Below are positions 1 through 64,000 of a stretch of DNA of 64,000 nt, one piece after another (positions within the stretch are counted from its first letter, which is position 1; every line of letters begins with the position of its first letter). The notes under the pieces are model-generated. The model was not told the DNA's origin and made no database searches. It saw only the letters and a list, made by a program, of their open reading frames with translations. The DNA is from Candidatus Kaelpia imicola (GTDB taxonomy: Bacteria > Omnitrophota > Gorgyraeia > Kaelpiales > Kaelpiaceae). The translations under genes were made by a program, and so were the position numbers. The stretch spans positions 35,933 through 99,932 of the forward strand of contig JAVCCL010000004.1 in the NCBI GenBank assembly GCA_030765505.1, written 5' to 3'.

Positions 1-35
1 TTTAGGCACCCTAGCATTACTAAAATGATGTATTT

Positions 36-1778
36 ATGACAAGCAGTAATTTTTTTAAATTAGAAGCAGCAGACTTAAAGAAAAGTTTTCTTGATTTAGA
101 TAGCATTCAAGATTTGGCTGCTCTTTTAGATGTAAGATGTAGCTTAGTAACATACTATGCTTTTATTCTGCCCGACAAAATAAAATATAAAAAGTTTACT
201 ATTCCTAAAAAATCTGGAGGTCAAAGAGAGATTAATGCTCCGATATTGCCATTAAAAGCAATTCAAAATAGATTAAATTTTATTCTACAAAATATTTACA
301 CCCCAAAGTCTTATGTGCATGGTTTTGTTAAAAAAAGAAGTATCCTTACTAATGCACGAAACCATGTATCTAAAAGTTTTGTTGGCAATATTGATTTAAA
401 AGATTTTTTCCCTTCTATTAATTTTGGTAGAGTTAGGGGGGTGTTCATAGCAGCTCCTTTTGAATTTAACAATAAAGTAGCAACAGCATTAGCACGTATT
501 GCATGTTTTGATAATTATTTACCGCAAGGAGCTCCGACTTCGCCTATAATTTCCAATCTCATTTGCGTTAAACTAGATAGTAGACTATCACAGCTTGCAA
601 GAAAATATGATTGTTTTTACACTCGATATGCAGATGATTTGACTTTCTCTACGTTGTCTAGTGTTTTCCCTGAAGCAATTTTAAAAAAGGAAGTAGTTAA
701 TGGTAGAGAAGATATTGTAATTGGAGAAGAATTAAAAAACACAGTGATAGATAATGGATTTAAAATAAATAAAAAGAAATTAAGATTAAAAGACAAAAGA
801 CAACGGCAAGAAGTTACAGGATTAACCACAAATGTTTTTCCAAATGTAAACAGGAAGTTTATTAGGCAGGTTTGGACGATGATTCATATGTGGTATAAGC
901 ATGGTTTAGCCTCTGCTGAGAAAGAGTATTTTAATCGCATAGACGATAAGTTTAGAAATCCGAAACATAAACGTCCGTCATTTAAAGAAATACTTGTTGG
1001 CAAGATAGATTTTATCGGGCAGATAAGGGGAAGGCAGGATAGGATTTATTTAAATTTATGTAGAACGTTTAGGAAGCTTTGTCCGAAGAAAAAATTCTAT
1101 GTTGATTATGATGATGAAAGTTTACCATTGATTATAACAGAGGGTAGTACCGATAGAATACATCTTAAGGCTGCCTTAAGAACGTTATATTCTAAAAGGT
1201 TGTATAGGTATCTAGATGTACGTTTTAATGAATATACACAAAGCATGGGTTCTGGTGCTTTGTCTAAATTATGTAAAGAGATGTGTAAAGTGCAACAACC
1301 AGTAAAAACAATATTTATTTTTGATAGTGACGAAGAGGAGTATATTGTATTTGCAAATGAGGGAGGTAGATGCGGTGCCCCTAGATATTGGGGCAATAAT
1401 GTGTTTTCCTTTTCATTGCCGATACCTCCCCACAGGCAAAAACAATCTTATATTAGTATAGAGCATTATTATAAAGATGATGAGATTAAGAGATTGGATA
1501 GTAACGGGTGTAGATTATTTTTTAAGAATGAATTTGACTGGAATACTAAGGAGCATCTTTCTGAGAATTTGAAAATAAAAGAAGACAAAAAGATAAAAGG
1601 AACAAAGCTTACCTCAATAATTGACCATAATATTGTTAGCAGTAGTAATGATGCTAATATGGTATTGTCAAAATCTCTGTTTGCAAAAAATGTGTTACAC
1701 AAAGAAAACAATTTTCACGATTTTAATTTCGATGAATTTACTAGAATCTTTGATTTAATTAATGAAATATTAAGATAA
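36..1778 (+). CDS. Retron-type reverse transcriptase fused to a C-terminal TOPRIM-like nuclease domain (Retron-Eco2/Ec67-like architecture)
   Basis: 580-aa ORF. RT motifs: IPKKSGGQREINAP, NIDLKDFFPSINFGRVRG block (characteristic of retron RTs as I recall them), LPQGAPTSPIISNL, catalytic YADD box (aa 198-201), retron-typical VTG motif (RQEVTGL, aa 258-264). C-terminal aa ~364-485 shows TOPRIM-type acidic motifs IITEGSTDRIHLKAAL (conserved Glu) and FIFDSDEEE (DxD) about 60 aa apart. Confidence 0.8.
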   Translation: MTSSNFFKLEAADLKKSFLDLDSIQDLAALLDVRCSLVTYYAFILPDKIKYKKFTIPKKSGGQREINAPILPLKAIQNRLNFILQNIYTPKSYVHGFVKKRSILTNARNHVSKSFVGNIDLKDFFPSINFGRVRGVFIAAPFEFNNKVATALARIACFDNYLPQGAPTSPIISNLICVKLDSRLSQLARKYDCFYTRYADDLTFSTLSSVFPEAILKKEVVNGREDIVIGEELKNTVIDNGFKINKKKLRLKDKRQRQEVTGLTTNVFPNVNRKFIRQVWTMIHMWYKHGLASAEKEYFNRIDDKFRNPKHKRPSFKEILVGKIDFIGQIRGRQDRIYLNLCRTFRKLCPKKKFYVDYDDESLPLIITEGSTDRIHLKAALRTLYSKRLYRYLDVRFNEYTQSMGSGALSKLCKEMCKVQQPVKTIFIFDSDEEEYIVFANEGGRCGAPRYWGNNVFSFSLPIPPHRQKQSYISIEHYYKDDEIKRLDSNGCRLFFKNEFDWNTKEHLSENLKIKEDKKIKGTKLTSIIDHNIVSSSNDANMVLSKSLFAKNVLHKENNFHDFNFDEFTRIFDLINEILR

Positions 1779-2051
1779 TTTAATTAAAAATCCAACTTCA
1801 ATATGCTGTTTATGGAGTAAGTGCATATATTTTTTAAAATTTTTCAATAATCTGTACTAGATTACCTTAATATTGTTGCTTGTTCCTTTATGTGCCTAGT
1901 AAAACTGTAGATTAATTTAGAAAGGTAAGTAATATATGAACGGGATATTAAACGGACAAGAATCGGTATTTTATAAATTATTTCGGTATATTTTTTTGCT
2001 AATTTCGAGAGATATTTCTAAGGAAACCACCTTGAAAAGCTTATGATTTTG

Positions 2052-2060
2052 TGGTATAAT
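2052..2060 (+). promoter_or_regulatory. Extended -10 promoter element (TGgTATAAT) in the long RT-downstream intergenic region
   Basis: Sequence tgTGGTATAAT; perfect TATAAT with TGn extension; no coding ORF follows for ~460 bp. Confidence 0.4.
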
Positions 2061-2112
2061 TTAAAAGTTAAGTAAGAGTTCCTTTAAAATGTTTATTTAG
2101 CAAAGAAAAGAT

Positions 2113-2141
2113 TTAGACGAATTAGAGATTCGTGGTATAAT
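2113..2141 (+). promoter_or_regulatory. Sigma70-like promoter (TTAGAC -17- TGgTATAAT)
   Basis: Second copy of the same gTGGTATAAT element with a -35-like TTAGAC at 17-nt spacing; transcription would run toward the 2523 ORF through a ~380-nt leader. Confidence 0.45.
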
Positions 2142-2522
2142 GTATCCGATAGTTCGAGAATCAATCTAAAAAATATTCCATCTAGCAGGGAAGATTAAAT
2201 TTCGGTATTTTATTCAATGTAGTATTGTCGATTAATTTAGATGTTAGTTTATAAAAAAGTTTTTTCCAATATATGGATGGATGGGGGAGCGTAGTATTGA
2301 TAAATTTTAATAACTTACGAGGAGGTGATGTCTATGAGAAATTGATATGGTAGTATTTTGTTGGTTGTTTGGGGTAGCGTAGGTCTAAGGCATTCTAAAG
2401 GAAGAAATTCCACCGTAGAGCTTATATAGAAATAATAATACATTTTCTATGAATTATTCTCCCTGAGCATTAGTCGAGGTTAAATAAAATGTTAACTTTA
2501 ACAATGTTTAAGGAGAATAATT

Positions 2523-3776
2523 ATGTATGCAGAAAACAGCAAAATTAACGTAGTATTAGTAGAGCTAGAAGTAAAAAAACATTTCCCCAAACTTTGGAAG
2601 GCTACCGAAGCTTCTTTAGCAACAGTTGCAACGCTCCTGTTGAAAAATAATGCTAACCCCACATCTTTAGTGTTGATAGGTCCAGTCTCATCTGGAAAAT
2701 CAACAGTACTAAGTTTTTTCCAAGGGTTAGAAAAGATTACTTACTGTACCGATTATTTTACAGCTAAAGCACTTGTTACTCATTATGCAAATAAAGATAA
2801 AAAGGAGCTAGATGATTTAGACCTACTTAAAAGAATCAAAGGTAAAAGTATGGTCGTTTCTGATTTAGGATGCATTTTTGGCTCCAAGAAAGATAATCTA
2901 AGAGAAACCCTAGGTATATTTACTAGAGCTTTAGATGGAGAAGGTCTTCTTACTGATTCTGGAGTTCATGGTAGGCGAGGGATTAAGGGGAGTTGTATGT
3001 TTGCAATGCTTGGAGGTACTACTCCATTTAAGTATAAAATATGGGATGAAATGGGGCGATTTGGCTCTAGGATGTTGTTTATTACAATGCCTTTTCTAGA
3101 GGATGAGACTAATGAAGATATCAAAAATGATTTTAAAGGTGAATTATCGTATTTAGAAAAAAGACAATTTTGCGGAGGGGAGGTCAATCAATATTTAAAA
3201 GATTTATGGGAAGAAACTGGCGGATTTCAATCTATCGATTGGGATGATAGTAGTACTTCAAGTGAGATTATGGATTTTATAATTGAATCTGCCAGATTGT
3301 TATCTAAGCTCAGAGGGTTAGTCCCGATATGGAACAGTAGCGATGGAGAATTCCAGTATCAACAACCTACAATAGAAGCTCCTCATAGAGCTATCTCTTT
3401 ATTTCTTAACTTAGCAAAGGGTAGGGCAATCATTAATGGAAGAAGGCAAATATGTATAAATGATATGGCTCTAGTGCTTGATGTGGCACTTAGTTCATGC
3501 CCGTCAGATAGAGGGAAGATATTTAAGGCACTGGTTAAATCGGAAAATGGTACTTTAAATACTCAAGAAGTATGCGAAGTACTCAATGTTAGTACTAAAA
3601 TAGCTTTAAGAGCTATGGAGAATTTTAGTATATTAAAAATAGTAGAGCATTACGATAGAAAGGAAGGAGTAGGTAGGCCTGGTTGTGTTATTCGCTTAAG
3701 AAAGGAAATAAAGGAGTGGACTGAAACTTCTAATTTTAAGCAATACTTTGCCGAAAACGAGAGTGATATAGGGTAA
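2523..3776 (+). CDS. P-loop NTPase with C-terminal winged-helix/HTH-like domain (possible replication-initiator or helicase-like ATPase of a mobile element)
   Basis: 417 aa. Walker A GPVSSGKST; candidate Walker B MVVSDLG; C-terminal segment TQEVCEVLNVSTKIALRAMENFSILKIVEH resembles a wHTH DNA-binding fold. Family assignment is not possible by eye. Confidence 0.5.
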   Translation: MYAENSKINVVLVELEVKKHFPKLWKATEASLATVATLLLKNNANPTSLVLIGPVSSGKSTVLSFFQGLEKITYCTDYFTAKALVTHYANKDKKELDDLDLLKRIKGKSMVVSDLGCIFGSKKDNLRETLGIFTRALDGEGLLTDSGVHGRRGIKGSCMFAMLGGTTPFKYKIWDEMGRFGSRMLFITMPFLEDETNEDIKNDFKGELSYLEKRQFCGGEVNQYLKDLWEETGGFQSIDWDDSSTSSEIMDFIIESARLLSKLRGLVPIWNSSDGEFQYQQPTIEAPHRAISLFLNLAKGRAIINGRRQICINDMALVLDVALSSCPSDRGKIFKALVKSENGTLNTQEVCEVLNVSTKIALRAMENFSILKIVEHYDRKEGVGRPGCVIRLRKEIKEWTETSNFKQYFAENESDIG

Positions 3777-3883
3777 TATATACAATACTTTATTATATAT
3801 ATATATAGTTATTGTTGTTATGTATCACTTAGTAAAAAGTAAAAAAACTACTAAAGAAACTACTAAAAAATGCTAGAGAAAAT

Positions 3884-3942
3884 GAACGATAAGTATGTTT
3901 TTTGTACTTATCGTTCAAGGGGGAACTATTTGGTTCCCCCTT
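3884..3942 (+). other. Two consecutive stem-loops between the NTPase and HTH genes (12-bp AT-rich stem, then 11-bp GC-rich stem aagggggaac/ggttccccctt)
   Basis: Perfect inverted repeats gaacgataagta...tacttatcgttc and aagggggaac-tattt-ggttccccctt. No U-tract follows either, so not a canonical intrinsic terminator. Confidence 0.4.
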
Positions 3943-4019
3943 CAGTATAACTAAGAACTTAATGCTTTACTCTATGCTACTATTCAGCTATAATATGTTA
4001 TAAGATGTTCTAATATACT

Positions 4020-4208
4020 ATGAATATAATAAAAGAACTTAAAGATTACCGATTAAAGAACAAAATTACTCAACAAGAATTAGCTAAGATGCTAGAAGTA
4101 TCATTTGCTACTGTAAATAGGTGGTTTAATGGACATACTAAGCCTAGTGAAATACAGGAGTATCATATAAAAGAACTACTAAAAAAGGAGGAGATAAAGG
4201 CTAAATAA
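4020..4208 (+). CDS. Small HTH DNA-binding protein, excisionase/AlpA-like (HTH_17-type)
   Basis: 62 aa; ITQQELAKMLEVSFATVNRW is a classic HTH signature. A -10-like TATAAT lies at ~3988-3993. The gene's 3' end is embedded in the first att-like repeat. Confidence 0.6.
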   Translation: MNIIKELKDYRLKNKITQQELAKMLEVSFATVNRWFNGHTKPSEIQEYHIKELLKKEEIKAK

Positions 4209-4290
4209 GAAAGCACTAGAAACAAGGTTTTTACAGGCTCATACCCGTATTGTCAGTGGTTCGAGTCCACTCACCGCCATTTCTAATCCT
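4186..4290 (+). repeat. att-like repeat copy A with tRNA-like 3' terminus (cagtggttcgagtccactcaccgcca)
   Basis: Contains a T-arm-like GGTTCGAGTCC plus an acceptor-like strand. Shares the HTH-gene 3' end plus the gaaagcactagaa...ggctcatacccgtattgtcagtgg block with copies B, C and D. Confidence 0.6.
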
Positions 4291-4451
4291 ACCTAATAAA
4301 TACATGCAATTTTAAAAAACTTATAAAGTAATTTGACAACACGAAATTATATGGTATAAATATATTGGAAATAAATTGCTCTTAGGGTGGGGAGCTTGAA
4401 ATAGATGAGATGAGAATAAAAGGTGTGAAAAGTAAAAAAGGAGGTTAGAAG

Positions 4452-5072
4452 ATGAAGAATTTAATAGTAATTGCGGCAATGGGGTTTTTAGGAATAACAA
4501 TGTTTAGTTTACCAAGTTTTGCTGTACCTTGGGAACAAGAAAAGATGCCTATAGATTGTGAGTACATACAACAAGAAAATCAACCAGCAATTGTCGGCAG
4601 TTTAGAAAAAATGGAATACGTCGACTTTAAGAAAGGGGCTGCTAAAGATATTGCATACTCATTAGAAGATGTTGATATGGATAGTTTAAATAAGGCCTTA
4701 GAAGTCATAGATAAAGCTTTATGTTCTTCATTGGTAGGTGGTGCATGTGTATTACCTATAGATGTTGAGAAGATAACTAGGCAACTAATGGCCATTGTAG
4801 GTGTATATTCAAAACAAGAAATGGATATTGAAGCTGAAACTGAATCTTTTACTAAAAGAATAGACGAATTTATCACGTTTAAATATCCTGATATACAAGA
4901 TTTTGCAATCGATGGCTACGTTCTGGGTATCCTTTTGAATATTTATAGTTGTGATTTAAGAAATATTTCATTTGAATGGCATGACTATAACGAAAGAGCT
5001 CTTAATGATTTAAGCAGAACTCCATTTGAATGGCATAACTATAACGAAAGAGCTTCTGATGAAGACAATTAA
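4452..5072 (+). CDS. Secreted hypothetical protein with C-terminal tandem repeat
   Basis: 206 aa; N-terminal signal peptide (MKNLIVIAAMGFLGITMFSLPSFA). A 33-bp DNA direct repeat (4969-5060) encodes FEWH(D/N)YNERA twice. Confidence 0.55.
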   Translation: MKNLIVIAAMGFLGITMFSLPSFAVPWEQEKMPIDCEYIQQENQPAIVGSLEKMEYVDFKKGAAKDIAYSLEDVDMDSLNKALEVIDKALCSSLVGGACVLPIDVEKITRQLMAIVGVYSKQEMDIEAETESFTKRIDEFITFKYPDIQDFAIDGYVLGILLNIYSCDLRNISFEWHDYNERALNDLSRTPFEWHNYNERASDEDN

Positions 5073-5095
5073 TCTTTGATTACGATCTAGATTAG

Positions 5096-5130
5096 AAAGC
5101 CCGTCATTAATTTGACGGGCTTTTCTTTTT
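5096..5130 (+). terminator. Rho-independent terminator
   Basis: aaagcccgtca-ttaatt-tgacgggcttt followed by ttttcttttt. Confidence 0.8.
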
Positions 5131-5185
5131 GTATATTCCTATTTAATTCCGTAGTAAAATAATACTATAAATACTAACCGCTTAA

Positions 5186-5360
5186 CCCCAAAAGGAGGCG
5201 ATGGAGGCTAAGCAGGGAAGTACTAGTAGTCAGTAGGGTCAAAACGTTAGTTTTCTGGCGTTAGCCGTGGCTCATACCCGTATTGTCAGTGGTTTAGTGG
5301 AGCATCCCGAGATAAAATATCTATAGTTGAATTTCAACGGGGCGAGTCCATCCACCGCCA
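5186..5360 (+). repeat. att-like repeat copy B (long form) with tRNA-like 3' end split by a 48-nt segment carrying a 13-bp palindrome
   Basis: ccaaaaggaggcgatggaggctaag...ttagccgtggctcatacccgtattgtcagtggtt[48 nt]cgagtccatccaccgcca; ~80% identical to copy D over ~170 nt. Confidence 0.6.
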
Positions 5361-5475
5361 AAGTCTCTTCTTTTGATTGGCTTGTTTTTTCTTTTGCAAT
5401 AGAATATTTTTGGATTAAAATATAATACAAAAGATAAAATTTGTTATTTTAACACTGTTTATTTCTGCCTGTATC

Positions 5476-5706
5476 TTGCCTGTTAATATTTTATATTCTC
5501 AAGAATATGGTGGTCTCACGGATTGGGAGTGGCAGGTGGTTAATGAGCTTGAGGATAGATTAGATGCTTTGGGGGATTGGCCAGATTGGGAAGATACAGA
5601 CAGAGTGGTTATGGAAGTAGCAAATAAGTATAGGCTTACTAAAGATGAACTGTATGATCTTGATGAAATAGCATTTTATTTACGGATATATTTGGGGGAT
5701 TTTTAA
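5476..5706 (+). CDS. Small acidic Trp-rich hypothetical protein (TTG start)
   Basis: 76-aa ORF, only non-ATG start in frame; very acidic (DWEWQVVNELEDRLDALGDWPDWEDTD). Coding status uncertain. Confidence 0.3.
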   Translation: MPVNILYSQEYGGLTDWEWQVVNELEDRLDALGDWPDWEDTDRVVMEVANKYRLTKDELYDLDEIAFYLRIYLGDF

Positions 5707-5729
5707 AATAAAAGTTGATTTGTAATTTA

Positions 5730-5795
5730 GGTGGTTTAATGGACATACTAAACCTAGCGAGATACAAGAGTATTATATAAAAGAACTACTAAAAA
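5730..5795 (+). pseudogene. Fragment of a second excisionase-like HTH gene (3' end only)
   Basis: ~90% identical to 4120-4190 (ggtggtttaatggacatactaa...aaagaactactaaaaa); no 5' part or start codon. Confidence 0.6.
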
Positions 5796-6017
5796 CCCCA
5801 AAAGGAGGAGATAAGGGCTAAATAAGAAAGCACTAGAAGTAAAGTTTTCTGGCATTAGCCGTGGCTCATACTTGTAATATTGGTGGTTCAAATCTACTCA
5901 TTGCTATATCTACATTTTACCGTGGTTAATTTATGTTAAATCGGTAGATTAGCGAAGCATCTCGAATGAAAAGCATCGTAGAGTAACTTCATTTGGGGCA
6001 AATTTACTTCCCGGCAT
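5796..6017 (+). repeat. att-like repeat copy C (degenerate)
   Basis: ccaaaaggaggagataagggctaaataagaaagcactagaag...ttagccgtggctcatacttg...tggtggttcaaatctactcattgc, plus a degenerate version of the 48-nt segment (tagcgaagcatctcgaatg...ggggcaaatttacttcccggca). Confidence 0.5.
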
Positions 6018-6191
6018 TATAACTTCAGCTGATAATCGATAATAAGCAGTGAAAATTTTATACCTCGGCAAAAATTCTATCCCAACTACGAAGTGGTTTT
6101 TTGTTTTTAGCTTATAGCCAATAGTCAAAAATATCCTGCCGTAATTTGTAAAGCACTTAAATATAAGTTATATTTATTATGAGAGGTAAGA

Positions 6192-7079
6192 ATGAAAGAT
6201 TATAAATTTAAGGTTTTTGGATTAATCTATTTAGCATTAATGAGTTGTATTTTGTTTTGCACTGACTCTGCTTATGGAAGGAGAGTTAAAGAGAGTGTTA
6301 TACAAAGAAATTTCAGTTTGATCGAAGACAGATTCAGTGAAAATATCGCTAATAAATTGTTAAACCTCAAGTTAAATGGGAGGGAGATAGGTAGAGAAGT
6401 ATTGGCAAGAGGAACTTTAATAGGAGGCCTTGAACCCGTATTAATACTTAGAGCTGTATTGGAAGATAATTTTGAAAATACTCTATTTGGTCAAGAACCA
6501 AATTGGGATGAAATTGCCAGCGAAATAAGCTTTTTTTTCGATATGGATATTGAGCAGTCCAAAAGACAATGGATTAATAAAGAAGATGTAATTGGTTGTA
6601 TGGGATATGTGTATCCCAATATATCCAAAGGAACAATAGTAAGCGTAAAGAGTATTTTTAATTATAACTATACTCACTCTGTTGCAGAATGTTTAGCAAT
6701 AAGTTTATATGATAAGGATTCAGGAATAATTGCACTAGTACATTTAAAACCCAATTTGTTTTTTTCAGAACAAGAAAAAGTTAAACTCTGGATGGAAGTA
6801 ATCAATGATACTCTATATAGGTTAAAAGACAGAGGTGCTGATTTAGGAAATTTGGAGGCAAGAATTATTGGGGGGAGCGTATATATTCTTGAAACCGGCA
6901 CATATATTTTTAAAACTGAAGAAGAAAAGATTGCTGCTGTGAAGAGAATTCTTAAAGTTTATCAAGTACTTATAAGTTTAAATATCCCGATTGTTGAAAG
7001 AGATATCTTGAGAACAGAGCGTTCTAATGATTTAATAGTCTCTGCCTATGACGGGTTATTCTATAATGTGCGCCCATAG
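6192..7079 (+). CDS. Hypothetical exported/membrane protein with C-terminal CheD-like (chemoreceptor glutamine deamidase-like) domain
   Basis: 295 aa; N-terminal hydrophobic segment. ECLAISLYDKDSGIIALVHLKPN and RLKDRGADLGNLEARIIGGS resemble the CheD motifs around the catalytic Cys and His and the GG loop, as recalled from B. subtilis CheD. Confidence 0.4.
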   Translation: MKDYKFKVFGLIYLALMSCILFCTDSAYGRRVKESVIQRNFSLIEDRFSENIANKLLNLKLNGREIGREVLARGTLIGGLEPVLILRAVLEDNFENTLFGQEPNWDEIASEISFFFDMDIEQSKRQWINKEDVIGCMGYVYPNISKGTIVSVKSIFNYNYTHSVAECLAISLYDKDSGIIALVHLKPNLFFSEQEKVKLWMEVINDTLYRLKDRGADLGNLEARIIGGSVYILETGTYIFKTEEEKIAAVKRILKVYQVLISLNIPIVERDILRTERSNDLIVSAYDGLFYNVRP

Positions 7080-7277
7080 TATAGGGAGAGTTTGGTAATT
7101 AGTTTAATTTTGCAAAATAACAAAGAAATATAGACAAAATTAGCAAGGAAAGAACAGATAGTTAATAATTTACCAAATCCGGTGGGCTTTTCTTTTTATA
7201 TCTTTCCACCTCATTTCATAGTAAAATAATAGCAATTGCGGATGTTTTCTCCCGAATTTTAATCCAAGGATTAAATA

Positions 7278-7745
7278 ATGCAAATAGAGCAAGTTGTAAT
7301 TGATGATTTGTCAGAGATTTTAAGCTTACAGAAGTTAGCATTTCAAAATGAAGCTGAAATCTATTCTGACTGTAAAATTCCGCCTTTAACCCAAAGCTTG
7401 GAAGATATAAAAGAAGAATTTCAACAGAAAGTTTTTTTAAAAGCTGCGGTAAATAGTGAAATAATCGGTTCTGTGAGAGCATTTAAAGAAAAGAGGTCTT
7501 GTTATATTGGAAAACTTATAGTACACCCTGATTTTCAGAATCAGGGTGTCGGTACAAGGTTAATACAGGAAGTAGAGGGGATCTTTAGAGATGCTGAATA
7601 TTTTGTATTATGGACAGGACATAAAAGTGAAAAAAGTATTTGTTTTTATCAGAAGTTGGGCTATAAAGCAGTTAAGGCTACATTCGATATTAGAGATAAT
7701 AAATTTTTACGCTTAGAAAAAAGAAAATATAGAGTAACTGAGTAG
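7278..7745 (+). CDS. GNAT family N-acetyltransferase
   Basis: 155 aa; acetyl-CoA binding motif A VHPDFQNQGVGTRLI. Confidence 0.8.
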   Translation: MQIEQVVIDDLSEILSLQKLAFQNEAEIYSDCKIPPLTQSLEDIKEEFQQKVFLKAAVNSEIIGSVRAFKEKRSCYIGKLIVHPDFQNQGVGTRLIQEVEGIFRDAEYFVLWTGHKSEKSICFYQKLGYKAVKATFDIRDNKFLRLEKRKYRVTE

Positions 7746-7808
7746 GTATATATTTCTTTTATCCCGTTTCAGATGTTGTTGAAAGAAGGGAATAAGCTAC
7801 TAAAAATA

Positions 7809-7969
7809 TCCAAAAGGAGGCGATGGAAGCTAAGACAGAGAAGCATTAGTAGCCGGTTTTCTGATGATAGCCGTGGCTTATACCTATAGTGCCGGTAGTT
7901 TAGCGGAGCATCTCGAGATAAATATCTATAGTTGAATTTCAACGGGGCAAGCCTACTCACAGTCAGTAG
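7809..7969 (+). repeat. att-like repeat copy D (long form); probable right boundary of the accessory region
   Basis: ccaaaaggaggcgatggaagctaag...atagccgtggcttatacc...tttagcggagcatctcgagataaatatctatagttgaatttcaacggggcaagcctactcacagtcag; homologous to copy B including the 13-bp palindrome. Confidence 0.6.
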
Positions 7970-8020
7970 TTTTGGAGTTTTTTTATTGATTCTTTTTAAA
8001 TAAGGTGTAACTTAAATACT

Positions 8021-8368
8021 ATGATTGAGCGTCGTAAATATCCAAGATTAGATAATTTTCTTAGTGTTAATTATAAGGTATTAGGTATAGACGATTCTCT
8101 GGTTAATACCGTATGTAAGAATATCAGCGCAGGAGGGATATGTTTTCCTGTTAAAGAAGATATACAACAGGAGACTCTATTGGAAATAGATATCTATATC
8201 AGAGAGATAAAGAAAGGTATCCAAGCTAAAGGCAGGGTCGTCTGGTTAAAAAGAAGAGAGGATAAATGTTATCCTTATATTGTAGGTGTTGAATTTACCG
8301 AGATTGAAGATGGTGAGCGTGATTTTATTCTTCATTATGTTTGGGAAAAATTGAGGGAAAAAGAATAA
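8021..8368 (+). CDS. PilZ domain protein (c-di-GMP binding)
   Basis: RRKYPR (RxxxR) and NISAGG (D/NxSxxG) motifs. Confidence 0.75.
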   Translation: MIERRKYPRLDNFLSVNYKVLGIDDSLVNTVCKNISAGGICFPVKEDIQQETLLEIDIYIREIKKGIQAKGRVVWLKRREDKCYPYIVGVEFTEIEDGERDFILHYVWEKLREKE

Positions 8369-8492
8369 TCCAGACCGTTAATAGTTTCATTACTATCATT
8401 ACTTAATAAACTTGGCTGTATCTGTAGTGCAAAATGAGTATTCTTTATCAGCTTTATTTTCTCAGGAATTCTAGTAAAATAATTTCTGTTAT

Positions 8493-9482
8493 ATGAAGTT
8501 AAAAAATGAGGTTAGAGATACTATATCTGAATATTTTCTCATAAAGAGAGGAGAGAATATCTTGCTATCAGTATCGGGTGGACCCGATTCTGTTGCTATG
8601 GTTTATATCCTAAATGAGTTAAGATCTGAAATAGGATTTAATATGGCTCTGGGTTATTTTCATCATGGGATAAGGAAAGATTCTGATAAAGAACAGAAAT
8701 ACGTAGAAGGACTTGCTGCTGTTTTTAAAATTGATTTTTATACTAAAAGATCTGATATACCTCTTATTTCAAAAAAAGAGAAGAGTTCTCTTGAGGATAC
8801 TGCAAGAAGAGAGAGATATAAGTTTTTAATATCAACAGCTAAAAGGAGAGAGTTTGATAAGATAGCCGTTGCTCATAATAGCGATGATCAGGCTGAGACT
8901 ATATTGCAAAGATTGATGCGGGGCTCAGGGTTAAGAGGTTTTAGAGGTATCTCTTTCAAGATGGATATGGATGGAGTAGAGATAGTAAGACCGTTACTTT
9001 CCTCTTCAAGGAAAGAGATAGAGAGATATTTAGAGAAGAATAAGATATCTCCATGCATAGATAAGAGTAATTTTGATACTAAATTTAATCGTAATAAGGT
9101 TAGACATGAGTTGATACCTTATATAGAAAAGGAATTTAATCCAAACATCAAAGAGCTTCTCTGTAAAACAGCCTCCAACATGTCGCAGCTGCATAGTTTT
9201 ATAGAGGCTGAAGTTGAAGATGTTTTTAAAAGGTGTGTGAAAAAGGAATCTTCTTATGTTAAGATAAAGACCGATAGATTAAAAAGATTCCATTCTTATA
9301 TTATGGCGGAGCTTGTGAGAAAAGCAGTTGAGGTGGTTAAAGGAGATCTAAAGAGGTTTGAATATTCTCACTGGAAAGAGATAGAGTCATTAATTTATGA
9401 ACGTCCGGATAATTCCGTAGTAGATTTACCTGGAGGGATAAAGGTTAGGAAAGCGAAATCTTGGATAACTATAGGGAGGTAG
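8493..9482 (+). CDS. tilS: tRNA(Ile)-lysidine synthetase
   Basis: PP-loop SVSGGPDSVAM; ~330 aa; conserved position upstream of ftsH. Confidence 0.85.
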   Translation: MKLKNEVRDTISEYFLIKRGENILLSVSGGPDSVAMVYILNELRSEIGFNMALGYFHHGIRKDSDKEQKYVEGLAAVFKIDFYTKRSDIPLISKKEKSSLEDTARRERYKFLISTAKRREFDKIAVAHNSDDQAETILQRLMRGSGLRGFRGISFKMDMDGVEIVRPLLSSSRKEIERYLEKNKISPCIDKSNFDTKFNRNKVRHELIPYIEKEFNPNIKELLCKTASNMSQLHSFIEAEVEDVFKRCVKKESSYVKIKTDRLKRFHSYIMAELVRKAVEVVKGDLKRFEYSHWKEIESLIYERPDNSVVDLPGGIKVRKAKSWITIGR

Positions 9483-9488
9483 ATAAAT

Positions 9489-11351
9489 ATGGAGAAGAAG
9501 AAAAAAGATAAAAAGAGAGAATATCGCAATAGGAGTCTTTTAATTTGGCTTCTGGTTATGGTTTTGTTCTATATGTTTTGGCAGAGTAATGTAGATCAGG
9601 GGTTAAGCCAGATAGAGCTTAAATACTCAGAGTTTTACAAAATGTTAAAAGAGAGTCCTGATGATATAAGATCGGTTGTTAAGACCGAAAATTTAATAAG
9701 AGGTGAATTGAAAGACGGGACTGAATTTAGAGTGATGATTCCTAATGAAGACAGGGATTTCATAGTTCTTATGCGGAATAATATATCTGATTTTAGAGTA
9801 GAACCTCCTAAAACATTGCTATTACAGGTTCTTTTCTCCGTTGGACCAATTTTGCTCTTCATTGCTTTTCTTTGGTTCTTGCACCGTGGTTCAAAAGGGG
9901 GAGCAGGCAGGATATTCTCGTTTGGAAAGATGAAGACTAAGTTTGGCTTGGATGGACAGGGCAAGGTTACCTTTGATGATGTTGCCGGGGTTGCAGAAGC
10001 AAAGGAAGAGTTAAAAGAGATAATAGATTTTCTTACAGATCCAAAGAAATTTCAGCGCTTAGGAGGAAAGATTCCAAGAGGTGTTCTTTTAACAGGACCT
10101 CCTGGAACAGGTAAGACACTTCTTGCAAAGGCTGTAAGTGGAGAGGCTGGAGTTCTCTTTTCATCTCTATCGGGATCAGATTTTGTTGAGATGTTTGTTG
10201 GCGTAGGTGCTGCAAGAGTTAGAGACTTATTTGAGCAATCTAAGCGCCACACTCGTAATACCGGTAAGGGCTGTATTATATTTATAGATGAGATAGATGC
10301 TGTTGGTCGTCAGAGGTTTGCAGGTATAGGCGGAGGGCACGACGAGAGAGAGCAGACTTTAAATGCTCTTTTAGCTGAGATGGACGGCTTTGGTACTGAT
10401 GAGAGTGTTATAGTTATTGCAGCAACCAATAGACCGGATGTATTAGACCCGGCACTGCTTAGACCGGGTAGATTTGATAGAATTATTATTGTTGGTAGCC
10501 CTGATGTAAAGGGAAGAGAGGACATTCTTAAGGTCCATGTAAGGAATAAGAAAGTTGCAAAAAGAGTAGATTTAAATAAGATTGCGCGTCAGACTTCAGG
10601 GTTCTCAGGTGCCGATCTTGCCAATCTATGCAACGAGTCAGCTCTTTTGGCTGCAAGGCGCGGTAAAGATGAGATTACAATGGATGAAATGGATGAATCG
10701 ATAGATAGAGTTATGGCAGGTCCGCAGAGAAAGTCAAGAGTGATGAGTGAACATGAGAAAAAGCTTACCGCTTTCCATGAGGCTGGACATGCCTTAGTAT
10801 CGCTGCTTTTGCCCAATGTTGAGCCGCTACATAAGGTCTCTATTATTCCTCGCGGTATGATGGGGGGGTATACGAAGTTTTTAGAAGAAGATAAAGAATA
10901 TCAGACAAAAAATGAGATATTAGATAAAATTACTGTTGGTTTAGCAGGACGAGCGGCGGAGGAACTTGCTTTGGGTGAGATCTCAACAGGTGCTAGCCAT
11001 GATATTGAGATTGTGACTAAATTCGCGCGTAATATGGTCTGTGTTTTTGGTATGAGTGAGAAACTGGGTAATGTATCTTTGGATAAGCATTCAGGGCCTG
11101 TCTTTTTAGGTAGAGATCTTGTTGCAGAGAAACATTATAGTGAGAAGACGGCTGAAGAGATCGATAAAGAGATAAAGACTATAATAGATCAGTGCTATCA
11201 CACTGCAAAACAGCTGCTTGGAAAGAACCGTGAAAAGTTATATCTCCTGGCCAATACTCTTCTTGATAAGGAGACTTTGGAGGGGGATAGAGTAAGAAAG
11301 CTCTTGGGTATCAAAGATAAGAAGAGAGATGAGCAAAATAAGAGTTCTTGA
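9489..11351 (+). CDS. ftsH: ATP-dependent zinc metalloprotease FtsH
   Basis: TM N-terminus; AAA Walker A GPPGTGKT; second region of homology; zinc motif HEAGHA. Confidence 0.95.
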
Positions 11352-12522
11352 TTTAAATTTCAATGAACTCAAGAGTGAGTTTGATAGGCTTAATGTAGAT
11401 ATCTATGGCTCTAAGGTTATGCTTCCTAAGGGTAGTTTTCGCATTGTTAAGATAGAGAGCATTGCTTCGGTCTCTGCAAATGTGATAAAGCAGCAGATGT
11501 TATCTAATGGGGGAGATGCTGCAGTCAGCAGAAGTTCTATTGATGGAAGCAAGAAGAGAACAGGTTGCATAATTATGGGCACAGAGAAGCAGTACCAGGA
11601 GTTGATAAAAAAGCTAAGGCTTCAGCCTTGGGGATTATCTGAAGTTTCAGATAAAATTAAAGAATCTTTAAGTAGGTTTAATAGTAAGATGTCCAATATA
11701 AGTTTAGGGAGTAGTAAAATATCTTTTGGTAAGAGAACCAGGATTATGGGTATTGTTAATATTACTCCCGATTCTTTCAGCAATGGAGGTAAGTTCTTAA
11801 ACTCCAGCAGCGCTGCTGAACAGATATATAGATTGGTAGATCAGGGAGCTGATATTATCGATATAGGCGGTGAGTCTTCAAGGCCTGGATCCGGTAATGT
11901 TAGAACAGATGAGGAGCTTAAGAGGGTTATTCCTGTAATAAAGAGAGTGCGTAAAAAGATTAAAGTGCCTATATCGATTGACACCCGTAAGTCAGAAGTT
12001 GCAAGGAAGGCTCTTGAGTCTGGGGCTGACATTGTAAATGATATCTCCTCATTCGGTTATGATCCTAAGATGGCCAAAGTTTTAGCAGAGTATAAGGTCC
12101 CGGTTATTCTTATGCATATGAAAGGAACTCCTAAGACAATGCAGAGAGCTCCGGAGTATAGAGACGTAATATCTGAGATCTATGAATATCTTGAGAAAAA
12201 GATTTCTTTAGCTGCTGAAAAAGGTATCAGTAGGGATAAGATCATAATAGATCCCGGCATAGGTTTTGGTAAGGGAGTGGAGGATAATATAGAGATAATC
12301 GGGCGTTTGAGAGAGTTTAGATCCTTAGGCAGACCTGTTCTGATAGGATTATCCAGAAAGTCTTTTATAGGCGGTATTTTAAAAAAATCTGTTGACGGGA
12401 GATTATATGGTTCACTAGGCAGCTATGCTTGTGCTATTATAAATGGAGCGGATATTTTGAGAGTCCATGATGTTCGTGAAACAAGAGATTTGGTAAGAGT
12501 AATAGATAGAATTAAAAGATGA
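11329..12522 (+). CDS. folP: Dihydropteroate synthase with ~120-aa N-terminal extension (alternative start at 11689)
   Basis: RTRIMGIVNITPDSFSNGG and downstream DHPS motifs. The ORF begins 23 nt before the ftsH stop; an internal ATG at 11689 would give a canonical-length DHPS. Confidence 0.8.
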   Translation: MSKIRVLDLNFNELKSEFDRLNVDIYGSKVMLPKGSFRIVKIESIASVSANVIKQQMLSNGGDAAVSRSSIDGSKKRTGCIIMGTEKQYQELIKKLRLQPWGLSEVSDKIKESLSRFNSKMSNISLGSSKISFGKRTRIMGIVNITPDSFSNGGKFLNSSSAAEQIYRLVDQGADIIDIGGESSRPGSGNVRTDEELKRVIPVIKRVRKKIKVPISIDTRKSEVARKALESGADIVNDISSFGYDPKMAKVLAEYKVPVILMHMKGTPKTMQRAPEYRDVISEIYEYLEKKISLAAEKGISRDKIIIDPGIGFGKGVEDNIEIIGRLREFRSLGRPVLIGLSRKSFIGGILKKSVDGRLYGSLGSYACAIINGADILRVHDVRETRDLVRVIDRIKR

Positions 12523-13319
12523 AATTTATATCGCCTCTAATAGTTTTTTTAATTGAAATTGCTGTGTTATGGTTTATTTACTATAAGGTTCTTCGTTTCA
12601 TAGAGACAACGCGCGGTAAGCAAGTTCTTAAAGGATTATTATTGGTCTTGATACTTTTTTTGGTTTCACAGCTATTCAACCTGGAGGTTATGCATTGGCT
12701 TCTAACAAAGCTTTTTACTATCTCCATTCTGGCATTTATAGTGATATTTCAACCCGAACTTAGACGTGGTTTGGCAAGGTTGGGTGAGTATTCACCTTTT
12801 ACTCTTGCCGTGAGAGAAGAGAGAGTAGTAGATGAAATAGTAATAGCATCTTATACTCTGGCAAAGAGAAATATCGGTGCACTTATTGCAATACAACGCC
12901 AGGTAAATCTAGACCCTTTTATAGAGTCTGGCATCTTCATAGATAGTACTATAAGCGCAGAGTTATTAGTGGCTATTTTTACCCCGTATAACCCCTTACA
13001 TGATGGAGGAGTTATTATTGAGTCTAATAAAATCAAAACAGCATCCTGTCTTTTTCCTTTGACTCAAAATCAAAATCTACCTAAAAGAATAGGCACTCGT
13101 CACAGGTCCGCTATCGGTTTAAGCGAGGAGACTGATGCGGTTATTGTGATTGTCTCTGAAGAGACCGGGGATGTATCTATAGCATTAAGAGGAGAGTTGT
13201 ACCAGAATCTAAGTGCTGAAGAATTAGGCAGTAAGTTGCTGGTTCTATGTAGTAGGAAAATAACAAGAGAAGAAGAGGGGAGAATAGCGTCTTTAGATGA
13301 AGCTGATAGCAGCAATTAA
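12519..13319 (+). CDS. cdaA: Diadenylate cyclase CdaA (DisA_N domain, membrane-anchored)
   Basis: N-terminal TM helices; DAC motifs HDGGVII and TRHRSAIGLSEETDAVIVIVSEETG. Confidence 0.9.
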   Translation: MKFISPLIVFLIEIAVLWFIYYKVLRFIETTRGKQVLKGLLLVLILFLVSQLFNLEVMHWLLTKLFTISILAFIVIFQPELRRGLARLGEYSPFTLAVREERVVDEIVIASYTLAKRNIGALIAIQRQVNLDPFIESGIFIDSTISAELLVAIFTPYNPLHDGGVIIESNKIKTASCLFPLTQNQNLPKRIGTRHRSAIGLSEETDAVIVIVSEETGDVSIALRGELYQNLSAEELGSKLLVLCSRKITREEEGRIASLDEADSSN

Positions 13320-13719
13320 AAGTAATTTTGGATATAAGCTGATAGCTCTACTGCTCGCCATAACTACCTATCTCTATGTTCAGGGAGAGATAGGTATTAA
13401 AGGTATTGGTTTGGGGGAGAAGTGGCTTTTAGAAGATGTAATCTCAAAAGTAGTTCCGACTAAGGTCTCTATAAAAGGAGAACCTCCTGAAGGATATGAG
13501 GTTTTAAAATCGAATATAATCCTCGCCCCAGAGAGAGTGATAATCATGGGCAGGAAAGATGATATTATGAATATTTCAGAGGTTGCGACTCAAGAGATAG
13601 ATGTGCGAAAATTTACTCATACCCAGGTGTTATCCGTTTCGCTTCTGGCTTTAGAGAATGCTATTATAATGAGCTCTAAGACAGTGACTGTAGAGATCCC
13701 TATTATGTCATTACGGTAA
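13297..13719 (+). CDS. YbbR-like domain protein (short CdaR-like regulator of CdaA)
   Basis: Immediately downstream of and overlapping cdaA; N-terminal TM; 140 aa, single YbbR-like unit. Confidence 0.5.
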   Translation: MKLIAAIKSNFGYKLIALLLAITTYLYVQGEIGIKGIGLGEKWLLEDVISKVVPTKVSIKGEPPEGYEVLKSNIILAPERVIIMGRKDDIMNISEVATQEIDVRKFTHTQVLSVSLLALENAIIMSSKTVTVEIPIMSLR

Positions 13720-13724
13720 AATCA

Positions 13725-14435
13725 ATGAGGTTAGGTTTAAATATAGATCATGTTGCAACAGTGAGAGAGGCGCGGGGAGGAGACGAACCAAACCCTATTG
13801 AGGCTCTTCTGGCAGCTGAGGAAGCTGGCTGTGATTCTATAGTAGCACATTTAAGAGAAGACCGAAGGCATATCAACGACTCTGATGTAAGAGAGATAAG
13901 AACTAGCGTTAAGACAGCTTTCAATATGGAGATGTCAATTGCAGAAGATATCGTCAGGGTAGCTTTAGATGTTAAGCCTGATGAAGTGACTTTTGTTCCT
14001 GAGAAGAGAGAAGAGTTAACAACAGAGGGAGGACTTGATGTTTTAACTTACCAAAATAGGCTTGTCGATGTTATTCCGGAATTTAAGAAAAACAATATAA
14101 AAGTAACTCTTTTTATAGATTCGGACAGAGAACAGATAGAGGCTTCATCCAAGGTTGGTGCTGATTGTATAGAGATTCATACCGGCTCTTTTGCCGAGGC
14201 TTTTAAGAAAGGTCTTTATAGGGAAGAGTTGGATAAGATAATAGAAGGAGTTGACATGGCAAGATCGCTCAACCTCAGAGTCAATGCCGGACACGGCCTT
14301 AACTATGAAAATGTTTCTGAGATTGTTAAGATAGAAGGAATTGAATCTTTAAATATAGGACATTCAATAATATCAAGAGCAGTCTTTTCAGGAATTGAAT
14401 CTGCGGTAAAGAAGATGCTTAAACTTATAAAATGA
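13725..14435 (+). CDS. pdxJ: Pyridoxine 5'-phosphate synthase
   Basis: LGLNIDHVATVREARGG...PNP; TIM-barrel PdxJ signature. Confidence 0.9.
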   Translation: MRLGLNIDHVATVREARGGDEPNPIEALLAAEEAGCDSIVAHLREDRRHINDSDVREIRTSVKTAFNMEMSIAEDIVRVALDVKPDEVTFVPEKREELTTEGGLDVLTYQNRLVDVIPEFKKNNIKVTLFIDSDREQIEASSKVGADCIEIHTGSFAEAFKKGLYREELDKIIEGVDMARSLNLRVNAGHGLNYENVSEIVKIEGIESLNIGHSIISRAVFSGIESAVKKMLKLIK

Positions 14436-14806
14436 AGATATTGGCTACCGGAATAGATATAATTGAAGTTAAGAGAGTAAAGAATATCTATTTGAAATTT
14501 AAAGATAGGTTTCTAAACAAAATATTAACTTTAGAAGAGGCTGGTGAACTGGAGAGTAAAGGTAAGAGTTACTATCAATCTCTTGCAGCCAGAGTTGCAG
14601 CAAAAGAAGCAATATATAAGGCTTTAAATTCCTATGACCATAGAATCACTCCTAAGTGGAAGGATATCTCAATATATAATCAGGAGAATGGTTCCCCTGG
14701 TGTGAGGTTAAATTTTAACCTTGATCTTGGAGCAGCGATAGTACTCAGTATCTCCCATACAGACAATTATGCAGTTGCCAATGCTATATTGTTGCAGGAA
14801 GGCTGA
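14432..14806 (+). CDS. acpS: Holo-[acyl-carrier-protein] synthase
   Basis: 124 aa; GIDIIEV N-terminus; conserved pdxJ-acpS linkage. Confidence 0.85.
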   Translation: MKILATGIDIIEVKRVKNIYLKFKDRFLNKILTLEEAGELESKGKSYYQSLAARVAAKEAIYKALNSYDHRITPKWKDISIYNQENGSPGVRLNFNLDLGAAIVLSISHTDNYAVANAILLQEG

Positions 14807-15681
14807 TGCAGGATAAGATATTAAGTTATTTCAAGAAGATATATCCCAGAGAGAAAGATAGCCATAAGGGCGATTACGGCAGAGTCTTTATTCTTGCAGG
14901 TTCGGCTGGAATGAGTGGCGCAGCAATCTTAGCATCGCTGGCATCTTTAAGATCTGGAGCTGGACTTGTCTATCTGGGTATACCGCAAGGATTAAGCAAT
15001 ATAGTTCAAGAAAAACTGACAGAGGTTATAACAATTCCTTTAAAAGAGACTAAGAGCGGTAGCATTAGTCTCTCTGCATTAAGACAGATAAGACCATTAT
15101 TAAAAAAGGCTGATTTAGTATTGGTCGGCCCGGGCTTATCGCAGAATAAGCAGACTAAGAACCTAGTGCGGAGATTGATAGCTGAAGTTAAGAAACCTAT
15201 CATACTTGATGCAGATGGTATCAGCTCTTTTAAAAGAAAAGCTAGGTTGTTAAAAAAGAGAAAAGCAACCTCTCTTATATTAACGCCACATCTCGGTGAG
15301 TTTTCAACTATTTCAAAGATAAAGATAGATAAAATAAAAAAAGATAGAGAGGGCATTGCTAAAGATTTTGCCAAAAAATTTAATCTTACACTTGTTCTTA
15401 AGGGTCATAATACGCTTGTTGTCAGCCCTTACGGTGATAGCTATATAAACGATAGCGGTAATCCTGGCATGGCAACAGCAGGTAGCGGTGATGTTTTATC
15501 AGGAGTAATAGCATCTTTAAGAGCTCAAGGTCTCTCTGATTATGAGGCTTCTTCTTTAGGGGTCTATATTCATGGGCGTGCAGGGGATTTAGCTCAGGAG
15601 AAGAAGACAAGTCTATCGTTGATTGCTTCAGACATCATCTATTTCTTAACCTCTGTATTTAAAGAGCTTATAGCAGGTTAA
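14806..15681 (+). CDS. nnrD: ADP-dependent (S)-NAD(P)H-hydrate dehydratase (YjeF C-terminal domain)
   Basis: GDYGRVFILAGSAGMSGAAILA and TAGSGDVLSGVIA motifs. Confidence 0.8.
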   Translation: MQDKILSYFKKIYPREKDSHKGDYGRVFILAGSAGMSGAAILASLASLRSGAGLVYLGIPQGLSNIVQEKLTEVITIPLKETKSGSISLSALRQIRPLLKKADLVLVGPGLSQNKQTKNLVRRLIAEVKKPIILDADGISSFKRKARLLKKRKATSLILTPHLGEFSTISKIKIDKIKKDREGIAKDFAKKFNLTLVLKGHNTLVVSPYGDSYINDSGNPGMATAGSGDVLSGVIASLRAQGLSDYEASSLGVYIHGRAGDLAQEKKTSLSLIASDIIYFLTSVFKELIAG

Positions 15682-15720
15682 ACCCACCTTATTTGTATCT
15701 CCATGTGATATATGGTATAA

Positions 15721-16692
15721 ATGTTAAAAATGAAGACTTTTATAAAGATAGTATTAATATCGGTATGTATTGCTGTATGTTTTCAGCCTTTCTCTGAGAG
15801 CCAAAATGCTTGCAGAAGGATTAAATCTCTCGATAAAGAGATAACTCCACCTCTAGGTGTAAATACAGAGGCTTTATTTAGAAATATTTGGACATTTTTG
15901 GAAATTTTTGATAGCCCTCAAGTCCTCGCTCAAGCGTATCCAGAACTTTCTTCTCTTTGTTTTAAAAGCTTTTCAAACCGTAAAATGACCAAGGCGGAAT
16001 ACAATGAAGTCATTAGTCATATCTCAGGCATTTCGGGTATAGCTATAGAAGAAATTTCCGGATATGAAGATTATTCCCGGCAATACGAATATACGAAAGT
16101 GTATGATATGCTAACTTCTTTTGAGCAGGAGTTTTTGTCGGTATTGAATAAAAGCGGGAATATGGAGTCTGTATTTAGGATGGTTAAATCTTTGAGCTTT
16201 GCTGATTATGTGGCAACGCAAGCAAGGCATGTTTTAAATGAAGAGATACCGAATCGTCAGCAGATGCTGAATCTATATAACTGGATTTTATCTGGCAATG
16301 AAAATATTTCAAAAATCAGTAGGAGCCAAAATGTTATTTTGGAGAATAAAGATTTTATCGTTGAAAATGGTGAAGAAATTGTAGCATATTCATTGGTTAT
16401 ATTATTTGATAAAAGTCAGCAAATGATAGATGGTTGTAATATAAAATTGGAAGGGCTGAAAGATAAGGGATTAAGAGAAAAGCAATATAATGATGATGTG
16501 CAAGTTATTGAAAACACTATGAAAGAAGAAAGGTTTCTGAGAATATTTCATGCAGCATTAATATATAATTTAATAGACAGGCCTTATCTCCAGGAAAAAT
16601 TACAGACAGTTAGAGCAATTATTGAAAACATGGTTATTGATCAAAATATTAAAAGCAAAGTACTCAGTCATTTCGGAATCTCCTTTCCTTAA
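15721..16692 (+). CDS. Hypothetical secreted protein
   Basis: 323 aa; N-terminal signal-like hydrophobic segment; no recognisable motifs. Confidence 0.5.
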   Translation: MLKMKTFIKIVLISVCIAVCFQPFSESQNACRRIKSLDKEITPPLGVNTEALFRNIWTFLEIFDSPQVLAQAYPELSSLCFKSFSNRKMTKAEYNEVISHISGISGIAIEEISGYEDYSRQYEYTKVYDMLTSFEQEFLSVLNKSGNMESVFRMVKSLSFADYVATQARHVLNEEIPNRQQMLNLYNWILSGNENISKISRSQNVILENKDFIVENGEEIVAYSLVILFDKSQQMIDGCNIKLEGLKDKGLREKQYNDDVQVIENTMKEERFLRIFHAALIYNLIDRPYLQEKLQTVRAIIENMVIDQNIKSKVLSHFGISFP

Positions 16693-16728
16693 AATTTAAA
16701 ATATTTTCTTTTCATTCCTTGACAAAAA

Positions 16729-16757
16729 CACCCCCTTTTTATACCATTTATTATAAT
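16729..16757 (+). promoter_or_regulatory. Consensus sigma70 promoter (TTGACA -17- TATAAT) for the EF-G paralog
   Basis: Perfect hexamers with 17-nt spacer; AGGAGG RBS at 16781-16786. Confidence 0.75.
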
Positions 16758-16792
16758 TATCTAACTAATCAAATCTAGAAGGAGGATAAGGT

Positions 16793-18832
16793 ATGCAGGA
16801 AGTCAAGGATATTAGAAACATCGCTATTTTAGGTCACTCTTCATCGGGTAAATCTACATTAGTTGAAGCTATGCTCTATAAAAATGGAGCCATAAGCAGG
16901 TTTGGGCGTATAGAAGATGGTAATACCAGTAGTGATTTTGCTTTTGATGAGATTAAAAAGGGAATATCTATAAATACCTCCGTCTTTAATATTGTCCAGG
17001 ATTCTAAGCTCATAAACATTCTTGATGCTCCTGGTTATGCTGATTTTGCAGGTGATGCATTAGCTGCTTTAAGTGCGGCTGATTCAGTCATACTTACAAT
17101 AGGGGCTCATTCAGGTGTTGAGGTTGGCACTGAGAGGAGCTTTAAAGCTGCTAGAGTAAGCAATAAGTCTGTTATTATTTTTGTCAACAAATGTGATAAA
17201 GAGGATACAGATTTAGATGTTCTTATAAATGAGATAAAAGAGAGGTTTGGTTCAAACTGTATACCATTCAATCTTCCTGATGCTACAGGATCTGGTTTGA
17301 CAGAAATACATAGTATATTTAATTCTGCCGATGCTCCAGAGCCTATTAAATCTAAGCTGGATGAAATCTATAAGGGTATCATTGACTTTGCTGCAGAATC
17401 AGATGATGCACTTCTTGAGAAATATCTTGAAGGAGGAGAGCTGACAGAAGAAGAGGTATCTCAGGGACTTAAAAAGGCTGTTAGAGCAGGAACTTTAATT
17501 CCAGTTTTCTTTGGTTCTGCTTCAAAAGATCAGATTGGAGTAGAGGTTTTAACTAAGGCTGTTGTCAATCTTCTTCCTTCACCTGATGAATTAGGTGCTT
17601 TAGTAGGCAAGAAGCCTGGCAGCGATGAGGAGATGGAGAGAAGAGCGGATATTGGTGAACCTTTCAGTGCCTTTGTATTTAAAACTATATACGATGCCTA
17701 CGTAGGTCAGCTTACTGTTTTTAGAATATTTTCTGGAAAACTTGACTCCGATTCTTCGTTTTTTAATTCTAGCGATGGGTCCAAAGAAAAGATAACTAAG
17801 ATTTTAAGAATCCAGGGTAAGGAGCAGAGTGCTGTTGCATCTGCAAACTGCGGAGAGATAGTTGCGGTTGCAAAACTTAAAAACACAAAGACTGGCGATA
17901 CTATCTGTGACGAGAAAGAGAAGATTATATTTGATTTAATAAATTATCCTGCTTCACCAATGTGTTCTTCAATAAAGCCTAAGTCTAGAGAAGACGAAGA
18001 GAAGATAATGGAAGCATTACATAAGCTTAGTTTTGAAGACCCAACCTTTAAAGTCTCTCGAGAAGAACAGACAAAAGAGCTCCTGATATCAGGGTTAGGT
18101 GACCTACATTTAGATGTTATGGTCGGTAGATTAAGCGAGAGATTTGGTGTTGATGTTGAGTTAAGTGCTCCTAAAGTGCCTTATCGTGAGACTATGACTA
18201 AGGTCTCAGAAGCACAAGGTAGATATAAGAGGCAGACGGGTGGTCGTGGTCAATATGGTGATGCTTGGCTTAGACTAGAGCCTTTAGAGAGAGATAAAGG
18301 GTTTGAGTTTGTCAATGCTATTGTAGGCGGCGTTATCCCTAAATCCTATATACCTGCAGTAGAGAAAGGTGTTAAAAAAGCTATGAAAGAGGGTGTCTTT
18401 ACAGGATGTCCTGTTGTAGACGTTAGAGCTACGCTTTATGATGGTTCTTATCATCCAGTAGACTCATCTGATATGGCGTTTCAGATTGCAGGGTCTATGG
18501 CTTTTAAAAGCGCTGCTAAGAATTCCGGGATGGTTTTGCTTGAACCTATAATGGATATTGAGATAGCTATACCTGATGAGTTTATGGGGCAGATTAGCGG
18601 TGATATCAGTTCAAAGAGAGGAAGGGTTGCAGGAGTTGAGGCTAAAGGTGGTATGGAGAATATAAAGGCGCAGATTCCTATGGCTGAGATGTTTAAGTTT
18701 GGCTCCGAATTACGTTCTATTACTGGTGGGCAAGGTTATTATACTATGGAGTTTTCTCATTATGAGATCGTACCTCAGAGAGAGGCTGAAAAAATAGTTC
18801 AGAAGTCTAAAGTTGGTGAGAGAGAAGAATAA
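16793..18832 (+). CDS. Elongation factor G paralog (EF-G2-like translational GTPase)
   Basis: 679 aa; G-domain GHSSSGKSTL, DAPGYADF; EF-G domains III-V (RYKRQTGGRGQYG). Confidence 0.8.
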   Translation: MQEVKDIRNIAILGHSSSGKSTLVEAMLYKNGAISRFGRIEDGNTSSDFAFDEIKKGISINTSVFNIVQDSKLINILDAPGYADFAGDALAALSAADSVILTIGAHSGVEVGTERSFKAARVSNKSVIIFVNKCDKEDTDLDVLINEIKERFGSNCIPFNLPDATGSGLTEIHSIFNSADAPEPIKSKLDEIYKGIIDFAAESDDALLEKYLEGGELTEEEVSQGLKKAVRAGTLIPVFFGSASKDQIGVEVLTKAVVNLLPSPDELGALVGKKPGSDEEMERRADIGEPFSAFVFKTIYDAYVGQLTVFRIFSGKLDSDSSFFNSSDGSKEKITKILRIQGKEQSAVASANCGEIVAVAKLKNTKTGDTICDEKEKIIFDLINYPASPMCSSIKPKSREDEEKIMEALHKLSFEDPTFKVSREEQTKELLISGLGDLHLDVMVGRLSERFGVDVELSAPKVPYRETMTKVSEAQGRYKRQTGGRGQYGDAWLRLEPLERDKGFEFVNAIVGGVIPKSYIPAVEKGVKKAMKEGVFTGCPVVDVRATLYDGSYHPVDSSDMAFQIAGSMAFKSAAKNSGMVLLEPIMDIEIAIPDEFMGQISGDISSKRGRVAGVEAKGGMENIKAQIPMAEMFKFGSELRSITGGQGYYTMEFSHYEIVPQREAEKIVQKSKVGEREE

Positions 18833-18858
18833 GATATGTTGCTTCTTGATATTTCGGT

Positions 18859-18867
18859 TGATATAAT
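18859..18867 (+). promoter_or_regulatory. Extended -10 (TGaTATAAT) upstream of yebC within a conserved 26-nt motif
   Basis: ttcttgatatttcggttgatataatt; a near copy lies upstream of the DUF2905 gene at 22354-22379. Confidence 0.4.
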
Positions 18868-18896
18868 TTACCTATATTTATGAAGGAGAGAGAGTA

Positions 18897-19661
18897 ATGT
18901 CCGGACATTCTAAATGGGCGAATATAAAGCATAAAAAAGGTGCTGCTGATGCTAAGAAGGGTAAAATCTTTAGCAAGATTGCAAAAGAGATTACTGTAGC
19001 AGCCAAAGACGGCGGCGGAGATCCAGGTGCTAATCCTCATCTGAGACAAGCAATGGATAAAGCTAAAGAAGCCAATATGCCCAATGATAATGTTGAGAGG
19101 GCGATTAAGAGAGGAACAGGGGAGTTGCCCGGGGTAAGTTATGAGCAGGTACAGTATGAAGGGTACGGATCTGCTGGGGTTGCTATTCTTGTTGAAGCGT
19201 TGACCGATAATAAGAATAGGACTACGTCTGACGTTAGGAATATATTTAGCAAGCGCGGCGGAAATATGGCCGGAGCCGGTTCTGTAGCCTGGATTTTTGC
19301 GAGGAAAGGTTTAATAATAATTTCTAAAGATGCTATGGGCGAAGATGCTCTTTTAAGTATGGTTATAGATACCGGAGCAGAGGACATGAAGACGGAGGAT
19401 GGTAATTATGAGATTACTACTTCTGTAGATAAATTTGAAGATATTAAAAATAAGCTTAAGGATAATAATATTGATTATATCTCTGCTGGAATTACGATGA
19501 TTCCTTCCAATACTATTAGGTTGACTGGTCAAGATGCAAAGCAGGTATTATTGCTAATGGAGGAGCTAGAGTCCCATGATGATGTTCAGGATGTTCACGC
19601 TAATTTTGATATACCGGATAAGATCATAGAAGAGGTCGTTGGTGAAGATACTGGGAGTTGA
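18897..19661 (+). CDS. yebC: YebC/PmpR family DNA-binding transcriptional regulator
   Basis: MSGHSKWANIKHKKG N-terminus; conserved linkage to ruvCAB. Confidence 0.9.
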   Translation: MSGHSKWANIKHKKGAADAKKGKIFSKIAKEITVAAKDGGGDPGANPHLRQAMDKAKEANMPNDNVERAIKRGTGELPGVSYEQVQYEGYGSAGVAILVEALTDNKNRTTSDVRNIFSKRGGNMAGAGSVAWIFARKGLIIISKDAMGEDALLSMVIDTGAEDMKTEDGNYEITTSVDKFEDIKNKLKDNNIDYISAGITMIPSNTIRLTGQDAKQVLLLMEELESHDDVQDVHANFDIPDKIIEEVVGEDTGS

Positions 19662-20154
19662 CCCTGGGTTGGATAGTAGTGGATATGCTTTGATTGAATC
19701 CAGCAAAGGTTGTGATTTATCCAATCTTAAAGATGGCGTCAATATTTTAAATTTCAGCACTATAGCTCCTGATTCTAAGAAACCTCTCGAAGAGCGGCTT
19801 AAATATATACATTCAAAATTCAAGAAGCTTCTATCCGAGCTAGAGCCCGACGTCGTTGTTGTTGAAGATATATATTCCAACTCTTCTTATCCCCAGGCAG
19901 GTTTAAAGATGGCCAGTGTAAAGGGAGTTGTGGAGCTTGCGGTATCTCAGAAAAATATAAAGATAGTCAACATAGCAGCAACAAAAGTGAAGAAAACTAT
20001 TATAGGGCGCGGCAATGCTAAAAAAGAGCAGGTTGCAAAAATGATGGAAGAGGGCTTTAATTTGAAAGGGGCAGGCAACTTGCACGAGTCTGATGCTTTA
20101 GCTGTAGCTTTGGCTTATCTCCTGATAACGACAAGAAAGGTTCAAGTTTTATGA
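19639..20154 (+). CDS. ruvC: Holliday junction resolvase RuvC
   Basis: ILGVDPGLDSSGYALIE catalytic N-terminus. Confidence 0.9.
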   Translation: MVKILGVDPGLDSSGYALIESSKGCDLSNLKDGVNILNFSTIAPDSKKPLEERLKYIHSKFKKLLSELEPDVVVVEDIYSNSSYPQAGLKMASVKGVVELAVSQKNIKIVNIAATKVKKTIIGRGNAKKEQVAKMMEEGFNLKGAGNLHESDALAVALAYLLITTRKVQVL

Positions 20155-20765
20155 TCTCGAGACTTCAAGGAGCTATAAGAGATATTAGAGAGAGCAGTAT
20201 CATTGTATCAAGCGGTGCTTTTGGTTATGAGATTTTGATTCCGGATTCTGTTCTGCAGGGTTTAGAGAGAGACCAGGAGATAGATCTTGTCATATATAGT
20301 TATTACCAGAGTGAAGGCAATAAGATGGTTCCTGTTTTAATAGGCTTCAGGAATTATGTAGAGAGAGAGTTTTTTGAAAATCTTATCAAGATATCGGGTA
20401 TCGGTGCTAAGGTTGCAATTAGAGCGCTTAAATATCCTGTCTCTCAGCTTGCTATTGCAATTGATAGAGGAGATGAGAAATTCTTAAGTTCTCTTCCTGG
20501 AATAGGGCAGCAGAAAGCAAGGCTGATTATAGCAAGATTACAGGGTAAGGTAGGTAAGTATGCCTTGGTTCAAGAAGGTGCTAAAAAGTTATTAAAAGTA
20601 GATTCGGGTATTAGAGACGAGGCTCTCGATGTATTGCTCCAGCTGCAGTATAAGAAGAGTGAAGCTGAAGAGATGATAGATAAAGCATTTCTTAGAAATT
20701 TAGAGCCCAAGAATGTAGAAGAGCTGCTCAATGAGATATATAGAGTGAGGATAACGAATAGATGA
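20151..20765 (+). CDS. ruvA: Holliday junction branch migration protein RuvA
   Basis: 204 aa; HhH motifs GIGAKVA/GIGQQKA; position between ruvC and ruvB. Confidence 0.9.
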   Translation: MISRLQGAIRDIRESSIIVSSGAFGYEILIPDSVLQGLERDQEIDLVIYSYYQSEGNKMVPVLIGFRNYVEREFFENLIKISGIGAKVAIRALKYPVSQLAIAIDRGDEKFLSSLPGIGQQKARLIIARLQGKVGKYALVQEGAKKLLKVDSGIRDEALDVLLQLQYKKSEAEEMIDKAFLRNLEPKNVEELLNEIYRVRITNR

Positions 20766-21769
20766 AAGAGGAGAATATAAATAAAAATATTCAGGATGAG
20801 GAACAGATACTGAATATATCCTTAAGGCCTAAGAGATTAGGTGAGTTCGTAGGTCAGAGGCGAGTTACAGATGGTTTAAGTATAGGTGTTAAGGCTGCCT
20901 TAAAGAGGGAAGAACCGATAGACCATATTCTTTTCTCAGGTCCTCAAGGGTTAGGTAAGACTACCCTTGCTCATGTTATGGCCCACGAGATGGATTCAAA
21001 TATTATTACTACTTCTGGTCCCAGTATTGATAGAGCCGGAGATCTGGTCGGTATACTTACCAATCTTAATGAAGGTGATATATTCTTCATAGATGAGATT
21101 CACAGATTATCTAAAACCGTTGAGGAGTTTCTCTATTCAGCAATGGAGAATTTTAAGATCGATTTCATTATAGATAAAGGGCCGTATGCAAGGACGATAA
21201 AGTTTCATCTTAAACATTTTACTCTTGTCGGGGCGACTACGCGTTCAGGATTATTATCTGCTCCTTTAAGGGCTAGATTCGGTATATACTACCATCTTGA
21301 CTTTTATCAGCCTGATGAACTCTCTTACATTATAAAGCGTTCTGCGAGCCTGCTGGATATTCCAATTGAAGAAAAAGCGGCTTTAATGATAGCGAAGTGC
21401 TCTCGCGGTACACCGCGTATAGCCAACAGGATTTTACGTAGAGTACGCGATTATACCCAGGTTAAATCTGATGGTAGTATTACCCCCTCAATCGTATCTA
21501 TTGCGCTGGAGAAAGAAGGGATTGACGATCTAGGTTTAAGCCATGTTGATAGAAGGGTACTTTCAACAATAATAGAGCAGTATAAAGGCGGTCCTGTAGG
21601 AATAGATGCACTGGTTGCAGCCCTCAATGAAGAGCCGGATACGATAATAGATGTTGTTGAGCCTTACCTCTTGAAGGCCGGATTTTTAAAGAGAACCCGT
21701 AAGGGGAGAGAGGTAACTAAACTTGCTTATAAACATTTAAAGTCTAATAAAGGTAAAGCATTTTTTTAG
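20762..21769 (+). CDS. ruvB: Holliday junction branch migration helicase RuvB
   Basis: GPQGLGKTTLA Walker A; RuvB-type AAA+ followed by winged helix. Confidence 0.95.
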   Translation: MKEENINKNIQDEEQILNISLRPKRLGEFVGQRRVTDGLSIGVKAALKREEPIDHILFSGPQGLGKTTLAHVMAHEMDSNIITTSGPSIDRAGDLVGILTNLNEGDIFFIDEIHRLSKTVEEFLYSAMENFKIDFIIDKGPYARTIKFHLKHFTLVGATTRSGLLSAPLRARFGIYYHLDFYQPDELSYIIKRSASLLDIPIEEKAALMIAKCSRGTPRIANRILRRVRDYTQVKSDGSITPSIVSIALEKEGIDDLGLSHVDRRVLSTIIEQYKGGPVGIDALVAALNEEPDTIIDVVEPYLLKAGFLKRTRKGREVTKLAYKHLKSNKGKAFF

Positions 21770-21778
21770 TCTATCTCT

Positions 21779-22339
21779 ATGAGTAGCATCTTAATTCATA
21801 TCTGCTGTGCGCCATGCGCAATTGAAGTAGTCAATGAATCCAGGAGAATGGGTTTTGATAATATTCTTGGCTATTATGCCAATCCCAATATCCATCCTTA
21901 TTCAGAGTTTAAGAAAAGAGAAAAGACTCTTTTTGAATATTGTAAGTTATCTGGTTTAAGCTGTGAGTATTTAGATTGTAATCCTTATTCTTTCTTCAAA
22001 GCTCTGGCTGCTGAATATCAAAGCCCTAAGAGGTGCTGGAGATGTTGGGAGCTTAGGCTCAAATTAACGGCTAAGTTTGCAAAAGATAGAAAGATCGATA
22101 GTTTTACTACTACATTATTGATAAGTCCTTATCAGTCTCAAGAGAAGATAATTGAGATAGGCGAAGAAGCGGGCCGGGAATACGGACTTAATTTTATATC
22201 TTTGAATTTCAGAAAATTTTATTCAGAAGGTAGGCGTAGGGCGAAAGAACTTGATCTCTACAGACAAAACTACTGCGGGTGTATCTTCAGTGAGTTCGAT
22301 AGAGAAGAGAGGATTAAATCTAAGAAGCAGAATACCTGA
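21779..22339 (+). CDS. queH: Epoxyqueuosine reductase QueH (DUF208)
   Basis: LIHICCAPCA and CxxCxxxR; C-terminal YCGC. Confidence 0.8.
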   Translation: MSSILIHICCAPCAIEVVNESRRMGFDNILGYYANPNIHPYSEFKKREKTLFEYCKLSGLSCEYLDCNPYSFFKALAAEYQSPKRCWRCWELRLKLTAKFAKDRKIDSFTTTLLISPYQSQEKIIEIGEEAGREYGLNFISLNFRKFYSEGRRRAKELDLYRQNYCGCIFSEFDREERIKSKKQNT

Positions 22340-22408
22340 GCTGTACTATCTGTTCTTGATATTTCTGTTTAGAATATTTATCATGTCATTGTTTCAAGGA
22401 GATGTATT

Positions 22409-22615
22409 TTGGCTAAAATTTTAATTATTACAGGTCTATTAATGGTTGTTGTGGGAGGCTTTATTTTGGTCTTTGGAAAAATTCCATATTTCGGTAAGCT
22501 GCCTGGTGATATTGTAATTAAAAGAGGCAGTCTGACATTCTATCTTCCTTTTACAACATTGATAATACTAAGTATTGCTTTATCTATTATTATGAGATTT
22601 TTAATCAGAAAATGA
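22409..22615 (+). CDS. DUF2905 family small membrane protein (TTG start)
   Basis: 68 aa; two TM segments; GKIPYFGKLPGDI motif. Confidence 0.6.
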   Translation: MAKILIITGLLMVVVGGFILVFGKIPYFGKLPGDIVIKRGSLTFYLPFTTLIILSIALSIIMRFLIRK

Positions 22616-23748
22616 AAAAGATATTACCTTTCCTTATCTTTGGATTATTCTTATTTTCCAAAAATGGTTTTTCTTTAGACGACTCTTTGAGAGTAGTTAT
22701 TAAAAAAAATATCAAGAGCTGCCATCTTCTGGTTAAGGGAGATTACAGAGTACAGCTCCCTTTTACAGGGGAAGAGTTGGATAGAGGCAGGAATCTAAGG
22801 GTAGATATATCCGTAGATAATGGTAAAGGTATAAAGATTGGAGGAAGTTATTATAATGTTTTTGCAGTTGAAGTTTTACCGCAAAGAGATGGAGCTATCT
22901 ACCTAGACTCCAGGCCCTATCGCGGAAAAGCGAGGTTTATAAGGGAAGATAATAGCCTGACTGTTATCAACATTGTATCGCTTGAAGACTATTTAAAGGG
23001 AGTTTTAGAGTATGAAGTTGCACATTGGTGGCCGATGGAAGCGCTCAGAGCTCAAGCTGTAGCTGCCCGCAGCTATGCATTATATATGAAAGAGATGAAT
23101 AGGAATAAGAATTATGATTTAACATCCGATGTTCTATCTCAAGTTTACGGGGGCAAACTTGGTGAGCGTTGGCGTATAAAGAGAGCTGTCTTATCTACTA
23201 AAGGGTTAATATTGATCTATAACGGCAAGATTCTTCCTGCTTTTTACCATTCAACATGCGGCGGACATACGGATAATGTAAAACACCTCTGGAAGATGGA
23301 GACTCCTCCTCTTAGCGGGGTGAGCTGCGATTTCTGCCGTTACTCCAAGCATTACCGCTGGAATAAGAAGATAAAGGTCAAAGATTTCAAAGCTGCTCTT
23401 AGTAAGGCTGAATATAGTTTGAATAATATAGAGAGAGTTCTTGTTAAAGAGCGTTACGGGAGCGGTTACGTAAAGGAGATAGAGATCTTTGCAGATGGTA
23501 AGGAGTATCTTATCTTAGCTAAAGAGTTTAGGAGTATTCTAGGAGCAAATATTATAAGAAGCAGGAGATTTATACTTGAGAAGATAGACGGTGTTATAGA
23601 TATTAAGGGTTACGGCTGGGGCCATGGTATTGGACTATGTCAGTGGGGTGCCTATGGTATGGCTAGAAAAGGATATGACTTTCGTGAGATCTTAGAGCAT
23701 TACTATCCTGGTTCTGAAATAAAAAAGATTGTTTGGGATGAGAACTAG
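22612..23748 (+). CDS. SpoIID/LytB domain protein (amidase enhancer-like)
   Basis: C-terminal CQWGAYGMA; signal peptide. Confidence 0.8.
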   Translation: MKKILPFLIFGLFLFSKNGFSLDDSLRVVIKKNIKSCHLLVKGDYRVQLPFTGEELDRGRNLRVDISVDNGKGIKIGGSYYNVFAVEVLPQRDGAIYLDSRPYRGKARFIREDNSLTVINIVSLEDYLKGVLEYEVAHWWPMEALRAQAVAARSYALYMKEMNRNKNYDLTSDVLSQVYGGKLGERWRIKRAVLSTKGLILIYNGKILPAFYHSTCGGHTDNVKHLWKMETPPLSGVSCDFCRYSKHYRWNKKIKVKDFKAALSKAEYSLNNIERVLVKERYGSGYVKEIEIFADGKEYLILAKEFRSILGANIIRSRRFILEKIDGVIDIKGYGWGHGIGLCQWGAYGMARKGYDFREILEHYYPGSEIKKIVWDEN

Positions 23749-24778
23749 AATAGATTTAGAAGATTACAATTACAACTTAGATAGAGAGTTGATTGCATAT
23801 TACCCAACTCAAAAAAGAGAAGAGTCTCGCCTTATGGTTTTAGATCGCAAGAGGGAAGGTATCGAAATTAAAATCTTTAAAGATATGCTAATCTATTTTA
23901 AGAAAGGAGATGTTTTAGTCAGAAATGTTTCGAAGGTGATTCCGGCTCGCCTGTTTGCAAATAGAGATATGGGAGGAAGAATAGAGATTCTTTTTCTCGG
24001 CCAGCCGATTAAAGGTGAAAATATTGTTTTAATGAAGTTAAGAGGTAGATTGAGGATGAATGAAGAGATATATCTTCCCGGAGATAAGAGAGCAATCTAT
24101 ATAGGCAGGCAAGACGGTTTTAATGTGATAAGACTTCTGTTTGATCCTGGATTTGACTATCTTCTGGAGTATGGGAATATGCCTCTTCCTCCTTACATAA
24201 AGAGAGAAGCCGAAGCATTGGATAGGGAGCGTTATCAGACAGTATATGCTAAGAATCCAGGTTCGGTTGCTGCTCCTACTGCAGGCCTCCATTTTAGCTT
24301 GGAATTGATCTCTAAGATAGAGTCTATCGGTGTAGATATTGTGGATCTCCTGCTGCATGTTAGCTATGCGACCTTCAAGCCTTTAGATAAGGTAGGTCTT
24401 GGCAGAGATAGGCTTCATGAAGAGCATTACGAAATGTCAGAGAAGAGCGCTTCTAAAATCAATAAAGCCAAAAAGGATGGCCGAAGGATTATAGCTGTTG
24501 GCACTACAACGGTTAGAGTTTTAGAATCGCAGGCATACTGTGAGGATGGAGATTTAGGGGTTAAACCTGGTGAAGGTATGACAGACATATTTATTAAACC
24601 GGGATATAAGTTCAAAATCATAGATGCTTTAATAACTAATTTTCACTTGCCTAGAACAAGTCTCCTGCTCTTAGTCTCAGCTTTTGCCGGGCGGGATCTT
24701 CTTTTCTCCGGATATAAGAAGGCGGTAGAAAGGAGGTTCCGGTTCTATTCTTATGGGGATGCCATGTTTATTGTCTAA
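23729..24778 (+). CDS. queA: S-adenosylmethionine:tRNA ribosyltransferase-isomerase
   Basis: LDDYNYNLDRELIAYYP N-terminus; GTTTVRVLES. Confidence 0.9.
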   Translation: MFGMRTRIDLEDYNYNLDRELIAYYPTQKREESRLMVLDRKREGIEIKIFKDMLIYFKKGDVLVRNVSKVIPARLFANRDMGGRIEILFLGQPIKGENIVLMKLRGRLRMNEEIYLPGDKRAIYIGRQDGFNVIRLLFDPGFDYLLEYGNMPLPPYIKREAEALDRERYQTVYAKNPGSVAAPTAGLHFSLELISKIESIGVDIVDLLLHVSYATFKPLDKVGLGRDRLHEEHYEMSEKSASKINKAKKDGRRIIAVGTTTVRVLESQAYCEDGDLGVKPGEGMTDIFIKPGYKFKIIDALITNFHLPRTSLLLLVSAFAGRDLLFSGYKKAVERRFRFYSYGDAMFIV

Positions 24779-24866
24779 TCTGATTCTATGGTTTTAAGAG
24801 AGCGAATATCAGAGCATCTCGACTTTAAATTAAAAAAGTTGATTTTTTTCTTTTTTGCTGTACAAT

Positions 24867-24895
24867 TTCATAAATTGCGAAGTTCTTTATATAAT
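24867..24895 (+). promoter_or_regulatory. Putative promoter for the tRNA-Thr/tRNA-Tyr pair (TTCATA -17- TATAAT)
   Basis: -10 TATAAT 7 nt upstream of the mature tRNA 5' end; weak -35. Confidence 0.35.
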
Positions 24896-24902
24896 ATAAG
24901 AT

Positions 24903-24974
24903 GCTGGCGTAGCTCAGTGGTAGAGCTGGGGTTTTGTAAACCTCAGGTCGGGGGTTCGAATCCCTCCGCCAGCT
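24903..24974 (+). tRNA. tRNA-Thr (anticodon TGT)
   Basis: Cloverleaf read by eye: acceptor GCTGGCG/CGCCAGC, D-arm GCTCAGTGGTAGAGC, anticodon loop TTTGTAA, T-arm GGGGGTTCGAATCCCTC. Confidence 0.9.
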
Positions 24975-24998
24975 TTTTGAAGAGATATTAAAATTTAT

Positions 24999-25080
24999 GG
25001 GCAGGTACCCAAGTGGACAACGGGGGCAGACTGTAAATCTGCTGCCAACGGCTTCGGAGGTTCAAATCCTTCCCTGCCCA
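24999..25080 (+). tRNA. tRNA-Tyr (anticodon GTA), long variable arm
   Basis: Acceptor GGGCAGG/CCTGCCC, anticodon loop CTGTAAA, long extra arm, T-arm GGAGGTTCAAATCCTTC. Confidence 0.9.
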
Positions 25081-25160
25081 TTCTTTTAATCTCTACTTAG
25101 AATTTTGTGTCCCTATCTATCCAATTGAAGTAATTAAAAAAGTCTGTTAATATTTTCTCT

Positions 25161-26276
25161 ATGAAAGAAGAGTATAAGTCAGCACTGGATCAGATACGCC
25201 AGAAGTATGACGAGATTCTCTCTAAGCTATCTCAAGTTGAGATTTCTTCCAATTATGAGATCTGTCAGGAGTATGCTAAAGAGAGAGCTCGTTATGATAA
25301 TGTTGTCGTTGCGGCTGAATTATTAGAGGATAGAGAGTTGGAATTGAAAGGGATAACGGAGATGTTAAATCAGAATGGTGTAGCTCAGGACATGAAAGAA
25401 TTGGCAGAGGAGGAGAGAGAAAGAATTAGTACTGAGATAGAGGGTATCAACGTGAAGTTAGAGAGATTAATACTGAACACTTTTATATCACCTGAAGTCT
25501 ATAAGAATATAATTTTCGAGATACGTGCAGGAACAGGAGGAAATGAAGCCGGACTTTTTGTTGCGGATCTATATAAGATGTATAGCCGGTTTGCTCAGAA
25601 ACAGGGCTGGAGATTAGAAGTTATGGATTCAAATCCTACTTCTCTGGGCGGTTTTAAAGAACTGATATTTTCTATTTCAGGTAGAGATGTTTATCAGTAT
25701 ATGAAGTATGAGAGCGGGGTCCATAGGGTTCAACGTGTACCTTTAACTGAGACAGGGGGGCGAATTCATACTTCGGCAGTCTCTGTTGTTGTTTTGCCTG
25801 AACCGGAAGAGGTTGAAGTTAAGATAGATACTAAGGATTTAAAGATAGATACTTATAGAGCATCTGGGGCAGGAGGACAACATGTTAACGTGACTGATTC
25901 TGCGGTTAGAATTACCCATCTTCCATCAGGTATTGTTGTTGCCTGCCAAGATGAGCGTTCACAGATAAAAAACAGACAGAAGGCGATGAGAATCTTAAAA
26001 GCGCGATTATTAGATTTTCAGATAAGAACTCAGGAGAGAGAACGCGATGAGAAGAGACGTGTATCTGTTGGGACAGGAGATAGAAGCGAGAAGATAAGGA
26101 CCTATAATTTTCCCGACAATAGAGTTACGGACCATAGAATAAACCTGACCCTGTATAAACTTGAAGGGATATTAAACGGAGATCTTGATGAGATTGTCGA
26201 ATCTCTGATGATAGAAGAGAGAAAGAAGATGCTTAAAAAATTAAAGTTTAAGGGAAGCATAGATGAGAGCGGTTGA
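25161..26276 (+). CDS. prfA: Peptide chain release factor 1
   Basis: GGQ motif (GAGGQHVNV); PxT-type codon recognition motif PLT. Confidence 0.9.
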
Positions 26277-27072
26277 TATTGTAAGCAGGTATAGCAGTGA
26301 GATTTCAAAGAGAGAAGCAGAGGAGATAATGCTTTCCGTTTTAAACTTTAAATGCCGAAGCGAGCTCTATATGGCTGAAATTAAAGATCTCCCTCTATAT
26401 GAGATGGATTATTTTCTAAGCCAGAGAAAGAGAGGCATACCTTTACAGTATTTAACATCGAATGTTAATTTTTACGGCTTTGATTTCAACGTAGAAGAGG
26501 GTCTCTTTATCCCGCGTCCGGAAACAGAAGTCGTTGTTGATTATATAGCTAAAGAGTATTCTGGACATAAAAATCTGAAGATACTGGAGATAGGTACAGG
26601 GACCGGTGTAATAGCTATATGTTTGACAAAGTTATTTGACGATTGTAGAATTGTTGCCACCGATATCAGCTCTAATGCTATTCGTGTTGCATCAGAGAAT
26701 GCAGTTTTAAATAGTTCTGCATTGAATATTTTGTTTGTAAAGGGCGATTCGATTGGATTTATTAAAAGGGAGAGATTTTTTGACCTTCTGGTTTCAAATC
26801 CTCCTTATATAGCATTTTCTCAAGAGAGTGTTTTACCTCCTGAGGTAAAGAGGGAACCCAGAGAGGCTCTCTTTGGAGGAGAGAATGGTTATGAGTTTAC
26901 TCTTCAGCTGATAGCCGAAGCCTCTGCTGTTATAAAAAAAGGCGGTAGAATGATTATAGAGATAGACCCTGAGCATAAATTTATATATGAGAGTAGACTA
27001 ATTAGGGTTAAAAAGTTGGATTTTATAGAGGATCTGGAACATAAAGAGAGAGTAATGGTTATAAGTTTTTAA
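26263..27072 (+). CDS. prmC: Release factor glutamine N5-methyltransferase PrmC/HemK
   Basis: NPPY motif (VSNPPYI); SAM-binding LEIGTGTG. Confidence 0.9.
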
Positions 27073-27073
27073 A

Positions 27074-28336
27074 ATGGACAAGATAAAGATAAGAGGTGTC
27101 AACAAGCTGGTTGGCAGCGTGGATATATCGGGAGCAAAGAACTCCCTGCTCCCGATTCTTGCTGCAACATTGCTTAGTGATGAAGAGTGCATTATAGATA
27201 ATATATCCAATCTAAAAGATGTTAAGACTATGGTCCAGATTTTAGGGTGTCTGGGAGTATTGGTTAGAGAGGAAGGTAAGAGATTCTATGTAGAGCCAAG
27301 AGAATTTTTAGGCAATGAGGCATCTTATGAATTGGTTAAAACCATGAGAGCATCAATATGCATCTTGGGTCCTCTTCTGGCTAGAAAGAGAGAGGCGCGT
27401 GTCTCTTTTCCCGGAGGCTGCATTATAGGGCGAAGACCGATAGATTTACACCTTAAAGGATTAAAATCTTTGGGGGCAAAGATAGAGTGCAAACATGGCT
27501 ATATTAATGCTGAAGCCAGTTCTCTTAAAGGCAGGCGTTTATATTTGGGCGGTCCTTTTGGTTCTTCTGTTCTTGCGACCGCAAACGTTATGATGGCTGC
27601 AACTCTAGCTGAAGGTGAGACTTATATAGAGGCTGCTGCCTCAGAGCCCGAGATTGCTGATCTGGCCGATTTTTTAAATAAGATGGGGGCTAAGATTGAA
27701 GGGGCTGGTTCTCCTATGGTAAAGATAGAGGGTGTTAAAAAGCTGCATGGAGCAAAGCATAGTGTTATACCTGACAGGATTGAAGCAGGTACCTATATGG
27801 TTGCAGCTGCTATAACAGGGGGTGATGTTTTTATAAAGAATGCCCGCGTAGAGCATCTCGGTGCTGTTATAGATACTCTTGATAGCATAGGTTGCATTGT
27901 TAACATAAAAGAGGATGGTATAGGGGTCAAATTTAATGGTAGCTTGAGTTCGTCTGAGATAACAACATTACCTTACCCAGGTTTTCCTACTGATATGCAG
28001 GCTCAGTTTATGTCGCTTCTTGCAGTCTCCGATGGAGTTAGTGTTATAACCGAGAAAGTTTTTCCTGAAAGATTTATTCATGTAGGGGAGTTAAATAGGA
28101 TGGGAGCGGATATAAGCTTAGAGGGTCCTACCGCTATAATTAAAGGAGTAAGCAGTTTAAGCGCTGCTGATGTAATGGCTTCAGATTTGAGGGCTTCAGC
28201 GGCATTAATCTTAGCTGGATTGGTTGCAGAGGGTGATACTGTAATATCTAGAGTCTATCATTTAGATAGAGGTTATGAGAGAATAGTGGAGAAACTTAGA
28301 AGTCTGGGTGCCCAGATAGAGAGGGTAAAAGAATAA
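27074..28336 (+). CDS. murA: UDP-N-acetylglucosamine 1-carboxyvinyltransferase
   Basis: 420 aa EPSP-synthase fold; MDKIKIRG...GAKNSLLPIL. Confidence 0.9.
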   Translation: MDKIKIRGVNKLVGSVDISGAKNSLLPILAATLLSDEECIIDNISNLKDVKTMVQILGCLGVLVREEGKRFYVEPREFLGNEASYELVKTMRASICILGPLLARKREARVSFPGGCIIGRRPIDLHLKGLKSLGAKIECKHGYINAEASSLKGRRLYLGGPFGSSVLATANVMMAATLAEGETYIEAAASEPEIADLADFLNKMGAKIEGAGSPMVKIEGVKKLHGAKHSVIPDRIEAGTYMVAAAITGGDVFIKNARVEHLGAVIDTLDSIGCIVNIKEDGIGVKFNGSLSSSEITTLPYPGFPTDMQAQFMSLLAVSDGVSVITEKVFPERFIHVGELNRMGADISLEGPTAIIKGVSSLSAADVMASDLRASAALILAGLVAEGDTVISRVYHLDRGYERIVEKLRSLGAQIERVKE

Positions 28337-28378
28337 AACGTATTAGTGCAGTAAATTTAAATTCTAAGGAGGTAGGAG

Positions 28379-28657
28379 ATGGCTGTTAAGATCAGGTTAA
28401 GAAGAATGGGTAAGAAGAAAGCTCCTCATTACAGGATAGTTGTAGTTGACTCTAGAGCTGCAAGAGACGGTAGGTTTATAGAACAGATTGGATCTTATGA
28501 TCCCAGAAAAGAGGCTACTCAAGCCAAGATTGACAGGGAGAAGGCTATGGAGTGGATTAAGAAGGGTGCTCAGCTAAGTGAGACCGTTAAGTCTTTGATG
28601 AAAAAAAACGGCATGGATCCAGACGAGTTTAAAAAAGCGATAAAGAAGAAAAAGTAA
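28379..28657 (+). CDS. rpsP: 30S ribosomal protein S16
   Basis: [22 protein letters not shown]. Confidence 0.95.
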
Positions 28658-28658
28658 G

Positions 28659-29351
28659 ATGGTCATAGATGTTTTGACTCTCTTCCCAAGCATGTTTAAG
28701 TCGGTAATCTCTGAGTCTATATTAAAACGAGCTCAGGAAAAAGAGCTGGTAGACATAAACCTTCACGATTTAAGAGGCTGGACATCTGATAAGAGAGGTA
28801 CTGTAGATGATAGACCGTTTGGCGGAGGACCGGGGATGGTCTTAAAGCCAGAGCCTATTTTTAAAGCTTTAAATGAGCTAAGAAGAGAGGATTCCTATGT
28901 TATTCTTCTTGGCCCTTCCGGGAAGAGGTTAGAGCAGAGCTATCTGGTAAAGTTAAGGTCTAGAAATCATATTATTTTGATCTGCGGTCATTATGAAGAT
29001 GTGGATGAGAGGGTTAAAAAATATTTAATAGACCAGGAAGTATCTGTGGGGGATTATATATTGACTTGCGGGGAGTTGCCTGCAATGATAGTCATAGATT
29101 CCCTCGTACGTCTTCTGCCTGACGTTTTAGGCAATAAAGATGCAAATGAGCGGGAGTCTTTTAATAGAGGGTTGTTAGAGTACCCTCAATATACAAGACC
29201 GGCTGGTTTTAATGGTTGGAGTGTTCCGGATGTTCTTTTAAGTGGTGACCATAAAGAGATAGAACAGTGGAGATTTGAAAAGTCGTTGGAGAAAACAGAG
29301 AGATTGCGGCCGGATTTATACGATAATTTTAAAAAGAACAATAAAATATAA
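28659..29351 (+). CDS. trmD: tRNA (guanine37-N1)-methyltransferase
   Basis: MVIDVLTLFPSMF N-terminus; rpsP-trmD-rplS linkage. Confidence 0.9.
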   Translation: MVIDVLTLFPSMFKSVISESILKRAQEKELVDINLHDLRGWTSDKRGTVDDRPFGGGPGMVLKPEPIFKALNELRREDSYVILLGPSGKRLEQSYLVKLRSRNHIILICGHYEDVDERVKKYLIDQEVSVGDYILTCGELPAMIVIDSLVRLLPDVLGNKDANERESFNRGLLEYPQYTRPAGFNGWSVPDVLLSGDHKEIEQWRFEKSLEKTERLRPDLYDNFKKNNKI

Positions 29352-29361
29352 GGAGGAGAAG

Positions 29362-29742
29362 ATGTCCGATATTATCAGAGAAGTAGAGCAGAAGTATAGT
29401 AAAGAAAAATTACCTGAATTTAATGTGGGAGATATTGTTAAGGTCTATATTAAAATACAGGAGGGAGAGAGAAGTAGGAAGCAGATCTTTGAGGGTATAG
29501 TTATCTCTATAAGGGGATCAGGTATAAGAAGGTCTTTTACTGTAAGAAAGATAAGCTATGGCGAAGGTGTAGAGAAGGTTTTTCCGCTGCATTCACCTGC
29601 CGTTGAAAAGGTAGCTGTTGTAAGAAGGGGAGATGTTAAAAAAGCAAAGCTTTACTATTTAAGAGAGAGAGTAGGTAAAAAGGCAACAAGAGTCAAAGAG
29701 AAGATAGGCGGTTCAAAAAGAGCAGCCAAGGAGAAAAAATAG
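29362..29742 (+). CDS. rplS: 50S ribosomal protein L19
   Basis: Start moved to the ATG at 29362, preceded by AGGAGG; MSDIIREVEQ...FNVGDIVKV. Confidence 0.9.
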   Translation: MSDIIREVEQKYSKEKLPEFNVGDIVKVYIKIQEGERSRKQIFEGIVISIRGSGIRRSFTVRKISYGEGVEKVFPLHSPAVEKVAVVRRGDVKKAKLYYLRERVGKKATRVKEKIGGSKRAAKEKK

Positions 29743-29771
29743 AAAAGAGTTTTATAGAAAAAGGGTTCTCC

Positions 29772-30353
29772 TTGATTGCAGGGGTAGATGAAGTAGGGCG
29801 CGGAGCGCTTGCCGGTCCTGTTGTAGCAGCTGCAGTATCGTTTGGCAGGGAGGTATTAAAGAATAGAAGCAGCATCTTTAAAGGCGAGATAAAAGATTCT
29901 AAACTTTTAAGTGCTCGTAAGAGGGAAGAGTTGTTTTTTAAAATCTCTAAATTTGCTAAAGTTGCGACCTATAGTATCTCTCATCAGAAGATTGATGAGG
30001 TAAATATTCTGGAAGCTACAAAACTTGCTATGAAGGAAGCCATTCTCTCCCTGAGTCTAAAACCTGACTTAGTGCTTATAGACGGGAATATAACTCTGGA
30101 TTTAAAGCTGGCTCAGGTTCCAATACCGGGAGGGGATAGAGTATGTTTCTCTATTTCAGCCGCCTCTATTATAGCCAAAGTGACAAGAGATAGGTATATG
30201 GTAGAGATGGATAATAAGTATGGCAATTATAATTTTGTTCAAAATAAAGGATATGGTACGAAAGAGCATATGGAATTACTTCGTCTTCATGGCCCATCTC
30301 CGATACATAGAAAGACATTTGCACCTCTAAAGAATAGAGCTTTTAAAGTATAG
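29772..30353 (+). CDS. rnhB: Ribonuclease HII
   Basis: IAGVDEVGRGALAGPVVAAAV catalytic N-terminus. Confidence 0.9.
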   Translation: MIAGVDEVGRGALAGPVVAAAVSFGREVLKNRSSIFKGEIKDSKLLSARKREELFFKISKFAKVATYSISHQKIDEVNILEATKLAMKEAILSLSLKPDLVLIDGNITLDLKLAQVPIPGGDRVCFSISAASIIAKVTRDRYMVEMDNKYGNYNFVQNKGYGTKEHMELLRLHGPSPIHRKTFAPLKNRAFKV

Positions 30354-30469
30354 TGGTAAATTTTTCAGATTCTATTAATAAATAGAGAATTTAGGCAAAG
30401 AATATATTTATGCTGTAACTCTCTATTCCTATTGAGATAGCCAATGCCTGTCTACCGATAGGCAGAGTA

Positions 30470-30510
30470 CTTGTCTCCGGTAGGGTAGAGCGCGGGACTG
30501 AAAATCCAAT
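30470..30510 (+). other. tRNA-Phe-like relic (D-arm 3' half through anticodon loop only)
   Basis: ccggtagggtagagcgcgggactgaaaatcc matches the GGTAGAGC-AGGGGAtTGAAAATCC segment of bacterial tRNA-Phe(GAA), 23/25 nt by my recall. The 3' anticodon-stem strand, T-arm and acceptor are absent or unpaired. Confidence 0.4.
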
Positions 30511-30754
30511 TCAGGAAAATTCTGTAACTTCCATAAAATTAAAAAATTAGATATAACTACTTCATAAATCAAGCAACTATTATCATGAATTCTTCACTTT
30601 ATCATCTGTTTGGCTGTATTCTGGTCACATTTTGGTTGCAACCCCCTTCAATATGTTACACTACTTTTTACAGATTAAGATTCCAAAATTAGTAATATTG
30701 TTATATCCTATTGTATAGTTATATTTTAACTATATTTTTAAACCGGGATATTTT

Positions 30755-32395
30755 ATGAAAGTTAAAAAGATTACAGATGTTGCAGATAGGATTGGATTAA
30801 GCAGCAAAGACTACTTGGCTTACGGGGATTTTAAAGCCAAGGTCAGATTATCTATTCGAGAGAAGGTCAAAAATAGAGAAGAAGGTAAGCTTATATTTGT
30901 AACCTCTATAAATCCTACTCCTTCAGGAGAAGGTAAGACAACAACATCTATAGGATTAACCCAGAGTTTAAATAGAATGGGTAGAAAGACCCTGCTCTGT
31001 TTGCGTCAGCCTTCGTTGGGTCCTGTCTTTGGTAGAAAAGGAGGAGCAGCGGGAGGTGGAAAAGCCTCTCTCTATCCGTTCTCCGATATAAATCTTCACT
31101 TAACAGGTGATTTTCATGCCATAGCTGTTGCTCATAACCTTTTGGCGGCTGTTATAGATAATCATATTTACTGGGGAAATAAGCTGGGCATCGATAGAGA
31201 TAGAGTACTTTGGAATAGAGTTTTAGATGTAAACGATAGAACCTTAAGAGGAGTTTCTATTGGTCTGGGTTTGAAAGGTGAAAACTATCCTAGGAATAGC
31301 GGTTTTAAGATTACATCTGCGTCTGAGCTGATGGCTATACTTGCTCTTTTTAAAAACAGAAGAGATATCGAAAAAATGATATCCCGTATTATGATTGCTT
31401 ACGATAAAGATGGTTCTCCTGTTTATGCCAGAGACCTAAAAGTTGTACCTGCAATATCACTTCTTTTAAAAGATGCTATGATGCCTAATCTTGTTCAGAC
31501 CCAGGAAGGCGACCCTGTCTTTGTACATACCGGACCATTTGCTAATATAGCCCATGGTAACTCTAGCCTTGTAGCTACTGAGATGGCTTTAAAACTTGCA
31601 GATTATGTTATAACAGAAGGAGGTTTCGGTTCTGATTTAGGGTTTGAAAAATTTATAGATATTGTAGCCAGAAAGGGTAGTTTTAAAATATCCTCAGTTG
31701 TACTTGTAGTCTCTTTGCGAGCCTTAAAATATCATGGCGGGCTTAGTTTGGAAAAGATTAACAGAGCCAATAGTGCTGCCTTAAAAAAGGGATTGGTCAA
31801 TCTTGCGCATCATGTTGGAATTGTACGCAGGTTCAATCTTGAGCCTATTGTCTGTATAAATAGGTTTAAGCAGGATAAAGATAGTGAGATCGAATCTTTA
31901 AAGAGGTATTGCTTCGGAGTTCTAGGGGTTGAAGTTGCAGTCTCTGATGTATATGCTAAAGGTTCTAGAGGCGGATATGAGTTGGCAGAGAAGGTTTTAT
32001 CAGGTATCTCTTACAAAAAGAGTAAGATGAAAGTGCTTTATGGTTTGAACCAGACTCTTAAGGATAAAATTTTAAAAATAGCAGAAAATATCTATGGAGC
32101 TTCTGGAGTTGATTATACAGAAGAGGCAGAGAGGAAGATAGATTCATTTCAGAGCCTCGGTTACGGAAGACTTCCCGTGAGTATAGCCAAGACCCAGTTC
32201 TCTTTAACTCATAATCCGCGAATTAAAGGAGTTAAAAAGGATTGGAAGTTACTGATAAAAGATATTGTTATCTCAAGCGGTGCAGGTTTCTTGATACCGA
32301 TTACAGGAGATATGCTTCTTCTGCCTGGACTGCCCGAACATCCGGTACTTGAGAACATAAAATTTTCTAAAGGTGAATATGAGGGACTTTTTTAA
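30755..32395 (+). CDS. fhs: Formate--tetrahydrofolate ligase
   Basis: P-loop-like PTPSGEGKTTTSIGL; 546 aa. Confidence 0.95.
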   Translation: MKVKKITDVADRIGLSSKDYLAYGDFKAKVRLSIREKVKNREEGKLIFVTSINPTPSGEGKTTTSIGLTQSLNRMGRKTLLCLRQPSLGPVFGRKGGAAGGGKASLYPFSDINLHLTGDFHAIAVAHNLLAAVIDNHIYWGNKLGIDRDRVLWNRVLDVNDRTLRGVSIGLGLKGENYPRNSGFKITSASELMAILALFKNRRDIEKMISRIMIAYDKDGSPVYARDLKVVPAISLLLKDAMMPNLVQTQEGDPVFVHTGPFANIAHGNSSLVATEMALKLADYVITEGGFGSDLGFEKFIDIVARKGSFKISSVVLVVSLRALKYHGGLSLEKINRANSAALKKGLVNLAHHVGIVRRFNLEPIVCINRFKQDKDSEIESLKRYCFGVLGVEVAVSDVYAKGSRGGYELAEKVLSGISYKKSKMKVLYGLNQTLKDKILKIAENIYGASGVDYTEEAERKIDSFQSLGYGRLPVSIAKTQFSLTHNPRIKGVKKDWKLLIKDIVISSGAGFLIPITGDMLLLPGLPEHPVLENIKFSKGEYEGLF

Positions 32396-32982
32396 TGGAT
32401 AGAGTGATAGACGGTAGTTTAAAGGAGTATTTAGCAGGTTTAGGAGAGAAGATTCCGGCTCCGGGCGGAGGCAGCGCTACTGCTGCCGTGCTCTGTTGCG
32501 GGATATCTCTGCATAAGAAATGTTTGTTATACAGTTCTAGTAATTTCGAAAAAGAGAGTTTTAAAAATATAAAGTTATCTTTAGACCAGGCTATAGAGAA
32601 GGCCTTAGCTCTAATTGATAGAGATAGAGAGGTCTATCTAAAGTTAAATGATTTGATTAAAGATAGATCAGCCAATAAAGATGAGATTCAGGAAGCTTAT
32701 CGTGATGCAGCATCTGTTCCTCTTGAGATGATCAGAATAGTCATAACTGTTCTTGATCTGATAAATAGATCTATAGGTAAGATTAAAATGATATTTGTTT
32801 CAGATATTATGGCTGCAATGAGTTTTTTAGAAGCTGTTTTTGATTCTGCTTTAATTTTCGTTGAAATAAATTTAAAATCTATCGATGTGAGTTTTAAGGA
32901 ATTTTCGGGTTTTGATGAAGAAGAGATTAAAAAGCTGAGAGAAGATTTTAAAAGAATTGGTATAGAGCTAGAGAATGAATAA
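32395..32982 (+). CDS. fchA: Methenyltetrahydrofolate cyclohydrolase (FchA, cyclodeaminase-domain family)
   Basis: IPAPGGGSATAAV motif of the formiminotransferase-cyclodeaminase C-domain; ~195 aa. Confidence 0.6.
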   Translation: MDRVIDGSLKEYLAGLGEKIPAPGGGSATAAVLCCGISLHKKCLLYSSSNFEKESFKNIKLSLDQAIEKALALIDRDREVYLKLNDLIKDRSANKDEIQEAYRDAASVPLEMIRIVITVLDLINRSIGKIKMIFVSDIMAAMSFLEAVFDSALIFVEINLKSIDVSFKEFSGFDEEEIKKLREDFKRIGIELENE

Positions 32983-33841
32983 TATAATAGATGGCAAAAA
33001 TATAGCTTCGGTTTTAGCCGAAGGATTAAAAAAAGAATTCTCTTTACTGAAAGAGTCTTGTGATGTTAAAGCAAAGATGGCAGCTTTCTGCTTCAGCGAT
33101 GATTCAGCTTCAGATATATACATAAAAGCCCAAGCTAAGATAGCAACTTATTTAGGGGTTGAATATCAGCTCTTTAAATTGGGACAGGATTTGAGTCTAA
33201 CTGCTTTAAAACAGAAGTTTACTAATTCAAATGGCGATTCTGATTTAGATGGTATTATTATTATGCAGCCTCTATCGGATTCTCTTGATTACAGGTCATT
33301 GCTTTTGGATATGGATCCAGCTAAAGATATTGAAGGTGTCCATCCTGTAAATCTTGGTAATCTTATCTCTTCTGATTCAGTGTTGATACCGCCTACAGCT
33401 GCAGCTGTTATGAATATTTTAGATAGCTGTGTTGAAGATTATGTTGGTTCTGAGGTTGTAGTAATTGGACATAGTTATATAGTGGGTAAACCGTTGACTA
33501 TGCTGCTTGCAGACAAGCTTGCAACTGTTACCCTCTGTCATATTGGTACCTCAAAGGTTAATAGATTAGAGGAACATGTTAAGAGAGCAGATATTCTTAT
33601 TGCAGCCGTTGGTAAGCCTGGACTTATAAAAGGTGAATGGATAAAAGAGGGTGCTGTTGTTGTAGATGTAGGCATAAATAAGGTTGGTGCTGATATTGTA
33701 GGAGATGTTGAGTTTGAAAAAGCGAGAAAGAGGGCTAGCTATATTACTCCTGTTCCAGCGGGAGTAGGCCCCCTGACAACAGTTATGCTGATGAGGAATC
33801 TATTGTTGGCTCTTAAAAAGAGACGTAACATTAAAATCTAA
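32975..33841 (+). CDS. folD: Bifunctional methylene-THF dehydrogenase / methenyl-THF cyclohydrolase
   Basis: IIDGKNIA start; NADP-binding GHSYIVGKP; PVPAGVGPLT. Confidence 0.9.
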   Translation: MNNIIDGKNIASVLAEGLKKEFSLLKESCDVKAKMAAFCFSDDSASDIYIKAQAKIATYLGVEYQLFKLGQDLSLTALKQKFTNSNGDSDLDGIIIMQPLSDSLDYRSLLLDMDPAKDIEGVHPVNLGNLISSDSVLIPPTAAAVMNILDSCVEDYVGSEVVVIGHSYIVGKPLTMLLADKLATVTLCHIGTSKVNRLEEHVKRADILIAAVGKPGLIKGEWIKEGAVVVDVGINKVGADIVGDVEFEKARKRASYITPVPAGVGPLTTVMLMRNLLLALKKRRNIKI

Positions 33842-33850
33842 TCTATTCAA

Positions 33851-34294
33851 ATGCAGATGAAATATCTTTTGGTTCTATTGCTTTTGGTAGCCAATAAACT
33901 TTATGCTCAAGATCTCTCCGTAAAATATTCTATGGATAGAGAGAGCATCTCTTTGGATGAGGTTTTAAAATACAGGATTTTAGTAACAGGAAGTTTTAAA
34001 ACAACTCCGGCTTTACATGTTCCTGAGCTTCAGAATTTTAAGATTATCTCAAACAGGAAGATGAGCAAGGTTAGTATCTCTGCTGGAGAGATAGTATCTT
34101 CTGTAGAGTTTATCTTTATGCTCTCTCCGCTTAAAGAGGGGTTTTTTGAAATGTCCGGATTTAAAGTAGAAGCAGGAGACGTAGAGTATGAGGTTGAAGC
34201 TATAAAGATAAAGGTTAGTGGGAGTAAAGATAGCATCTTACCTAAAGAAGATAATGACGGCTCAGAGAATAGTGAAGAAAAAATTTGGCTATGA
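33851..34294 (+). CDS. Hypothetical secreted protein
   Basis: Signal peptide MQMKYLLVLLLLVANKLYAQ; 147 aa. Confidence 0.5.
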   Translation: MQMKYLLVLLLLVANKLYAQDLSVKYSMDRESISLDEVLKYRILVTGSFKTTPALHVPELQNFKIISNRKMSKVSISAGEIVSSVEFIFMLSPLKEGFFEMSGFKVEAGDVEYEVEAIKIKVSGSKDSILPKEDNDGSENSEEKIWL

Positions 34295-35214
34295 AAAACA
34301 TTGCTTTCCTAAAAAATGTACTGTTTAATTCTATGGGACTTAAGAGAGGGGAAAACCTTCTCTTTATAACGGATAGACTGCTTTATCCAATAGCCGAACT
34401 CTTCTACAGCAACTCTTTAAAGTTGGGATCTGAATCCCTTCTCGTTAAGATACCCGATATGGAAATAGATGGTCAGGAGCCTTCATCTGTAGTGGCTAAA
34501 ATCCTTAAGACTGCAGATGTTGCTTTGCTTATGACTTCAAAATCACTCTCACATACCAGAGCCAGAAAAGAGGCTTCTAAATCAGGAGTTAGAATTGCTT
34601 CTATGCCTGGGATAAGTTATGAGGTTGTAATGCGCAGTTTAAATCTGGACTATAGAGAGATTAAGCGTTCAGTCAAGAGAGTATCCGATAGGCTCTCTAA
34701 AGCCAGGAGGGCCAGGGTTTTGACATCCAAAGGTACCGACATATCTTTTTCAATAGAGAGTAGGGTTGGACTTGGAGATTACGGTATTTATAAAAAAAAG
34801 GGTGACTTTGGCAACCTTCCTGCAGGTGAGGCTTTTATAGCCCCTCTTGAAAGTTCAGCTAACGGTATCGTGGTCTTTGATGGTTCTATTGCTGGTTTTG
34901 GTAAATTGAGTAAAGATATAAAGGTCTGGATTGAGAGAGGTAAGCTTGTAAAGAGTAAGCCTGGTAAGTTTATGAATTCTATCTCTAGTTTTGGCGATAA
35001 GGCTTTAAACTTAGCAGAGTTTGGAATAGGTTTAAATCCCAAAGCTAAGGTTACAGGTAATGTATTAGAAGATGAGAAAACTCTTAATACAGCCCACTTT
35101 GCATTTGGAACCAATAAAAGTTTTGGCGGTAGAGTAAATGCCGGGATACATATCGATGCGGTTTTCTTTGACCCTCAGATATATTTAGATTCCAAGAGAT
35201 TGAATATTTCTTAG
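34285..35214 (+). CDS. Aminopeptidase-like protein (peptidase M29/AmpS-like, short form)
   Basis: GEAFIAPLE and GTNKSFGG...IHIDAVF metal-binding-like motifs. Confidence 0.45.
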   Translation: MAMKNIAFLKNVLFNSMGLKRGENLLFITDRLLYPIAELFYSNSLKLGSESLLVKIPDMEIDGQEPSSVVAKILKTADVALLMTSKSLSHTRARKEASKSGVRIASMPGISYEVVMRSLNLDYREIKRSVKRVSDRLSKARRARVLTSKGTDISFSIESRVGLGDYGIYKKKGDFGNLPAGEAFIAPLESSANGIVVFDGSIAGFGKLSKDIKVWIERGKLVKSKPGKFMNSISSFGDKALNLAEFGIGLNPKAKVTGNVLEDEKTLNTAHFAFGTNKSFGGRVNAGIHIDAVFFDPQIYLDSKRLNIS

Positions 35215-35280
35215 CCTAACTCAAAATAGAAATGACAGGAGTTGTTAAAGTTTCTTCTCTATGCTAAAATCTCATCTATT

Positions 35281-36183
35281 ATGAAGATATTAATTATAGG
35301 CGTAGGTAATGTTGGTGCTCACATAGGATACCTTATGCTATTTACCGATTTTATTGATGAGGTATTGATATATGATATTCAGAAAGATATTTTAAAAGGT
35401 AAGGTTTTAGACCTCTCTCATGCCGGGGGTGTATTAAAAAAAGATATTAGGTTTACGGCAGTTGAAGATCTAAATACGGTAGAGGCAGATATTGTAATTA
35501 TAACAGCCGGTATGCCGCGCAAAGAAGGAATGAGTAGGTTTGACCTTCTTGAGGTTAATACCAAGATATTAGATCAGGTAATAGGCGGTATGAATAGACG
35601 TCTTATTGACGAATCTATATTTGTGATAGTCTCTAATCCGGTCGATGTTCTAACATATTGTTTTCATAATAAGACTGCTATTGATAGAAAAAGGCTTATT
35701 GGTATGGCTGGTGCTTTAGATAAGGGTAGATTTAGGTATTATTTGAGTAAGAATACAGGAAAGAATATTACAGAGCTTGAACCTCAGGTTATAGGTTCAC
35801 ATAGTAAAGATATGCTCTGCATCTTTGATACTAATGGTGAAGAGATAGAGCTTTCTAAAAGAGAGACAAAAGAGGCAGGGGCTACAATTGTCTCTTACTA
35901 TAAGGGCGGCAGCGCTTATTTTGCCCCAGCCGCTGGAGTTAAAGTTGTATTAGATGTTATATTAAGCGATAGAAAAGAGATAGTTCCTTCTGTAGCTATT
36001 TTAGATGGGGAATATGGCTATAGCGATATAGCATTTGGTGTTCCAGTTGAAATATCGTCAAATGGAATCGAGAAGATTATTGAATTAGATTTAGATCAGT
36101 TTCAGAAAGAAGATTTAGATAAATCAATAAAAGGGATCAAAGAATCCTTGAGTTTTCTTAAAAAAAGAGGGATTTTGAGTTGA
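35281..36183 (+). CDS. mdh: Malate dehydrogenase (LDH-like family)
   Basis: Rossmann MKILIIGVGNVGAHIG; substrate-specificity GMPRKEGMSRFDLL has the MDH-type Arg; start moved to the ATG at 35281. Confidence 0.75.
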   Translation: MKILIIGVGNVGAHIGYLMLFTDFIDEVLIYDIQKDILKGKVLDLSHAGGVLKKDIRFTAVEDLNTVEADIVIITAGMPRKEGMSRFDLLEVNTKILDQVIGGMNRRLIDESIFVIVSNPVDVLTYCFHNKTAIDRKRLIGMAGALDKGRFRYYLSKNTGKNITELEPQVIGSHSKDMLCIFDTNGEEIELSKRETKEAGATIVSYYKGGSAYFAPAAGVKVVLDVILSDRKEIVPSVAILDGEYGYSDIAFGVPVEISSNGIEKIIELDLDQFQKEDLDKSIKGIKESLSFLKKRGILS

Positions 36184-36184
36184 T

Positions 36185-37558
36185 ATGAGAAACGTAGAGC
36201 TTGCGGTAATCGGTGCAGGTCCCGGAGGTTATCAGGCTGCTCTTCTTGCCGCCGCTTCTGGTATAGAGACTCTATTAATTGAGAAACAGTATCTTGGAGG
36301 GGTCTGTCTTAATTGGGGTTGTATTCCAACAAAGTATTTTCTAAATCAAAGCGAAAAGTATCTCCAGATAAAAAAGTCTAGAAACTTTGGCTTAAAAGAG
36401 AATTCTTTAAATCTAGACTATAAGTTGCTTAAAAAAGAAAAAGACTTATTAGTAAAATCTTTACGAGATGGTATTAAGTTTTTATTGGATAAGAGAGGTG
36501 TGGATTTAATATTTAAAGAGGCAGAGGTCTTATCATCAAGCCGTATTCTGATCAAAGATGGAGATAGCTCTGAAGAGATAGAAGCAGGGAATATAATAGT
36601 TGCGACAGGTTCACGGCCTAAACCTCTTAAAGGTATAGAGTTTGACAATAAGAGAGCATTCTCATCTGATACAATATTAGACTTAGATTATATCCCAAAA
36701 TCAATCACAATAATAGGGGCCGGAGTAATTGGGGTTGAATTTGCTTCTCACTTCTCCCGGTTAGGTAGCGAGGTAAGTTTGATTGAAGCTATGGATAGTA
36801 TCTTGCCTAATGTGGAGAGAGAGCTTTCAAAGGTAATAGAGTCTCGACTTATCAAGCAGGGTGTTAAGATGTATAGTTCTTCTGAGGTGGTTGATCTTAA
36901 AAAGAGAGAAGAATCTATAGAGTTAAATCTTTCTTCAGGGGATAGACTATCGTCACAGATTGTACTTGTTGCTGCATCCAGAGAGCCTAACGTAGAAGTT
37001 TTAGATAATACCGGTGTTGATTTAAAAAATAAGTTTGTTACCGTCCGTTCTAATACAGAATCATCCCTTAAAAATCTTTATGCTATAGGGGACTTAATTG
37101 GCGGGTCTATGCTGGCCCATAGTGCAAGCTATGGGGCTCATGTAGCAGTCTCAAATATAGCTGGGATCAAAAAAGAGCTGGACTATTCCTCTATACCTAA
37201 TTGCATCTATACGGATCCGGAGATTGCCTACATAGGTTTAAAAGAGAGAGAGGCTAAAGAACGAGGTTTTAAGGTAAAGATTGCGAAGTTCCCTTTTAAG
37301 GCACTAGGTAAGGCAAGGGCGGTATCAAAGACAGAAGGTTTTGTTAAAATCATTGCGGATGAGAGCAGCAAGGTGATATTAGGAGCAGGGCTTGCCGGAT
37401 CTTCTGTTACAGAACTGATAACAGAACTGACCATGGCTATAAAGTTTAAGATTCCTTATTCTGAACTTATAGACGTTGTGCATCCGCATCCTACACTAAG
37501 TGAGGCTATTGGTGAAGCTTTGGCGATTTTAAACGATAAAGCTATACACTATATATAA
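36185..37558 (+). CDS. lpd: Dihydrolipoyl dehydrogenase
   Basis: Redox-active disulfide GGVCLNWGCIPTK; two Rossmann folds; C-terminal dimerisation HPHPTLSE. Confidence 0.85.
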   Translation: MRNVELAVIGAGPGGYQAALLAAASGIETLLIEKQYLGGVCLNWGCIPTKYFLNQSEKYLQIKKSRNFGLKENSLNLDYKLLKKEKDLLVKSLRDGIKFLLDKRGVDLIFKEAEVLSSSRILIKDGDSSEEIEAGNIIVATGSRPKPLKGIEFDNKRAFSSDTILDLDYIPKSITIIGAGVIGVEFASHFSRLGSEVSLIEAMDSILPNVERELSKVIESRLIKQGVKMYSSSEVVDLKKREESIELNLSSGDRLSSQIVLVAASREPNVEVLDNTGVDLKNKFVTVRSNTESSLKNLYAIGDLIGGSMLAHSASYGAHVAVSNIAGIKKELDYSSIPNCIYTDPEIAYIGLKEREAKERGFKVKIAKFPFKALGKARAVSKTEGFVKIIADESSKVILGAGLAGSSVTELITELTMAIKFKIPYSELIDVVHPHPTLSEAIGEALAILNDKAIHYI

Positions 37559-37602
37559 ATATTAGCTTGATTTAATTTAAGAGTTACCTTTAAAATCTAA
37601 AT

Positions 37603-39291
37603 ATGAAATCTTTAAGAGTTGCCATTGCGCAGACCAATCCTTTGGTTGGAGATTTAAAGGGGAATAGTCGGGAGATAGCAAAATATATAAAAAAGGCGGC
37701 TGTTAGTGAGCCTGATATTGTAATCTTTCCGGAGCTTGCTCTCTGCGGCTACCCTCCTGAAGACTTGATTTTAAAACTCCACTTTAGAAAAGATTGTAAA
37801 GATACCCTTAAGAAGCTAATCAAAAATAATAATTTTAAAGGTCTGGTATTCCTCGGCTATATTGAAGAGAGTAGAGGCAGTATTTATAATAGTGTTGCTG
37901 TTATAAAGGGCAAGAGAGTAGTTGCAAATTATAGAAAGATCTGCTTGCCGAACTATGGAGTCTTTGATGAGAGAAGATATTTCTCCGGAGGTAATAACTC
38001 TATGGTTATATCACTTAGCGGGATAAAGGTTGCAATTACGATATGTGAGGATATCTGGGCCGATAATAGTTTTAATTATAGAGATATTTGGAGCGGAGTA
38101 GATGTGATAATAAATGTTTCGGCTTCCCCATATCATATGGGTAAATTTAATCAGCGCAAGAGGCTGCTTGAGAAAATATCTATAGAGTGTAAAGTCAAGA
38201 TTATATATGTAAATCAAGTTGGAGCTCAAGATGAGCTTGTTTTTGATGGTGCCAGCATGGTTGTCGATGATGGGTCTTTAAGGGTTATGGCCAGACAGTT
38301 TAAGGAAGATATGGTTTTTATAGACTTAGATTTTAAAAGTCTTAAGAGAAAAAAGTCTTCAAAGAATTGTAATTTTATTGGTTTAGATTTAAGTTCAAAA
38401 AGAAGAAAGACTATTTTACCAAGATTAAAAGAGAAGCCAATGGATGAACTAAAAGAGGTTTATTCAGCTCTTGAGATAGGTGTTAAGGACTATGTCAGAA
38501 AGAATGGTTTTTCAAAGGTGGTTATAGGTTTATCAGGAGGGATTGACTCTTCTCTTGTTGCGGCTATAGCAAAAGATGGTCTGGGTTCATCTTCTGTTTT
38601 GGGGGTTATAATGCCGTCAGCATATTCGTCTAAGTCGTCAATTAAAGATGCGCAGAGATTGGCAATGAATCTAGGAATCAAATCCATAGAAGTTCCTATA
38701 GGCGGTATATACGGTTCTTACATTAAGACTATGAAGCCATTTTTTAAAGGTTTAAAGTTTGATAAAGCAGAAGAGAATATTCAGGCTAGGATAAGAGGCA
38801 ACATTCTTATGGCCCTATCTAATAAGTTCGGCTACCTTGTCTTGACAACCGGTAATAAGTCTGAAGTCTCTGTTGGCTATTGTACTCTCTATGGTGATAT
38901 GGCTGGCGGTTTTGCTGTAATTAAAGACCTTACAAAGACCTTAGAGTATAAGCTGGCTAAATGGAGAAACAGTTTGGAGAAAATACCTCTAATACCGCTT
39001 AATGTTATAAAGAAAGCACCTTCTGCGGAATTACGTCCCAACCAGAAAGATCAAGATACGCTCCCTCCTTATAGTATGCTTGATGATATAGTCTTAAGGT
39101 ATATTGAAGAGGATATGAGTTTTGATGATATGGTAAGAGATGGATTTAATAAACATGTAGTCAAGAGGGTGATTAAAATGATAGACGACAATGAATATAA
39201 GCGCCGTCAATCCCCGCCTGGTATCAAGATTACACCCAAATCTTTTGGTAAGGATAGAAGAATGCCTATAACGAGCGGGTATAGGATATAA
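37603..39291 (+). CDS. nadE: Glutamine-dependent NAD+ synthetase (N-terminal CN-hydrolase domain)
   Basis: 562 aa; nitrilase-type N-domain; PP-loop GLSGGIDSS. Confidence 0.9.
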   Translation: MKSLRVAIAQTNPLVGDLKGNSREIAKYIKKAAVSEPDIVIFPELALCGYPPEDLILKLHFRKDCKDTLKKLIKNNNFKGLVFLGYIEESRGSIYNSVAVIKGKRVVANYRKICLPNYGVFDERRYFSGGNNSMVISLSGIKVAITICEDIWADNSFNYRDIWSGVDVIINVSASPYHMGKFNQRKRLLEKISIECKVKIIYVNQVGAQDELVFDGASMVVDDGSLRVMARQFKEDMVFIDLDFKSLKRKKSSKNCNFIGLDLSSKRRKTILPRLKEKPMDELKEVYSALEIGVKDYVRKNGFSKVVIGLSGGIDSSLVAAIAKDGLGSSSVLGVIMPSAYSSKSSIKDAQRLAMNLGIKSIEVPIGGIYGSYIKTMKPFFKGLKFDKAEENIQARIRGNILMALSNKFGYLVLTTGNKSEVSVGYCTLYGDMAGGFAVIKDLTKTLEYKLAKWRNSLEKIPLIPLNVIKKAPSAELRPNQKDQDTLPPYSMLDDIVLRYIEEDMSFDDMVRDGFNKHVVKRVIKMIDDNEYKRRQSPPGIKITPKSFGKDRRMPITSGYRI

Positions 39292-39336
39292 CCACTCTGT
39301 TCTATATCTTGCAACTTGTTTTTCTTAATTAGCCTT

Positions 39337-39378
39337 CATTGATACATTCATTGATGCATTATTTGATTTCATTATAAT
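39337..39378 (+). promoter_or_regulatory. Three tandem 12-13-bp direct repeats (tcattgatacat / tcattgatgcat / tatttgatttcat) abutting a TATAAT -10
   Basis: Operator-like iterated motif directly upstream of the giant ORF. Confidence 0.4.
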
Positions 39379-39488
39379 TGTATGGTATATATAAAAAGAG
39401 AGTTTCATTACGAGAGGGGAGGAACTAAAAAGTGTCTGAATAGTATATCTTTATTATGATATTTAACAATATAAGGTTGTAAAAATAT

Positions 39489-42400
39489 ATGGTAAATGTG
39501 ATGAGCAAAATAAAGTTTTTCATATTTGGAGTAGTGATTTTATTCTCTATAAATGGAAATATTCTGTCTACTTATCGTTATAATAACGTACGCAGGACTA
39601 AAAGCATAACTGCTGTATCTGAGGAAGGTATCCATTCTATTATTGAAATAATTCTCCAGGCTGTTGATTTTGAAAGTGAAGGTGATATTCTTATTTCTCA
39701 GAAGGGTATCTTCCTAAATGGAAATTGTATATCTCCTTCACCCAACCTTGGTTCTATCGGAGAACAAAGTTTCCAACTTCCCCAACCGTTTAAAGAACTG
39801 GCAATTCGAATAATAGGAGTCTATTCAGGTCTTTCTCAAGGCGAATTGCAGGAGGTTATGAGAAGCTGGAATAAACATTACGCTTTGGCAGCTCTTGGCA
39901 CAGAGGAAGCTGTTCGGACTATTTTCAGGTCAGTACCGTATCTAACAAGCAGTGCTGTATCAACAATTGAACATATAATAAAAAATGACTTTGGTTTTAG
40001 AGATGCAGCAGCATCTCTTTTGAAGCGCCCTGATTTAAATGAAGAAGGGGTAATTGCATTGCGTAAAGCTGTCGAATGTGAAGATTTAGAGCTTGAAACC
40101 CGTGTTTGTGCCATTGCATGTTTAACAAAACTGTTAAACTTAGGAGCTAGAATATCTGCTTTAGATAATTTACGCAGTGAGACAATTCAATGGCTTAATG
40201 ACTGTAAAGAAAAGTATGCGTCTTCGGAGCTGGTGAATTCATTTAAAGTTGCATTGAGCGGTATTTATGCGGTCTCTTTAGAGGAAGGTTTGGATTTAGA
40301 TTGTTTTGGCCCCGGCATAGTAGAATTTAGTTCGGAAAGAGAGCTTAATTTATATGATAAAGGACCTGTGTATGCTGAAAGAATTATTCAAGCTTTAGTT
40401 ACTCAAAAAAAGTATGATTTAATGTTAGAGGTCTTAAAAAATAATAGTAGTTATATAGAAAATAGGATTACTGTATTGGATCCTATTGCATCAGGAATAA
40501 CTGAAATGCCGGATTCAGTTTGCAACCGGATTATAGACTTTATAATTGCAAATGTTTCTGATGTTACAGATAAGAATGCGCTGGTTACTTTATTACATAT
40601 CGCTGCTCCTGATGTAGAAAAGGCGCAAAAGCTTATTCAGTACCTTATTACAAGATATGAAAATTTAGCAGAAGTACCTGTGTTTAGTTTTAATAGCCCT
40701 GAACTATTACAGGCTCTTAAAGAGCTTCTTTACAGCCCCACAATCTCTGCAGTATGGGAAGATGTTACGCATCTAATTAAAGTTATTCCGCATCCGTTTA
40801 CTCCCTATATTACAAGAGAACCTTTTTTTGGCTCAGGAGAAGCTACATCTTCAAACTCTGATACTTTGGTAATGGTTTCAAGAAACTTGGATGATACTTA
40901 TAAAACCCCTCTTATGAGTTATCAAAGGATTATGCTTCATGGGCACAAGAATTATGTTTCTCCTTCTAATATGAATGTAGCAATTGTAGAGGGGGTTTTA
41001 AATTTTTGGTTAACCGGTGATATCGAATGTATAAGAAATCTGCCTCACATAGAAAGTGAAGGAACTATTAAAAATATTATGGATGATAATTTGGATACAT
41101 ATGTTTCTACTCATCAGGAAGTTCTACAGGGACTTTTTCATACGCTTCAAATTGATAATGTCCAGGACTTACAAAAATTCAGTATCGAGGAAATAGCGGC
41201 TGCTTGTACAGAAGGAAAAGTTTTAGAAGAGATAAAACTGTATTTTAAGGTATTGAATAAATATCAGGGCGGGGTGGCTGCTAATGTACGTAAGGATTTA
41301 CAAAGCATAGAAATGCAGGGTTTAGTATGGGATGATTATCCTCCTCAGATACATCAGCTTTTTAATGATTTTATTGCATCCTGGGAATCTGCAGAAGATT
41401 CAGAAAGCCTTATTGCCGCAGCAGATAGACTCCAGCGTCTTATGTTGTCTGTGCAGGAATTTTGTGTTTCTGAAATTGAACCTGCAAAGAATCCTTTTGT
41501 AAAAATAGTAGTTCATAAAGATTTAGAACGGCTGGAGTTCAAAGACCCTAAATTTACTATGTTAAATGTATTGTACTATAAGCTTATTCTAGCTCAAGAA
41601 TCTATATATTCAAAAGTGTGGAATTCATTAGCAAGTCTGGAATCATTAAACAGAGAAGGATTAAGCTCTGCATTGGGATTTTTGAAATCTTTAACGGACA
41701 GCCTTGAAGAGCAGGGGTATATTAATGATTCTGTAATACAGGGTGTCGTGGAGGCAATTACTGAGGATATGCCGTACAGTATGTTGATAGACCATATTAT
41801 GTGGTGCAAACAGAATATTTATAACCCTTTATATAGTATGTTCTTAAAGAATGTTTTACAGATTGACGGTTTGAGTGATGATTATCTGCGGGACAGGGAA
41901 ATAGCAGTTCCTTGCTTAGAATATTTTAGGAAAGTTCTTGGTTATCTTCATGATGGGTTAAGTAATTCTCAGATATTAAAAGCAGAGCTTTTAGGTAATT
42001 TGGCTCCGGAGTTTGTGTTAATTCAGCAAAGCAAATCATTGTCACCGCTGGATATCGGTAATAAAGCATGGTCGTTAAATTATCTGAATCAAAACGGTTT
42101 CCAGGCTCCGGAAGCTGCAGTAATTACTAAAGAAGTTATCATGAATTGGGAAAATATGTCTGAGGTAGAAAGGCATGATATCATAGGTAAAATTGTATTG
42201 GAACTGGAACAGCGTACGGGGAAAGAATTCGGCCGCAATTTGCTTTTTTCTGTGCGAAGTTCTCCGGTTATACCGCATCCAGGGGTGCTTTTGACAATGC
42301 TTGATGTCGGTATGAATGAATCAGTTGTGGAAAATCTTATAGCAGAAATACAGGATGAAAGATTTGCCTGGGAAAATTATCGTGTTGCTGAATATATGTG

Positions 42401-43580
42401 GGCAGTAGAATATTTAGGAATTAAAGACGAAAATTTAAGGCAGGTAATAAATAGGGTAAAAGAAGCGCATGGAGTTGAAACTAAAAAGCAATTAAATGTT
42501 GATGCCATAAAAGAAGTCATCTATGAGTATGGGCAGTTGATAGATCAAGTTAGAGAGGATAGTCTTAGTAGTGGAAGTTTAGAGATAGGAGAGGACCCTA
42601 TGAGCATGAGTTCTTACGAACAGCTGTATCTTGCAGTTGTTCTTGCTGTTAAGTCCTATAATTCAGAAGCTGCTCAGTCGTATCGAAGGAGTGTTGGTAT
42701 TCCTGAGGACAGCGGTATGGGTATTATTATACAGGCTATGAGTTTCGGGAATTATTCTCAATCCTTATCCGGCGCTGGAACAGTGAATGTTACTGCCGAT
42801 GGTGAAATAAGAGGAACTTTTAACGAGTGTTCTTTGGGGGTAGACATAATGTCTGGTCTTTCCCGGGCAGGTATTCCTGTCAGCAATATGGGGACCGGCG
42901 ATGCTTCAACATCGACACTGGAATTTCTTTATCCGGATGTTTATAAAGAACTTTATACCGCATTGTTTGGAGATCCGGATACCGCAAAGGTAGGTATTTT
43001 TGACCTTTTTGGAAGGCAGCCTATACAGTATGAGTTTGTTATTGAACAAAATAAGATTGTTTCTCTTCAGGTTAGGACTTTAGCTGAAGAAGAGATATAT
43101 GATAGGAAACAGCTTAATTATGTAGAAATACCTTCAAGTGTTCCGGCATTAGGCAGAGGTATTTTTATCGGAAACAGGGCTGTAAAGGGTTATGTCATTA
43201 CAATAGATGATTATCTTGATCAGGGCAAACGTGCAGAGTTAATTGCGAAGGTAGATTCTGACCCTGACATTGACGGGCTGATTTTAGCAACAAGTGAGAT
43301 TAAAACTGCAGTCTTAGGGCCAATTTTACAGGATGCTTATATTTTAGGGTTCTTTAGCAACGTAGGGTATGAGGTTTCTCATGGAATTTCTTTGGCAATA
43401 CGTTATCATATATCCGCATTATTAGGTGTCCGGAATTTAAGTCACGATTTTACAACAGATGAATATACTTTTAAAGTAGGGAGTCAGCAAATAGTGCTTA
43501 AATCAGGTGATATAGTTACTATTGATACAGATGGTAAGTTATATCAGGGTGCCTATCCAATATATCCAATCGAGCAATAA
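39489..43580 (+). CDS. Giant membrane-anchored protein with C-terminal PPDK/PEP-synthase-like ATP-grasp plus phosphohistidine (PEP-utilizing mobile) domains
   Basis: 1363 aa; N-terminal hydrophobic anchor. IIIQAMSFGNYSQSLSGAGTVNV...GEIRGTFNECSLGVDIMSG resembles the V.VQ.MVFGN...SGV.FTR.P.TGE...GE.L.NAQGEDVVAG nucleotide-binding block of pyruvate phosphate dikinase. VSHGISLAIRYHISALLGV resembles the TSHAAI.ARE.GIPAVVG swivelling-His domain. Confidence 0.55.
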   Translation: MVNVMSKIKFFIFGVVILFSINGNILSTYRYNNVRRTKSITAVSEEGIHSIIEIILQAVDFESEGDILISQKGIFLNGNCISPSPNLGSIGEQSFQLPQPFKELAIRIIGVYSGLSQGELQEVMRSWNKHYALAALGTEEAVRTIFRSVPYLTSSAVSTIEHIIKNDFGFRDAAASLLKRPDLNEEGVIALRKAVECEDLELETRVCAIACLTKLLNLGARISALDNLRSETIQWLNDCKEKYASSELVNSFKVALSGIYAVSLEEGLDLDCFGPGIVEFSSERELNLYDKGPVYAERIIQALVTQKKYDLMLEVLKNNSSYIENRITVLDPIASGITEMPDSVCNRIIDFIIANVSDVTDKNALVTLLHIAAPDVEKAQKLIQYLITRYENLAEVPVFSFNSPELLQALKELLYSPTISAVWEDVTHLIKVIPHPFTPYITREPFFGSGEATSSNSDTLVMVSRNLDDTYKTPLMSYQRIMLHGHKNYVSPSNMNVAIVEGVLNFWLTGDIECIRNLPHIESEGTIKNIMDDNLDTYVSTHQEVLQGLFHTLQIDNVQDLQKFSIEEIAAACTEGKVLEEIKLYFKVLNKYQGGVAANVRKDLQSIEMQGLVWDDYPPQIHQLFNDFIASWESAEDSESLIAAADRLQRLMLSVQEFCVSEIEPAKNPFVKIVVHKDLERLEFKDPKFTMLNVLYYKLILAQESIYSKVWNSLASLESLNREGLSSALGFLKSLTDSLEEQGYINDSVIQGVVEAITEDMPYSMLIDHIMWCKQNIYNPLYSMFLKNVLQIDGLSDDYLRDREIAVPCLEYFRKVLGYLHDGLSNSQILKAELLGNLAPEFVLIQQSKSLSPLDIGNKAWSLNYLNQNGFQAPEAAVITKEVIMNWENMSEVERHDIIGKIVLELEQRTGKEFGRNLLFSVRSSPVIPHPGVLLTMLDVGMNESVVENLIAEIQDERFAWENYRVAEYMWAVEYLGIKDENLRQVINRVKEAHGVETKKQLNVDAIKEVIYEYGQLIDQVREDSLSSGSLEIGEDPMSMSSYEQLYLAVVLAVKSYNSEAAQSYRRSVGIPEDSGMGIIIQAMSFGNYSQSLSGAGTVNVTADGEIRGTFNECSLGVDIMSGLSRAGIPVSNMGTGDASTSTLEFLYPDVYKELYTALFGDPDTAKVGIFDLFGRQPIQYEFVIEQNKIVSLQVRTLAEEEIYDRKQLNYVEIPSSVPALGRGIFIGNRAVKGYVITIDDYLDQGKRAELIAKVDSDPDIDGLILATSEIKTAVLGPILQDAYILGFFSNVGYEVSHGISLAIRYHISALLGVRNLSHDFTTDEYTFKVGSQQIVLKSGDIVTIDTDGKLYQGAYPIYPIEQ

Positions 43581-43596
43581 TATTTTCTTAATCAAC

Positions 43597-43626
43597 CTTG
43601 ACAACTTAAGGAGTTCGTGCTATAAA
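43597..43626 (+). promoter_or_regulatory. pyr operon promoter (TTGACA -18- TATAAA)
   Basis: Consensus -35 with good -10. Confidence 0.6.
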
Positions 43627-43640
43627 TCTCTAGACCTTTA

Positions 43641-43661
43641 AACTGGTTCGGTGAGACCGGG
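43641..43661 (+). promoter_or_regulatory. Putative PyrR-binding loop in the pyr leader
   Basis: aactggTTCGGTGAGAccggg approximates the UCCnGnGAGG PyrR recognition motif within a potential hairpin. Confidence 0.35.
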
Positions 43662-43705
43662 AAGGTGAAAGAGATGAATAAGAATATAAGTTTCAATGAT
43701 GAAAA

Positions 43706-43734
43706 GAGGCCCTTCAAAGAGGGTTTATTTTTTT
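43706..43734 (+). terminator. pyr leader attenuator (short hairpin plus U-tract ending at the pyrR start codon)
   Basis: gaggccctt-caaa-gagggttt followed by atttttttt, ending 1 nt before the ATG at 43735. Confidence 0.45.
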
Positions 43735-44292
43735 ATGTCTAAGAAAATCATAGAACGTTCGAAGGTTTTAGATTCAAAACAACTCTATAAGACTGTCTGC
43801 CGTATAAGTCATGAAATAATAGAGAGAAATAAGTCTTTATCGAATATAGCTATTGTAGGCATAAGGACAAGAGGTGTCTATTTAGCAGATAGAATAGTAA
43901 ATAATATTTTTGAGATTGAGGGTGTAAAGATTCCGTCAGGAGTACTTGATATTACGCTCTACAGAGATGATCTTACTTTGATAGCAGAACAGCCTCTGGT
44001 TAAGGAGACAGAGCTTAACTTCGATATCAATGGTAAGCTGATAATAATAGTAGACGATGTGTTATTTACAGGCAGGACTGTTAGGTGCGCAATGGATGCT
44101 TTGATTGATTTTGGTAGACCCAGAGCTATTCAGCTTGCTGTTTTGGTTGACCGGGGTCACCGTGAACTTCCAGTAAGAGCAGATTATGTAGGTAAGAATG
44201 TACCGACCTCTCTTAGTGAATCTATAGAGGTAAGATTAAAAGAGGTTGATAAGAAAGATGAGGTTGTGATGTTGGAGGTAGTTGATGGCTGA
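43735..44292 (+). CDS. pyrR: Bifunctional pyr mRNA-binding attenuation regulator / uracil phosphoribosyltransferase
   Basis: MSKKIIE...[14 protein letters not shown]...DITLYRDDL...[12 protein letters not shown]. Confidence 0.9.
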
Positions 44293-45274
44293 GGATATTG
44301 TTGAAAGAGATATCAAGTGGAGTAAGAAGCATCTTCTTGGCATTGAAGATCTAACCGTAGAGGAGATAGGTTATATATTACAGCTTGCCAAATCTTTTAA
44401 GGAGATCTCAACCCGGCAGGTCAAGAAGGTCCCTGCTTTAAGAGGTAAAACAGTTGCTTTTCTATTCTTTGAACCCTCAACAAGAACCAGGATATCTTTT
44501 GAGCTTGCAGCTAAAAGGCTCTCAGCTGATACTGTGAGTTTCTCAGTCTCGACATCCAGTGTACAGAAAGGGGAGAATCTTAAGGATACAGCCCGCAATA
44601 TAGAGGCTATGAATGTTGATATTATAGTCTTAAGGCACCCAGCTTCCGGAGCTGCCCATTATCTCTCCGGGGTTGTATCGGCCGGTGTTATAAATGCCGG
44701 AGATGGGACACATGAACATCCAACTCAGGCTCTGCTTGATGTCTTTACCATCCAGGAGCAGAAAAAAAACATTGCAGGGTTAAGAATTGCTATCTTGGGT
44801 GATGTCTCTCATTCAAGGGTGGCAAGGTCTAATATATTTGCTCTTAAAAAATTAGGTGCTGAGGTTACACTCTGTGCGCCGCCAACAATGATTTTGCCTG
44901 AGTTTAAAGAGCTGGGCGTAGAGGTTTCATATGATCTTAAGGATGTTTTGGCCAAAGCCGATGTTTTAAATATCTTGAGGATACAGAGAGAGCGCATCAA
45001 TGAAAACCTGATTCCTTCAATAGCTGAATACAGAGAGTTTTTCGGTGTAGATAGAGCTAAGCTTTTAAAATATGCAAAGCCGGGATTACTAATTCTTCAT
45101 CCGGGTCCGGTAAATAGAGGAATTGAGCTAAGCCCTGACGTGCTTGACGAGGGATTGCTGGAGAAGAATATCTGCAGCGTTGTTTTAAATCAGGTTACAA
45201 ATGGCCTGGCGATCAGAATGGCGATACTCTATCTTATTGCAGGTATGGGAGGCAGCGTTGAAGTTACTGATTAA
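44282..45274 (+). CDS. pyrB: Aspartate carbamoyltransferase catalytic subunit
   Basis: STRTR motif ([11 protein letters not shown]); HPTQ. Confidence 0.95.
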
Positions 45275-46556
45275 AAATGGTTCGGTTATTGATTTAGAGA
45301 AAAAAGTTTTTAAAAAAAATGATATCTTGGTTCAAAATAAGAGAATCTCTAAGATAGCTAAAAATATAAAAGAGAAGGCGAATTTAGTAGTTGATGCTGG
45401 AGGATGCTATATCTTTCCAGGACTTATTGATATCCATGCTCATCTAAGAGAGCCAGGCCGGGAAGATGAGGAGAATATAGAGTCCGGTTCTCGTGCGGCT
45501 TTAAGAGGGGGTTTTACAACACTCTGCTGCATGCCCAATACAGATCCTGCTATAGATAGTGCCGGTCTGGTAAGATTTTTAAGAGAACGTTCTAAGAGCG
45601 TAGGCCTGGTAGATATTTATCCAGTGGGAGCTATTACAAAAGGAAGGGCTGGCTTGGAACTATCTGAGATGATTAAGATGAGAGAGGCAGGAGCTGTTGG
45701 TTTTTCAGACGATGGCAGCTGGGTTAATAGCCCGCTTCTTATGCGTAGAGCTATGGAGTATTCTGTTCTCTCCGGCTTACCTCTAATTATCCACGCCGAA
45801 GACGAGAGACTCTCTATCGGCGGCCTGATGAATGAAGGTATATTTTCTCTTAAGATGGGACTAAAAGGGTATACCGCGGGAGTCTGAGATAGTAGCCATT
45901 GCAAGAGATATAGAGCTCACTAGGCTAACAGGAGCCAGGATTCACTTTACGCATATAAGCTGTAGGGAATCTGTAGAGCTTATAAGAAAAGCTAAGAAAG
46001 ATAAGTTGATGGTTACTGCGGATGTTACTCCTCACCATCTAACTTTAACTGAAGACTCTGTTAGGGATTATAATACTTTTTCTAAGGTCAATCCCCTATA
46101 AGGACAGAGAAGGATAGGGGAGCTTTAATCAATGGATTAAAAAATAATACTATAGATATAATTGCTACTGACCATGCTCCGCATTCAAGCGAAGAGAAAG
46201 ATTGTAATTTCTCCGAGGCAAGTTTCGGTACTATAGGACTGGAGACAGCATTATCTTTAGGTCTAAAGTTAGTCAACGAAGGTAAGATAGATATCTTTTC
46301 TTTAATAGAGAAGCTTACTTCCAATCCCGCCAGGATATTCTCCTTTAAAGATAGAGGGAATATCTTAGAGAACTATTTGGCTGATATCATAGTAGTAGAT
46401 CCAGATCTAAAGTGGAAGTTTAGTCAGGAAGATATTGAATCTAAAAGTAAGAATTCCCCATTTTTAAATATGGAGTTGAAGGGAAGAGCTAGAACTGTTG
46501 TTTCAAAAGGCAGGGTTTTGGTTGATGACTTTAAATTGATTGGAGATTGTTTATGA
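45258..46556 (+). pseudogene. pyrC: Dihydroorotase, disrupted by two compensating 1-nt frameshifts as given
   Basis: Three collinear DHOase segments: frame 0 to 45887 (...DIHAHLREPG...KGYTAGV*), frame +1 from 45886 (EIVAIARDIELTRLTGARIHFTHIS...), back to frame 0 from 46098 (IRTEKDRGALINGL...DHAPHS...). The second shift lies in a C homopolymer (aatcccctata versus the expected N-P-P-I codons). Confidence 0.6.
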
Positions 46557-46651
46557 GGTTTTCTAAGGTGGTTTTACCGTCAGGGGGTTAATATTTTAGA
46601 CACGACTCCTCAGGCCAGAGAGATGTTGAAGGAGTCTCAATTAAATGAGTA

Positions 46652-47107
46652 ATGAAGTTTATACTCAGCCCTGAATTGGGAAGGTTGACCAAGTGGTTAA
46701 GGATTTTAAGTTATGACTCTTATTATTTTAAAGGCAGCAGCAGAGCTCTTATTCTGAAAGCTCTAAAAGAGGATAGAGTTGTTTTAACTTCTATAGTCTC
46801 TTTGGCTGATGAGCTCAAGGCAAAAGTCTTTATAATTAAATCTCAAGATTTAAGAACTCAACTTAAAGAACTTGAAGAGAGTTTTGGTTTAGAAATCGAT
46901 AGCAGTAATATGTTTTCACGCTGTATCAGGTGTAATTTAGAGTTAAAAGAATTAACCAGAGAACAAGCCGAAGAGAAGGTCCCCGTATCTATCTATCAAA
47001 GCAGGGTGAGTTTTTACAAATGTTCTAAATGCAAAAAAATATTCTGGACTGGCAGCCATTGGAAGTTGGCTAAGGAATATTTAGAGAGTATCAATGATAA
47101 TAGCTGA
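46652..47107 (+). CDS. Mut7-C RNase domain protein (PIN-like N-terminus plus Zn-ribbon)
   Basis: LGRLTKWLRILSYD N-terminal motif; C-terminal CIRCN...CSKCKKIFWTGSHW. Confidence 0.6.
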   Translation: MKFILSPELGRLTKWLRILSYDSYYFKGSSRALILKALKEDRVVLTSIVSLADELKAKVFIIKSQDLRTQLKELEESFGLEIDSSNMFSRCIRCNLELKELTREQAEEKVPVSIYQSRVSFYKCSKCKKIFWTGSHWKLAKEYLESINDNS

Positions 47108-48323
47108 TATACATATCCATTCTAAGTATAGCCGTGCAGCAAGCAAAAATATGGATCTGGATAATTTAAGTGAGTTTGCCAAGATTAAAGGAGTAGACCT
47201 CTTAGGTAGCGGCGACTTTACCCATTTCTTATGGCTGCAAGAGTTAAAGACGAAATTAAAAGAAGCTGGCTATGGAGTATATAAATATAAAGGAATTAAC
47301 TATATATTAACCGTTGAAGTGTCAAATATCTATTCTTATAAAGGGAGAGTTAGAAAGATTCATAATCTTATTATTGCGCCTGACTTTACCGCAGTTGATA
47401 AGATAAACAGAGAACTTGCTAAATATGGGAGTTTAACTGCGGATGGCAGGCCTACGCTAAGTTTGGATGTCAGGAGCCTTATGGAGATCGTTCTCTCTGC
47501 TAATAGCGACTGTTTTTTGATACCTTGTCATATCTGGACTCCATGGTTCGGCCTCTTTGGTGCCAATTCGGGTTTTGATTCTATAGAAGAGTGTTTTGGT
47601 CCTTACGTAAAAGATATCTATGCTTTGGAGACCGGTCTCTCAAGTGATCCAGCTATGAATTGGCGGATATCGGATTTAGATAGATATACCCTTGTATCTA
47701 ATTCCGATAGTCATTCTCCTTCAAAGATAGGGCGGGAAGCAAACGTTTTAAATATAAGTATGGATTATAGAGAACTTCTGGAGGCATTGAAAAACAGAGA
47801 CTCCGGAAAATTTGCCTATACAATAGAGTTTTATCCTCAGGAGGGGAAGTATCACTTGGATGGTCATAGAGGTTGCGGGCTTTCGTTTAGCCCTAAAGAG
47901 TCTATGCGTTTGAACAATATATGTCCCAAATGCAGCAAACCATTAACTATTGGGGTGATGCATAGAGTAGAGGAGCTTGCAGACAGGGAGGATGGATTTA
48001 TGCCTAAAGGGGCAGTTGGTTTCAAGAGCTTGGTACCGTTGGATGAGATTATCGCAGAGTTAAAAGGTGTTCAGAAAACAGCCAAGGCGGTAATAGTAGA
48101 ATATCATAGCTTGATTCAAAGCTATGGTCCGGAATTAAAAATATTAAGTGAGCTTGATGAGAAATTTCTAAAGAATAATCTGCCTGTAAAGATAGCCAAA
48201 AGTATTATAGCCGTTAGAGAGGGCAGGGTTAAGATTAAACCGGGTTTTGACGGTCTTTACGGTAATGTCAAAGTCTTTGATGATAAGAAAATGAAGAGCG
48301 AGAAGCAGTTAACCTTTTTTTAA
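47094..48323 (+). CDS. Endonuclease Q-like PHP-domain nuclease (TIGR00375 family)
   Basis: ADIHIHSKYSRAASKNM, GKYHLDGHRGC and Zn-finger CPKCSKPLTIGVMHRVEELAD align with my recollection of archaeal EndoQ motifs. Confidence 0.75.
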   Translation: MIIADIHIHSKYSRAASKNMDLDNLSEFAKIKGVDLLGSGDFTHFLWLQELKTKLKEAGYGVYKYKGINYILTVEVSNIYSYKGRVRKIHNLIIAPDFTAVDKINRELAKYGSLTADGRPTLSLDVRSLMEIVLSANSDCFLIPCHIWTPWFGLFGANSGFDSIEECFGPYVKDIYALETGLSSDPAMNWRISDLDRYTLVSNSDSHSPSKIGREANVLNISMDYRELLEALKNRDSGKFAYTIEFYPQEGKYHLDGHRGCGLSFSPKESMRLNNICPKCSKPLTIGVMHRVEELADREDGFMPKGAVGFKSLVPLDEIIAELKGVQKTAKAVIVEYHSLIQSYGPELKILSELDEKFLKNNLPVKIAKSIIAVREGRVKIKPGFDGLYGNVKVFDDKKMKSEKQLTFF

Positions 48324-48419
48324 AAATAACTCTTCTTGTTTTGTTTCTTTTTTTGTGATATAAAGACGAAACTTAATAAATGGTAGCTTGAAAGAGAATA
48401 TATAAGAAGGGAGTGAGGT

Positions 48420-49223
48420 ATGCCTGAGTTGCCGGAAGTTGAGACAATACGCAGAGAGTTAAGAAGCTTGATTCAGAAGAAAAAGATCACGGATTTTGAG
48501 GTTAGAGACAAGATCTTTCTTAAAAAGCCTAAAACAGTCTCTTCCTGGAAAAAGATACTCTCTTCCAAGATAAAGGATGTAGAGAGAAAGGGTAAGTTTC
48601 TGATCTTTAAACTTAGCAATGGGCTGAAGATAGTTGTGCACCTTAGAATGACAGGTCAGATAATATATGGCAATAATCATGATGCCAAAATTAAAATTGT
48701 ATTTTCAGATTTAAGTACCCTTAGTTATTATGATAGAAGAAGATTCGGTGAGTGGTTTTTGGTAAAAGATATAAAAGATGTGCCTCTGCTTGGAGCCATA
48801 GGTATTGATCCTACAAGTGAAGAGTTTACTCCTGAAGTTTTGAGTGAGATATTAAAAAATAAGAGTACTAAGGTCTACAATCTTCTTTTAGACCAAAAAG
48901 TTATATCTGGAATAGGCAATATATATGTAAATGAGATACTGTATCGCTCCAAAATAAGCCCTTTCAGAAAGACCAGGGATATTACCGAGCCTGAGATTAA
49001 AGAGCTCTGTTTCTCTATAAGAGATATACTTCTCAAAGCGCTTAAAGCCAGAGGTTCTTCAATAGATACCTATTTGGATATTTGGGGTAACCCGGGTAAA
49101 TATGCCTATCAGCATCTTGTTTACGGAAAAGATGGCCATTTTTGTGAACACTGTCCTAATAAGATTATGAAGAGCAAGATGAACTCTAGATCGATCTATT
49201 ATTGTCCGGGATGTCAACAGTAA
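48420..49223 (+). CDS. mutM: Formamidopyrimidine-DNA glycosylase
   Basis: MPELPEVE N-terminal catalytic Pro; C-terminal zinc finger CEHCPNK...YYCPGCQ. Confidence 0.9.
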   Translation: MPELPEVETIRRELRSLIQKKKITDFEVRDKIFLKKPKTVSSWKKILSSKIKDVERKGKFLIFKLSNGLKIVVHLRMTGQIIYGNNHDAKIKIVFSDLSTLSYYDRRRFGEWFLVKDIKDVPLLGAIGIDPTSEEFTPEVLSEILKNKSTKVYNLLLDQKVISGIGNIYVNEILYRSKISPFRKTRDITEPEIKELCFSIRDILLKALKARGSSIDTYLDIWGNPGKYAYQHLVYGKDGHFCEHCPNKIMKSKMNSRSIYYCPGCQQ

Positions 49224-49987
49224 CTAAAGATTTTAGAAAAGTAAAAATATTTTCTAATTCCGAGTTTTATCCCGGATATTTTCTACTCTCTTTTGAAACC
49301 CCGGAAGTTTTTTCTGTTAATCCGGGGCAGTTTCTTCAATTACGATTAGTAGAGAAGGGTCAGTTTTTGAGGAGACCTTTTGGAGTCTTTGACCAGAGAG
49401 ATAACCGTATTGAGATTCTTTACAAAGTAAGAGGGGATATAACTCAGAAGATGTCTTTACTTAAAACAGGAGATGAGCTGGATATTATATGTCCTCTAGG
49501 TAACGGGTTTAAAGAGCCGAACCGAAAGAGGCCGATTATTGTAAGCGGCGGTACAGGCTTTGCTCCGCTTGGTTTTCTTGCAAGGAGTCTCTCCTCTAAG
49601 GCTGAAGATAGAGGGATATTTATTATTGGAAGTGCAGGGGCTGAGAGTGAAAAATTTGCTGAATCTATAAGCTCTTTGGATATAGACTCTTTAGTTGTCT
49701 CTGAAGACGGCAGTGTAGGAAAGAGAGGAGTGGCGACCGATTATCTGGCTGGTATTATTAAGCCTGGTTCTGTTCTGTTTTCGGCTGGCCCCGTTGAGAT
49801 GTTGAAAAATATTTATAAAATAGCTGAAGATAAAGAGATTGAGACTCAATTTTCTTTTGAATCTCACTTTGCCTGCGGTATGGGTTTCTGTTGGGGCTGC
49901 GCTTTAAAGACCAGGAATGGAACTTTAAGAGTATGTAAGGATGGTCCTGTTTTTAAAGGAGAAGATATTCTATGGGAAGAGTTATGA
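49202..49987 (+). CDS. pyrK: Dihydroorotate dehydrogenase electron-transfer subunit
   Basis: FAD/NAD ferredoxin-reductase fold; 2Fe-2S cysteines CGMGFCWGC...C. Confidence 0.85.
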   Translation: MSGMSTVTKDFRKVKIFSNSEFYPGYFLLSFETPEVFSVNPGQFLQLRLVEKGQFLRRPFGVFDQRDNRIEILYKVRGDITQKMSLLKTGDELDIICPLGNGFKEPNRKRPIIVSGGTGFAPLGFLARSLSSKAEDRGIFIIGSAGAESEKFAESISSLDIDSLVVSEDGSVGKRGVATDYLAGIIKPGSVLFSAGPVEMLKNIYKIAEDKEIETQFSFESHFACGMGFCWGCALKTRNGTLRVCKDGPVFKGEDILWEEL

Positions 49988-50904
49988 TTCCGGTTGAGAT
50001 TGCTTCTTTAAAACTAAGAAGTCCTGTTGTCCTCTCTTCAGGTTGTGTGGAGTATAGCCCCTCTGTGAGTGATATCGTTCCGTTTAGTAAGATCGGTGCC
50101 ATTATAACAAAGACAGTTACTCTTAGAGAATGTCCCGGCAATCCTATGCCCAGAACATCCGAGGTAGATTTTGGGTTAATAAATTCTATAGGTTTGCAAA
50201 ATAAAGGTCTGGATGATTATCTTGGTAGGATTTTACCGCAAATAAGAGAATCGCTTGATTGCCGAATCATTACCAGCATATCTGGTTTTACAATTGAAGA
50301 GTTTGCTAATATTGCTGCTGCTGTAGATAAAGAGGATGCGGTCTCTGCTATTGAGGTTAATATATCCTGTCCAAACCTTGAAAAAGATAGCGAGGGCGGG
50401 TCGGCTATCTTTGCCCAGGATGAACATATGAGTTATGGTGTTATAAAGGCTGTCAGGGAGTCATCGTCTAAACCTGTAATAGCTAAGCTCTCTCCCGATG
50501 TTACAGATATACGTTCTGTTGCTCAGGCTGTCTCTGATGCCGGAGCTGATGCAATAACCGTTGCGAATACCTATTCAGCTATGGCTATAGATATATATAC
50601 GAGAAAACCGAAAATAGCTAAGGTATCAGGGGGATTGAGCGGCCCTGCTATTAGACCCCTGACATTAAAGAGGGTCTGGGATGTATATAATACCGTAGAT
50701 CTGCCAATCATTGCCTCCGGCGGTATCATGGATTATAAGGACGGTTTGGAGTATATTATTGCGGGTGCGGCCCTTTTAAGTATAGGTACTGCTAATTTCA
50801 TAAACCCCGGCGTTGCGGAAGAGGTAGCCGAAGGTATAGAGAGTTATCTTAGAGAGAGAGGGATAGAGTATAAAGATTTAATTGGGAGTCTTAAAATTGG
50901 ATAA
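49972..50904 (+). CDS. pyrD: Dihydroorotate dehydrogenase (class 1B catalytic subunit)
   Basis: TIM-barrel DHODH; SNTY-like TVANTY; GGI. Confidence 0.9.
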   Translation: MGRVMIPVEIASLKLRSPVVLSSGCVEYSPSVSDIVPFSKIGAIITKTVTLRECPGNPMPRTSEVDFGLINSIGLQNKGLDDYLGRILPQIRESLDCRIITSISGFTIEEFANIAAAVDKEDAVSAIEVNISCPNLEKDSEGGSAIFAQDEHMSYGVIKAVRESSSKPVIAKLSPDVTDIRSVAQAVSDAGADAITVANTYSAMAIDIYTRKPKIAKVSGGLSGPAIRPLTLKRVWDVYNTVDLPIIASGGIMDYKDGLEYIIAGAALLSIGTANFINPGVAEEVAEGIESYLRERGIEYKDLIGSLKIG

Positions 50905-51592
50905 GAGAAAAAAGATAATAATTGCGCTTGACGTAGATAGCATCGATGATTTGCGTTACTATCTTGATATGTTAGCCCCCTATGTGAAAACTTTTAAAAT
51001 AGGACCTCGCCTCTTTATTCCTTATGGTAGAGAGGTGGTAGACCTTATAAAGGGCTATGGTTCAGATGTCTTTTTAGACCTTAAGCTGCATGATATTCCT
51101 ACTCAGGTTGCAGAGAGCGTGAAAAAGATTGGAGATTTGGGAGTTAAGATGTTTACAGTTCATGCTTTTGGCGGTAAGGTTATGATAGAAAATTCAAGAG
51201 AGGCTCTAGATAGTTTTGATGAAAAAGAGAGACCGTTGATGCTTGCAGTAACCCTTCTTACCAGCATTGACGAAAATGACTTGCATTTTTTAGGTTTTAA
51301 AAATAAAATTAATAACATGGTTTATAAACTTGCTGAATTAGCTTTAACTTCCGGAGCTGATGGTGTTGTCTCTTCCGCGGCAGAGGTCAGAAGGTTAAAA
51401 GAAGGGATAAGCCGGAGCTTTATATCAGTTGTTCCGGGTATAAAGATAGGCGTTGCGAATAGAGACCAGAAGAGGAGCGGTTCGCCGCAAGAGGCATTTG
51501 ACAATGGAGCCGATTATATTGTTATCGGCAGATCTATACTTAATGCAGATAATCCTGTAAAGATAGTTAAGGAGGTATTAGATGAACGATAA
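50882..51592 (+). CDS. pyrF: Orotidine 5'-phosphate decarboxylase
   Basis: ALDVD...DLKLHDIPTQV catalytic Lys motif. Confidence 0.9.
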   Translation: MGVLKLDKRKKIIIALDVDSIDDLRYYLDMLAPYVKTFKIGPRLFIPYGREVVDLIKGYGSDVFLDLKLHDIPTQVAESVKKIGDLGVKMFTVHAFGGKVMIENSREALDSFDEKERPLMLAVTLLTSIDENDLHFLGFKNKINNMVYKLAELALTSGADGVVSSAAEVRRLKEGISRSFISVVPGIKIGVANRDQKRSGSPQEAFDNGADYIVIGRSILNADNPVKIVKEVLDER

Positions 51593-52163
51593 AGAACTTA
51601 TGGGAATTTTAAATGAGACAGGGGCTATTCAAGGTGGACACTTCTTATTATCCAGCGGTTTACATTCGGAGCAGTATATCCAGCTGGCTCGTATTTTTCA
51701 ATATCCTAAACATACTTCACGTATAGCCAATGCATTAGTAGAAGATTTTAGGTTCGAAAGACCTGCCGTTATAATTGGCATTGCACATGGGGGTACTATT
51801 TTGGCTTATGAAGTTGCAAGAGCTATAGGTGCAAGGGCAATGTTTGCAGAGCGCTTTAAAGGAGAACTCTGTTTGAAGAGGGGTTTTGAGATTAAAAATA
51901 GGGAGAGAGTTTTGATAGTTGAAGATGTGCTTACAACAGGGAAATCAGTTTTGGAATTAAAATCGCTGCTTAAGAATTTTCAGCCGCTGATTGTAGGAGT
52001 CGCTTCTGTTATAGACCGTTTTGATGGAGAGTTTAAGATAAGAAATAAATATTCATCTCTTATGAAATATGCCCTCCCGGTGTACTCTAAAGAGGAGTGC
52101 CCTCTATGTAAAAAGGATATACCGCTGCTTAAACCCGGGAGCAGGGAGATTGTGAACGCATAA
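51582..52163 (+). CDS. pyrE: Orotate phosphoribosyltransferase
   Basis: PRPP-binding VLIVEDVLTTGKS. Confidence 0.85.
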   Translation: MNDKELMGILNETGAIQGGHFLLSSGLHSEQYIQLARIFQYPKHTSRIANALVEDFRFERPAVIIGIAHGGTILAYEVARAIGARAMFAERFKGELCLKRGFEIKNRERVLIVEDVLTTGKSVLELKSLLKNFQPLIVGVASVIDRFDGEFKIRNKYSSLMKYALPVYSKEECPLCKKDIPLLKPGSREIVNA

Positions 52164-52216
52164 TCGTTCTTACTTCTGCTATAATTTAGAAGCAAAAAAA
52201 TGACCGGAGGATTAAT

Positions 52217-52828
52217 ATGGAAGTTAGATTAGATGGACTAATTGAAAAGATAAAAAAAGAGGGTGTTCAAGAAGCTAAAAACGAAGCCGGTAAAATTGTA
52301 GCCAAAGCCGAAGAAGAGGCTGTCCGCATCTTGCAAGAAGCAAAGTCTAAATCCGAGGTTGTTATTCAAGATTCAAAATCTCAGTCTGATAAATATAAAG
52401 ATGCAGCTAAAATCGCAATAGAACAAGCAGCGAGAGATTCAATTATAAGCTTAAGAGAGAAGATAGTAGCTGTATTTGACGATCTCTTAAAGAGAGATGT
52501 TTCAAATTCCCTTAGTCCTCAGGCAGTTAAGGATATGATTACCCGGATTTTATCTAATTGGAAGCCGGGGAAAGATGACTCTATTGAGATTTTAACTTCA
52601 AAAAGAGATAGGGACTCTTTAAGAGATTTGCTGATTGATGAATTTAAGGAGAAAATAGCAGCTGGTTTTGAGGTTAAGATTCACCCGGGGTTAAAGAAGG
52701 GTTTTAGAATCGGGATAAGAGGCGAAGATATGCATTATGATTTTTCAGATCAGGGTATAGCTGATACTATTGCTCTCTTTCTCAATGAAGAGATAAGAGA
52801 GATAGTGAATAAAAGTTTAAATGGATAG
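52217..52828 (+). CDS. atpE: V-type ATPase subunit E
   Basis: Long charged coiled-coil N-terminus; position at the head of the V-ATPase operon. Confidence 0.7.
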   Translation: MEVRLDGLIEKIKKEGVQEAKNEAGKIVAKAEEEAVRILQEAKSKSEVVIQDSKSQSDKYKDAAKIAIEQAARDSIISLREKIVAVFDDLLKRDVSNSLSPQAVKDMITRILSNWKPGKDDSIEILTSKRDRDSLRDLLIDEFKEKIAAGFEVKIHPGLKKGFRIGIRGEDMHYDFSDQGIADTIALFLNEEIREIVNKSLNG

Positions 52829-53330
52829 GTACTATTATCTGATATCCCAGCTTCCTCTATTGGATTTTGATGGTAAGAATTATATCAGCAGTGACTACTT
52901 TTTAGAGCAGGCAGCCAAGTGGTTGAGCCCTGCAGATTTCAAGGTTTTAAAAAAAGCGAATATAGATGATATCTATGTTAGCGATAGCGATAAAGGTATC
53001 GTAAGAGAGTATAAGAGTTTTGAATACAATTTAAGAGATAATATTGTTAAATTCAGGGAAGGCAGTTTAGAATCTATAGTTGATGAAAACTTGAAAGCGG
53101 TTTTAGTTAATACAGATCCTCTTAAAATTGAGCTGGAGATATTCTATCTGAGGTGGAGTTTCATTGACCAAATTGGATCATATCATCATTTTGATTTAGA
53201 GAGTACAGTGGTTTACTTCTATAAGCTTCAGATTTTAGATAAGATTTCCCAGTTTGATAAAGAGAGAGGGAAAAAGTTATTTAACAGCAGTTCAAACATT
53301 AGTTACGAGGCGGTAGTCTATGAAAGTTAA
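52821..53330 (+). CDS. Hypothetical protein in the V-ATPase operon (DUF2764-like, as in chlamydial E-x-A-B-D-I-K operons)
   Basis: 169 aa; positional equivalence with the hypothetical gene between atpE and atpA in Chlamydia-type V-ATPase operons. Confidence 0.4.
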   Translation: MDRYYYLISQLPLLDFDGKNYISSDYFLEQAAKWLSPADFKVLKKANIDDIYVSDSDKGIVREYKSFEYNLRDNIVKFREGSLESIVDENLKAVLVNTDPLKIELEIFYLRWSFIDQIGSYHHFDLESTVVYFYKLQILDKISQFDKERGKKLFNSSSNISYEAVVYES

Positions 53331-55080
53331 TAGAGGCAGCATTCTATCTATAAGCGGGAACATGATAACTGTAAAACCGCAAAGTCATATCATGCAGAAT
53401 GAGTTGGGCTATGTTTTAAAAGGAGAGCAGCGTCTTAAAGCCGAGGTTATTAAGATCAGAGGAGAGGCAGCGTATATGCAGGTTTTTGAGGATACCAAAG
53501 GTCTTAGAGTAGGAGATGAGGTTGAATTCAGCAATCAGCTTCTTTCGGTTGAACTTGGACCGGGTCTTCTGGGCAGTATATACGACGGTTTGCAGAATCC
53601 TTTAAATATTCTTGCTGATGAGTATGGATTTTTTTTACCTCGAGGAGTCGATATAGCAGCTTTGGATCTTAAAAAGAGATGGCATTTTACCCCTCTTGCT
53701 AAGGAAGGAGATCTATTGTTGGCCGGAAACTATATTGGTTATGTAGAAGAAGAGATTTTTAAGCATTATATAATGGTGCCTTTTGATCTTAGCGGAGAGC
53801 ATCTTCTTGAGAGTCTGAAGCCTGAGGGTAATTACAGTGTTAAAGATACTATAGCTACGGTAAAAGACAGATCAGGCAATAGTGTTGATATCACCATGTC
53901 TTTTCGCTGGCCTATAAGAGTGCCTATTACTTCATACAGGAAGAGGCTTCAGGCTATTGAGCCGTTAACTACGCGTATTAGGATAATTGATACTTTCTTT
54001 CCTGTGGCTAAGGGGGGGACTTATTGTATTCCCGGTCCTTTTGGGGCTGGGAAAACAGTATTGCAGCAGTTGACTTCAAGATATGCTGAGGTTGATATTG
54101 TAATTATTGCTGCCTGCGGTGAGAGGGCAGGTGAGGTCGTTGAGACGTTAAGAGAGTTTCCAAAACTTAAAGATGATAGGACTGGTAAGTCTCTGATGGC
54201 GAGGACAATAATCATCTGTAATACCTCTTCTATGCCTGTTGCTGCCAGAGATGCTTCGGTATATACTGCGGCAACTCTCGGGGAATACTATAGACAGATG
54301 GGTTTGGATGTACTGCTTCTGGCTGACTCTACTTCACGTTGGGCTCAGGCGATGAGAGAGGTTTCAGGCAGGCTGGAGGAGATCCCGGGCGAAGAGGCTT
54401 TTCCGGCTTATTTGGAATCGCGTATAGCTGCTTTCTATGAAAGGTCTGGCGTGGTTGAACTTTTAAACGGAGAGAGCGGGTCTCTTACAATAGGAGGAAC
54501 AGTATCCCCGGCTGGCGGTAATTTCGAAGAACCTGTTACCCAATCAACATTAAAGGTTGTCGGAGCTTTCCATGGCTTATCCCGCGAGAGGTCTGATGCC
54601 AGAAAGTACCCTTCTATATCCCCTCTGGAGAGTTGGTCCAAATATAGGAGCTTTATTGTAGAGGATATAGTAGCTTATGCCAAAGAAGTGATATTTAAAG
54701 GCGATGAGGTTTTTCAGATGATGAAGGTTGTTGGCGAAGAAGGTGTGGCAGATGAGGACTTCTTAATATATCTGAAATCCGAGTTTTTAGATTATGTCTA
54801 TTTACAGCAGAATGGTTATGATAGAGTGGATGCTGCTACGCCTCTAGAGCGCCAGGATTATGTTTTTTCAAAGGCTGACTATATCCTTAGATCTAAAGTT
54901 AATTTAGAAACAAAAGATGAATTAAGAGCTATCTTTTTTAAATTACGTCAGATGTTTCTGGACTGGAATTATACCAAGTGGAATTCTTCGGAATTCAAAA
55001 GCAAAGAAAAAGAGATAGATGAATTTATTAAAAGAGAGGTTTTAAAGAAAGATGAAGAAGCTGTACAGCAAGATAGATAG
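53320..55080 (+). CDS. atpA: V-type ATPase catalytic subunit A
   Basis: Walker [10 protein letters not shown]; 586 aa. Confidence 0.95.
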
Positions 55081-56344
55081 TATTGTAGGAGATGTTATCA
55101 CTGTAAAAGCTAAAGGTATTAGTTATCATGAGCTGGCCGAGGTGAACACTAAAAAGGGAAAGTCTTTTGCTCAGGTTATAAGTTTAGATAGAGAGAATGT
55201 CTCTCTTCAGGTTTTTTCGGGAAGCCGAGGCATATCTACTGCTGATGAAGTTAGTTTTCTATCTCATCCTATGCAGGTTCCTTTTTCGGAGGATATGCTT
55301 GGAAGAGTCTTTGACGGCAGCTGCAGGCCAAAGGATGGAGGGCCTGCTATAATCGGAAACAATATTGAGATAGGCGGTTCTACAGTCAATCCTGCAAAGA
55401 GGAAGATACCAGACCGCATGATAAGAACCAATATACCTATGATAGATATTTTTAATTCTCTAGTTGTTTCTCAGAAGCTTCCTATATTTTCAGTCTCTGG
55501 CGAACCTTACAATGAGCTTTTAGCTCGAATTGCAATACAGGCTCAGGTTGATATAATCATTTTAGGCGGTATAGGTCTGAAGTTCGATCAGTATATGTTT
55601 TTTAAGAATAGACTGCAGAGTAGCGGTGCTTTAAGCAGGTCAATATTTTTCGTGCATACCGCTTCTGAACCAGTAGTAGAGAGCATTATGATACCGGATA
55701 TATCTTTGGCTGTAGCTGAGAAGTTTGCTTTATCGGGTAAGGATGTGCTGGTTCTACTTACAGATATGACTAACTTTGCCGATGCGCTTAAAGAGATTGC
55801 CATTACTATGGAGCAGGTTCCTTCAAATAGAGGTTATCCTGGAGATCTCTATAGTCAATTAGCAGCCAGATATGAGAAGGCTGTGGATTTTGAAGATAGC
55901 GGTTCTATTACAATACTTGCAGTTACAACCATGCCGGGTGATGATGTTACCCACCCGGTTCCGGATAATACAGGTTATATTACCGAGGGCCAGTTCTATC
56001 TTCGTAATGGCAGAATAGAACCCTTCGGCTCTTTAAGCCGGCTGAAGCAGCAGGTCAATGATAAAACTCGTGTTGATCACAGGGCTATTATGAATGGCAT
56101 GATACAACTATATGCTGATTATAAGGAGACAGAAGAAAAAAGAGACATGGGTTTTAAGATGAGTGTTTGGGATCAAAAACTTCTTAAGTATGGAGCTGTC
56201 TTTGAAAAGGAGCTGATGGATCTATCTGTGAATATACCTTTGGAGACTGCCCTGGATAAAGGATGGCAGATTCTCTCGGGATGTTTCCAGCCTGAAGAGG
56301 TTCCATTTCGGACTGAATTGATCAAAGAGTTTTGGCGAGGCTGA
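55052..56344 (+). CDS. atpB: V-type ATPase subunit B
   Basis: Non-catalytic alpha/beta fold; 430 aa. Confidence 0.9.
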
Positions 56345-56958
56345 TTGTGGGAAAGTTAAGATTGACGAAGAACGAATTAAAGAAACAGAAAGAGACGCTT
56401 AAACGTTTCAACAAATATCTTCCCATGCTGCAGCTTAAGAAGCAGCAACTACAGCTTGAGGTAATTAAAAACCATCAGGATTTAAATAGGATTAAAGAAG
56501 ATATAGAGTCTTTTTTAAGATCGATAGATGTTTGGATAGATGTTTTCGGGGAAGATGTTGGGATTGAGAATCTATTTAAAGTCGATAGAATAATTGTAAC
56601 CGCAAGCAATATAGCCGGCATGGATATTCCGATTTTTGAGAATATAAAGTTCAAGGAACGCAGCTACGATCTATATCTAACGCCTCTTTGGGTAGATAGA
56701 GCTATAGAGGTTTTAAGAGGCCTTCTCACTTTAAAGGCAAAGAGCTTGGTCTTAGAAAGGGCGAGAGAGGTTTTAAAAGAGGAGCTTAGAATTACAACTC
56801 AGCGTGTCAATCTTTTTGAGAAGATCAAGATTCCTGAAGCAACAAAAAACATAAAGAAAATAAATATCTTTTTGGGCGATCTGTCTACATCTGAAGTTGT
56901 AAGAGGTAAGATTGCAAAATCTAAATTGAGAATCAGAGACGATAGAATAGAGGTTTAA
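56332..56958 (+). CDS. atpD: V-type ATPase subunit D
   Basis: 208 aa coiled-coil; conserved position. Confidence 0.8.
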
Positions 56959-56960
56959 GA

Positions 56961-58733
56961 ATGATAGTTAAGATGAAGCAGGTAACTCTGCTGGTTTCAA
57001 ATAGAGAGAGAGAGAGAGCTCTTGAGAGGTTGAGGTCGCTGGGTGTTATGCATATAAAGGGAAGAAAGTCTCTCTCTTCCGGGGAGATATCTTTTCTGGA
57101 AGACAAGATATCTATCTTTGAGAGAGCTATAGAGTTGATATCTGATTTTAATACTGAGAGCGATAAAGATTGCCCCGGAAGCAAAATCCCTGCCTTTATA
57201 GAGGAGATAAATTTTCTGGGTAGAGATAGAGACGATTTGCAGAATAGATTAGCTGCAGTAAGAAGAGATCTATATTGGTATGGAGATTGGGGTATCTTTT
57301 CGTTAGATTCTCTGTCTAAAATCAGAGAGCATGGAATAAATCTGGAGCTATACATTGTAGGCAAAAAAGAGTTTAAAGAGATAATTGTGAAGCAAAATGC
57401 TTACTTAATTAAAAAAGATAAATCCAGATTCTATGTTGCTTTAGTCGCTAATAATAAAAATCCTCTCTCTGCTGCCCCTCAGCAGATTCCAAGCAGGGAA
57501 TACAGCATGCTTGAGAGGGAGAGGTCTGATACAGAGAAACAGATTCAAGAGATAGATAAGAGAGCGATATATCTCTCTAGTTTCAAAAATTGCTTTAATA
57601 GATATAAATCTACTTTAGGTAAAGAGCTTGAGTTTGCTCAGGTTAATTCAGAGATGAATACCTGTGAAGGTTTTAGTTTCTTAGAAGGATTTATTCCAGT
57701 TGATACAGCTGAAAGATTAAATACTCTATCGGAAGAGGAGGGCTGGGGATTGCTCTTGAAGGATCCAGGCAATCCTGATGAAGTTCCTACTTTGATACGT
57801 AATCCTAGCTGGTTAAGGATAATAGATCCTGTGTTTAAGCTTATGGATACTATACCTGGATATGAGGAGTATGATATTAGTTTCTGGTTCCTTATCTTCT
57901 TCGGTATGTTCTTTGCTATGATTATAGGTGATGCAGGTTATGGGCTTATTTTTTTAATAACCGCTTTTTTAATCCAAATTAAAAATAAAAATATATCTAA
58001 ACAGATTACGCGGCTTATTTACTATCTTAGTTCTGCTACCGTTATCTGGGGAGCTATAACAGGAAATTGGTTTGGAATAGAGAGGTTTTCTCAGCTGCCA
58101 TTCTTTAATATCTTTATAATACCCGGTCTTAATAATTTTGTTGATGCCAATCAAAATAATTTTATCTATCTCTGTTTTATTTTAGGATTTTCTCATCTTG
58201 CTATTGCTCATCTTGTGGCAGCTCTGCGCTTTGTGAACTCTATTAAATTTTTTAGTCATTTAGGTTGGATTGCTATAGGATGGTCCATGTTTCTGTTGAC
58301 TCGAGGCGTAGTTTTGAATTTGCAGATTCCACAAACAATGACTTTCTTTGTTATTCTTGGAGCTCTTATGGTAATGATATTTTCAAAGCCTGAAACTAGT
58401 ATTTTAAAAAGAATAACATCATCATTATTAGATCTTCCTTTTGGTATCATAAACTTCTTTGCCGACATACTATCTTATCTGCGCCTTTTTGCTGTTGGCT
58501 ATGCTACCGTAATGATTGCAGTTACTTTTAACAATATGGCTAGAGATATAGGTTTTAATAGTGTTCCTGCTATTATATCGTCTGTAGTAATTATCTTACT
58601 GGGACACTCTCTAAATATAATTTTGGGTTTAATGTCTGTCCTTGTTCATGGGGTGAGATTGAATGTTCTTGAGTTTCCAACCCATCTTAGTTTGGAATGG
58701 AAAGGAAATAGTTATAAACCGTTTAAGGAGTAA
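56961..58733 (+). CDS. atpI: V-type ATPase subunit I (a-subunit)
   Basis: 590 aa; cytoplasmic N-domain plus C-terminal multi-TM domain with conserved Arg (LSYLRLFA). Confidence 0.85.
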   Translation: MIVKMKQVTLLVSNRERERALERLRSLGVMHIKGRKSLSSGEISFLEDKISIFERAIELISDFNTESDKDCPGSKIPAFIEEINFLGRDRDDLQNRLAAVRRDLYWYGDWGIFSLDSLSKIREHGINLELYIVGKKEFKEIIVKQNAYLIKKDKSRFYVALVANNKNPLSAAPQQIPSREYSMLERERSDTEKQIQEIDKRAIYLSSFKNCFNRYKSTLGKELEFAQVNSEMNTCEGFSFLEGFIPVDTAERLNTLSEEEGWGLLLKDPGNPDEVPTLIRNPSWLRIIDPVFKLMDTIPGYEEYDISFWFLIFFGMFFAMIIGDAGYGLIFLITAFLIQIKNKNISKQITRLIYYLSSATVIWGAITGNWFGIERFSQLPFFNIFIIPGLNNFVDANQNNFIYLCFILGFSHLAIAHLVAALRFVNSIKFFSHLGWIAIGWSMFLLTRGVVLNLQIPQTMTFFVILGALMVMIFSKPETSILKRITSSLLDLPFGIINFFADILSYLRLFAVGYATVMIAVTFNNMARDIGFNSVPAIISSVVIILLGHSLNIILGLMSVLVHGVRLNVLEFPTHLSLEWKGNSYKPFKE

Positions 58734-58747
58734 AGGAGGGTAAAGAG

Positions 58748-59191
58748 ATGATAGAGGGTTTAGGGGATTTAAATGCTTCGCTGGGACTTACAGCTATAGG
58801 CTCTGCCTTGGGTATAGGCGTAGCTGGTATGGCAGCTATAGGAGCTTGGAAGAAGGCGTTCTCTCAGAATAAAACAGCTCCTTTTATGATGATAGCTTTT
58901 GTGGGTGCGCCGTTAACTCAGATATTTTACGGTTTTATATTAAGAAACAAAATTCAGGCTGCCAATTTACCTTACGATTCAGTGTCAACGATAATGCAGA
59001 TGACAATAGGATTAATGGCTGGATTAGCGATGGGATCTTCGGCCTATATGCAGGGTAAAGCTGCTGCGCGGGCTTGTGATGCTCTTGCTGAAACAGGGAA
59101 AGGATTTGCTAATTATATGCTTGTTTTGGGAATCATAGAGACAGTTGCATTGTTTGTTATGATATTCTCTATGATAGCGTTACCTGGTTGA
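58748..59191 (+). CDS. atpK: V-type ATPase proteolipid subunit K
   Basis: 147 aa; 4-TM c-type proteolipid; conserved Glu in IIETVALFV. Confidence 0.85.
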   Translation: MIEGLGDLNASLGLTAIGSALGIGVAGMAAIGAWKKAFSQNKTAPFMMIAFVGAPLTQIFYGFILRNKIQAANLPYDSVSTIMQMTIGLMAGLAMGSSAYMQGKAAARACDALAETGKGFANYMLVLGIIETVALFVMIFSMIALPG

Positions 59192-59249
59192 TAAAAGAAT
59201 TGACATAGATGTTTAAAGAGAGTAGATTTTTAAAAAAGGAGGTGTAGAT

Positions 59250-59765
59250 ATGATACGGAGCATGGTAGTTTTTCTTATGGTTTTCTGCATAGCTGTTTCT
59301 TTTGCTTTCGAAAAGTATGGTTTCAATGGGCAGGAAGAGAGCGGATATGGTGTTTGGACTTCAAACCCTGAAGATAAAGCTCTCATAGCTACCGGTTCGG
59401 TTGTTACTACGGATAAGGTTGGTTTTTCCGGAGGCTGCTTTGAATTTAAATATAATTTAGGGTCACCGGATGGTGGTTTTGCCGGGTTTTATATCGAATT
59501 TGGTTCTATTGATCTATCGAAATATTCTCAGCTGGTTTTTTGGATAAAAGGAGATAAAAAGTCTGGTTTTTCGGAGAAAGCAGTTGTAAACTTCTCAGGC
59601 GGTTCTCAGTTTATCAATATTACTCCGAATTGGCAGAAGATAGTAATAGGTTTAAAAGGTTTTACAAAGAAGAATGCTGGTAGCGAATTCAGTCTTACAT
59701 TTGAGAGCGGGTGGGCAACTGAGAAGAAGGGTACAGTCTATATCGACGAAGTAACATTAAAGTAG
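59250..59765 (+). CDS. Secreted beta-sandwich (CBM/CIA30-like) hypothetical protein
   Basis: Signal peptide; C-terminal GTVYIDEVTL typical of carbohydrate-binding-module-like folds. Confidence 0.4.
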   Translation: MIRSMVVFLMVFCIAVSFAFEKYGFNGQEESGYGVWTSNPEDKALIATGSVVTTDKVGFSGGCFEFKYNLGSPDGGFAGFYIEFGSIDLSKYSQLVFWIKGDKKSGFSEKAVVNFSGGSQFINITPNWQKIVIGLKGFTKKNAGSEFSLTFESGWATEKKGTVYIDEVTLK

Positions 59766-59869
59766 AAAAATAACGTTGTAATTTCTAAGATAAACCATTA
59801 TTATCTCTTAACGGTAGTATCCCTGGTATATTAATTGTTTTTTGATATTTGGTGCTCTTATACTTTAAA

Positions 59870-59944
59870 GGGCGAGTAGTTCAGTGGGAGAACGCCTCGC
59901 TTACAACGAGGAGGTCGGAGGTTCAATCCCTCTCTCGCCCACCA
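59870..59944 (+). tRNA. tRNA-Val (anticodon TAC), CCA encoded
   Basis: Acceptor GGGCGAG/CTCGCCC, anticodon loop CTTACAA, T-arm GGAGGTTCAATCCCTCT, 3' ACCA. Confidence 0.9.
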
Positions 59945-60006
59945 ACCCCTCTATAATCTTATAAATATCTTGTATTTATGGTAATATTGGATTAAAATAT
60001 AAAAAA

Positions 60007-60663
60007 ATGAAACTAAAATTTCTATCTATAACTATGGTAACTTTATTTATAAGCGTTGCTTTTGCTCAGGAACTTAGCAGCGGAATATCTAAGGAGAGTG
60101 TTGAGTCTATTTTAGGCAAGCCGGATATAGTAACAACAAGAGAGGACTTACAGGCTCAGATATTTCCTATAGCTATAGAGGGGGATAGGTACGATGAGGA
60201 GTTTGAATTCTGGGTGTATTATCAATATCCAGATGGTAAAAAAAAATGGGGTTTTGTTGAGTTTAACGTAGATAGTAAAGTAGTTGATTTTTCAATCTAT
60301 ACTCCAGGGAAGAAGAGTAAATATCCTTTAAAGATAAGCTTTCCCGATGCTGAGGTCTTTAAAAAGATAGGACACTATAACGGTGATGATTGGAGTCTTA
60401 TGCCTGACAAAAGTAAGACGCTTTTAATTATTGAGATAATGGATAATTTAAGAGGGAAAAATGTTTTTATAAAGAGACATCCGTTTTACTACCTGGAAGA
60501 GTTAGACTCTTTTTTTAAGGAAGATGCCCATAGGCATTTTACTGTGATTAATACACTATATACTTTTGCGTTATTGAATAGAGATTGGAATGATGGTCTG
60601 GATAAAGATGAAAGAATTAAACGGACTTTGCCTACTGATATTTGGAGTGATTTTATAAGATGA
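60007..60663 (+). CDS. Hypothetical secreted protein
   Basis: Signal peptide MKLKFLSITMVTLFISVAFA. Confidence 0.5.
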   Translation: MKLKFLSITMVTLFISVAFAQELSSGISKESVESILGKPDIVTTREDLQAQIFPIAIEGDRYDEEFEFWVYYQYPDGKKKWGFVEFNVDSKVVDFSIYTPGKKSKYPLKISFPDAEVFKKIGHYNGDDWSLMPDKSKTLLIIEIMDNLRGKNVFIKRHPFYYLEELDSFFKEDAHRHFTVINTLYTFALLNRDWNDGLDKDERIKRTLPTDIWSDFIR

Positions 60664-61142
60664 TACCGATTGAGATACGTAAATTCGTTAAGAAGCTTTC
60701 TTATGGTTTTTTGGGGACATCTGATGAGGAAGGTAAACCGAATATATCAATAAAAGGTGTTGTATCAGTAGACTCTCGAAGTCTCTATTTCTGCGATCTA
60801 TTTATGGCTAAGACAAAGAAAAATCTGGAAGTTAATTCACGGATCTCATTTTTTGTAATTGACTGGAATAGCTTTGTAGGGTTTCAGTTTAAAGGCAGAG
60901 CAAAGGTTGAATTCAAAGGAGAGTTATTCGAGAAATATATAAGTAACTGGGAAAGGAAGCGTAATGATTTTATAATATCAAGGATGATTGAGAATCTAAA
61001 GAGTGAGAAAATTGTAAAGAGACACGATCTCTACCTTTTAAAACCTGAGTATCTGATTGTAATGGATGTAGAAGAGATATATGATTTAGTCGAGCCCATT
61101 AAGATGCTCGTTAAAACACATCTTGACAAGGTAAAAAGTTGA
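60660..61142 (+). CDS. Pyridoxamine 5'-phosphate oxidase-like FMN-binding split-barrel protein
   Basis: 160 aa; GFLGTSDEEGKPNISIKG pattern typical of PNPOx-like/general stress 26 family. Confidence 0.45.
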   Translation: MIPIEIRKFVKKLSYGFLGTSDEEGKPNISIKGVVSVDSRSLYFCDLFMAKTKKNLEVNSRISFFVIDWNSFVGFQFKGRAKVEFKGELFEKYISNWERKRNDFIISRMIENLKSEKIVKRHDLYLLKPEYLIVMDVEEIYDLVEPIKMLVKTHLDKVKS

Positions 61143-61182
61143 GGCTATATTATCGAAGAATAACAACTGAAGGAATGGGAAT

Positions 61183-61437
61183 ATGGAAAAAGAGAAAATA
61201 ATAGAGAAGTTTTCTATCCATGATAAAGATACGGGTTCACCCGAAGTCCAAATCGCTATCTTAACAAACAAAATTGCTTATCTTAATCAGCATTTGAAAC
61301 AACATAAGAAAGACCACCATTCAAGGCAGGGTCTTCTAATTATGGTGAGTAAGAGAAAGAAGCTTCTCAACTACTTAAAAAGGAAAGATCAAAAGAGATA
61401 TTTAGAGCTTGTGGAGAAGCTTAATTTACGTAAGTAA
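61183..61437 (+). CDS. rpsO: 30S ribosomal protein S15
   Basis: 84 aa; [13 protein letters not shown]...[14 protein letters not shown]. Confidence 0.95.
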
Positions 61438-61480
61438 CTCTCCACATGCGAATCCTACCTTTTAATGACAAGGAGTTATA

Positions 61481-63547
61481 ATGAAAGAAGAAGTAAGAGT
61501 TAAAATTGGTGAAGAAGATATTGTAATAACTACAGGAGAGATGGCCAGGCAGGCTAACGGTTCTGTGAGAGTGCAATGCGGAGAGACTATCGTTCTGGTC
61601 AATGCAGTTATGTCTACCGAAGTCAGAGAAGGAATAGATTTTCTTCCTCTTATGGTTGATTATAGAGAGAGGACTTATGCAGCCGGTAAGATACCTGGAG
61701 GGTTTTTCAAAAGAGAGGGGAGACCTACAGATAAGGAGATATTAACATCCCGTCTAATTGATAGACCGATACGGCCTCTATTCCCCGAAGGTTTAAGAAA
61801 TGAAGTTCAGATTACAGCTATAGTACTATCGAGCGATGGTAAGTATGATCCAGATGTTCTAGCTATTATTGGGACTTCTGCGGCGCTCTATATCTCTGAT
61901 ATCCCGTTTGAGTCTCCAATAGCAGGAATTAAGCTTGCCATGGTCAATGGTGAGTCTGTTTTAAGCCCAGAGTATAAGCAGGTAGAAGAGTCTGATCTAA
62001 CTATTACTTTGGTCGGAGATGGAGAGGGTATCATTATGCTGGAGGGAGAAGCCAGAGAGATGAGTGAGGAAGATGTTTTTAATGCTATTAGTTTTGCTCA
62101 AAAATACCTTCCCTCTATTATAGAAGCTCAGAATGAATTGAGAAAAAAATGCGGAAAGGAAAAATTTAAGCCCGAGCTTTTTAAAGTAAGCAGCGATACG
62201 ATTAATGCCATAAAGAAAGATGCAGGGGTTAAAATTGCAGAGATCAGCATTACAAAAGATAGAGAAGAGAGAGCTGACTTGCTATCTTCCCTTAAGAGTG
62301 AATTGATAGAGAGATATCAGGAAGTCTATTCAGAGGAAGATATTAAAGAGGCTGTCTATGCAGTGCAGAAAAGTTCTATTAGGGAGTATGCTATCAAAAA
62401 CAAAAAAAGAGTAGATGGCAGATCGTTAACAGAGCTTAGAGATATAAGCTGTTCGGTTGAGGTATTACCTCGCACTCATGGTTCCGCATTGTTTACCAGA
62501 GGTCAGACTCAGAGTCTGGCTGTTACGACTTTGGGTACAACTAGCGATGAGCAGACTATAGAATCATTAGAAGGAAGATCGTCTAAAAAATTTATGCTTC
62601 ACTATAATTTCCCTTCTTTTAGCGTAGGAGAGGTACGTCCTATGAGAGGACCAGGCAGGCGGGAGATAGGTCACGGTGCTTTGGCTGAGAAAGCTTTAAA
62701 AGCGGTAATGCCTCAGAATGAAGAGTTTCCTTACACCGTTAGGCTGGTTTCAGATATTTTAGAATCTAATGGTTCCTCATCTATGGCTACGGTATCTGCC
62801 GGATCTTTGTCGATGATGGATGCCGGTGTTCCTTTAAAATCATCTGTTGCAGGTATAGCCTTGGGTCTATTTAAAGAGGGCGATGATGAGTTGATACTAA
62901 CAGATATTGCTGGTGCGGAAGACAATTTTGGAGATATGGATTTTAAGATTGCTGGAACTAGAGCTGGGATTACTGCTATACAGTTAGATTTAAAGATAGC
63001 CGGAATCAAAATTGATTTAATATCAAAGATTCTAAAGCAATCTCAGGAGGCTAGGATCAAGATCTTAGATATAATGGATAAGGTTATGAGTCAGGCCAGA
63101 ACATCTGTATCAGTTTATGCGCCTCGATTGACATCCTTTAAGTTAGAATCTGAGAAGATAGCTATAATTATTGGCCCTGGTGGAAAGACAATAAGAAAGC
63201 TTACAAGTGATACTGGGGCAAGGTTTGATATTGATGATGATGGTGTTGTGCATATAGCTGCTGATGACGACGAACAATTGCAGTATGCTCTCAAAAGAGT
63301 TGAGGAGTTGATAAAAGATGTCAAGGTTGGAGAGCTCTACGATGGTAAGGTGGTCAAGGTTGTTAATTTTGGAGCTTTTTGCGAAATAGCTCCGGGTAAA
63401 GAAGGTTTGGTTCATGTATCTGAGATTTCCAACGATTATGTTGCCAACGTTGAAGATGTTATTAAAAAAGGAGATGAAGTTAAAGTCAAAGTTATCGGTA
63501 TAGATGATACCGGTAAGATAAAGTTGAGCATGAAGCAAGTCGAATGA
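61481..63547 (+). CDS. pnp: Polynucleotide phosphorylase
   Basis: 688 aa; two RNase PH domains, KH and S1; rpsO-pnp linkage. Confidence 0.95.
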   Translation: MKEEVRVKIGEEDIVITTGEMARQANGSVRVQCGETIVLVNAVMSTEVREGIDFLPLMVDYRERTYAAGKIPGGFFKREGRPTDKEILTSRLIDRPIRPLFPEGLRNEVQITAIVLSSDGKYDPDVLAIIGTSAALYISDIPFESPIAGIKLAMVNGESVLSPEYKQVEESDLTITLVGDGEGIIMLEGEAREMSEEDVFNAISFAQKYLPSIIEAQNELRKKCGKEKFKPELFKVSSDTINAIKKDAGVKIAEISITKDREERADLLSSLKSELIERYQEVYSEEDIKEAVYAVQKSSIREYAIKNKKRVDGRSLTELRDISCSVEVLPRTHGSALFTRGQTQSLAVTTLGTTSDEQTIESLEGRSSKKFMLHYNFPSFSVGEVRPMRGPGRREIGHGALAEKALKAVMPQNEEFPYTVRLVSDILESNGSSSMATVSAGSLSMMDAGVPLKSSVAGIALGLFKEGDDELILTDIAGAEDNFGDMDFKIAGTRAGITAIQLDLKIAGIKIDLISKILKQSQEARIKILDIMDKVMSQARTSVSVYAPRLTSFKLESEKIAIIIGPGGKTIRKLTSDTGARFDIDDDGVVHIAADDDEQLQYALKRVEELIKDVKVGELYDGKVVKVVNFGAFCEIAPGKEGLVHVSEISNDYVANVEDVIKKGDEVKVKVIGIDDTGKIKLSMKQVE

Positions 63548-63563
63548 TTTTGTTGGGAGATTT

Positions 63564-64000
63564 ATGAAAAAGGAGATTCTCTGCCTGCTTGGGGCAGCAA
63601 TAGGCCTATATCTTTTTTTAGCAATTATCTTTTTTTCGCCATTATCTCATCCAGAGCTTAGTTTCTATGGGATTGAAGGGGGAAGCTTTTTCAGGAATAT
63701 TACTGTTCTCTCGGGTTATTTTTTACGTAGTTATTTTGGATGGACAGGTATTATAATTCCTGCTGTTATTTTTTTCTGGACATATATGTTTTATTTCTAT
63801 GAAGAGGATTTTAAGCATTTCAGACTTAAGCTATTCTCTTTTTTTCTTCTTATCTGTTCACTAAGCTGTTCTGTTGCGCTCTTGAGTCATTTCAATAAGG
63901 AGATTAGTTTTAATCTTTCCGGTATTGCCGGGTTTTATTTTTTAGATTATACCAGAAAGTATTTTGGTTATTCCGGGGCGATATTGGTAAGTTTTTTTGT
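63564..64000 (+). CDS. ftsK: DNA translocase FtsK, N-terminal 4TM region (partial, runs off window)
   Basis: TM-rich N-terminus with FGYSGAIL motif typical of FtsK_4TM; conserved position after pnp. Confidence 0.5.
   Translation, partial: MKKEILCLLGAAIGLYLFLAIIFFSPLSHPELSFYGIEGGSFFRNITVLSGYFLRSYFGWTGIIIPAVIFFWTYMFYFYEEDFKHFRLKLFSFFLLICSLSCSVALLSHFNKEISFNLSGIAGFYFLDYTRKYFGYSGAILVSFF

Follow-up and report, generated by a model that had tools for sequence, protein, structure and literature searches.

An RT-TOPRIM fusion gene, probably the protein component of an I-C3-like type I-C retron, in a low-GC island of an Omnitrophota bacterium

The stretch of DNA analyzed here (64,000 nt, hereafter the window) comes from the Candidatus Kaelpia imicola MAG (Omnitrophota) and opens with a gene at 36..1778. 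This gene, which lies in a low-GC island, very probably specifies the protein of a type I-C retron, an anti-phage system built on one polypeptide, of an I-C3-like lineage distinct from Eco2. Its product, MDP8215824.1, shares 100% identity with P0001 of Ca. Kaelpia imicola and is currently annotated as a "reverse transcriptase domain-containing protein", nothing more. The finding is ordinary but well supported and mostly confirmatory, the gene being a further member of a retron type already covered by current PADLOC models. The gene, its reverse transcriptase (RT) domain, and the motifs located within that domain are as follows.

36..1778, + strand: RT-TOPRIM fusion gene, 580 aa, complete (NCBI protein MDP8215824.1; PADLOC RT-Toprim_I-C)
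93..1085, + strand: retron RT domain, aa ~20-350 (Pfam RVT_1, Ec67 alignment, motifs, Foldseek)
351-365, + strand: NAxxH motif, aa 106-110 (N106-H110), retron-specific
387-440, + strand: NIDLKDFFPSINFGRVRG motif, aa 118-135, in the RT domain
519-545, + strand: LPQGAPTSP, in the RT domain
627-638, + strand: catalytic YADD, aa 198-201 (Y198-D201)
813-821, + strand: VTG, aa 260-262 (V260-T261-G262), retron-specific

Upstream of the ATG at position 36, in-frame stops occur at nt 3-5, 12-14, and 21-23 with no earlier start codon, and no obvious ribosome-binding site was found within nt 1-35; the count of 35 upstream nucleotides given in a first-pass annotation of this DNA was correct. The protein matched the PADLOC profile RT-Toprim_I-C (PDLC02965/02968) over aa 25-578 with an E-value of 2.8e-158, and a phmmer search against PDB chains returned retron Ec67 (E 7e-66, alignment aa 22-386). 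An AF2 model of the full-length protein reached a pLDDT of 94.1, and the five best Foldseek matches to this model were all Eco2 chains (E down to 6.9e-39, ~640 aligned columns), whereas non-Eco2 retron RTs spanned the RT half only. Retron-Eco2 (Ec67; subtype I-C1, E. coli; PDB 9LM3, 9I2F/9I2G/9S1F) likewise joins an N-terminal retron RT to a C-terminal TOPRIM domain in one polypeptide, with YADD at residues 199-202. The full-length PADLOC match and Eco2 as best fold thus bear out the one-protein, Eco2-like RT-TOPRIM architecture proposed from the letters alone.

The retron RT hallmarks cited in the first-pass annotation (NIDLKDFFPSINFGRVRG, YADD, and VTG) were all located, with Pfam, PADLOC, and PDB matches well beyond chance. 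Pfam recognized RVT_1 (E 2.1e-18, aa 56-263), the best HMM matches were retron RTs throughout, and the ten best PADLOC models all belonged to types I-C, XII, or XI. The RT fold was matched by Foldseek to the retron RTs Eco2, Ec86, Eco7, Ec78, and Eco8. In a neighbor-joining tree, used as a proxy for the curated reference tree, the RT grouped with clade-8-like RTs and was nearer to clade-8 RTs bearing other C-termini than to I-C1-like RTs. By this proxy, the RT would belong to retron RT clade 8, alongside types XI and XII.

Identities other than a type I-C retron were also considered. The RTs of types XI (RT-protease) and XII (RT-TIR) are close to that of Kaelpia (PADLOC E 1e-145 to 1e-128), RT-TIR_XII models align over nearly the full length of the protein (E 3e-145), and Pfam sees RVT_1 only, as might be expected if the gene were a type XII RT-TIR, or a DRT/UG, Abi, or group II intron-like RT carrying a TOPRIM domain. 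However, the effectors of types XI and XII are a serine protease and a TIR domain, whereas the C-terminal domain studied here folds as TOPRIM, and the NCBIfam Retron_TIR alignment is limited to aa 23-356; moreover, some I-C sequences are known to carry the wrong label XII (PMC12916289). The protein carries the NAxxH and VTG motifs specific to retrons, the group II intron and Drt2 models reached only 48 and 34 bits, respectively, and relatives of the gene are accompanied by a classical a1/a2 msr-msd RNA (see below). A type XII or non-retron identity is therefore extremely improbable, and we retain a type I-C retron as the preferred reading.

The effector half of the protein contains the following features.

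1113..1775, + strand: TOPRIM nuclease (effector) domain, aa ~360-580 (predicted fold and catalytic residues)
1131-1178, + strand: IITEGSTDRIHLKAAL, aa 366-381, TOPRIM motif named in the first-pass annotation
1140-1142, + strand: E369, TOPRIM catalytic position
1152-1154, + strand: D373, TOPRIM catalytic position
1314-1340, + strand: FIFDSDEEE, aa 427-435, TOPRIM motif named in the first-pass annotation
1323-1325, + strand: D430, TOPRIM catalytic position
1329-1331, + strand: D432, TOPRIM catalytic position
1455-1457, + strand: S474, TOPRIM catalytic position
1461-1463, + strand: E476, TOPRIM catalytic position
1671-1673, + strand: K546, TOPRIM catalytic position

Sequence comparison was weakly informative for this region, with no Toprim match by Pfam in the C-terminal half and a phmmer search of aa 354-580 against the PDB reaching Ec67 only at E 0.0076, across the TEG motif; structure prediction was thus needed to settle the fold. 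The isolated domain found its best structural match in Eco2, and all seven TOPRIM catalytic positions are kept, the same seven residues as in Eco2. Motif IV (EGxxD, E369-G370-S-T-D373) and motif V (DxD, D430-S-D432) are invariant in 120 family members. The TOPRIM fold and the Glu/DxD signature recognized earlier are therefore confirmed by structure and catalytic residues, as is the match to TOPRIM in the comparison with TOPRIM and OLD domains then suggested, while the domain is ~220 aa in size and not ~120. The same TOPRIM module occurs elsewhere fused to STAND NTPases, an ABC ATPase, an Eco57I-type methylase, and a DEAD helicase, a variety of partners typical of immune effector domains. About 750 representatives at 50% identity carry the module, and the RT-TOPRIM architecture is common to at least 120 protein clusters at 90% identity.

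The closest structural neighbors of the domain after Eco2 are DNA nucleases (the OLD family, GajA, and AriB), it shares only ~18-26% identity with the TOPRIM of Eco2, and an RNase-H-like maturation role was earlier proposed for Eco2 itself (PMC12916289). Within the same retron architecture, the domain could thus act as a DNase on phage or host DNA, or serve mainly to trim the msd template, in the manner of RNase H, as msDNA matures; we consider this rather unlikely compared with an Eco2-like effector, although at such low identity the substrate (tRNA, other RNA, or DNA), the oligomeric state, and the trigger may all differ from those of Eco2. An OLD-family nuclease proper was rejected, as the N-terminal part of the protein is an RT and no ATPase match was obtained with Pfam or NCBIfam. 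OLD-family proteins, Gabija GajA, and PARIS AriB are TOPRIM nucleases devoid of RT or msDNA control; their regulation falls to ABC ATPase domains or partners, which are absent here.

To place this retron among the I-C subtypes, we compared it with the criteria available for each. The protein scored 381.4 bits against NCBIfam NF038237 (retron_Ec67_fus), below the cut-off of 450 bits, with only aa 19-388 (the RT part) aligned, and it matches the PADLOC pair 02965/02968, whereas I-C1-like proteins match 02966/02963; subtype I-C1, the Ec67 family, was rejected on these grounds. Subtype I-C2 was rejected because its motif V would read DxE, in place of the DxD found. [quoted passage not shown] 2020, Table 1, PMC7736814), with which the TEGSTD and FDSD segments of the Kaelpia protein agree. 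By exclusion, we infer an I-C3-like subtype. The earlier label "Ec67/Retron-Eco2-like" thus holds for the architecture but not for membership in the Ec67/I-C1 family (381 versus 450 bits); the RT region is ~40% identical to that of Eco2 and ~41% to I-C1-like RTs, and the hosts differ as well, E. coli for Eco2 versus an uncultured Omnitrophota bacterium.

The 2020 classification gives the I-C3 ncRNA as not determined (PMC7736814), in contrast to the clear ncRNA that we observed beside relatives of the Kaelpia gene. In each of the 12 distinct full-length relatives studied closely, a conserved TATAAT promoter-a2-msr hairpin-msd-a1 arrangement lies directly upstream of the RT; the first-pass annotation had named the absence of such an msr-msd-like RNA among its grounds for refutation, and in these relatives the RNA, with a1/a2 arms, is present. 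The layout is that of Eco2, namely, a2, a U-rich linker, an msr hairpin, msd, and a1, followed by the RT ORF; in the relatives the RNA measures ~145-180 nt, and its a1 arm stops 3-40 nt short of the ATG, in most cases 7-22 nt. In the 17-bp a2/a1 stem and 7-bp msr hairpin, compensatory changes affect 22 of 27 pairs, 88.5% of cells are paired versus 40-49% when partners are slid, and none of 500 shuffles equalled the observed value on four of the five measures. A covariance model of this RNA (R1) matched upstream of 22 additional RT genes outside its building set, although it did not detect the I-C1-like loci L055, L058, L067, and L071. The R1 family is also common to relatives with other C-terminal modules, its ncRNA-RT chassis being coupled to TOPRIM, Schlafen/AlbA_2, a ~170-aa module, or no effector. 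Rfam recognized no retron family at ten relatives' loci.

Within the window itself, the best match of R1 with filters off fell in a coding region (13.7 bits, E 0.23), msr motif searches across the 64 kb gave no match, and Rfam reported three tRNAs only over the whole window at the gathering threshold and one spurious microRNA match only over nt 1-4500 at an E-value threshold. A location downstream of the gene was rejected, as the 745-nt spacer at 1779-2522 holds promoter-like repeats only. An exact 45-mer search of viral contigs, aimed at the DNA preceding the gene, gave no match. From the length of the relatives' RNA and the position of their a1 end, the Ca. Kaelpia imicola ncRNA is predicted to lie ~150-175 nt upstream, beyond the window edge, with an GTCGTTGATCCNGCGAC-like msr hairpin. 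The earlier statement that it would fall off this edge agrees in position with the relatives, and the rest of the window contains none. One feature at this edge may belong to it.

1..15, + strand: possible 3' end of the a1 arm (TTTAGGCACCCTAGC), cut by the window edge (position only)

These 15 nt, whose complement is GCTAGGGTGCCTAAA, are loosely similar to the a1 arms of relatives L172 (TCTACAGGTACCCCCTAT) and L162 (TTTACAGGTATTCCCC), suggesting that they may be the tail of a1; R1 gave no significant partial match. The lack of any R1 copy in 64 kb might also point to an orphan or decaying retron gene, its ncRNA lost or disrupted (e.g., by island rearrangement), making no msDNA and non-functional. 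However, the ORF is intact with all catalytic residues of both domains kept, and in the 12 relatives the ncRNA adjoins the ORF just where the window is cut. Furthermore, the full-length Eco2 fusion is non-toxic, whereas toxicity appears in fragments without the RT domain. A TOPRIM set free in Kaelpia would, by the same logic, be expected to do harm, and a gene deprived of its ncRNA might thus be expected to gain inactivating mutations. We therefore regard decay as quite improbable and an intact retron with its ncRNA just outside the window as the better reading.

Omnitrophota belong to the PVC group, together with Chlamydiae, and are mostly uncultured, very small bacteria. The low GC content (37.3% for the window) and V-type ATPase (A/B subunits, 53320-56344) noted earlier are both present; the host is a member of the Omnitrophota, not Chlamydia. 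GC content falls to 31.3% in the RT-TOPRIM gene and 32.5% over nt 1-8400, versus 38.1% in the remainder. The low-GC island around the gene may have one end at a tRNA-like fragment, which is not part of the retron.

4256..4279, + strand: tRNA/tmRNA-like 3' fragment (T-arm, acceptor strand, CCA), unique in the window

This fragment occurs in a single copy (0 expected by chance), no complete tRNA was called there, and its match to a tmRNA 3' end is weak (E 0.06); it is possibly what remains of an attachment site, at one end of an integrated island in which the retron resides. Relatives of the gene neighbor type I RM, ResIII/methylase, and Abi genes, a defense-island setting. Two nearby ORFs, 2523-3776 (a P-loop ORFan) and 4020-4208 (HTH), were rejected as accessory retron genes because they are not conserved beside relatives and have no defense-model match beyond a generic HTH.

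By analogy with Retron-Eco2 (PMC12916289, PMC12405507), from which the presence of the ncRNA in the genome, msDNA synthesis, nuclease caging, the trigger, and the RNA substrate are all carried over, the system may work as follows. A promoter beyond the window edge, ~170-200 nt ahead of the ATG, would drive a single transcript comprising the ncRNA (a2 arm, msr hairpin, msd hairpin or hairpins, and a1 arm) and then the RT-TOPRIM ORF. The RT would bind the ncRNA, use as primer the 2'-OH of a branching G next to the a2/a1 stem, and copy msd into msDNA, and the msDNA-RNA hybrid would remain bound, holding the TOPRIM nuclease inactive in a probably oligomeric complex. When a phage infects the cell, one of its factors (a DNA endonuclease, for instance) could degrade or alter the msDNA, and its loss would free the two-metal TOPRIM active site to cut RNA (tRNA in Eco2), so that translation would stop and the infection abort. 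No experiments on any I-C3-like member were found in the literature searched.

Taken together, these results point to a well-populated, unstudied branch of type I-C retrons and would extend single-protein retron immunity to the Omnitrophota, in which no mention of retrons was found in the literature searched. The ncRNA of the I-C3-like lineage, for which Rfam has no family, is now defined by sequence covariation in model R1, and this model together with the architecture (promoter, a2, msr hairpin, msd, a1, and ORF) could aid annotation pipelines, while the compact RT-plus-ncRNA units of the branch could interest genome-editing groups. Should the divergent TOPRIM prove to have a different substrate, assembly, or trigger, this large lineage would form a second mechanistic class of single-protein retrons, a tentative and somewhat doubtful prospect at this stage; if true, the Kaelpia gene would also represent the first such retron described in ultra-small Omnitrophota.

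The window carries an intact RT-TOPRIM gene, seen directly as an ORF of 580 aa at 36..1778 on the forward strand after a non-coding stretch of 35 nt. Because in-frame stop codons lie ahead of it at nt 3-5, 12-14 and 21-23, the ORF cannot run past the window edge, and its first start codon is the ATG at 36. All of the retron RT and TOPRIM-like motifs named in the first-pass annotation were located in the encoded protein, as was the retron motif NAxxH:

aa 106-110, + strand, NAxxH, retron motif
aa 118-135, + strand, NIDLKDFFPSINFGRVRG motif
aa 198-201, + strand, YADD
aa 260-262, + strand, VTG
aa 366-381, + strand, IITEGSTDRIHLKAAL motif
aa 427-435, + strand, FIFDSDEEE

The sole Pfam match was RVT_1 (E 2.1e-18), and the best PADLOC match, RT-Toprim_I-C (PDLC02965, E 2.8e-158), covered nearly the whole protein (aa 25-578). 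A PDB sequence search ranked the chains of Retron Ec67/Eco2, the type I-C1 retron of E. coli, first (E 7e-66, aa 22-386), with an alignment extending through the TEGxTDRI motif, and other retron RTs next. The C-terminal domain, initially described as ~120 aa long, measured ~220 residues. Since the 227 C-terminal residues (aa 354-580) alone reached only E 0.0076 against Ec67, their fold was tested directly by structure prediction. An AlphaFold2 model made with 120 homologues as input gave a mean pLDDT of 94.1. When the full model was compared with the PDB using Foldseek, the top five matches were Eco2 chains (~640 aligned columns), retron RTs other than Eco2 matched the N-terminal half alone, and TIR structures were absent among the matches. 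The structure comparison thus agrees with the TOPRIM identity first proposed for this domain, and the PADLOC match and Foldseek ranking bear out the one-protein architecture of Eco2. The catalytic set of Eco2 consists of E374/D460/D462 (metal A), D378/S513/E515 (metal B) and K562 (PMC12405507), with E369, D430, D432, D373, S474, E476 and K546 as the window counterparts. Moreover, E369, G370, D373, D430, D432, E476 and K546 were unchanged in 120/120 family members. Because the domain matches, the Eco2-like fold and the catalytic residues are all present, the protein can be read from sequence and model as a retron RT joined to an apparently active TOPRIM nuclease.

The protein is identical (100%) to MDP8215824.1 from the Candidatus Kaelpia imicola MAG, phylum Omnitrophota of the PVC group. 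The V-type ATPase noted at first pass is real, but the host belongs to Omnitrophota and not to the Chlamydia lineage that it had evoked. Its identity to the nearest relatives is no more than 43-51%; these are proteins of Omnitrophica, Chloroflexota, Cyanobacteria and Burkholderiales, and of many metagenomes.

Three type I-C variants were defined by Mestre et al. 2020, all with EGxxD in motif IV: I-C1 (Eco2), with DxD in motif V and ncRNA family IC; I-C2, with DxE and ncRNA family IC; and I-C3, with DxD and an ncRNA family not determined (PMC7736814). The window protein has EGSTD in motif IV and DSD, not DxE, in motif V, and I-C2 is therefore ruled out. I-C1 is disfavored by three observations. 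The NCBIfam Ec67-family model matched the RT part only, at 381 bits versus a cut-off of 450; the window protein matches the PADLOC pair 02965/02968, whereas I-C1-like proteins of Thalassolituus and Hydrogenophaga match the pair 02966/02963 (~745 bits); and a rough NJ tree built on the RT region clusters the window RT with Omnitrophica and metagenome RT-TOPRIM proteins, away from the I-C1-like clade. On these grounds we infer, by exclusion, an I-C3-like protein. In a survey preprint of 2026, I-C3 figures as a known type of low count, and ncRNA models are given for I-C1/I-C2 only. The PADLOC RT-TIR_XII models PDLC02961/02962 also aligned over nearly the full length of two TOPRIM-bearing proteins, the window protein and P0005. 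This suggests that mislabelled I-C sequences made up part of the set behind these models, in agreement with the remark that some I-C sequences carry a wrong XII label (PMC12916289).

The ncRNA was examined in detail upstream of 12 distinct full-length relatives. One shared unit was seen directly 5' of the RT-TOPRIM ORF in all 12, with the following parts from 5' to 3':

TATAAT box
a2 arm, 14-20 nt
AATTGATTTTT, after the a2 arm
hairpin GTCGTTGATCCNGCGAC
AAGTATCnAAAGGT, after the hairpin
one or more variable hairpins, the msd
GAATTG-like motif
a1 arm, complementing a2; its end lies 3-40 nt, in most cases 7-22 nt, ahead of the start codon

The 12 RNAs were aligned with MAFFT, and RNAalifold predicted a 17-bp a2/a1 stem and a 7-bp msr hairpin, with compensatory changes in 22 of the 27 pairs. 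In an independent count, sliding the partners by 1-3 columns lowered the share of paired cells from 88.5% to 40-49% and the covariation score from 0.60 to 0.19 or less; on four of the five measures, all 500 shuffles stayed short of the observed value. The covariance model R1 detected the ncRNA 5' of 22 further RT genes outside the training set, and no Rfam family matched the relatives' ncRNAs. At I-C1-like loci the RNA is laid out alike (a2, AUUUU, hairpin, A-rich stretch, a1) but differs in sequence, and R1 gave no match at the four such loci examined. In a cyanobacterial relative (L001, 3648-3950), the ncRNA is unusually long, with several hairpins and ~300 nt between a2 and a1, implying an msd and msDNA of much greater length.

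Within the window, R1 with filters off found nothing (best 13.7 bits, E 0.23), and motif searches did not find the msr motif. Judging by its placement in relatives, the window gene's ncRNA should occupy ~150-175 nt before position ~15-30, almost wholly off the window, where the first-pass annotation had also placed it. Nucleotides 1-15 (TTTAGGCACCCTAGC) lie at the expected a1 end, and their sequence is loosely similar to that of the a1 arms in two relatives' loci, L172 and L162.

Relatives of the window gene sit among defence genes, a context seen directly. The retron has an AbiJ/Abi_C protein and a methylase as neighbours in L161, adjoins type I RM genes in L162, is 3' of ResIII and methylase genes in L166, and in L167 (3436-5957) the ncRNA and RT-TOPRIM gene are set between hsdS and hsdM of a type I restriction-modification system. 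A 278-aa ORF without Pfam match directly follows the RT-TOPRIM gene in L164 (4224-5060) and L166 (5761-6597). Complete tRNA genes stand right beside the retron in actinobacterial relatives, Arg-CCT in L025 (3723-3796) and Thr-TGT in L009 (5672-5744), consistent with tRNA-targeted island insertion.

In the window, the RT-TOPRIM gene (31.3% GC) is part of a low-GC stretch (nt 1-8400, 32.5%; rest of the window, 38.1%) that holds mostly ORFans, directly upstream of housekeeping genes:

1779-2522, non-coding spacer of 745 nt after the retron gene, with two TG-extended -10 promoter-like sites (TGGTATAAT) within a direct repeat of 16 nt (copies at 2048-2063 and 2129-2144); neither Rfam nor R1 gave a match
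2523-3776, P-loop ORFan of 417 aa, Walker A GPVSSGKST; no Pfam, PHROGs or PADLOC match, negligible NCBIfam match, not conserved beside retron relatives
4020-4208, HTH_3 protein
4256-4279, GTGGTTCGAGTCCACTCACCGCCA, part of a tRNA/tmRNA-like gene that lacks its 5' half and consists of T-arm, 3' acceptor strand and CCA; unique
6192-7079, 295-aa ORF whose C-terminal ~100 residues gave weak, sub-threshold NCBIfam matches to CheD deamidase (best E 2.5e-06, 28 bits versus a cut-off of 240)
from ~8.5 kb, housekeeping genes: PP-loop/TilS-type (8493), ftsH (9489), folP, cdaA

No tRNA was called at 4256-4279, and the tmRNA 3'-end match there was weak (E 0.06). Since a tRNA 3' fragment without its 5' half is the usual attachment-site signature, this site is probably the attachment-site remnant of an integrated island carrying the retron, the other end of which probably lies upstream of the window.

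In Eco2, TOPRIM is caged by the msDNA within a 3:3 complex of RT-TOPRIM and msDNA; once this msDNA has been degraded by DenB, a phage endonuclease, the freed TOPRIM cleaves tRNA and halts translation (PMC12916289, PMC12405507). The window protein agrees with Eco2 in architecture, in how its two domains fold and at all catalytic positions, and its family has the required ncRNA, so the same logic probably applies: msDNA would act as a guard, and damage to it would release the nuclease. By this analogy we infer an ncRNA in this genome, msDNA synthesis, an oligomeric cage, a trigger and a substrate. The main alternative is a TOPRIM substrate differing from that of Eco2, a reading favored by the DNases that follow Eco2 among the structural neighbours and by the low identity of the two TOPRIM domains.

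R1-type ncRNAs also occur 5' of clade-8 RTs with other C-termini, namely, RT plus Schlafen/AlbA_2 in L007, RT plus an unassigned module of ~170 aa bearing an ECxW/K motif in L016 and L086, and RT alone, in proteins of ~355-375 aa, in L005, L008, L012 and L083, therefore pointing to one ncRNA-RT chassis with swapped effectors. The same TOPRIM module, matching window aa 355-580 at E <= 1e-30, was found in seven other proteins (P0144, P0169, P0172, P0176, P0179, P0204, P0218), with STAND/NB-ARC NTPases, where it is N-terminal, an ABC ATPase (AAA_21/AAA_15), an Eco57I/MmeI-type methylase, a DEAD helicase and an FtsK-like ATPase as partners. The domain seems to be a promiscuous immune effector. In the literature searched there was no experimental study of this I-C lineage and no report of it in Omnitrophota. 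The window gene is of a known system type, already detected by current PADLOC models, an identification that the lineage ncRNA model, the shared ncRNA-RT chassis and the spread of the TOPRIM module leave unchanged; these three reach beyond the window and deserve follow-up.

Follow-up and report, generated by a model that had tools for sequence, protein, structure and literature searches.

The 744-base gap at 1779-2522, between a retron reverse transcriptase (RT) gene and the gene of an MCM-like helicase, is most likely the promoter region and long translational-control leader of the helicase gene, whose Shine-Dalgarno sequence (SD) is locked in a strong hairpin. It is a control region of a fairly ordinary kind, with a few unusual details. 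On a wider scale, the gap probably forms the control region of a replication module within a small element that integrated at a tRNA-like site and carries the retron as cargo. The following genes and sites frame it in the window (the whole 64-kb stretch of DNA that was analysed):

36-1778, + strand: retron type I-C RT-Toprim gene, probable island cargo (PADLOC RT-Toprim_I-C, E 2.8e-158; Pfam RVT_1)
2523-3776, + strand: MCM-like AAA+ ATPase gene with a C-terminal winged helix, probable replication module of an integrated element (AlphaFold2, Foldseek, homologue context)
4020-4208, + strand: XRE-type HTH protein of 62 aa, candidate island regulator (Pfam HTH_3, E 8.8e-12; tblastn)
4216-4280, + strand: tRNA-like 3' fragment, a probable att-type scar at the right island end and the first of four tandem copies

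The fragment at 4216-4280 was not called as a tRNA, and three tRNAs were the only Rfam findings across the whole window. By tblastn, the 62-aa HTH protein is 61-63% identical to a divergently transcribed repressor-like gene beside the helicase operon of a relative (L168). Many decayed tandem element remnants lie in the left 8 kb of the window. GC content is 28% in the gap against 37% for the window, and falls to 25-28%. Blastn of 1779-2522 against phage and plasmid collections gave no match, and tblastx and blastn of the same bases against 83 loci (L001-L083) gave nothing significant; single-protein scans of genomes and metagenomes for the RT and NTPase (helicase-like) genes also returned no matches. 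Within the gap, Rfam offered only a sub-threshold mir-791 match on the hairpin, which at 24 bits against a gathering score of 70 is noise.

The product of the 2523-3776 gene, 417 aa long, is predicted to have an MCM-like AAA+ fold with a winged helix after it. The AlphaFold2 model has a pLDDT of 86.7, and among its top 50 Foldseek matches a single RavA chain is the exception to chains of MCM2-7 or archaeal MCM (E about 1e-7, TM about 0.45-0.5), while the protein profile weakly matches the MCM2 winged-helix region and wHTH regulators. Searches of curated families gave no Pfam (including MCM) or PHROG match, and tblastn of the protein against phages and plasmids gave none either. Homologues are often fused to primase domains and lie beside integrases, and an MCM-like gene of this kind is typical of small integrase-bearing elements.

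The gap contains no ORF of 60 aa or more, as the first-pass annotation of this DNA had reported; the longest are a minus-strand ORF of 42 aa (2315-2443) and a plus-strand ORF of 36 aa (1936-2046), the latter without a Pfam match. The 42-aa ORF was considered as a coding sequence and rejected, its one odd match, to nine repeated stretches in a single 740-aa protein, being judged a compositional or repeat artefact. The left part of the gap is a spacer that leads into two predicted promoters:

1779-2031, + strand: AT-rich spacer after the RT stop codon, with no predicted terminator and an unsupported 36-codon ORF (1936-2046)
1899-1921 and 1963, 1983, + strand: within that spacer, one copy of a 23-nt repeat and two copies of TCGGTATWTT (repeat search)
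2032-2060, + strand: predicted promoter P1, TTGAAA-17 nt-TGgTATAAT, an extended -10 promoter with 11/12 consensus matches and the upstream TG
2112-2141, + strand: predicted promoter P2, TTAGAC (2113-2118)-17 nt-TGgTATAAT, an extended -10 promoter with 10/12 matches and the TG present

Twin copies of the element GTGGTATAAT had been pointed out earlier, and both are exact (2051-2060 and 2132-2141) and the sole copies in 64 kb (2 against 0.09 expected); TTAGAC at 2113-2118 does sit 17 nt ahead of the second TATAAT, as was also said. The first copy has the better -35, which had been missed: TTGAAA at 2032-2037, with a 17-nt spacer and 11/12 matches. Predicted from sequence only, P1 and P2 each combine TGnTATAAT with a -35-like hexamer at 16-18 nt and face the gene, as do sigma-70 extended -10 promoters; transcription would start near 2067 from P1 and near 2148 from P2. 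The promoter scores use the sigma-70 consensus, assumed to be valid for an Omnitrophota genome, and promoters and folds alike are predictions. The sequence TGGTATAAW is over-represented genome-wide (7 against 1.7 expected), and at 4352-4360 there is a third copy, preceded at 17 nt by a perfect TTGACA. No intrinsic terminator is predicted on the + strand of 1779-2522, and as none stands between the promoters and the helicase-like gene, the gene would be transcribed with a leader of 375-455 nt; transcripts running on from the RT gene possibly feed it as well. The leader contains the following parts:

2148-2522, + strand: 5' leader of the helicase-like gene, with no intrinsic terminator; its length is about 375 nt if P2 is used and about 455 nt if P1 is used
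2274-2294, + strand: G-rich SD-like element TGGATGGATGGGGGAGCGTAG, with a second copy, 81% identical, at 2362-2382
2319-2345, + strand: strong SD GAGGAGGTGAT, 8 nt, then the three-codon mini-ORF ATG AGA AAT TGA; 9 nt are complementary to the canonical 16S rRNA 3' end
2452-2522, + strand: predicted 71-nt hairpin up to the helicase-like start, in which the anti-SD arm TTCTCCCT (2457-2464) pairs with the SD AAGGAGAA; it extends to position -1
2489-2548, + strand: hypothetical 19-codon ORF, a candidate for coupling, with its ATG in the hairpin apical loop and GAGG 9 nt upstream

The hairpin at 2452-2522 has a predicted energy of -26.9 kcal/mol (z = -8.0; 0/200 shuffles as stable) and appears in both the MFE and the centroid fold, the whole leader folding with z = -2.05. 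The fold prediction has the form expected of SD sequestration, with a stable stem in which the SD and start are paired with an upstream anti-SD, and the helicase-like start site is the least accessible of 60 window ORFs, with an unpaired probability of 0.10 against a median of 0.46. Upstream of it, the leader (2148-2522) has a strong G>C skew on the + strand and three SD-like G-rich elements, at 2274-2294, at 2319-2325 with the three-codon ORF, and at 2362-2382. The TGGATGGATGGGGGAGCGTAG element is the best predicted alternative partner of the anti-SD arm, although at -17.0 and -14.0 kcal/mol by RNAduplex the alternative pairings do not reach the stability of the masking hairpin. The GAGGAGG at 2319-2325, followed after 8 nt by ATG AGA AAT TGA at 2334-2345, is exactly as first described; GGAGGTGAT occurs as a single copy in 64 kb, and chance has also brought together a GGAGG, a start codon and a short ORF several times within genes of the window. 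The mini-ORF ends 178 nt upstream of the helicase-like start. The ORF at 2489-2548 runs through the 3' arm of the hairpin, with its stop 24 nt past the helicase ATG, and is not seen in the relative L001.

This relative, the closest with a long leader, has a protein 51% identical to the helicase-like protein and the same order of parts, and the conservation of the leader is drawn from it as the one relative of this kind. Its leader has a strong SD AGGAGGTGAT with a mini-ORF of two to three codons, then an SD-masking hairpin, plus the words GTAGTATTG and ATGGATGGA. The equivalent of the mini-ORF there is TAAGGAGGTGAT with ATG ACG TAA, 143 nt upstream of its gene, and the masking hairpin, of different sequence, is predicted at -21.2 kcal/mol (z = -5.9), L001 being the sole informative relative in this respect. 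The two leaders have five G/C-containing 9-mers in common against 0.45 expected (reached by 14/2000 shuffles), while five other relatives have 0; the shared words are not fully colinear, ATGGATGGA lying before the mini-ORF here and after it in L001. Where relatives have the gene tightly linked to an upstream ORF, start sites are open (0.44-0.60) and the masking hairpin is absent. Among viral contigs, a single-protein scan found nothing, and the one locus returned by an alignment scan (L171) is distant, high in GC and unsuitable for comparing non-coding DNA. The pattern GTAGTATTG..AGGAGGTGAT has 24 matches there, by rough estimate about the chance number, and none adjoins an NTPase or RT gene.

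If the leader works as its parts suggest, the helicase gene would by default be transcribed and not translated, and synthesis would need the hairpin to be opened. One route may be the pairing of the upstream SD-like elements with the anti-SD arm on the nascent RNA, possibly modulated by ribosomes loaded at the strong SD and mini-ORF. Another may be translation of the loop-starting ORF at 2489-2548, as in the tap/repA coupling of plasmids and the S004/repA coupling of SGI1, and a third may be cleavage of the long duplex. The three TCGGTATWTT words and the four GTAGTATT words would most simply be sites for an island DNA-binding protein, for which the 62-aa HTH protein and the helicase winged helix are candidates, and binding would bring about repression or autoregulation. 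The only operator words common to the gap and the upstream region of the HTH gene, or the operator regions of L168 and the locus L169, were AT-rich junk.

The repeats themselves are real, although a few of the coordinates first given were off by 1-3 nt. TCGGTATWTT does occur three times, with starts at 1963, 1983 and 2202 rather than 1965, 1983 and 2205; all three copies in the window fall within the gap, against 0.35 expected, and flank the promoters. The word GATTAATTTAGA is present twice as claimed, with starts at 1910 and 2230 and not at 1907 and 2231, and belongs to a 23-nt repeat (1899-1921 and 2219-2241, 83% identical); alone, it is not above chance. The repeated words GTAGTATT that had been noted are present, at 2291 and 2350, as part of a larger cluster. 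Beyond the spacer, two repeat features can be listed:

2199-2241, + strand: second repeat module, ATTTCGGTATTTTATT then GTAGTATTGTCGATTAATTTAGA, repeating words of 1963-1995 and 1899-1921; candidate protein-binding sites
2219-2557, + strand: cluster of four GTAGTATT words in one orientation (2219, 2291, 2350 and 2550), the last copy inside the coding sequence

Four of the five copies of GTAGTATT in the whole 64 kb fall here, all on the + strand and within 340 nt. Direct repeats exceed those of dinucleotide shuffles (17 9-mers against 6.2 and nine 10-mers against 1.9, each reached by 2/500 shuffles), whereas inverted repeats as a class are not above chance in 1779-2522 and TRF found no tandem array in the region.

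These repeats had led to the proposal of an iteron origin for the adjacent NTPase, of which the MCM-like protein with its winged helix and the clustering of the words stand, and the words as iterons do not fare as well, being short (8-12 nt), irregular and few. In this alternative, the gap, or 2199-2557, would be a replication origin in which GTAGTATT(G) and/or TCGGTATWTT act as iterons bound by the helicase winged helix beside an AT-rich unwinding region, the candidate target words being GTAGTATTG and TCGGTATTTT; we consider it unlikely. The adjacent gene is of a suitable type, an MCM-like AAA+ with a C-terminal winged helix and homologues fused to primases, the words are strongly clustered in a single orientation, the direct repeats exceed chance where GC drops to 25-28%, and GTAGTATTG, the only repeat word to recur in a relative, does so with a nearby GTAGTAAG in the L001 leader. 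However, L001 has one perfect copy only, and the word spacings here (20 and 219 nt; 72, 59 and 200 nt) are irregular and without helical phasing or a TRF array. An iteron origin typically has at least three direct repeats of about 17-22 bp at regular, phased spacing, and of its features the AT-richness alone was found. In addition, characterised islands such as SGI1 have their origin on the downstream side of rep, and the 3' flank of the helicase gene (3777-3945), with a (TA)n run and AACTACTAAA repeats, is an equally good origin candidate. The alpha primase-helicase of satellite phage P4 binds 8-bp iterons via its C-terminal winged helix, and the gap resembles that iteron origin in having short words of the same orientation beside a helicase gene with such a domain; it differs in that the copies are few and irregularly spaced and the candidate sites lie inside a transcribed leader. 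An origin could coexist with the promoters and leader, because it is common for initiator genes to regulate themselves by way of iterons at the promoters from which they are transcribed.

Somewhat less probable still is that the gap is a junction or spacer left by insertion of the retron beside the replication module, with working promoters, and with repeats and mini-ORF as functionless remains of small genes that decayed and of duplications that arose locally. Long leaders do not characterise the family, as five of seven relatives with DNA have short gaps or none, although the P0010 contig has a 259-nt gap, and relatives carry small genes (65 aa, DUF5659, 147-300 aa) directly 5' of the helicase gene that are missing from this window; decayed tandem element remnants fill the left 8 kb, and the gap DNA has no database match. 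However, no remnant or pseudogene turned up in 1779-2522 when the small proteins encoded ahead of the helicase gene in relatives (DUF5659 and others) served as tblastn queries, the SD hairpin is far beyond chance (z = -8) and recurs in L001, and the strong SD with its mini-ORF recurs there together with two other words.

A more ambitious version of the translational-control leader is improbable on present evidence. It holds that the leader is an undescribed cis-acting RNA switch of an integrative-element family, in which one anti-SD arm would be contested by the true SD on the one hand and, on the other, by the strong SD with its two- to three-codon ORF and by G-rich mimics of the SD. Helicase translation, and hence element replication, would in that case depend on the supply of ribosomes or on some signal, for instance phage infection, that is sensed alongside the neighbouring retron.

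It had also been suggested that the gap encodes a second non-coding RNA of the RT system, and this is not supported because a covariance model of such RNAs finds nothing in 1779-2522; a second or only retron ncRNA here, as a downstream msr/msd-like template for RT-Toprim, is very improbable. In its favour are the adjacency to the RT gene and the fact that only 35 nt precede the RT start in the window, so that the canonical upstream site is not visible. However, type I-C retron loci (Eco2/Ec67) consist of an ncRNA upstream of a single gene (PMC12916289). In eight relatives, an ncRNA flanked by a1/a2 stops 0-30 nt short of the RT start and shows compensatory changes in 19/27 pairs, and the covariance model (R1) built from these eight ncRNAs recovers 19 more copies in loci outside its training set, all just upstream of RT. 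The ncRNA is thus directly 5' of RT in 27 relatives, whereas the gap is 3' of it. In the 64-kb window R1 finds nothing at E <= 0.01, and with filters off over 1-6000 only noise of at most 9 bits. In the four closest RT relatives for which the gene layout was read, 8-211 nt separate the RT gene from unrelated genes on its downstream side. The gap at 1779-2522 matches no Rfam family, and it has words in common with the leader of L001, an NTPase relative with no adjoining RT gene. The likeness to a type I-C retron lies in the neighbouring RT-Toprim gene of this type; the a1/a2 repeats and conserved msr hairpin (GTCGTTGATCCNGCGAC-like) that such an ncRNA has upstream of RT were not found in 1779-2522. 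The RT-Toprim gene's own ncRNA is expected upstream of position 1, beyond the left edge of the window.

Of the suggested leader-peptide attenuator for the 2523 gene, the cis-regulatory leader is retained (promoters, no terminator, SD-masking hairpin, and a strong-SD mini-ORF that recurs in L001), and transcription attenuation is not. Classical attenuation, in which a ribosome stalled on the mini-ORF would decide whether a terminator or an antiterminator hairpin forms before the 2523 gene, has a tiny ORF with a strong SD in a long leader to recommend it and is scarcely credible, because there is no terminator, as hairpin and U-run, on the + strand between 2148 and 2522, and moreover the only strong hairpin runs up to the start codon, with AUGUAUGC coming next, the three-codon ORF (M-R-N) has no run of regulatory codons, and it lies more than 100 nt from the hairpin.

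The preferred reading, promoters and a translational-control leader for the helicase gene, removes a tempting but wrong idea, a downstream ncRNA for this retron, and places the retron, probably, as cargo beside a replication module that belongs to a small integrative element of the Omnitrophota. The mobile elements of this phylum are poorly known. If the leader mechanism is true, an SD-masking hairpin would keep MCM-like helicases of bacterial mobile elements translationally silent. In practical terms the gain is modest, and consists of defined elements to mutate and a covariance model for the upstream ncRNA of this RT-Toprim clade.

Among known systems, the mini-ORF can be compared to two- and three-codon minigenes and start-stop uORFs, such as the bar minigenes of phage lambda. 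Like them, it lies in the non-coding DNA of a mobile element and has a good SD, then AUG, and a stop after one or two sense codons. The bar minigenes owe their recognition to a toxic effect in peptidyl-tRNA-hydrolase mutants and are not known as regulators of a downstream gene. The protein it precedes is comparable to the MCM-like helicases of bacterial prophages, such as BcMCM of Bacillus cereus (PMC2715239, PMC3273815), in its MCM-type AAA+ core without the canonical MCM N-terminal domain, its place in an integrated element and its relatives fused to primase. Unlike BcMCM, it has no primase domain in the same polypeptide, and its similarity to MCM is by predicted fold only. For the leader, the nearest parallels are mobile-element replication genes coupled to leader ORFs, as in tap-repA of plasmid R1 and repY-repZ of ColIb-P9. 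The integrative element SGI1 likewise has translational coupling through a stem-loop over the rep start, in S004-repA (PMC7826253). Like these three, the region studied here has a mobile-element replication gene behind a leader, a predicted stem-loop over the ribosome-binding site and short upstream ORFs, with translation expected to be off until the stem opens. However, in SGI1, R1 and ColIb-P9 the leader ORF ends at or a few bases from the rep start, and rep expression has been demonstrated to depend on the translation of this ORF, whereas the three-codon strong-SD ORF lies 178 nt upstream here, and the only ORF that crosses the hairpin (2489-2548) starts in the loop and ends 24 nt past the ATG. 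No promoter for an antisense RNA was found, and the protein is an MCM-like helicase rather than a RepA-type initiator. The proposed leader would, if true, be an echo of the copy-number control of plasmids and SGI1, to which the recurring strong-SD minimal ORF would add a small new twist.

The gap that separates the retron reverse transcriptase (RT) gene from the helicase-like gene is most likely, on the model proposed here, the promoter and translational-control leader of a replication gene carried by a mobile element. It lies among the following genes and repeated sequences:

36-1778, + strand: 580-aa ORF, type I-C retron RT-Toprim
1779-2522: gap of 744 nt between the 580-aa and 417-aa ORFs
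2523-3776, + strand: 417-aa ORF, MCM-like AAA+ by predicted fold
4020-4208, + strand: 62-aa ORF, XRE-type HTH
4118-4280, 5183-5360, 5728-5900 and 7805-7950: four tandem att-like scars

PADLOC assigns the 580-aa protein to type I-C retron RT-Toprim (E 2.8e-158) and Pfam to RVT_1; for the 417-aa protein neither of these databases nor PHROG gives a family. A Foldseek search of the PDB with the AlphaFold2 model of the 417-aa protein (pLDDT 86.7) gave hits of E ~1e-7, the best 50 of them all MCM2-7 or archaeal MCM chains but for one RavA chain; the MCM match spans the AAA+ core and C-terminal winged helix, with weak profile support. Many homologues of this helicase begin with primase domains (zf-CHC2, Prim-Pol, Toprim), and those with readable context reside on small elements that also bear genes for integrases, excisionase-like HTH_17 proteins and cI/Cro-like HTH proteins; the fold, the primase-fused homologues and the element context are consistent with prophage MCM-like helicases such as BcMCM (PMC2715239, PMC3273815). 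The 62-aa HTH protein shares 61-63% identity with the product of a repressor-like gene that is divergently transcribed and adjoins the helicase operon in a related locus (L168), and a tRNA-like 3' fragment (about 4216-4280) comes directly after its gene. Because this fragment and the HTH gene end recur in the other three scars, the RT, helicase and HTH genes belong to an element that was integrated where tandem scars are found and that has the retron as cargo. Each scar consists of the HTH gene 3' end and then the tRNA-like 3' fragment (CAT anticodon-loop-like part, T-arm, ...CACCGCCA); the HTH end in copy 3 matches 4118-4185 at 93% identity, copies 2 and 4 hold an insertion of ~50 nt in the T-loop-like part, and none of the four fragments was called by ARAGORN or Rfam. 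The scars suggest that related elements have integrated and decayed more than once at a single site. ORF 4452-5072 also contains, at 4952-5059, a tandem duplication of 54 nt (83% identical). In a further locus (L002, 8925-10645), an RT fused to an aspartic-protease-like domain is found on an element with a helicase homologue (51% identity); this RT does not adjoin the helicase gene, and its presence indicates that retron-type RTs ride this element family more than once.

Re-reading of the sequence recovered in the gap every feature listed by the first-pass annotation, some start positions being shifted by 1-3 nt. The longest ORF there is 42 aa (minus strand, 2315-2443), and its one match (E 7e-12), in which it aligns to nine repeated stretches of a single 740-aa protein, is taken as a compositional or repeat artefact. 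The elements relevant to expression of the helicase gene, including a strong Shine-Dalgarno (SD) sequence with its mini-ORF, are:

2032-2060, + strand: P1, promoter-like, extended -10 (TTGAAA, 17 nt, TGgTATAAT; 11/12 consensus matches)
2113-2141, + strand: P2, promoter-like, extended -10 (TTAGAC, 17 nt, TGgTATAAT)
2319-2325 and 2334-2345, + strand: GAGGAGG, then after 8 nt ATG AGA AAT TGA
2452-2522, + strand: hairpin, final 71 nt of the leader (-26.9 kcal/mol)
2489-2548, + strand: 19-codon ORF, ATG 2489 in the hairpin apical loop, stop 2546-2548, GAGG 9 nt upstream

The sole copies of GTGGTATAAT in 64 kb (expected 0.09) are those at 2051-2060 and 2132-2141, and these previously described twin elements are, as predicted by consensus, two good promoters. 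Genome-wide, TGGTATAAW is commoner than expected (7 vs 1.7); a third TGGTATAA-type promoter at 4333-4360 (TGGTATAAW copy 4352-4360, perfect TTGACA 17 nt upstream) precedes the next gene, at 4452. Since no terminator-like site is found on the + strand across 1779-2522, transcripts from ~2067 or ~2148 should reach the helicase gene, whose leader, from these predicted starts, should be 375-455 nt long. Of the leader-peptide attenuator suggested earlier, a leader controlling the gene at 2523 is retained, and classical attenuation is rejected for lack of such a terminator.

The hairpin at the end of the leader has a z-score of -8.0, with 0/200 shuffles folding as well, and persists when longer stretches are folded, in both the MFE and the centroid structure. 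In the predicted fold, TTCTCCCT pairs with the helicase gene's AAGGAGAA, the pairing extending to the base preceding the ATG, and positions -16 to +3 have a mean unpaired probability of 0.10 against a median of 0.46, making this start the least accessible among the 60 window ORFs that reach 120 aa. In five of seven helicase relatives with DNA, the gene overlaps or closely follows an upstream ORF, and the start sites of these five are open (0.44-0.60). Among the seven, a long gap (463 nt) is found only in L001, a relative of 51% identity, the leader of which is laid out like that of the window: a promoter-like TATAAT, then ~195 nt downstream TAAGGAGGTGAT and ATG ACG TAA, and, 143 nt past this mini-ORF, a hairpin (-21.2 kcal/mol, z = -5.9) predicted to pair CTCCTTTT with its gene's AAAAGGAG. 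Both leaders contain GGTAGTATTG and ATGGATGGA, and they share five G/C-containing 9-mers vs 0.45 expected (14/2000 shuffles gave as many); the window leader has none in common with the upstream regions of five other relatives. The earlier observation of a strong SD with a mini-ORF is borne out in one relative, as GGAGGTGAT, a single-copy sequence in the 64-kb window (<0.01 expected per leader by our own estimate from base composition), recurs in L001 with a 2-3-codon ORF. Conservation of the leader elements appears partial and concerns this single relative. Two other helicase relatives, L168 (1740-1845) and L169 (990-1090), have before their operon (65-aa ORF, DUF5659, helicase) a conserved structured leader, which ends in a terminator-like hairpin and U-run directly before the first ORF; this is apparently a second type of leader within the element family.

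The gap may additionally serve as a replication origin, a reading that is compatible with a leader and that we regard as rather unlikely. Direct repeats are more abundant in the gap than in dinucleotide shuffles (9-mers, 17 vs 6.2; 10-mers, 9 vs 1.9; 2/500 shuffles as many in each case); in the same comparison inverted repeats, taken together, are no commoner than chance, and no tandem array was found. All three window copies of TCGGTATWTT (1963, 1983, 2202) lie on either side of the promoter pair (-70 to -100 relative to P1, about +55 relative to P2), and four of the five GTAGTATT copies in 64 kb (2219, 2291, 2350, 2550; all + strand) fall in the leader or, in the case of the last, on codons 10-12 of the helicase gene, all these words having one orientation; GATTAATTTAGA occurs at 1910 and 2230, both within a 23-nt repeat. 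The TCGGTATWTT and GTAGTATT words are plausible candidate sites for the island HTH protein or the helicase winged helix, with a plausible role in autoregulation and/or an origin, and the leader possibly also contains binding sites. For a classical iteron origin, however, the words are short (8-12 nt), few and irregularly spaced, one perfect copy alone recurs in L001, and the flank on the 3' side of this gene (3777-3945), where a (TA)n run and AACTACTAAA repeats lie, is an equally good and possible alternative candidate. The AACTACTAAA direct repeats are also found at 4159-4186 and 5769-5796, and two hairpins in the flank (3885-3915, 3919-3940) are probably terminators.

That the gap encodes a second retron ncRNA, as also suggested by the first-pass annotation, is very unlikely in view of the 5' position of the ncRNA in relatives, the null search of the window and the unrelated genes downstream. 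Type I-C retrons comprise an ncRNA and then one gene (PMC12916289). In 8/8 loci of full-length RT-Toprim relatives (L164-L167, L084-L086 and L004; 40-50% identity), an a1/a2 inverted repeat enclosing a conserved GTCGTTGATCCNGCGAC-like hairpin lies directly 5' of the RT, with compensatory changes in 19/27 predicted pairs. The covariance model built from these eight loci identified 19 further copies in loci outside its building set, each shortly upstream of the RT and on its strand (for example, L010 2704-2848 and L126 2823-2988), down to about 40% RT identity; an upstream ncRNA with an a1/a2 stem and conserved msr hairpin is thus well supported for this clade. The model had no match in the 64-kb window at E <= 0.01, and with filters off on 1-6000 it returned only generic hairpins (<=9 bits). 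As only 35 nt of the window precede the RT start codon, the ncRNA belonging to the retron is expected just outside the window. In the four closest RT relatives with layout read, the downstream gaps measure 8, 64, 162 and 211 nt and lead to unrelated genes (type I restriction, pyruvate formate-lyase, macro domain, others).

The translational-control leader would operate on a helicase mRNA that is made but poorly translated until the hairpin is opened. For the anti-SD arm, the alternative pairings predicted to be strongest are with G-rich repeat copies at 2274-2294 (-17.0 kcal/mol) and 2362-2382 (-14.0 kcal/mol), which flank the strong SD and mini-ORF; these copies or the strong SD may hold the arm on nascent RNA, leaving the true SD free, and ribosomes on the mini-ORF may alter which partner is available. 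Conceivably, a double-strand-specific RNase could instead cleave the 29-bp duplex. Alternatively, the hairpin may be opened by translation of the 19-codon ORF, a counterpart of which was not seen in L001. Such a route would resemble the tap-repA coupling of plasmid R1. It would likewise resemble the S004-repA coupling in SGI1 (PMC7826253). A promoter followed by a translational-control leader is a known kind of arrangement, the sole unusual detail being the recurring minimal ORF behind a strong SD.

Follow-up and report, generated by a model that had tools for sequence, protein, structure and literature searches.

The P-loop ATPase gene lying downstream of a retron-type reverse transcriptase (RT) gene in Candidatus Kaelpia imicola probably encodes the protein (Rep) that initiates replication of a tRNA-targeting integrative element and acts as its helicase, the adjacent RT-Toprim gene being carried on this element as cargo. 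The original prediction, made for the 64-kb stretch of DNA analysed here (the window), had weighed two alternatives, a module that replicates a satellite-like or integrative island and a functional partner of the RT. The former is supported by the fold of the protein, by primase fusions among its relatives and by a conserved ATPase-Xis-HTH-integrase-tRNA arrangement. We propose a function and a name for a large unannotated protein family, apparently the machinery that replicates a widespread class of tRNA-integrating elements among environmental bacteria.

Fold and family of the ATPase

The reading frame at 2523–3776 (+ strand) is intact and encodes 417 amino acids. Both nucleotide-binding motifs that had been proposed were found in place. 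The Walker A motif, or P-loop, reads G53-PVSSGKS-T61 (2679–2705, +), with K59 invariant across the 46- and 67-member family alignments, while the Walker B segment, a hydrophobic M110-VVS followed by D114 (2850–2864, +), coincides with a β-strand at residues 109–112 of the structural model, and its final position is acidic, D or E, in every aligned member shown. The strand order in the model is that expected of a P-loop ATPase core.

Foldseek comparison of the AF2 model (pLDDT 91.5) with the PDB returned MCM2-7, MCM8/9 or archaeal MCM proteins as the top 36 matches without exception (E down to 2e-8), placing the overall fold of the AAA+ core and lid nearest to MCM; the viral structural neighbours were primases, helicases and replication proteins. 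The anticipated C-terminal winged helix-turn-helix (~residues 328–392; 3504–3698, +) was likewise supported, the fold being that of an MCM-like AAA+ domain plus a winged helix, and constitutes the predicted origin-recognition domain. Conservation within the family peaks at the predicted pre-sensor-1 β-hairpin, L137-DGEGLLTDSGVHGRRG-153 (2931–2981, +; model strands 141–146 and 150–155), in which D138, G139, G141, G147 and G150 are invariant in the alignment; this feature of the AAA+ pre-sensor-insert clade is seen in a predicted model rather than an experimental structure. Residues 77–92 form a conserved 16-residue insert, ‘DxFTxKxxVxH’, at the helix-2 insert position, modelled mostly as coil. 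A ‘GSRMLF’ motif (R183) is also conserved and is invariant in A3, and the helix bearing the invariant R289 aligns to the sensor-2/lid helix of MCM2 when the family profile is compared with the PDB, with an E-value of only about 0.01. At the sequence level, the likeness to MCM is marginal and confined to this lid region.

We refer to the protein as MCM-like, and not as an MCM proper, because the N-terminal OB-fold/Zn domain is absent, with only about 45 helical residues preceding β-strand 1 in the model. Neither the query nor any of the 46 and 67 relatives matched Pfam MCM (PF00493), the query and the family members scanned showed no Pfam match to DUF927, and direct scans of the ATPase against Pfam, NCBIfam, PADLOC and PHROGs gave P-loop-level noise only, exemplified by the sole PADLOC match, to AriA (E 0.007). 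Assignments to the SF3, KAP or DnaA-like groups were ruled out by the fold ranking; as for SF3 primase-helicases such as P4 alpha, D5, pRN1 ORF904 and SaPI5 PriRep, the ATPase has neither their fold nor a match to D5_N, VirE or DUF5906-type models. The profile-HMM and structural searches that the original prediction had called for thus lead to an MCM-clade fold, not to SF3, KAP or DnaA, and the 417-aa protein is, going by its model, a divergent MCM-clade AAA+ ATPase made up of core, lid and C-terminal winged helix.

At E ≤ 1e-30 the family comprises 985 clusters (50% identity), a number that exceeds 4,500 when the cut-off is relaxed to E ≤ 1e-10; its environmental hosts include Omnitrophota and Nitrospira. 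The family has no dedicated Pfam model, NCBIfam model or PHROG annotation, leaving it unannotated in the four libraries scanned; AAA_lid_2 was matched by 18 of 46 members. About half of the best matches bear an N-terminal fusion to a primase of either the Toprim/DnaG or the AEP/Prim-Pol type, the domains encountered being AEP-TOTE, Prim-Pol (with or without PriCT_1), the NrS-1 HBD and Zn_ribbon_DnaG plus Toprim. Among the 67 long members, we counted 22 with Toprim_2, 12 with Prim-Pol, seven each with Zn_ribbon_DnaG and PriCT_1, and one with a DnaB N-terminal domain. In the window, the position at which roughly half of the best-matching relatives have their fused, often Toprim-type, primase is occupied by the Toprim-bearing RT gene.

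Gene neighbourhood and the adjacent retron

Related loci were retrieved with a 13-sequence subset, the 46-sequence alignment being too diverse for retrieval. Over the 90 loci, a co-oriented gene order was conserved: ATPase, HTH_17 (Xis-like), HTH_3 and tyrosine integrase. Among the 25 dereplicated loci that extend 2.5 kb or more downstream, 17 encode an integrase and three a serine recombinase, such that the MCM-like ATPase with its winged helix stands beside a recombinase on an integrative element in 20 of 25 cases, although no recombinase is visible in the window; an HTH_3 gene follows the ATPase in 13 of these loci. In more than 20 loci, a tRNA gene adjoins the 3’ end of the integrase gene. 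The neighbourhood survey suggested by the original prediction hence reveals co-occurrence with integrases and not with RTs (0/90 loci).

Taken together with weak Pfam matches to TniB and AAA_22 in three of 46 members (E about 1e-3), the tight linkage to integrase genes could point to a TniB/MuB-like AAA+ regulator of recombination or transposition that assists the integrase in target choice and is not a helicase. We give this reading very little credence: the matches are marginal and restricted to the P-loop region, the MCM clade comes first in fold searches, and the primase fusions would be left unexplained. Moreover, we know of no need for TniB/MuB-like ATPases among the tyrosine integrases of tRNA-targeting islands. 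It is also quite improbable that the element carries a non-replicative AAA+ protein resembling MoxR, RavA or BrxL, such as an ATPase for defence or remodelling that is equipped with a DNA-binding domain. Fusions that arose repeatedly and independently, with primases of two non-homologous classes and with a DnaB N-terminal domain, argue against it, as do replicative MCMs as top structural neighbours, a fixed place beside the Xis/integrase backbone instead of in the variable cargo, origin-like iteron layouts right after the stop codon (see below), and a PADLOC match limited to the P-loop.

The retron-like RT reported upstream was confirmed and could be classified: it is a 580-aa type I-C RT-Toprim protein (36–1778, +), matched over its full length by the PADLOC model RT-Toprim_I-C (E 2.8e-158), while the NCBIfam Ec67 model scored 381, below its cut-off of 450. 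The RT-Toprim fusion expected of this retron architecture is present; of the stretch upstream of the RT gene, where the retron ncRNA would be encoded, just 35 nt fall inside the window. That the ATPase serves as an accessory or effector partner of this protein, in a two-protein variant of the retron, has scarcely any likelihood in our estimation. The two genes do share a strand, with 744 nt between them, and ATPase effectors occur in some retron types (PMC12916289). Yet a type I-C retron consists of a single gene (PMC12916289), which speaks against a partner, and no RT homolog was found in any of the 90 related ATPase loci, including the 36 with at least 1.5 kb of upstream sequence. The RT has more than 6700 stand-alone homologs; the three closest relatives checked (about 49% identity) sit in defence islands where the ATPase HMM matched nothing at E ≤ 10. 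PADLOC retron-effector models did not match the ATPase either, and the ATPase gene has promoter-like sites of its own and a long leader. Because no related locus contains an RT and the RT relatives checked lack the ATPase, we reject the proposed partnership in favour of the island replication module. Since the ATPase is not an RT partner, its sequence family is new while the kind of protein is one already known.

The RT-Toprim protein is therefore most likely anti-phage defence cargo of the island and no part of the Rep function. A functional coupling of the RT-Toprim and the primase-less MCM-like Rep peculiar to this lineage, in which the retron would have been co-opted into replication of the element, seems to us barely conceivable. 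If it existed, the RT might supply priming, for instance through msDNA or RT-made primers for the element’s origin, or might instead gate replication of the element during phage attack.

Non-coding elements and island boundaries

The 744-nt region between the two genes (1779–2522) had been credited with iteron-like repeats. Repeated 10-mers are indeed in excess there (9 versus 1.9 in shuffles; 2/300), but we found two-copy families only and no regular multi-copy array, and the region bears no similarity to any related locus, which together rule out an iteron array. It does contain two tandem promoter-like sites with an extended -10 (TGGTATAAT) directed towards the ATPase gene (2032–2141, +), recognised by consensus match only (11/12 and 10/12 positions, TG present). 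Immediately before the start codon, a long hairpin (2452–2522, +) pairs the Shine-Dalgarno sequence of the ATPase gene (AAGGAGAA) and is far more stable than expected (ΔG -28 kcal/mol, z -6.65, 0/200 shuffles), raising the possibility that translation of Rep is controlled by sequestration of this site. The 380-nt leader as a whole does not qualify as one structured RNA (z -1.8), only its 3’ hairpin being significant. Rfam detected no known noncoding RNA within 1–9000, even at E ≤ 1, retron ncRNAs included, and thereby explains neither this upstream region nor the att-like modules described below.

A better candidate for the origin lies downstream of the gene rather than upstream. Directly after the ATPase stop codon, the putative origin or cis-acting element (3777–3942) opens with a (TA)n tract of 90% AT (3777–3812), followed by two copies of AACTACTAAA spaced 12 nt apart (3846–3867) and by two abutting perfect hairpins (3883–3917 and 3917–3942). 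The tandem hairpins are strongly non-random, both as RNA (z -7.5) and as single-stranded DNA (z -8.0), and the 10-mer AACTACTAAA is matched five times in the window against 0.43 expected. Intrinsic terminators were considered for the hairpins and dismissed, as no terminator-like site was called and neither hairpin is followed by a U/T tract on either strand. An AT tract and a double hairpin sharing the GAACGATAA arms recur at 112 nt past the stop codon in one related locus (L009; Rep 47% identical). Five further loci (L049, L050, L055, L057 and L068) have lineage-specific iterons, direct as well as inverted, around an A/T-rich centre directly after the stop. Hexamer enrichment in the window’s spacer was not significant, and significant hexamer repeats were obtained for only five of 34 loci. 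The layout and the one conserved relative suggest, at the level of sequence, that 3777–3942 may function as the origin.

Further downstream, the gene originally described as xis-like turned out to encode a 62-aa XRE/Cro-type HTH_3 regulator (4020–4208, +; Pfam HTH_3 E 8.8e-12) instead of an excisionase-type HTH_17 protein; in related elements, the corresponding HTH_3 gene stands ahead of the integrase. The att-like sequences noted in the same region could be verified. Located 3’ of the HTH_3 gene, a repeated segment (4236–4280, +) resembles the 3’ half of a tRNA-Met(CAT), comprising anticodon loop, T-arm and acceptor 3’ strand, with tRNA-Met 3’ halves as its best alignment, and is an att-type scar at the right end of the Rep-bearing segment. 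Three more att-like modules follow on the plus strand. Module B (5190–5360) combines a diverged HTH-gene end with a tRNA-like 3’ half that has a 48-nt insertion in the T-loop. Module C (5728–5912) joins 68 nt of the HTH_3 gene’s 3’ end, 93% identical to 4118–4185, to a tRNA-like 3’ half and is the remnant of a sister element. Module D (7812–7965) is probably the island’s right boundary: beyond it lie PilZ and PP-loop (TilS-like) core genes, and G+C is higher from about 9.5 kb onwards. Neither ARAGORN nor Rfam reported an intact tRNA at 4236–4280, and because the modules fold no better than shuffles and ARAGORN finds no tRNA, we ruled out that they are intact unusual tRNAs or structured noncoding RNA genes.

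The window thus displays tRNA-Met-like 3’ halves in four tandem modules, without an integrase in 64 kb by integrase HMM; an HTH_17 gene was not found in the 64 kb either, nor was a primase in the window. With Xis and integrase absent from the window and a tRNA-Met-like 3’ half closing the segment ahead of three more scars, this copy is in one of three states. It may be a derivative that is decaying or cis-mobilisable, its integrase may be encoded left of the window, or it may be a remnant that has been immobilised. In the last case the gene would be a relic, its intact reading frame notwithstanding, and Rep would be unused. The lack of integrase and HTH_17 genes in 64 kb, of canonical Xis-Int genes between the HTH_3 gene and the tRNA-like fragment in particular, and the progressively decayed content of the four tandem scars favour this scenario. 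We nevertheless regard it as rather unlikely, given that the frame is full length with every invariant family residue kept, that the leader hairpin, the promoter-like sites and the conserved downstream element are all intact, and that the left part of the island, outside the window, could hold an integrase and an intact tRNA.

For a functional Rep, we propose a mechanism modelled on those of SaPI Rep and SCCmec Cch. The winged helix would recognise the origin just downstream of rep, with its AT tract, short repeats and double hairpin, whereupon the ATPase would assemble itself into a ring and melt and unwind the DNA. Priming would come from the host or in trans, a task for which about half of the best-matching relatives have a fused primase domain, and the outcome would be replication of the excised circular element. 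Both helicase activity and self-loading of the ATPase are predictions from the systems compared below.

Comparison with known systems

Self-loading MCM-like helicases are common in bacterial mobile elements, a picture that the present family extends, and primase-ATPase-winged helix architectures are likewise present in bacterial integrative elements (PMC5862659). Relative to MCM2-9, archaeal MCM and BcMCM-type proteins, its best structural matches, the ATPase shares the P-loop, the predicted pre-sensor-1 hairpin and the C-terminal winged helix; its ‘GSRxLF’ motif is reminiscent of the SRFD arginine finger, and its invariant lid-helix arginine aligns, marginally, to MCM2. Many of its relatives are fused to an AEP primase, as in the phage/prophage MCM-like protein BcMCM of B. 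cereus (PMC5862659). Unlike MCM, it lacks the entire N-terminal OB-fold/Zn domain and any Pfam MCM match, its Walker B has a single acidic residue, and no hairpin is predicted for its helix-2 insert. A compact motor of the MCM clade that dispenses with the N-terminal tier, paired with lineage-specific origin repeats, could serve studies of origin recognition and MCM evolution.

The SaPIbov1-type Rep (PDB 8tch; ‘Rep2’, SF6/MCM clade) belongs to the MCM clade, and SaPI Reps load themselves via a C-terminal winged helix that binds iterons just downstream of rep (PMC9371898). Like this Rep, the ATPase family is island-encoded beside regulators and a recombinase. The SaPIbov1 origin, situated directly downstream of rep, has iterons around an AT-rich region (PMC9371898), and comparable layouts exist in ATPase relatives; in the window itself, two 10-mer repeats accompany the AT tract and the conserved double hairpin, with no significant hexamer array. 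The differences are that the two proteins have no sequence similarity detectable by a profile search of the PDB (E ≤ 10), that the host phylum is Omnitrophota, that phage-satellite genes are not evident and that the copy in the window has no integrase. With respect to SCCmec Cch (DUF927; PDB 5dgk), the ATPase has no DUF927 Pfam match and the PDB profile search did not retrieve Cch at E ≤ 10; SCCmec also uses serine recombinases (Ccr), whereas the ATPase family mainly accompanies tyrosine integrases that sit at tRNA genes.

The tempting reading of a two-protein type I-C retron is thereby removed, and the retron becomes cargo on a replicative island, for which retronphage and P4 provide a precedent. 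Retronphage phiR73 is a P4-like satellite (cf. P4 alpha) carrying retron Ec73 at a tRNA gene. In outline the two follow one logic: a tRNA-integrating element with a replication protein in its backbone (in phiR73, a primase-helicase-winged helix protein) and a retron as defence cargo (PMC9122126 and references in it and in PMC12916289).

Fold and primase fusions of the ATPase family

The ATPase open reading frame at 2523-3776 (+ strand) is intact and encodes 417 aa. Its Walker A motif, G53-PVSSGKS-T61, contains a lysine (K59) that is invariant in an alignment of 46 relatives, and D114 directly follows the hydrophobic strand M110-VVS, with an acidic residue (D or E) at position 114 of every aligned member shown, so that the Walker A and hydrophobic-D Walker B motifs originally called were borne out. 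Searches of Pfam, NCBIfam, PADLOC and PHROGs returned no match above noise, and the identical database protein is labelled ‘hypothetical protein’ (Candidatus Kaelpia imicola, phylum Omnitrophota).

An AlphaFold2 model built from the family alignment was confident (pLDDT 91.5, pTM 0.92). Foldseek comparison of this model with the PDB placed MCM subunits (MCM2-7, MCM8/9 and archaeal MCM) at all of the first 36 positions, with E-values down to 2e-8, correcting the helicase superfamily of the original prediction to an MCM-like one. Next after the 36 MCM matches came the MoxR ATPase RavA; that the protein is a non-replicative, MoxR/BrxL-like ATPase appears improbable. Conserved blocks mapped onto the model comprise a predicted pre-sensor-1 hairpin (L137-G153, five invariant residues), the sensor-1 region (‘TTP’), a ‘GSRMLF’ motif that recalls the SRFD arginine finger of MCM, and a conserved insert at residues 77-92. 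At the level of primary sequence, the tie to MCM is marginal: in the family profile, the helix bearing the invariant R289 aligned with the MCM2 sensor-2/lid helix at an E-value of about 0.01, and 18 of the 46 family members touched Pfam AAA_lid_2. As the ATPase lacks the N-terminal OB/Zn tier found in MCM proper, we refer to it as MCM-like.

An exhaustive profile search retrieved 6,718 cluster representatives at E ≤ 1e-3, a number that fell to 4,528 when the threshold was tightened to 1e-10 and to 985 at 1e-30. Nearly half of the new top matches (70/143) were at least 600 aa long owing to N-terminal extensions, which in the long relatives are primases of the AEP-TOTE, Prim-Pol, NrS-1-type helix-bundle or DnaG-type Zn-ribbon plus Toprim kinds (among 67 long members: Toprim_2 in 22, Prim-Pol in 12, Zn_ribbon_DnaG and PriCT_1 in seven each, DNAG_N in two, and a DnaB N-terminal domain in one). 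Two non-homologous primase classes have been joined repeatedly to one ATPase-WH (winged helix) module, a signature of a mobile-element replicative helicase or initiator, and the nearest viral structural neighbors of the ATPase are primases, helicases and ‘replication proteins’. We consider a TniB-like recombination regulator very unlikely.

Genomic context of the family and the neighboring retron

To survey genomic context, 90 related ATPase loci were annotated with seed-derived HMMs. The conserved gene order, with all genes co-oriented, was ATPase, HTH_17 (Xis-like), HTH_3 and tyrosine integrase. Of the 25 dereplicated loci whose downstream sequence extended for at least 2.5 kb, 17 carried the integrase and three a serine recombinase, 18 an HTH_17 gene and 13 an HTH_3 gene. 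In more than 20 loci, the integrase 3′ end abutted or overlapped a tRNA gene (Gly, Gln, Met, Thr, Arg, Phe, Leu, Lys, His or Pro). Synteny and integrases at tRNA genes therefore mark the family as a backbone component of tRNA-integrating mobile elements, and together with the fold and primase fusions they support the island replication module favored in the original prediction.

Several loci held further features. Six (L007, L008, L014, L017, L031 and L056) encode a DUF5659 protein of 77-79 aa upstream of the ATPase, at a distance of 11-18 nt except in L031, where the two genes are 318 nt apart; the protein may be a conserved small Rep partner, and the window contains no DUF5659 gene. On a Nitrospira contig (L004), one tRNA-Gly gene is flanked by two distinct, back-to-back integrative elements (12256-14715 and 17500-19770), one with an MCM-like Rep of the ATPase family and the other with a DUF3987 primase-helicase-type protein. 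The contig of L003 combines a bacterial-type Rep-HTH_17-resolvase-integrase module with LTR-retroelement-like genes (8925-12098; aspartic protease, RT, RNase H and rve integrase), a mixture that may reflect a chimeric assembly or an unusual host.

The gene at 36-1778, upstream of the ATPase gene, encodes a retron reverse transcriptase of type I-C RT-Toprim, matched over its full length by PADLOC (E 2.8e-158). As it scored 381 bits against the NCBIfam Ec67 model, under the cut-off of 450, it represents a divergent I-C member. Its family of stand-alone RT-Toprim proteins is very large (>6,700 matches). The alternative raised originally, that the ATPase is a partner of this RT, failed from both sides and is barely credible: none of the 90 ATPase loci, including 36 with at least 1.5 kb upstream, carried a homolog of the window's RT, and the ATPase profile found no match, even at E ≤ 10, in the loci of the three closest RT relatives checked, which are ordinary defense islands (Abi_C plus methylase; type I R-M; M78/DUF4411). 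A type I-C retron consists of a single gene, and such systems are ‘often encoded on prophages’ (PMC12916289). P4-like satellites are known to carry retrons, phiR73/P4 being a precedent for a retron aboard a replicative tRNA-integrating element (PMC9122126). We conclude that the retron is cargo. Its ncRNA (msr/msd) falls outside the window: type I-C retrons carry it ahead of the RT gene, and just 35 nt (1-35) precede the RT start codon here.

Sequences flanking the ATPase gene

Iteron-like repeats had been proposed upstream of the ATPase gene. Repeats in 1779-2522 do exceed chance modestly (repeated 10-mers, 9 versus 1.9; 2/300 shuffles), but they are two-copy only, leading us to reject an iteron array; an origin-like layout was found downstream instead. 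A consensus scan placed two tandem, near-identical promoter-like sites with extended -10 elements (…GTGGTATAAT), 81 nt apart, within 2032-2141. Within 2274-2382, the leader, otherwise 28% GC, contains a pair of G-rich 21-nt repeats spaced 88 nt apart, TGGATGGATGGGGGAGCGTAG and TGGTTGTTTGGGGTAGCGTAG, and a 5-codon mini-ORF with a strong Shine-Dalgarno sequence is present at about 2320-2350. A strong 71-nt hairpin (2452-2522; dG -28 kcal/mol, z -6.65) pairs the Shine-Dalgarno sequence of the ATPase gene and may act as a switch on Rep translation, comparable to the control of rep in plasmids.

The downstream spacer (3777-4019) comprises a (TA)n tract (90% AT), two AACTACTAAA repeats 12 nt apart (five occurrences in the window versus 0.43 expected) and two abutting perfect hairpins (z -7.5 as RNA, -8.0 as ssDNA). 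At these hairpins the consensus scan called no terminator-like site, and no U tract follows either of them. The same arrangement is found in L009, although the two Reps are just 47% identical, with hairpins at +112 versus +109 from the stop; the first hairpin shares the arm GAACGATAA, while the second, a G-run/C-run, differs in arm sequence and keeps its complementarity. In five further loci, the ATPase stop is followed within ~150 nt by iteron-bearing arms in direct orientation that contain a G-run, then by an A/T-rich center and an inverted arm containing a C-run. There, the hexamer varies by lineage (CTGGCA in L049, L050 and L055 versus CTCTCA in L057 and L068) and the layout is kept, which suggests that Rep winged-helix specificity and iterons co-evolve. 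Family-wide, hexamer repeats were significant in just 5 of 34 spacers, and the counts in the window's own spacer were not significant. SaPI origins have a parallel layout, with an AT-rich region flanked by iterons that the Rep winged helix binds, immediately downstream of rep (PMC9371898). On the basis of these layouts and the SaPI parallel, we infer the downstream spacer to be the candidate origin.

The gene that follows (4020-4208, 62 aa) is not xis-like, as had been proposed, and instead encodes an XRE/Cro-type HTH_3 protein (E 8.8e-12). The att-like sequences anticipated downstream were confirmed: 27 nt past this gene, the Rep-bearing segment ends in a 45-nt sequence (4236-4280) best aligned to the 3′ half of tRNA-Met(CAT), comprising anticodon loop, perfect T-arm and acceptor 3′ strand. 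This sequence belongs to module A (4183-4285), followed by modules B (5190-5360), C (5728-5912; 68 nt of the HTH gene kept at 93% identity) and D (7812-7965). Every module consists of the HTH_3-gene 3′ end and a tRNA-Met-like 3′ half, and no intact tRNA was found among them. B and D correspond to A with 48 nt inserted exactly within the T-loop (GGTT|CGAGTCC), and the start of this insert recurs as a partial block at 5942-5965. Small cargo genes sit between modules, encoding a 76-aa acidic protein (5476-5706), a 295-aa protein with no more than a weak CheD-like match (6192-7079; E 0.019) and a GNAT acetyltransferase (7278-7745; E 2e-15). The one-gene ‘cassette’ between A and B (4452-5072) encodes 206 aa with a signal-peptide-like N-terminus, an internal 54-nt tandem repeat (4952-5059, 83% identical) and no family match. 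Past D follow a PilZ gene, a PP-loop (TilS-like) gene and rising G+C.

The array looks as though sister elements had integrated repeatedly at a single tRNA site, accreting in tandem and decaying; the segment that carries Rep is the most intact. The 64-kb window contains neither an integrase nor an HTH_17 gene, as might be expected of a relic gene in a dead island, a scenario orthogonal to the other alternatives and to which we assign a minor but real chance; the ORF, however, retains every family-invariant residue. The orientation of the tRNA-like halves predicts an intact tRNA left of the window, where an integrase and the retron ncRNA possibly also lie. This island copy may be complete to the left, cis-mobilizable or an immobilized remnant.

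A proposed replication model and its known counterparts

Taken as a whole, the ATPase is probably an MCM-like Rep that initiates and unwinds at an origin downstream of rep after excision. The winged helix would bind the origin, and the MCM-like ATPase would self-assemble into a ring and unwind the DNA. Where a primase is fused to the ATPase, as in about half of the best matches, it would do the priming, whereas the window's Rep would depend on the host or a factor in trans; the HTH_3 protein and leader hairpin would regulate expression. Fold, primase fusions, synteny and conserved cis-elements come directly from the computational results; enzymatic activity, self-loading and origin identity are projected here from SaPI Rep and SCCmec Cch.

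New here are the assignment to MCM-like island helicases of a large sequence family that none of the four scanned libraries annotates, and that family's conserved synteny and origin-like elements. MCM-like helicases as such are already documented in bacterial integrative elements: in the primase-ATPase-WH architectures described by Kazlauskas et al. (PMC5862659), in SaPIbov1 Rep (PMC9371898) and, likewise, in SCCmec Cch.

Follow-up and report, generated by a model that had tools for sequence, protein, structure and literature searches.

What are the four repeats with tRNA-like ends that lie near the start of this DNA, and how did they come to alternate with unrelated genes? The window, by which we mean the whole stretch of 64,000 nucleotides that was analyzed, had been read in the first-pass annotation as recording serial site-specific integration at a tRNA or tmRNA gene, followed by decay. 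Our analysis supports this reading in its main points: positions 1 to 7965 are very probably integrated elements and element remnants stacked up at a single tRNA-Met(CAT) gene of Ca. Kaelpia imicola (Omnitrophota). For comparison we used the related contigs L002, L003, L005 (from Ca. Saelkia), L010, L011, L013, L022, L024 and L025.

The four repeats are where they had been placed, and all the blocks that they were said to share were returned by the repeat finder: a 49-nt block (family D1) in four copies at 4183, 5190, 5800 and 7812, which are 61-92% identical, a 67-nt block (D2) at 5250, 5844 and 7856, and a 50-nt block (D3) at 4236, 5269 and 5863. The sequence TAGCCGTGGCTYATAC has three exact matches in the 64 kb, all of them within the repeat region, and five hits when up to 3 mismatches are allowed (0.57 expected). 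We refined the limits of copies A (4183-4279), B (5186-5360) and D (7809-7965) and divided copy C into two units, C1 (5796-5906) and C2 (5919-6016):

4183-4235, plus strand: element-side arm (P arm) of copy A, consisting of the motif AAAAGGAGGAGATAAAGGCTAA and a spacer; 100% identical to two arms in L010
4236-4279, plus strand: displaced 3' part of tRNA-Met(CAT) in copy A (anticodon loop through discriminator base)
5186-5268, plus strand: P arm of copy B, in a long form (repeat blocks)
5269-5360, plus strand: tRNA-Met 3' part of copy B with a 48-nt insert (sequence reading, alignment of the copies)
5796-5906, plus strand: copy C1, an A-type P arm and a decayed tRNA-Met 3' part at 5863-5906 (repeat blocks, sequence reading)
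5919-6016, plus strand: copy C2, with hardly any P arm and a decayed 3' domain that bears an insert; abuts C1 (sequence reading)
7809-7965, plus strand: copy D, a P arm (7809-7874) and an insert-bearing tRNA-Met 3' part, ending at the native tRNA flank (repeat blocks)
7966-8368, plus strand: native flank downstream of the tRNA, then PilZ; core genome, in the same order as in L002 (75% identity over 623 nt from 7979)

Since C1 abuts C2, two att copies appear to have been fused by deletion. Copy D, the outermost, is 88% identical to copy B over 82 nt, and its positions 7893-7916 match 5942-5965 of C2 at 92% (family D10). Positions 3-123 of copy B are 90% identical to the Saelkia copy S3.

The tRNA-like ends are real: they correspond to the last 44 nt of tRNA-Met(CAT), beginning in the anticodon loop and ending with the discriminator base. 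In copy A this part matches the intact Saelkia tRNA-Met at every position (44/44; L005 2688-2645), as it does those of L002, L003 and L011 (42/42), and the 83 nt 3' of it are homologous to the flank behind the Saelkia tRNA. Of the two targets considered earlier, the tRNA is therefore retained, specifically as tRNA-Met, and the tmRNA is dropped. Paired changes distinguish the T-stems of the displaced halves (AGTGG/CCACT, ACTGG/CCAGT, GCTGG/CCAGC, GGTAG/CTACT), as expected if every displaced half once worked in a functional tRNA. The junction, and with it probably the crossover, lies in the anticodon loop, so that the displaced piece is 44 nt long. ARAGORN identified no functional tRNA gene in positions 1-8000, and at 4190-4279 the Rfam tRNA model scored 16.8 bits (gathering score 29), short of a complete cloverleaf. 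Over the whole window, which excludes the region 5' of the reverse transcriptase gene, three tRNAs were the only Rfam matches above gathering score.

Relatives show the locus in the states that serial integration predicts (L002, L011/L010, L013). In L002 the site is empty: a DUF2344 gene is followed by tRNA-Met (2208-2283), 54 nt, PilZ at 2338 and then tilS, and the flank behind the tRNA is the sequence found from window position 7966 onward, which refines the earlier estimate of about 7970 for the resumption of the core genome. A single island is seen in L011/L010 and L013, where tRNA-Met is followed by an XerD-like integrase of 300 aa, by cargo, by the HTH gene known from the window and by an attR identical to copy A; for L011/L010, the HTH protein is 94% identical to that of the window and the attR matches copy A at 97/97 positions. 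The tRNA and tyrosine integrase that had been predicted for the left end of the island are thus present in L011, as an intact plus-strand tRNA-Met (915-990) at the attL side with the integrase directly behind it; L024 likewise has an intact tRNA at attL. After the island, L010 has three more copies bounding three small modules before PilZ is reached, while in L013 the same island (98.7% identity over 1149 nt) directly adjoins PilZ, without modules, a difference at the level of strains. L013 and copy 1 of L010 are identical through GGCTCATACCCGTA and diverge beyond it. From these empty, single-island and multi-module states it follows that window positions 1 to 7965 are inserted and that the core begins at 7966. 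The outcome that would have spoken against integration, a fixed and non-mobile feature, was not seen, since copy number and intervening cargo differ between the window, Saelkia, L010 and L013. The DUF2344 gene precedes tRNA-Met in four relatives, and an ortholog shares a 105,192-bp contig with the HTH gene of the window.

Between and ahead of the copies, the inserted region encodes a proximal island and three small modules:

36-1778, plus strand: proximal island cargo, a protein in which a retron-type reverse transcriptase is joined to a Toprim domain (PADLOC RT-Toprim_I-C, E = 2.8e-158; Pfam RVT_1, E = 2.1e-18)
2523-3776, plus strand: 417-aa P-loop protein of the proximal island, with the Walker A motif GPVSSGKST
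4020-4208, plus strand: XRE-family HTH gene coding for 62 aa, with which the proximal island ends (Pfam HTH_3, E = 8.8e-12; 100% identical to a Ca. Kaelpia imicola protein)
4452-5072, plus strand: module 1, secreted protein with two 18-aa repeats (from the list of open reading frames)
5476-5706, plus strand: module 2, 76-aa acidic protein (same list), with the same gene behind Saelkia S3
5728-5795, plus strand: 68-nt fragment of an HTH gene 3' end, 93% identical to 4118-4185
6192-7079, plus strand: module 3, 295-aa protein with a weakly CheD-like C-terminal half (NCBIfam CheD, Pfam CheD)
7278-7745, plus strand: module 3, GNAT acetyltransferase (Pfam Acetyltransf_1, E = 2.1e-15)

The PADLOC match to the first of these is nearly full length and the protein has the reverse transcriptase-Toprim fusion of retron type I-C, a type that would also have an msr/msd non-coding RNA next to the RT. 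The P-loop protein matches no Pfam or NCBIfam family above threshold and is not homologous to the D5-type primase that occupies the corresponding place in L010. Module 1, whose gene is followed by a terminator at 5095-5124, is 88% identical over 1050 nt to the Saelkia module between copies S1 and S2. For module 3, the acetyltransferase proposed earlier is borne out by its Pfam match, and the CheD-like assignment remains weak (NCBIfam E = 2.5e-6 and 28 bits, cutoff 240; Pfam E = 0.019). All three modules (4280-5268, 5361-5862, 6017-7874) contain cargo reading frames only, with no integrase or transfer genes. On gene content they can be classed as att-bounded, integrase-less cis-mobilizable elements (CIMEs), and their presence in L010 and absence in L013 may be an indirect sign of mobilization with, or by, a neighboring complete element.

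The HTH gene at the island edge had been taken for an excisionase gene, with each repeat copy fused to its 3' end. We reject the first of these points: the best family is HTH_3 (XRE), the excisionase type (Xis, AlpA; HTH_17, MerR-like) is absent among the matches, and the gene should not be labelled an excisionase. Related islands encode a separate HTH_17 protein, and homologs of the HTH gene often lie ahead of restriction-modification methylase genes. The second point holds for copy A, which adjoins the intact gene, and for C1, which adjoins the 68-nt fragment at 5728-5795; this fragment, reported earlier as about 90% identical, matches 4118-4185 at 93% (family D5), and the island behind it is otherwise deleted. 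It does not hold for B and D, which share with A only the motif overlapping the last 8 HTH codons in A. In the homologs the conserved domain stops at LLKK and the tails vary. The non-conserved tail reads into the att arm, and the shared 5' block is an arm motif at the DNA level; in L024 a related motif precedes the attR core and is not part of any HTH gene.

We propose that the tRNA-Met gene lies just upstream of the window and that a compact XerD-like tyrosine integrase would recombine its anticodon stem-loop with the site of an incoming element. The attB core would be the 7-nt loop CTCATAC between inverted stem arms, and attP would have this loop between the arm motif and a duplicate of the final 35 nt of the tRNA. 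Integration would restore the tRNA from the element's copy, and the 3' part that was there before would end up as attR at the element's distal end, so that repeated integrations would leave a row of arm-plus-3'-part copies with cargo in between. Copy A would then be the attR of the proximal island (retron RT-Toprim, P-loop protein and XRE HTH gene), and B, C1 and D would bound small integrase-less modules. Later deletions may have fused neighboring copies and reduced one island to the 68-nt HTH fragment. One of the findings that count against this reading is that the outermost copy, which should be the ancestral tRNA 3' part, differs among L010, L013 and the window, and that of the window bears an insert in its T-loop. 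Homologous recombination or gene conversion between copies must therefore also act.

T-loop inserts of 47-60 nt are present in B, D and the second half of C. In copy B the insert (48 nt, 5295-5342) lies between T55 and C56 of the T-loop and forms one block in the alignment of the copies; in copy D it spans 47 nt (7901-7947). We tentatively read the insert of B, D and C2 as the remains of a second att core. A statistical test of this assignment gave p = 0.005-0.03 for the Saelkia form and was not significant for B, D and C2.

The integrase belongs to a distinct group. Among the best 120 relatives of the L011 protein, about 90 have 57-74% identity, are mostly around 300 aa long and, where named, all come from Omnitrophota; beyond this clade identity falls to 38% or less and proteins named XerD appear. 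The gene lies beside the att site in L011, L024, L025 and L022, and besides that of L011 three clade members adjoin tRNA-Met. None of the best 120 relatives lies on a 105,192-bp contig, a further point against the proposed scheme; the island here may thus lack an integrase of that clade, and which integrase acts at the window locus we infer from the relatives.

The two-domain, Xer-type structure of this enzyme invites a different reading, namely that the small modules are discrete integrase-less cassettes, captured one by one at tRNA-Met by the XerD-like integrase acting in trans. They would form circles of cargo plus an approximately 100-nt site made up of arm motif, anticodon-loop core and tRNA 3' part, making the locus an integron-like but tRNA-anchored platform. 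In L010, the 872 nt separating two perfect 97-nt copies are taken up by a promoterless S26 peptidase reading frame, which leaves 20 nt ahead of its start codon and 9 nt from its stop codon to the next copy. The modules measure 0.5-2 kb and hold one or two intact genes, with no trace of an integrase; L010 has three of them and L013 none, and several arms share one start point, CCCCAAAAGGAGG. However, at least one unit, the HTH fragment, is what a deletion left over, and copy B resembles a hybrid of Saelkia S2 and S3 whose breakpoint is in the arm and not in the core, which points to homologous recombination. An identical cassette at a different position in another array was not found, and the integrase scores 62 bits with the integron-integrase model (cutoff 265), less than with the XerD and XerC models, whose cutoffs it also misses. 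We therefore regard capture of single cassettes as unlikely. Its fullest form appears more doubtful still on both of its parts: that a dedicated 300-aa XerD-like clade captures and shuffles one- or two-gene units in trans, as a tRNA-anchored, integron-like system of Omnitrophota, and that the unit sites are about 100 nt of AAAGGAGGnGA..GGCTAA arm, anticodon-loop core and working tRNA-Met 3' half, with double-core copies as by-products. An integron proper (IntI and attC) was rejected, as the integrase fails the model and the copies derive from a tRNA and are no more stably folded than shuffled sequences.

Folding also bears on whether the copies, especially the long B and D type, are paralogous tRNA-like small RNA genes of about 170 nt, with their own promoters and a 5' block pairing with the 3' end. 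In the consensus fold GGCGATG in the 5' block does pair with the acceptor strand at the 3' end, L010 copy 3 shows one compensatory change, and B-type copies are kept in two genera, with a conserved AT-rich stretch upstream. Yet folding energies are unremarkable (z from -1.4 to +0.9 against shuffles), minimum-energy structures differ among the copies, the covariation term is merely -0.7 kcal/mol with covarying pairs mostly in the inherited T-stem, and Saelkia S3 disrupts 3 of the 7 proposed pairs. Promoter-like sites are not commoner than in shuffled sequence, copy number and position vary down to the empty site of L002, and neither Rfam nor ARAGORN supports RNA genes here, the tRNA score cited above being the highest. 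This makes small RNA genes highly improbable, and the four repeats should not be labelled as such. Equally hard to credit is local tandem duplication with unequal homologous recombination of one att/tRNA segment, without repeated integration: exchange between copies is evident (hybrid B, the C1/C2 fusion, the strain-variable outermost halves), but the segments between copies hold unrelated genes and so are not duplicates, the different paired T-stems indicate separate origins of the 3' halves, a complete integrase-bearing island uses the same site, and copies group across genomes (B with S3, A with L010 copies 1 and 2).

Stacked elements at one tRNA gene are a well-known kind of genome hotspot, and the integrated stack proposed here has several known counterparts. 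Elements that target the anticodon loop of tRNA genes with a tyrosine integrase belong to sublocation I. As in these, the crossover would be at the anticodon loop within a symmetric stem, with the element bringing a tRNA 3' part that repairs the gene and the displaced part staying as attR. The integrase here differs in being a short XerC/D-like enzyme in which no separate domain for arm binding was detected, and the clade member in L022 splits the tRNA, whose 5' half breaks off directly after CTCATAC, with no restoration within 10 kb.

Integron cassette arrays are similar in being rows of one-gene units, some promoterless, that each end in a recombination site near an Xer-related tyrosine recombinase. 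The sites here, however, are tRNA-derived and not attC hairpins, no common promoter was identified, and the integrase, besides failing the integron model, sits in a mobile island and not on a fixed platform.

The tandem ssrA-specific islands of Dehalococcoides (McMurdie et al. 2011, PMC3146451) resemble the locus in forming a row downstream of one small RNA gene, bounded by direct repeats of its 3' end, in the extra conserved motif upstream of every repeat, in an edge gene overlapping the att site (there dsiB over attL), and in units without an integration module, there read as cis-mobilizable and joined by accretion. They differ in their target (tmRNA, here tRNA-Met), the junction (T-loop, here anticodon loop), the repeat (20 bp, here 44 nt) and the enzyme (a 540-aa serine recombinase, here in relatives a 300-aa tyrosine Xer-like integrase), and the modules here are far smaller (0.5-2 kb). 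Streptococcal ICE/IME-related CIMEs and their accretion (PMC3146451) likewise place att-flanked modules without integrase or transfer genes next to a complete element of the same site, but conjugation or mobilization genes were seen in none of the units here.

In this uncultured phylum of small cells, the interval from tRNA-Met to PilZ/tilS emerges as a hotspot of gene gain and loss for which metagenomes supply every intermediate state, and the comparison ties it to a distinct clade of compact Xer-like integrases. If the small att-bounded modules do move independently, they would constitute a cassette system of new design. The islands of the clade carry defence-type or candidate defence-type cargo, here the retron RT-Toprim and in relatives TIR-domain, KAP NTPase and DUF4011 helicase genes.

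The att-like repeats described in the first-pass annotation are real, and all shared repeats are limited to window positions 4183-7965. The 5' block, the shared motif at the left of each copy, occurs at 4183, 5190, 5800 and 7812 with 61-92% identity, and the repeat finder returned the middle block and the tRNA-like block three times each. The 16-nt core of the middle block has three exact occurrences in the 64-kb window, all within the repeat region. A multiple alignment and direct reading of the sequence both resolve copy C into two units:

Att-like copies in the window
4183-4279, copy A
5186-5360, copy B
5796-5906, C1, first unit of copy C
5919-6016, C2, second unit of copy C, decayed
7809-7965, copy D

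The tRNA-like end is enlarged by 47-60 nt in B (5295-5342), D (7901-7947) and C2. Upstream of C1, a 3' fragment of the HTH gene (5728-5795) is 93% identical to 4118-4185. Scans of a viral collection with DNA patterns and proteins yielded no match, and a metagenome scan for the enlarged, insert-bearing form yielded a single one, which lies inside an apparent coding sequence and looks like chance.

The origin of the tRNA-like end became apparent from a degenerate pattern spanning all four copies, which, searched in a set with one genome for each species, matched tRNA-Met(CAT) genes in several Omnitrophota-like genomes. Window 4236-4279 is identical to the final 44 nt of the intact tRNA-Met(CAT) gene of Ca. 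Saelkia tenebricola (GGCGGTGTAGCTCAGTTGGTTAGAGCATACGGCTCATACCCGTATTGTCAGTGGTTCGAGTCCACTCACCGCCA), a segment that runs from the anticodon loop to the discriminator base, and the 83 nt of the window after 4279 are homologous to the Saelkia sequence 3' of the tRNA. Copy A is thus a displaced tRNA 3' part whose left side is joined to foreign DNA. Of the proposed target, a tRNA or tmRNA gene, the first part therefore stands, given the exact tRNA-Met match, and the second does not: the acceptor 3' strand, CACCGCC, is without G3:U70, and searches of the repeat region with ARAGORN and Rfam detected neither a tRNA or tmRNA nor any other RNA family. The T-stems of the displaced halves vary by paired changes (AGTGG/CCACT, ACTGG/CCAGT, GCTGG/CCAGC, GGTAG/CTACT), as would be expected if the halves had once belonged to working tRNAs and each had come from a different element. 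In several genomes, tilS (window 8493-9482) lies two genes 3' of the CAT-anticodon tRNA. TilS modifies the CAT-anticodon tRNA-Ile2; the tRNA at this site could be elongator Met or Ile2.

The window HTH protein is 100% identical to a protein encoded on a 105,192-bp contig of a Ca. Kaelpia imicola MAG. Its closest relative, 94% identical, is found on contigs L010 and L011, which we compared with a third contig, L002:

Gene order at the tRNA-Met site in relatives
L011: DUF2344, intact tRNA-Met (915-990), 300-aa tyrosine integrase (1136-2038), cargo, D5-type primase, HTH gene
L010, continuing after the HTH gene: attR, S26 peptidase ORF, second perfect 97-nt copy, secreted protein, third copy, DUF5752, glycosyltransferase, fourth copy, PilZ
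L002, empty site: pilT, DUF2344, tRNA-Met, 54 nt, PilZ, tilS

The attR of L010 is identical to window copy A in 97 of 97 positions. In a related strain (L013; island end with 98.7% identity over 1149 nt), the island adjoins PilZ directly, with a single attR and zero modules. In Saelkia, the tRNA is without adjacent integrase, and the modules between it and tilS are delimited by three copies (S1, S2, S3). Every state predicted by the integration model exists among these relatives, single-island, multi-module and empty, which supports the earlier proposal of serial integration at a tRNA 3' end followed by decay. The 54-nt flank of the empty site is the sequence found 3' of window copy D (from 7966) and of the fourth L010 copy. 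From this flank and the states in relatives, all window sequence to 7965 is inserted, with the core genome restarting at 7966, in agreement with the original estimate of about 7970.

Several breakpoints bear on the crossover. L013 and copy 1 of L010, which have near-identical island ends, are identical through GGCTCATACCCGTA and divergent in the remaining tRNA part. In two further contigs (L022, 9840-9900; L023, 1-40), a tRNA-Met 5' half ending right after CTCATAC has a 67%-identical integrase from the same clade as its neighbour; this island splits the tRNA gene, no 3' half being supplied within 10 kb. In another, L024, the identity of tRNA and attR begins at CTCATAC. Judged from these sequences, the junction is in or at the anticodon loop, which is bounded by inverted stem arms (ATACGG and CCGTAT); such a loop with inverted arms would suit a simple Xer-type recombinase.

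For the L011 integrase, the best-scoring models were XerD and XerC, both below cutoff, and the integron-integrase cutoff was missed by far. About 90 relatives of this integrase have 57-74% identity and mostly about 300 aa, their named members being Omnitrophota; beyond this clade, identity falls to 38% and below, and XerD-named proteins start there. A literature search turned up nothing on this integrase clade or on the hotspot in Omnitrophota. None of the best 120 relatives is recorded on a contig of 105,192 bp, so the proximal island, which ends with copy A, may have lost its integrase or use another. DUF2344, located immediately 5' of tRNA-Met in four relatives, has an ortholog on the 105,192-bp contig of the window HTH gene (rows P0001, P0159).

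In copy A, the HTH gene runs into the 5' block with its final eight codons. The start of each copy had been read as the C-terminal coding end of such a gene. This reading has to be abandoned: the conserved part of the HTH protein family stops at ...LLKK, with variable tails, and L024 has a related motif (AAAGGAGGTGAAAGGCTAA) behind an unrelated ORF, some 60 nt 5' of the attR core. These observations rule out a conserved HTH coding sequence and identify the block as an arm motif that belongs to the attachment site at the DNA level and into which the HTH ORF simply runs; it may act, for example, as an accessory binding site. Two other candidates failed as well. A mini-ORF, MEAK*, after the AAGGAGG of the 5' block has a GGAGG-ATG gap of only 2 nt and a frame that differs between copies, and local alignment of the P arm (5' block plus spacer) as a degenerate tRNA 5' half was not significant, at best p = 0.054, with unrelated tRNAs scoring equally. 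Nor is the HTH gene excisionase-like, as first annotated; its product is XRE-type (HTH_3), and the HTH_17 protein of related islands is a separate one. Homologs of the window HTH are frequently found 5' of restriction-modification methylase genes.

The enlargement of the tRNA-like end in B, D and C2 is shared by the three Saelkia copies and consists of 35-60 additional nt precisely between T55 and C56, with a conserved start (TAGYGGAGCATCYC) and a middle of variable hairpins. The Saelkia insert aligns with tRNA positions 29-57, i.e. a second degenerate anticodon arm and T-stem strand (p = 0.005-0.03 against shuffles); the alignment of the window forms is not significant against shuffles. Tentatively, a deletion could have joined two adjacent att copies, of which the second core decayed, and the composite insert-bearing form would subsequently have spread between copies. 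The C1-C2 junction is a second visible instance of such a fusion. Copy B is S2-like at its start and S3-like thereafter, and the outermost half is not the same in L010, L013 and the window; homologous exchange thus acts on the array.

The small modules between the copies could be discrete cassettes, captured one by one at tRNA-Met, rather than decayed islands. They are without integrase remains, the three modules of L010 are missing from L013, and in L010 a promoterless S26 ORF is tightly enclosed by perfect 97-nt copies. Yet the HTH fragment, the fused copies and the breakpoints away from the core all favour decay, and we consider cassettes rather unlikely. A family of small RNA genes, which had been named as the alternative that would refute integration, is not supported: the copies have no Rfam match, their folds do not surpass those of shuffled sequences (z from -1.4 to +0.9), they yield a weak consensus structure with covariation mostly limited to the inherited T-stem, promoter-like sites do not exceed background, and L002 has an empty site. 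A proposed pairing of 5' block and 3' acceptor strand is backed by a single compensatory change and disrupted in S3, and we estimate that chance would produce it at about this frequency. The copies are separated by unrelated genes, which excludes pure local duplication.

The closest described system to this array is that of the tandem ssrA-specific islands of Dehalococcoides, in which successive islands are delimited by directly repeated copies of the tmRNA 3' end, each repeat has a conserved motif on its 5' side, a gene at the island edge overlaps the att site, and units without an integration module were interpreted as cis-mobilizable elements (PMC3146451). In contrast, the Omnitrophota target is tRNA-Met with an anticodon-loop junction, recombination is attributed to a short tyrosine enzyme, and the modules are small.

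Within the modules, a 48-nt block (a terminator tail plus ..GTAGTAAAATAATA) occurs at 5117-5164 and 7184-7231 with 81% identity. The first lies immediately 5' of copy B; the second is separated from copy D by the GNAT gene, as if GNAT had inserted into a B-type arm. In module 1, the secreted protein has a C-terminal 18-aa repeat (..FEWH.YNERA..) from two tandem 54-nt repeats (4952-5059, 83% identity), which are also present in its Saelkia ortholog.

The cargo of the tRNA-Met island includes a retron-type RT-Toprim fusion (36-1778; PADLOC RT-Toprim_I-C, E = 2.8e-158); the analysis identified no msr/msd RNA for it. The islands of the window (2084-2251) and L010 (6838-7006) share, at 79% identity, 170 nt of non-coding sequence located 5' of unrelated replication-type genes. 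Since L010 is without RT, this sequence probably belongs to the island backbone, as an origin or a regulatory region, and not to a retron RNA. The 417-aa P-loop protein of the window has no homology to the D5-type primase encoded by the L010 island.

In L024 (17681-17850), the tRNA 3' end recurs as a second copy of 13 nt (CCACTCGCCGCCA), 107 nt 3' of attR, as if another small insertion had occurred where the tRNA part ends. In L007 (350-600), from an unrelated, GC-richer bacterium, a partial copy from T-loop to 3' end, with repeated flank, lies 3' of tRNA-Met; it is another att-like duplication, at a different sublocation.
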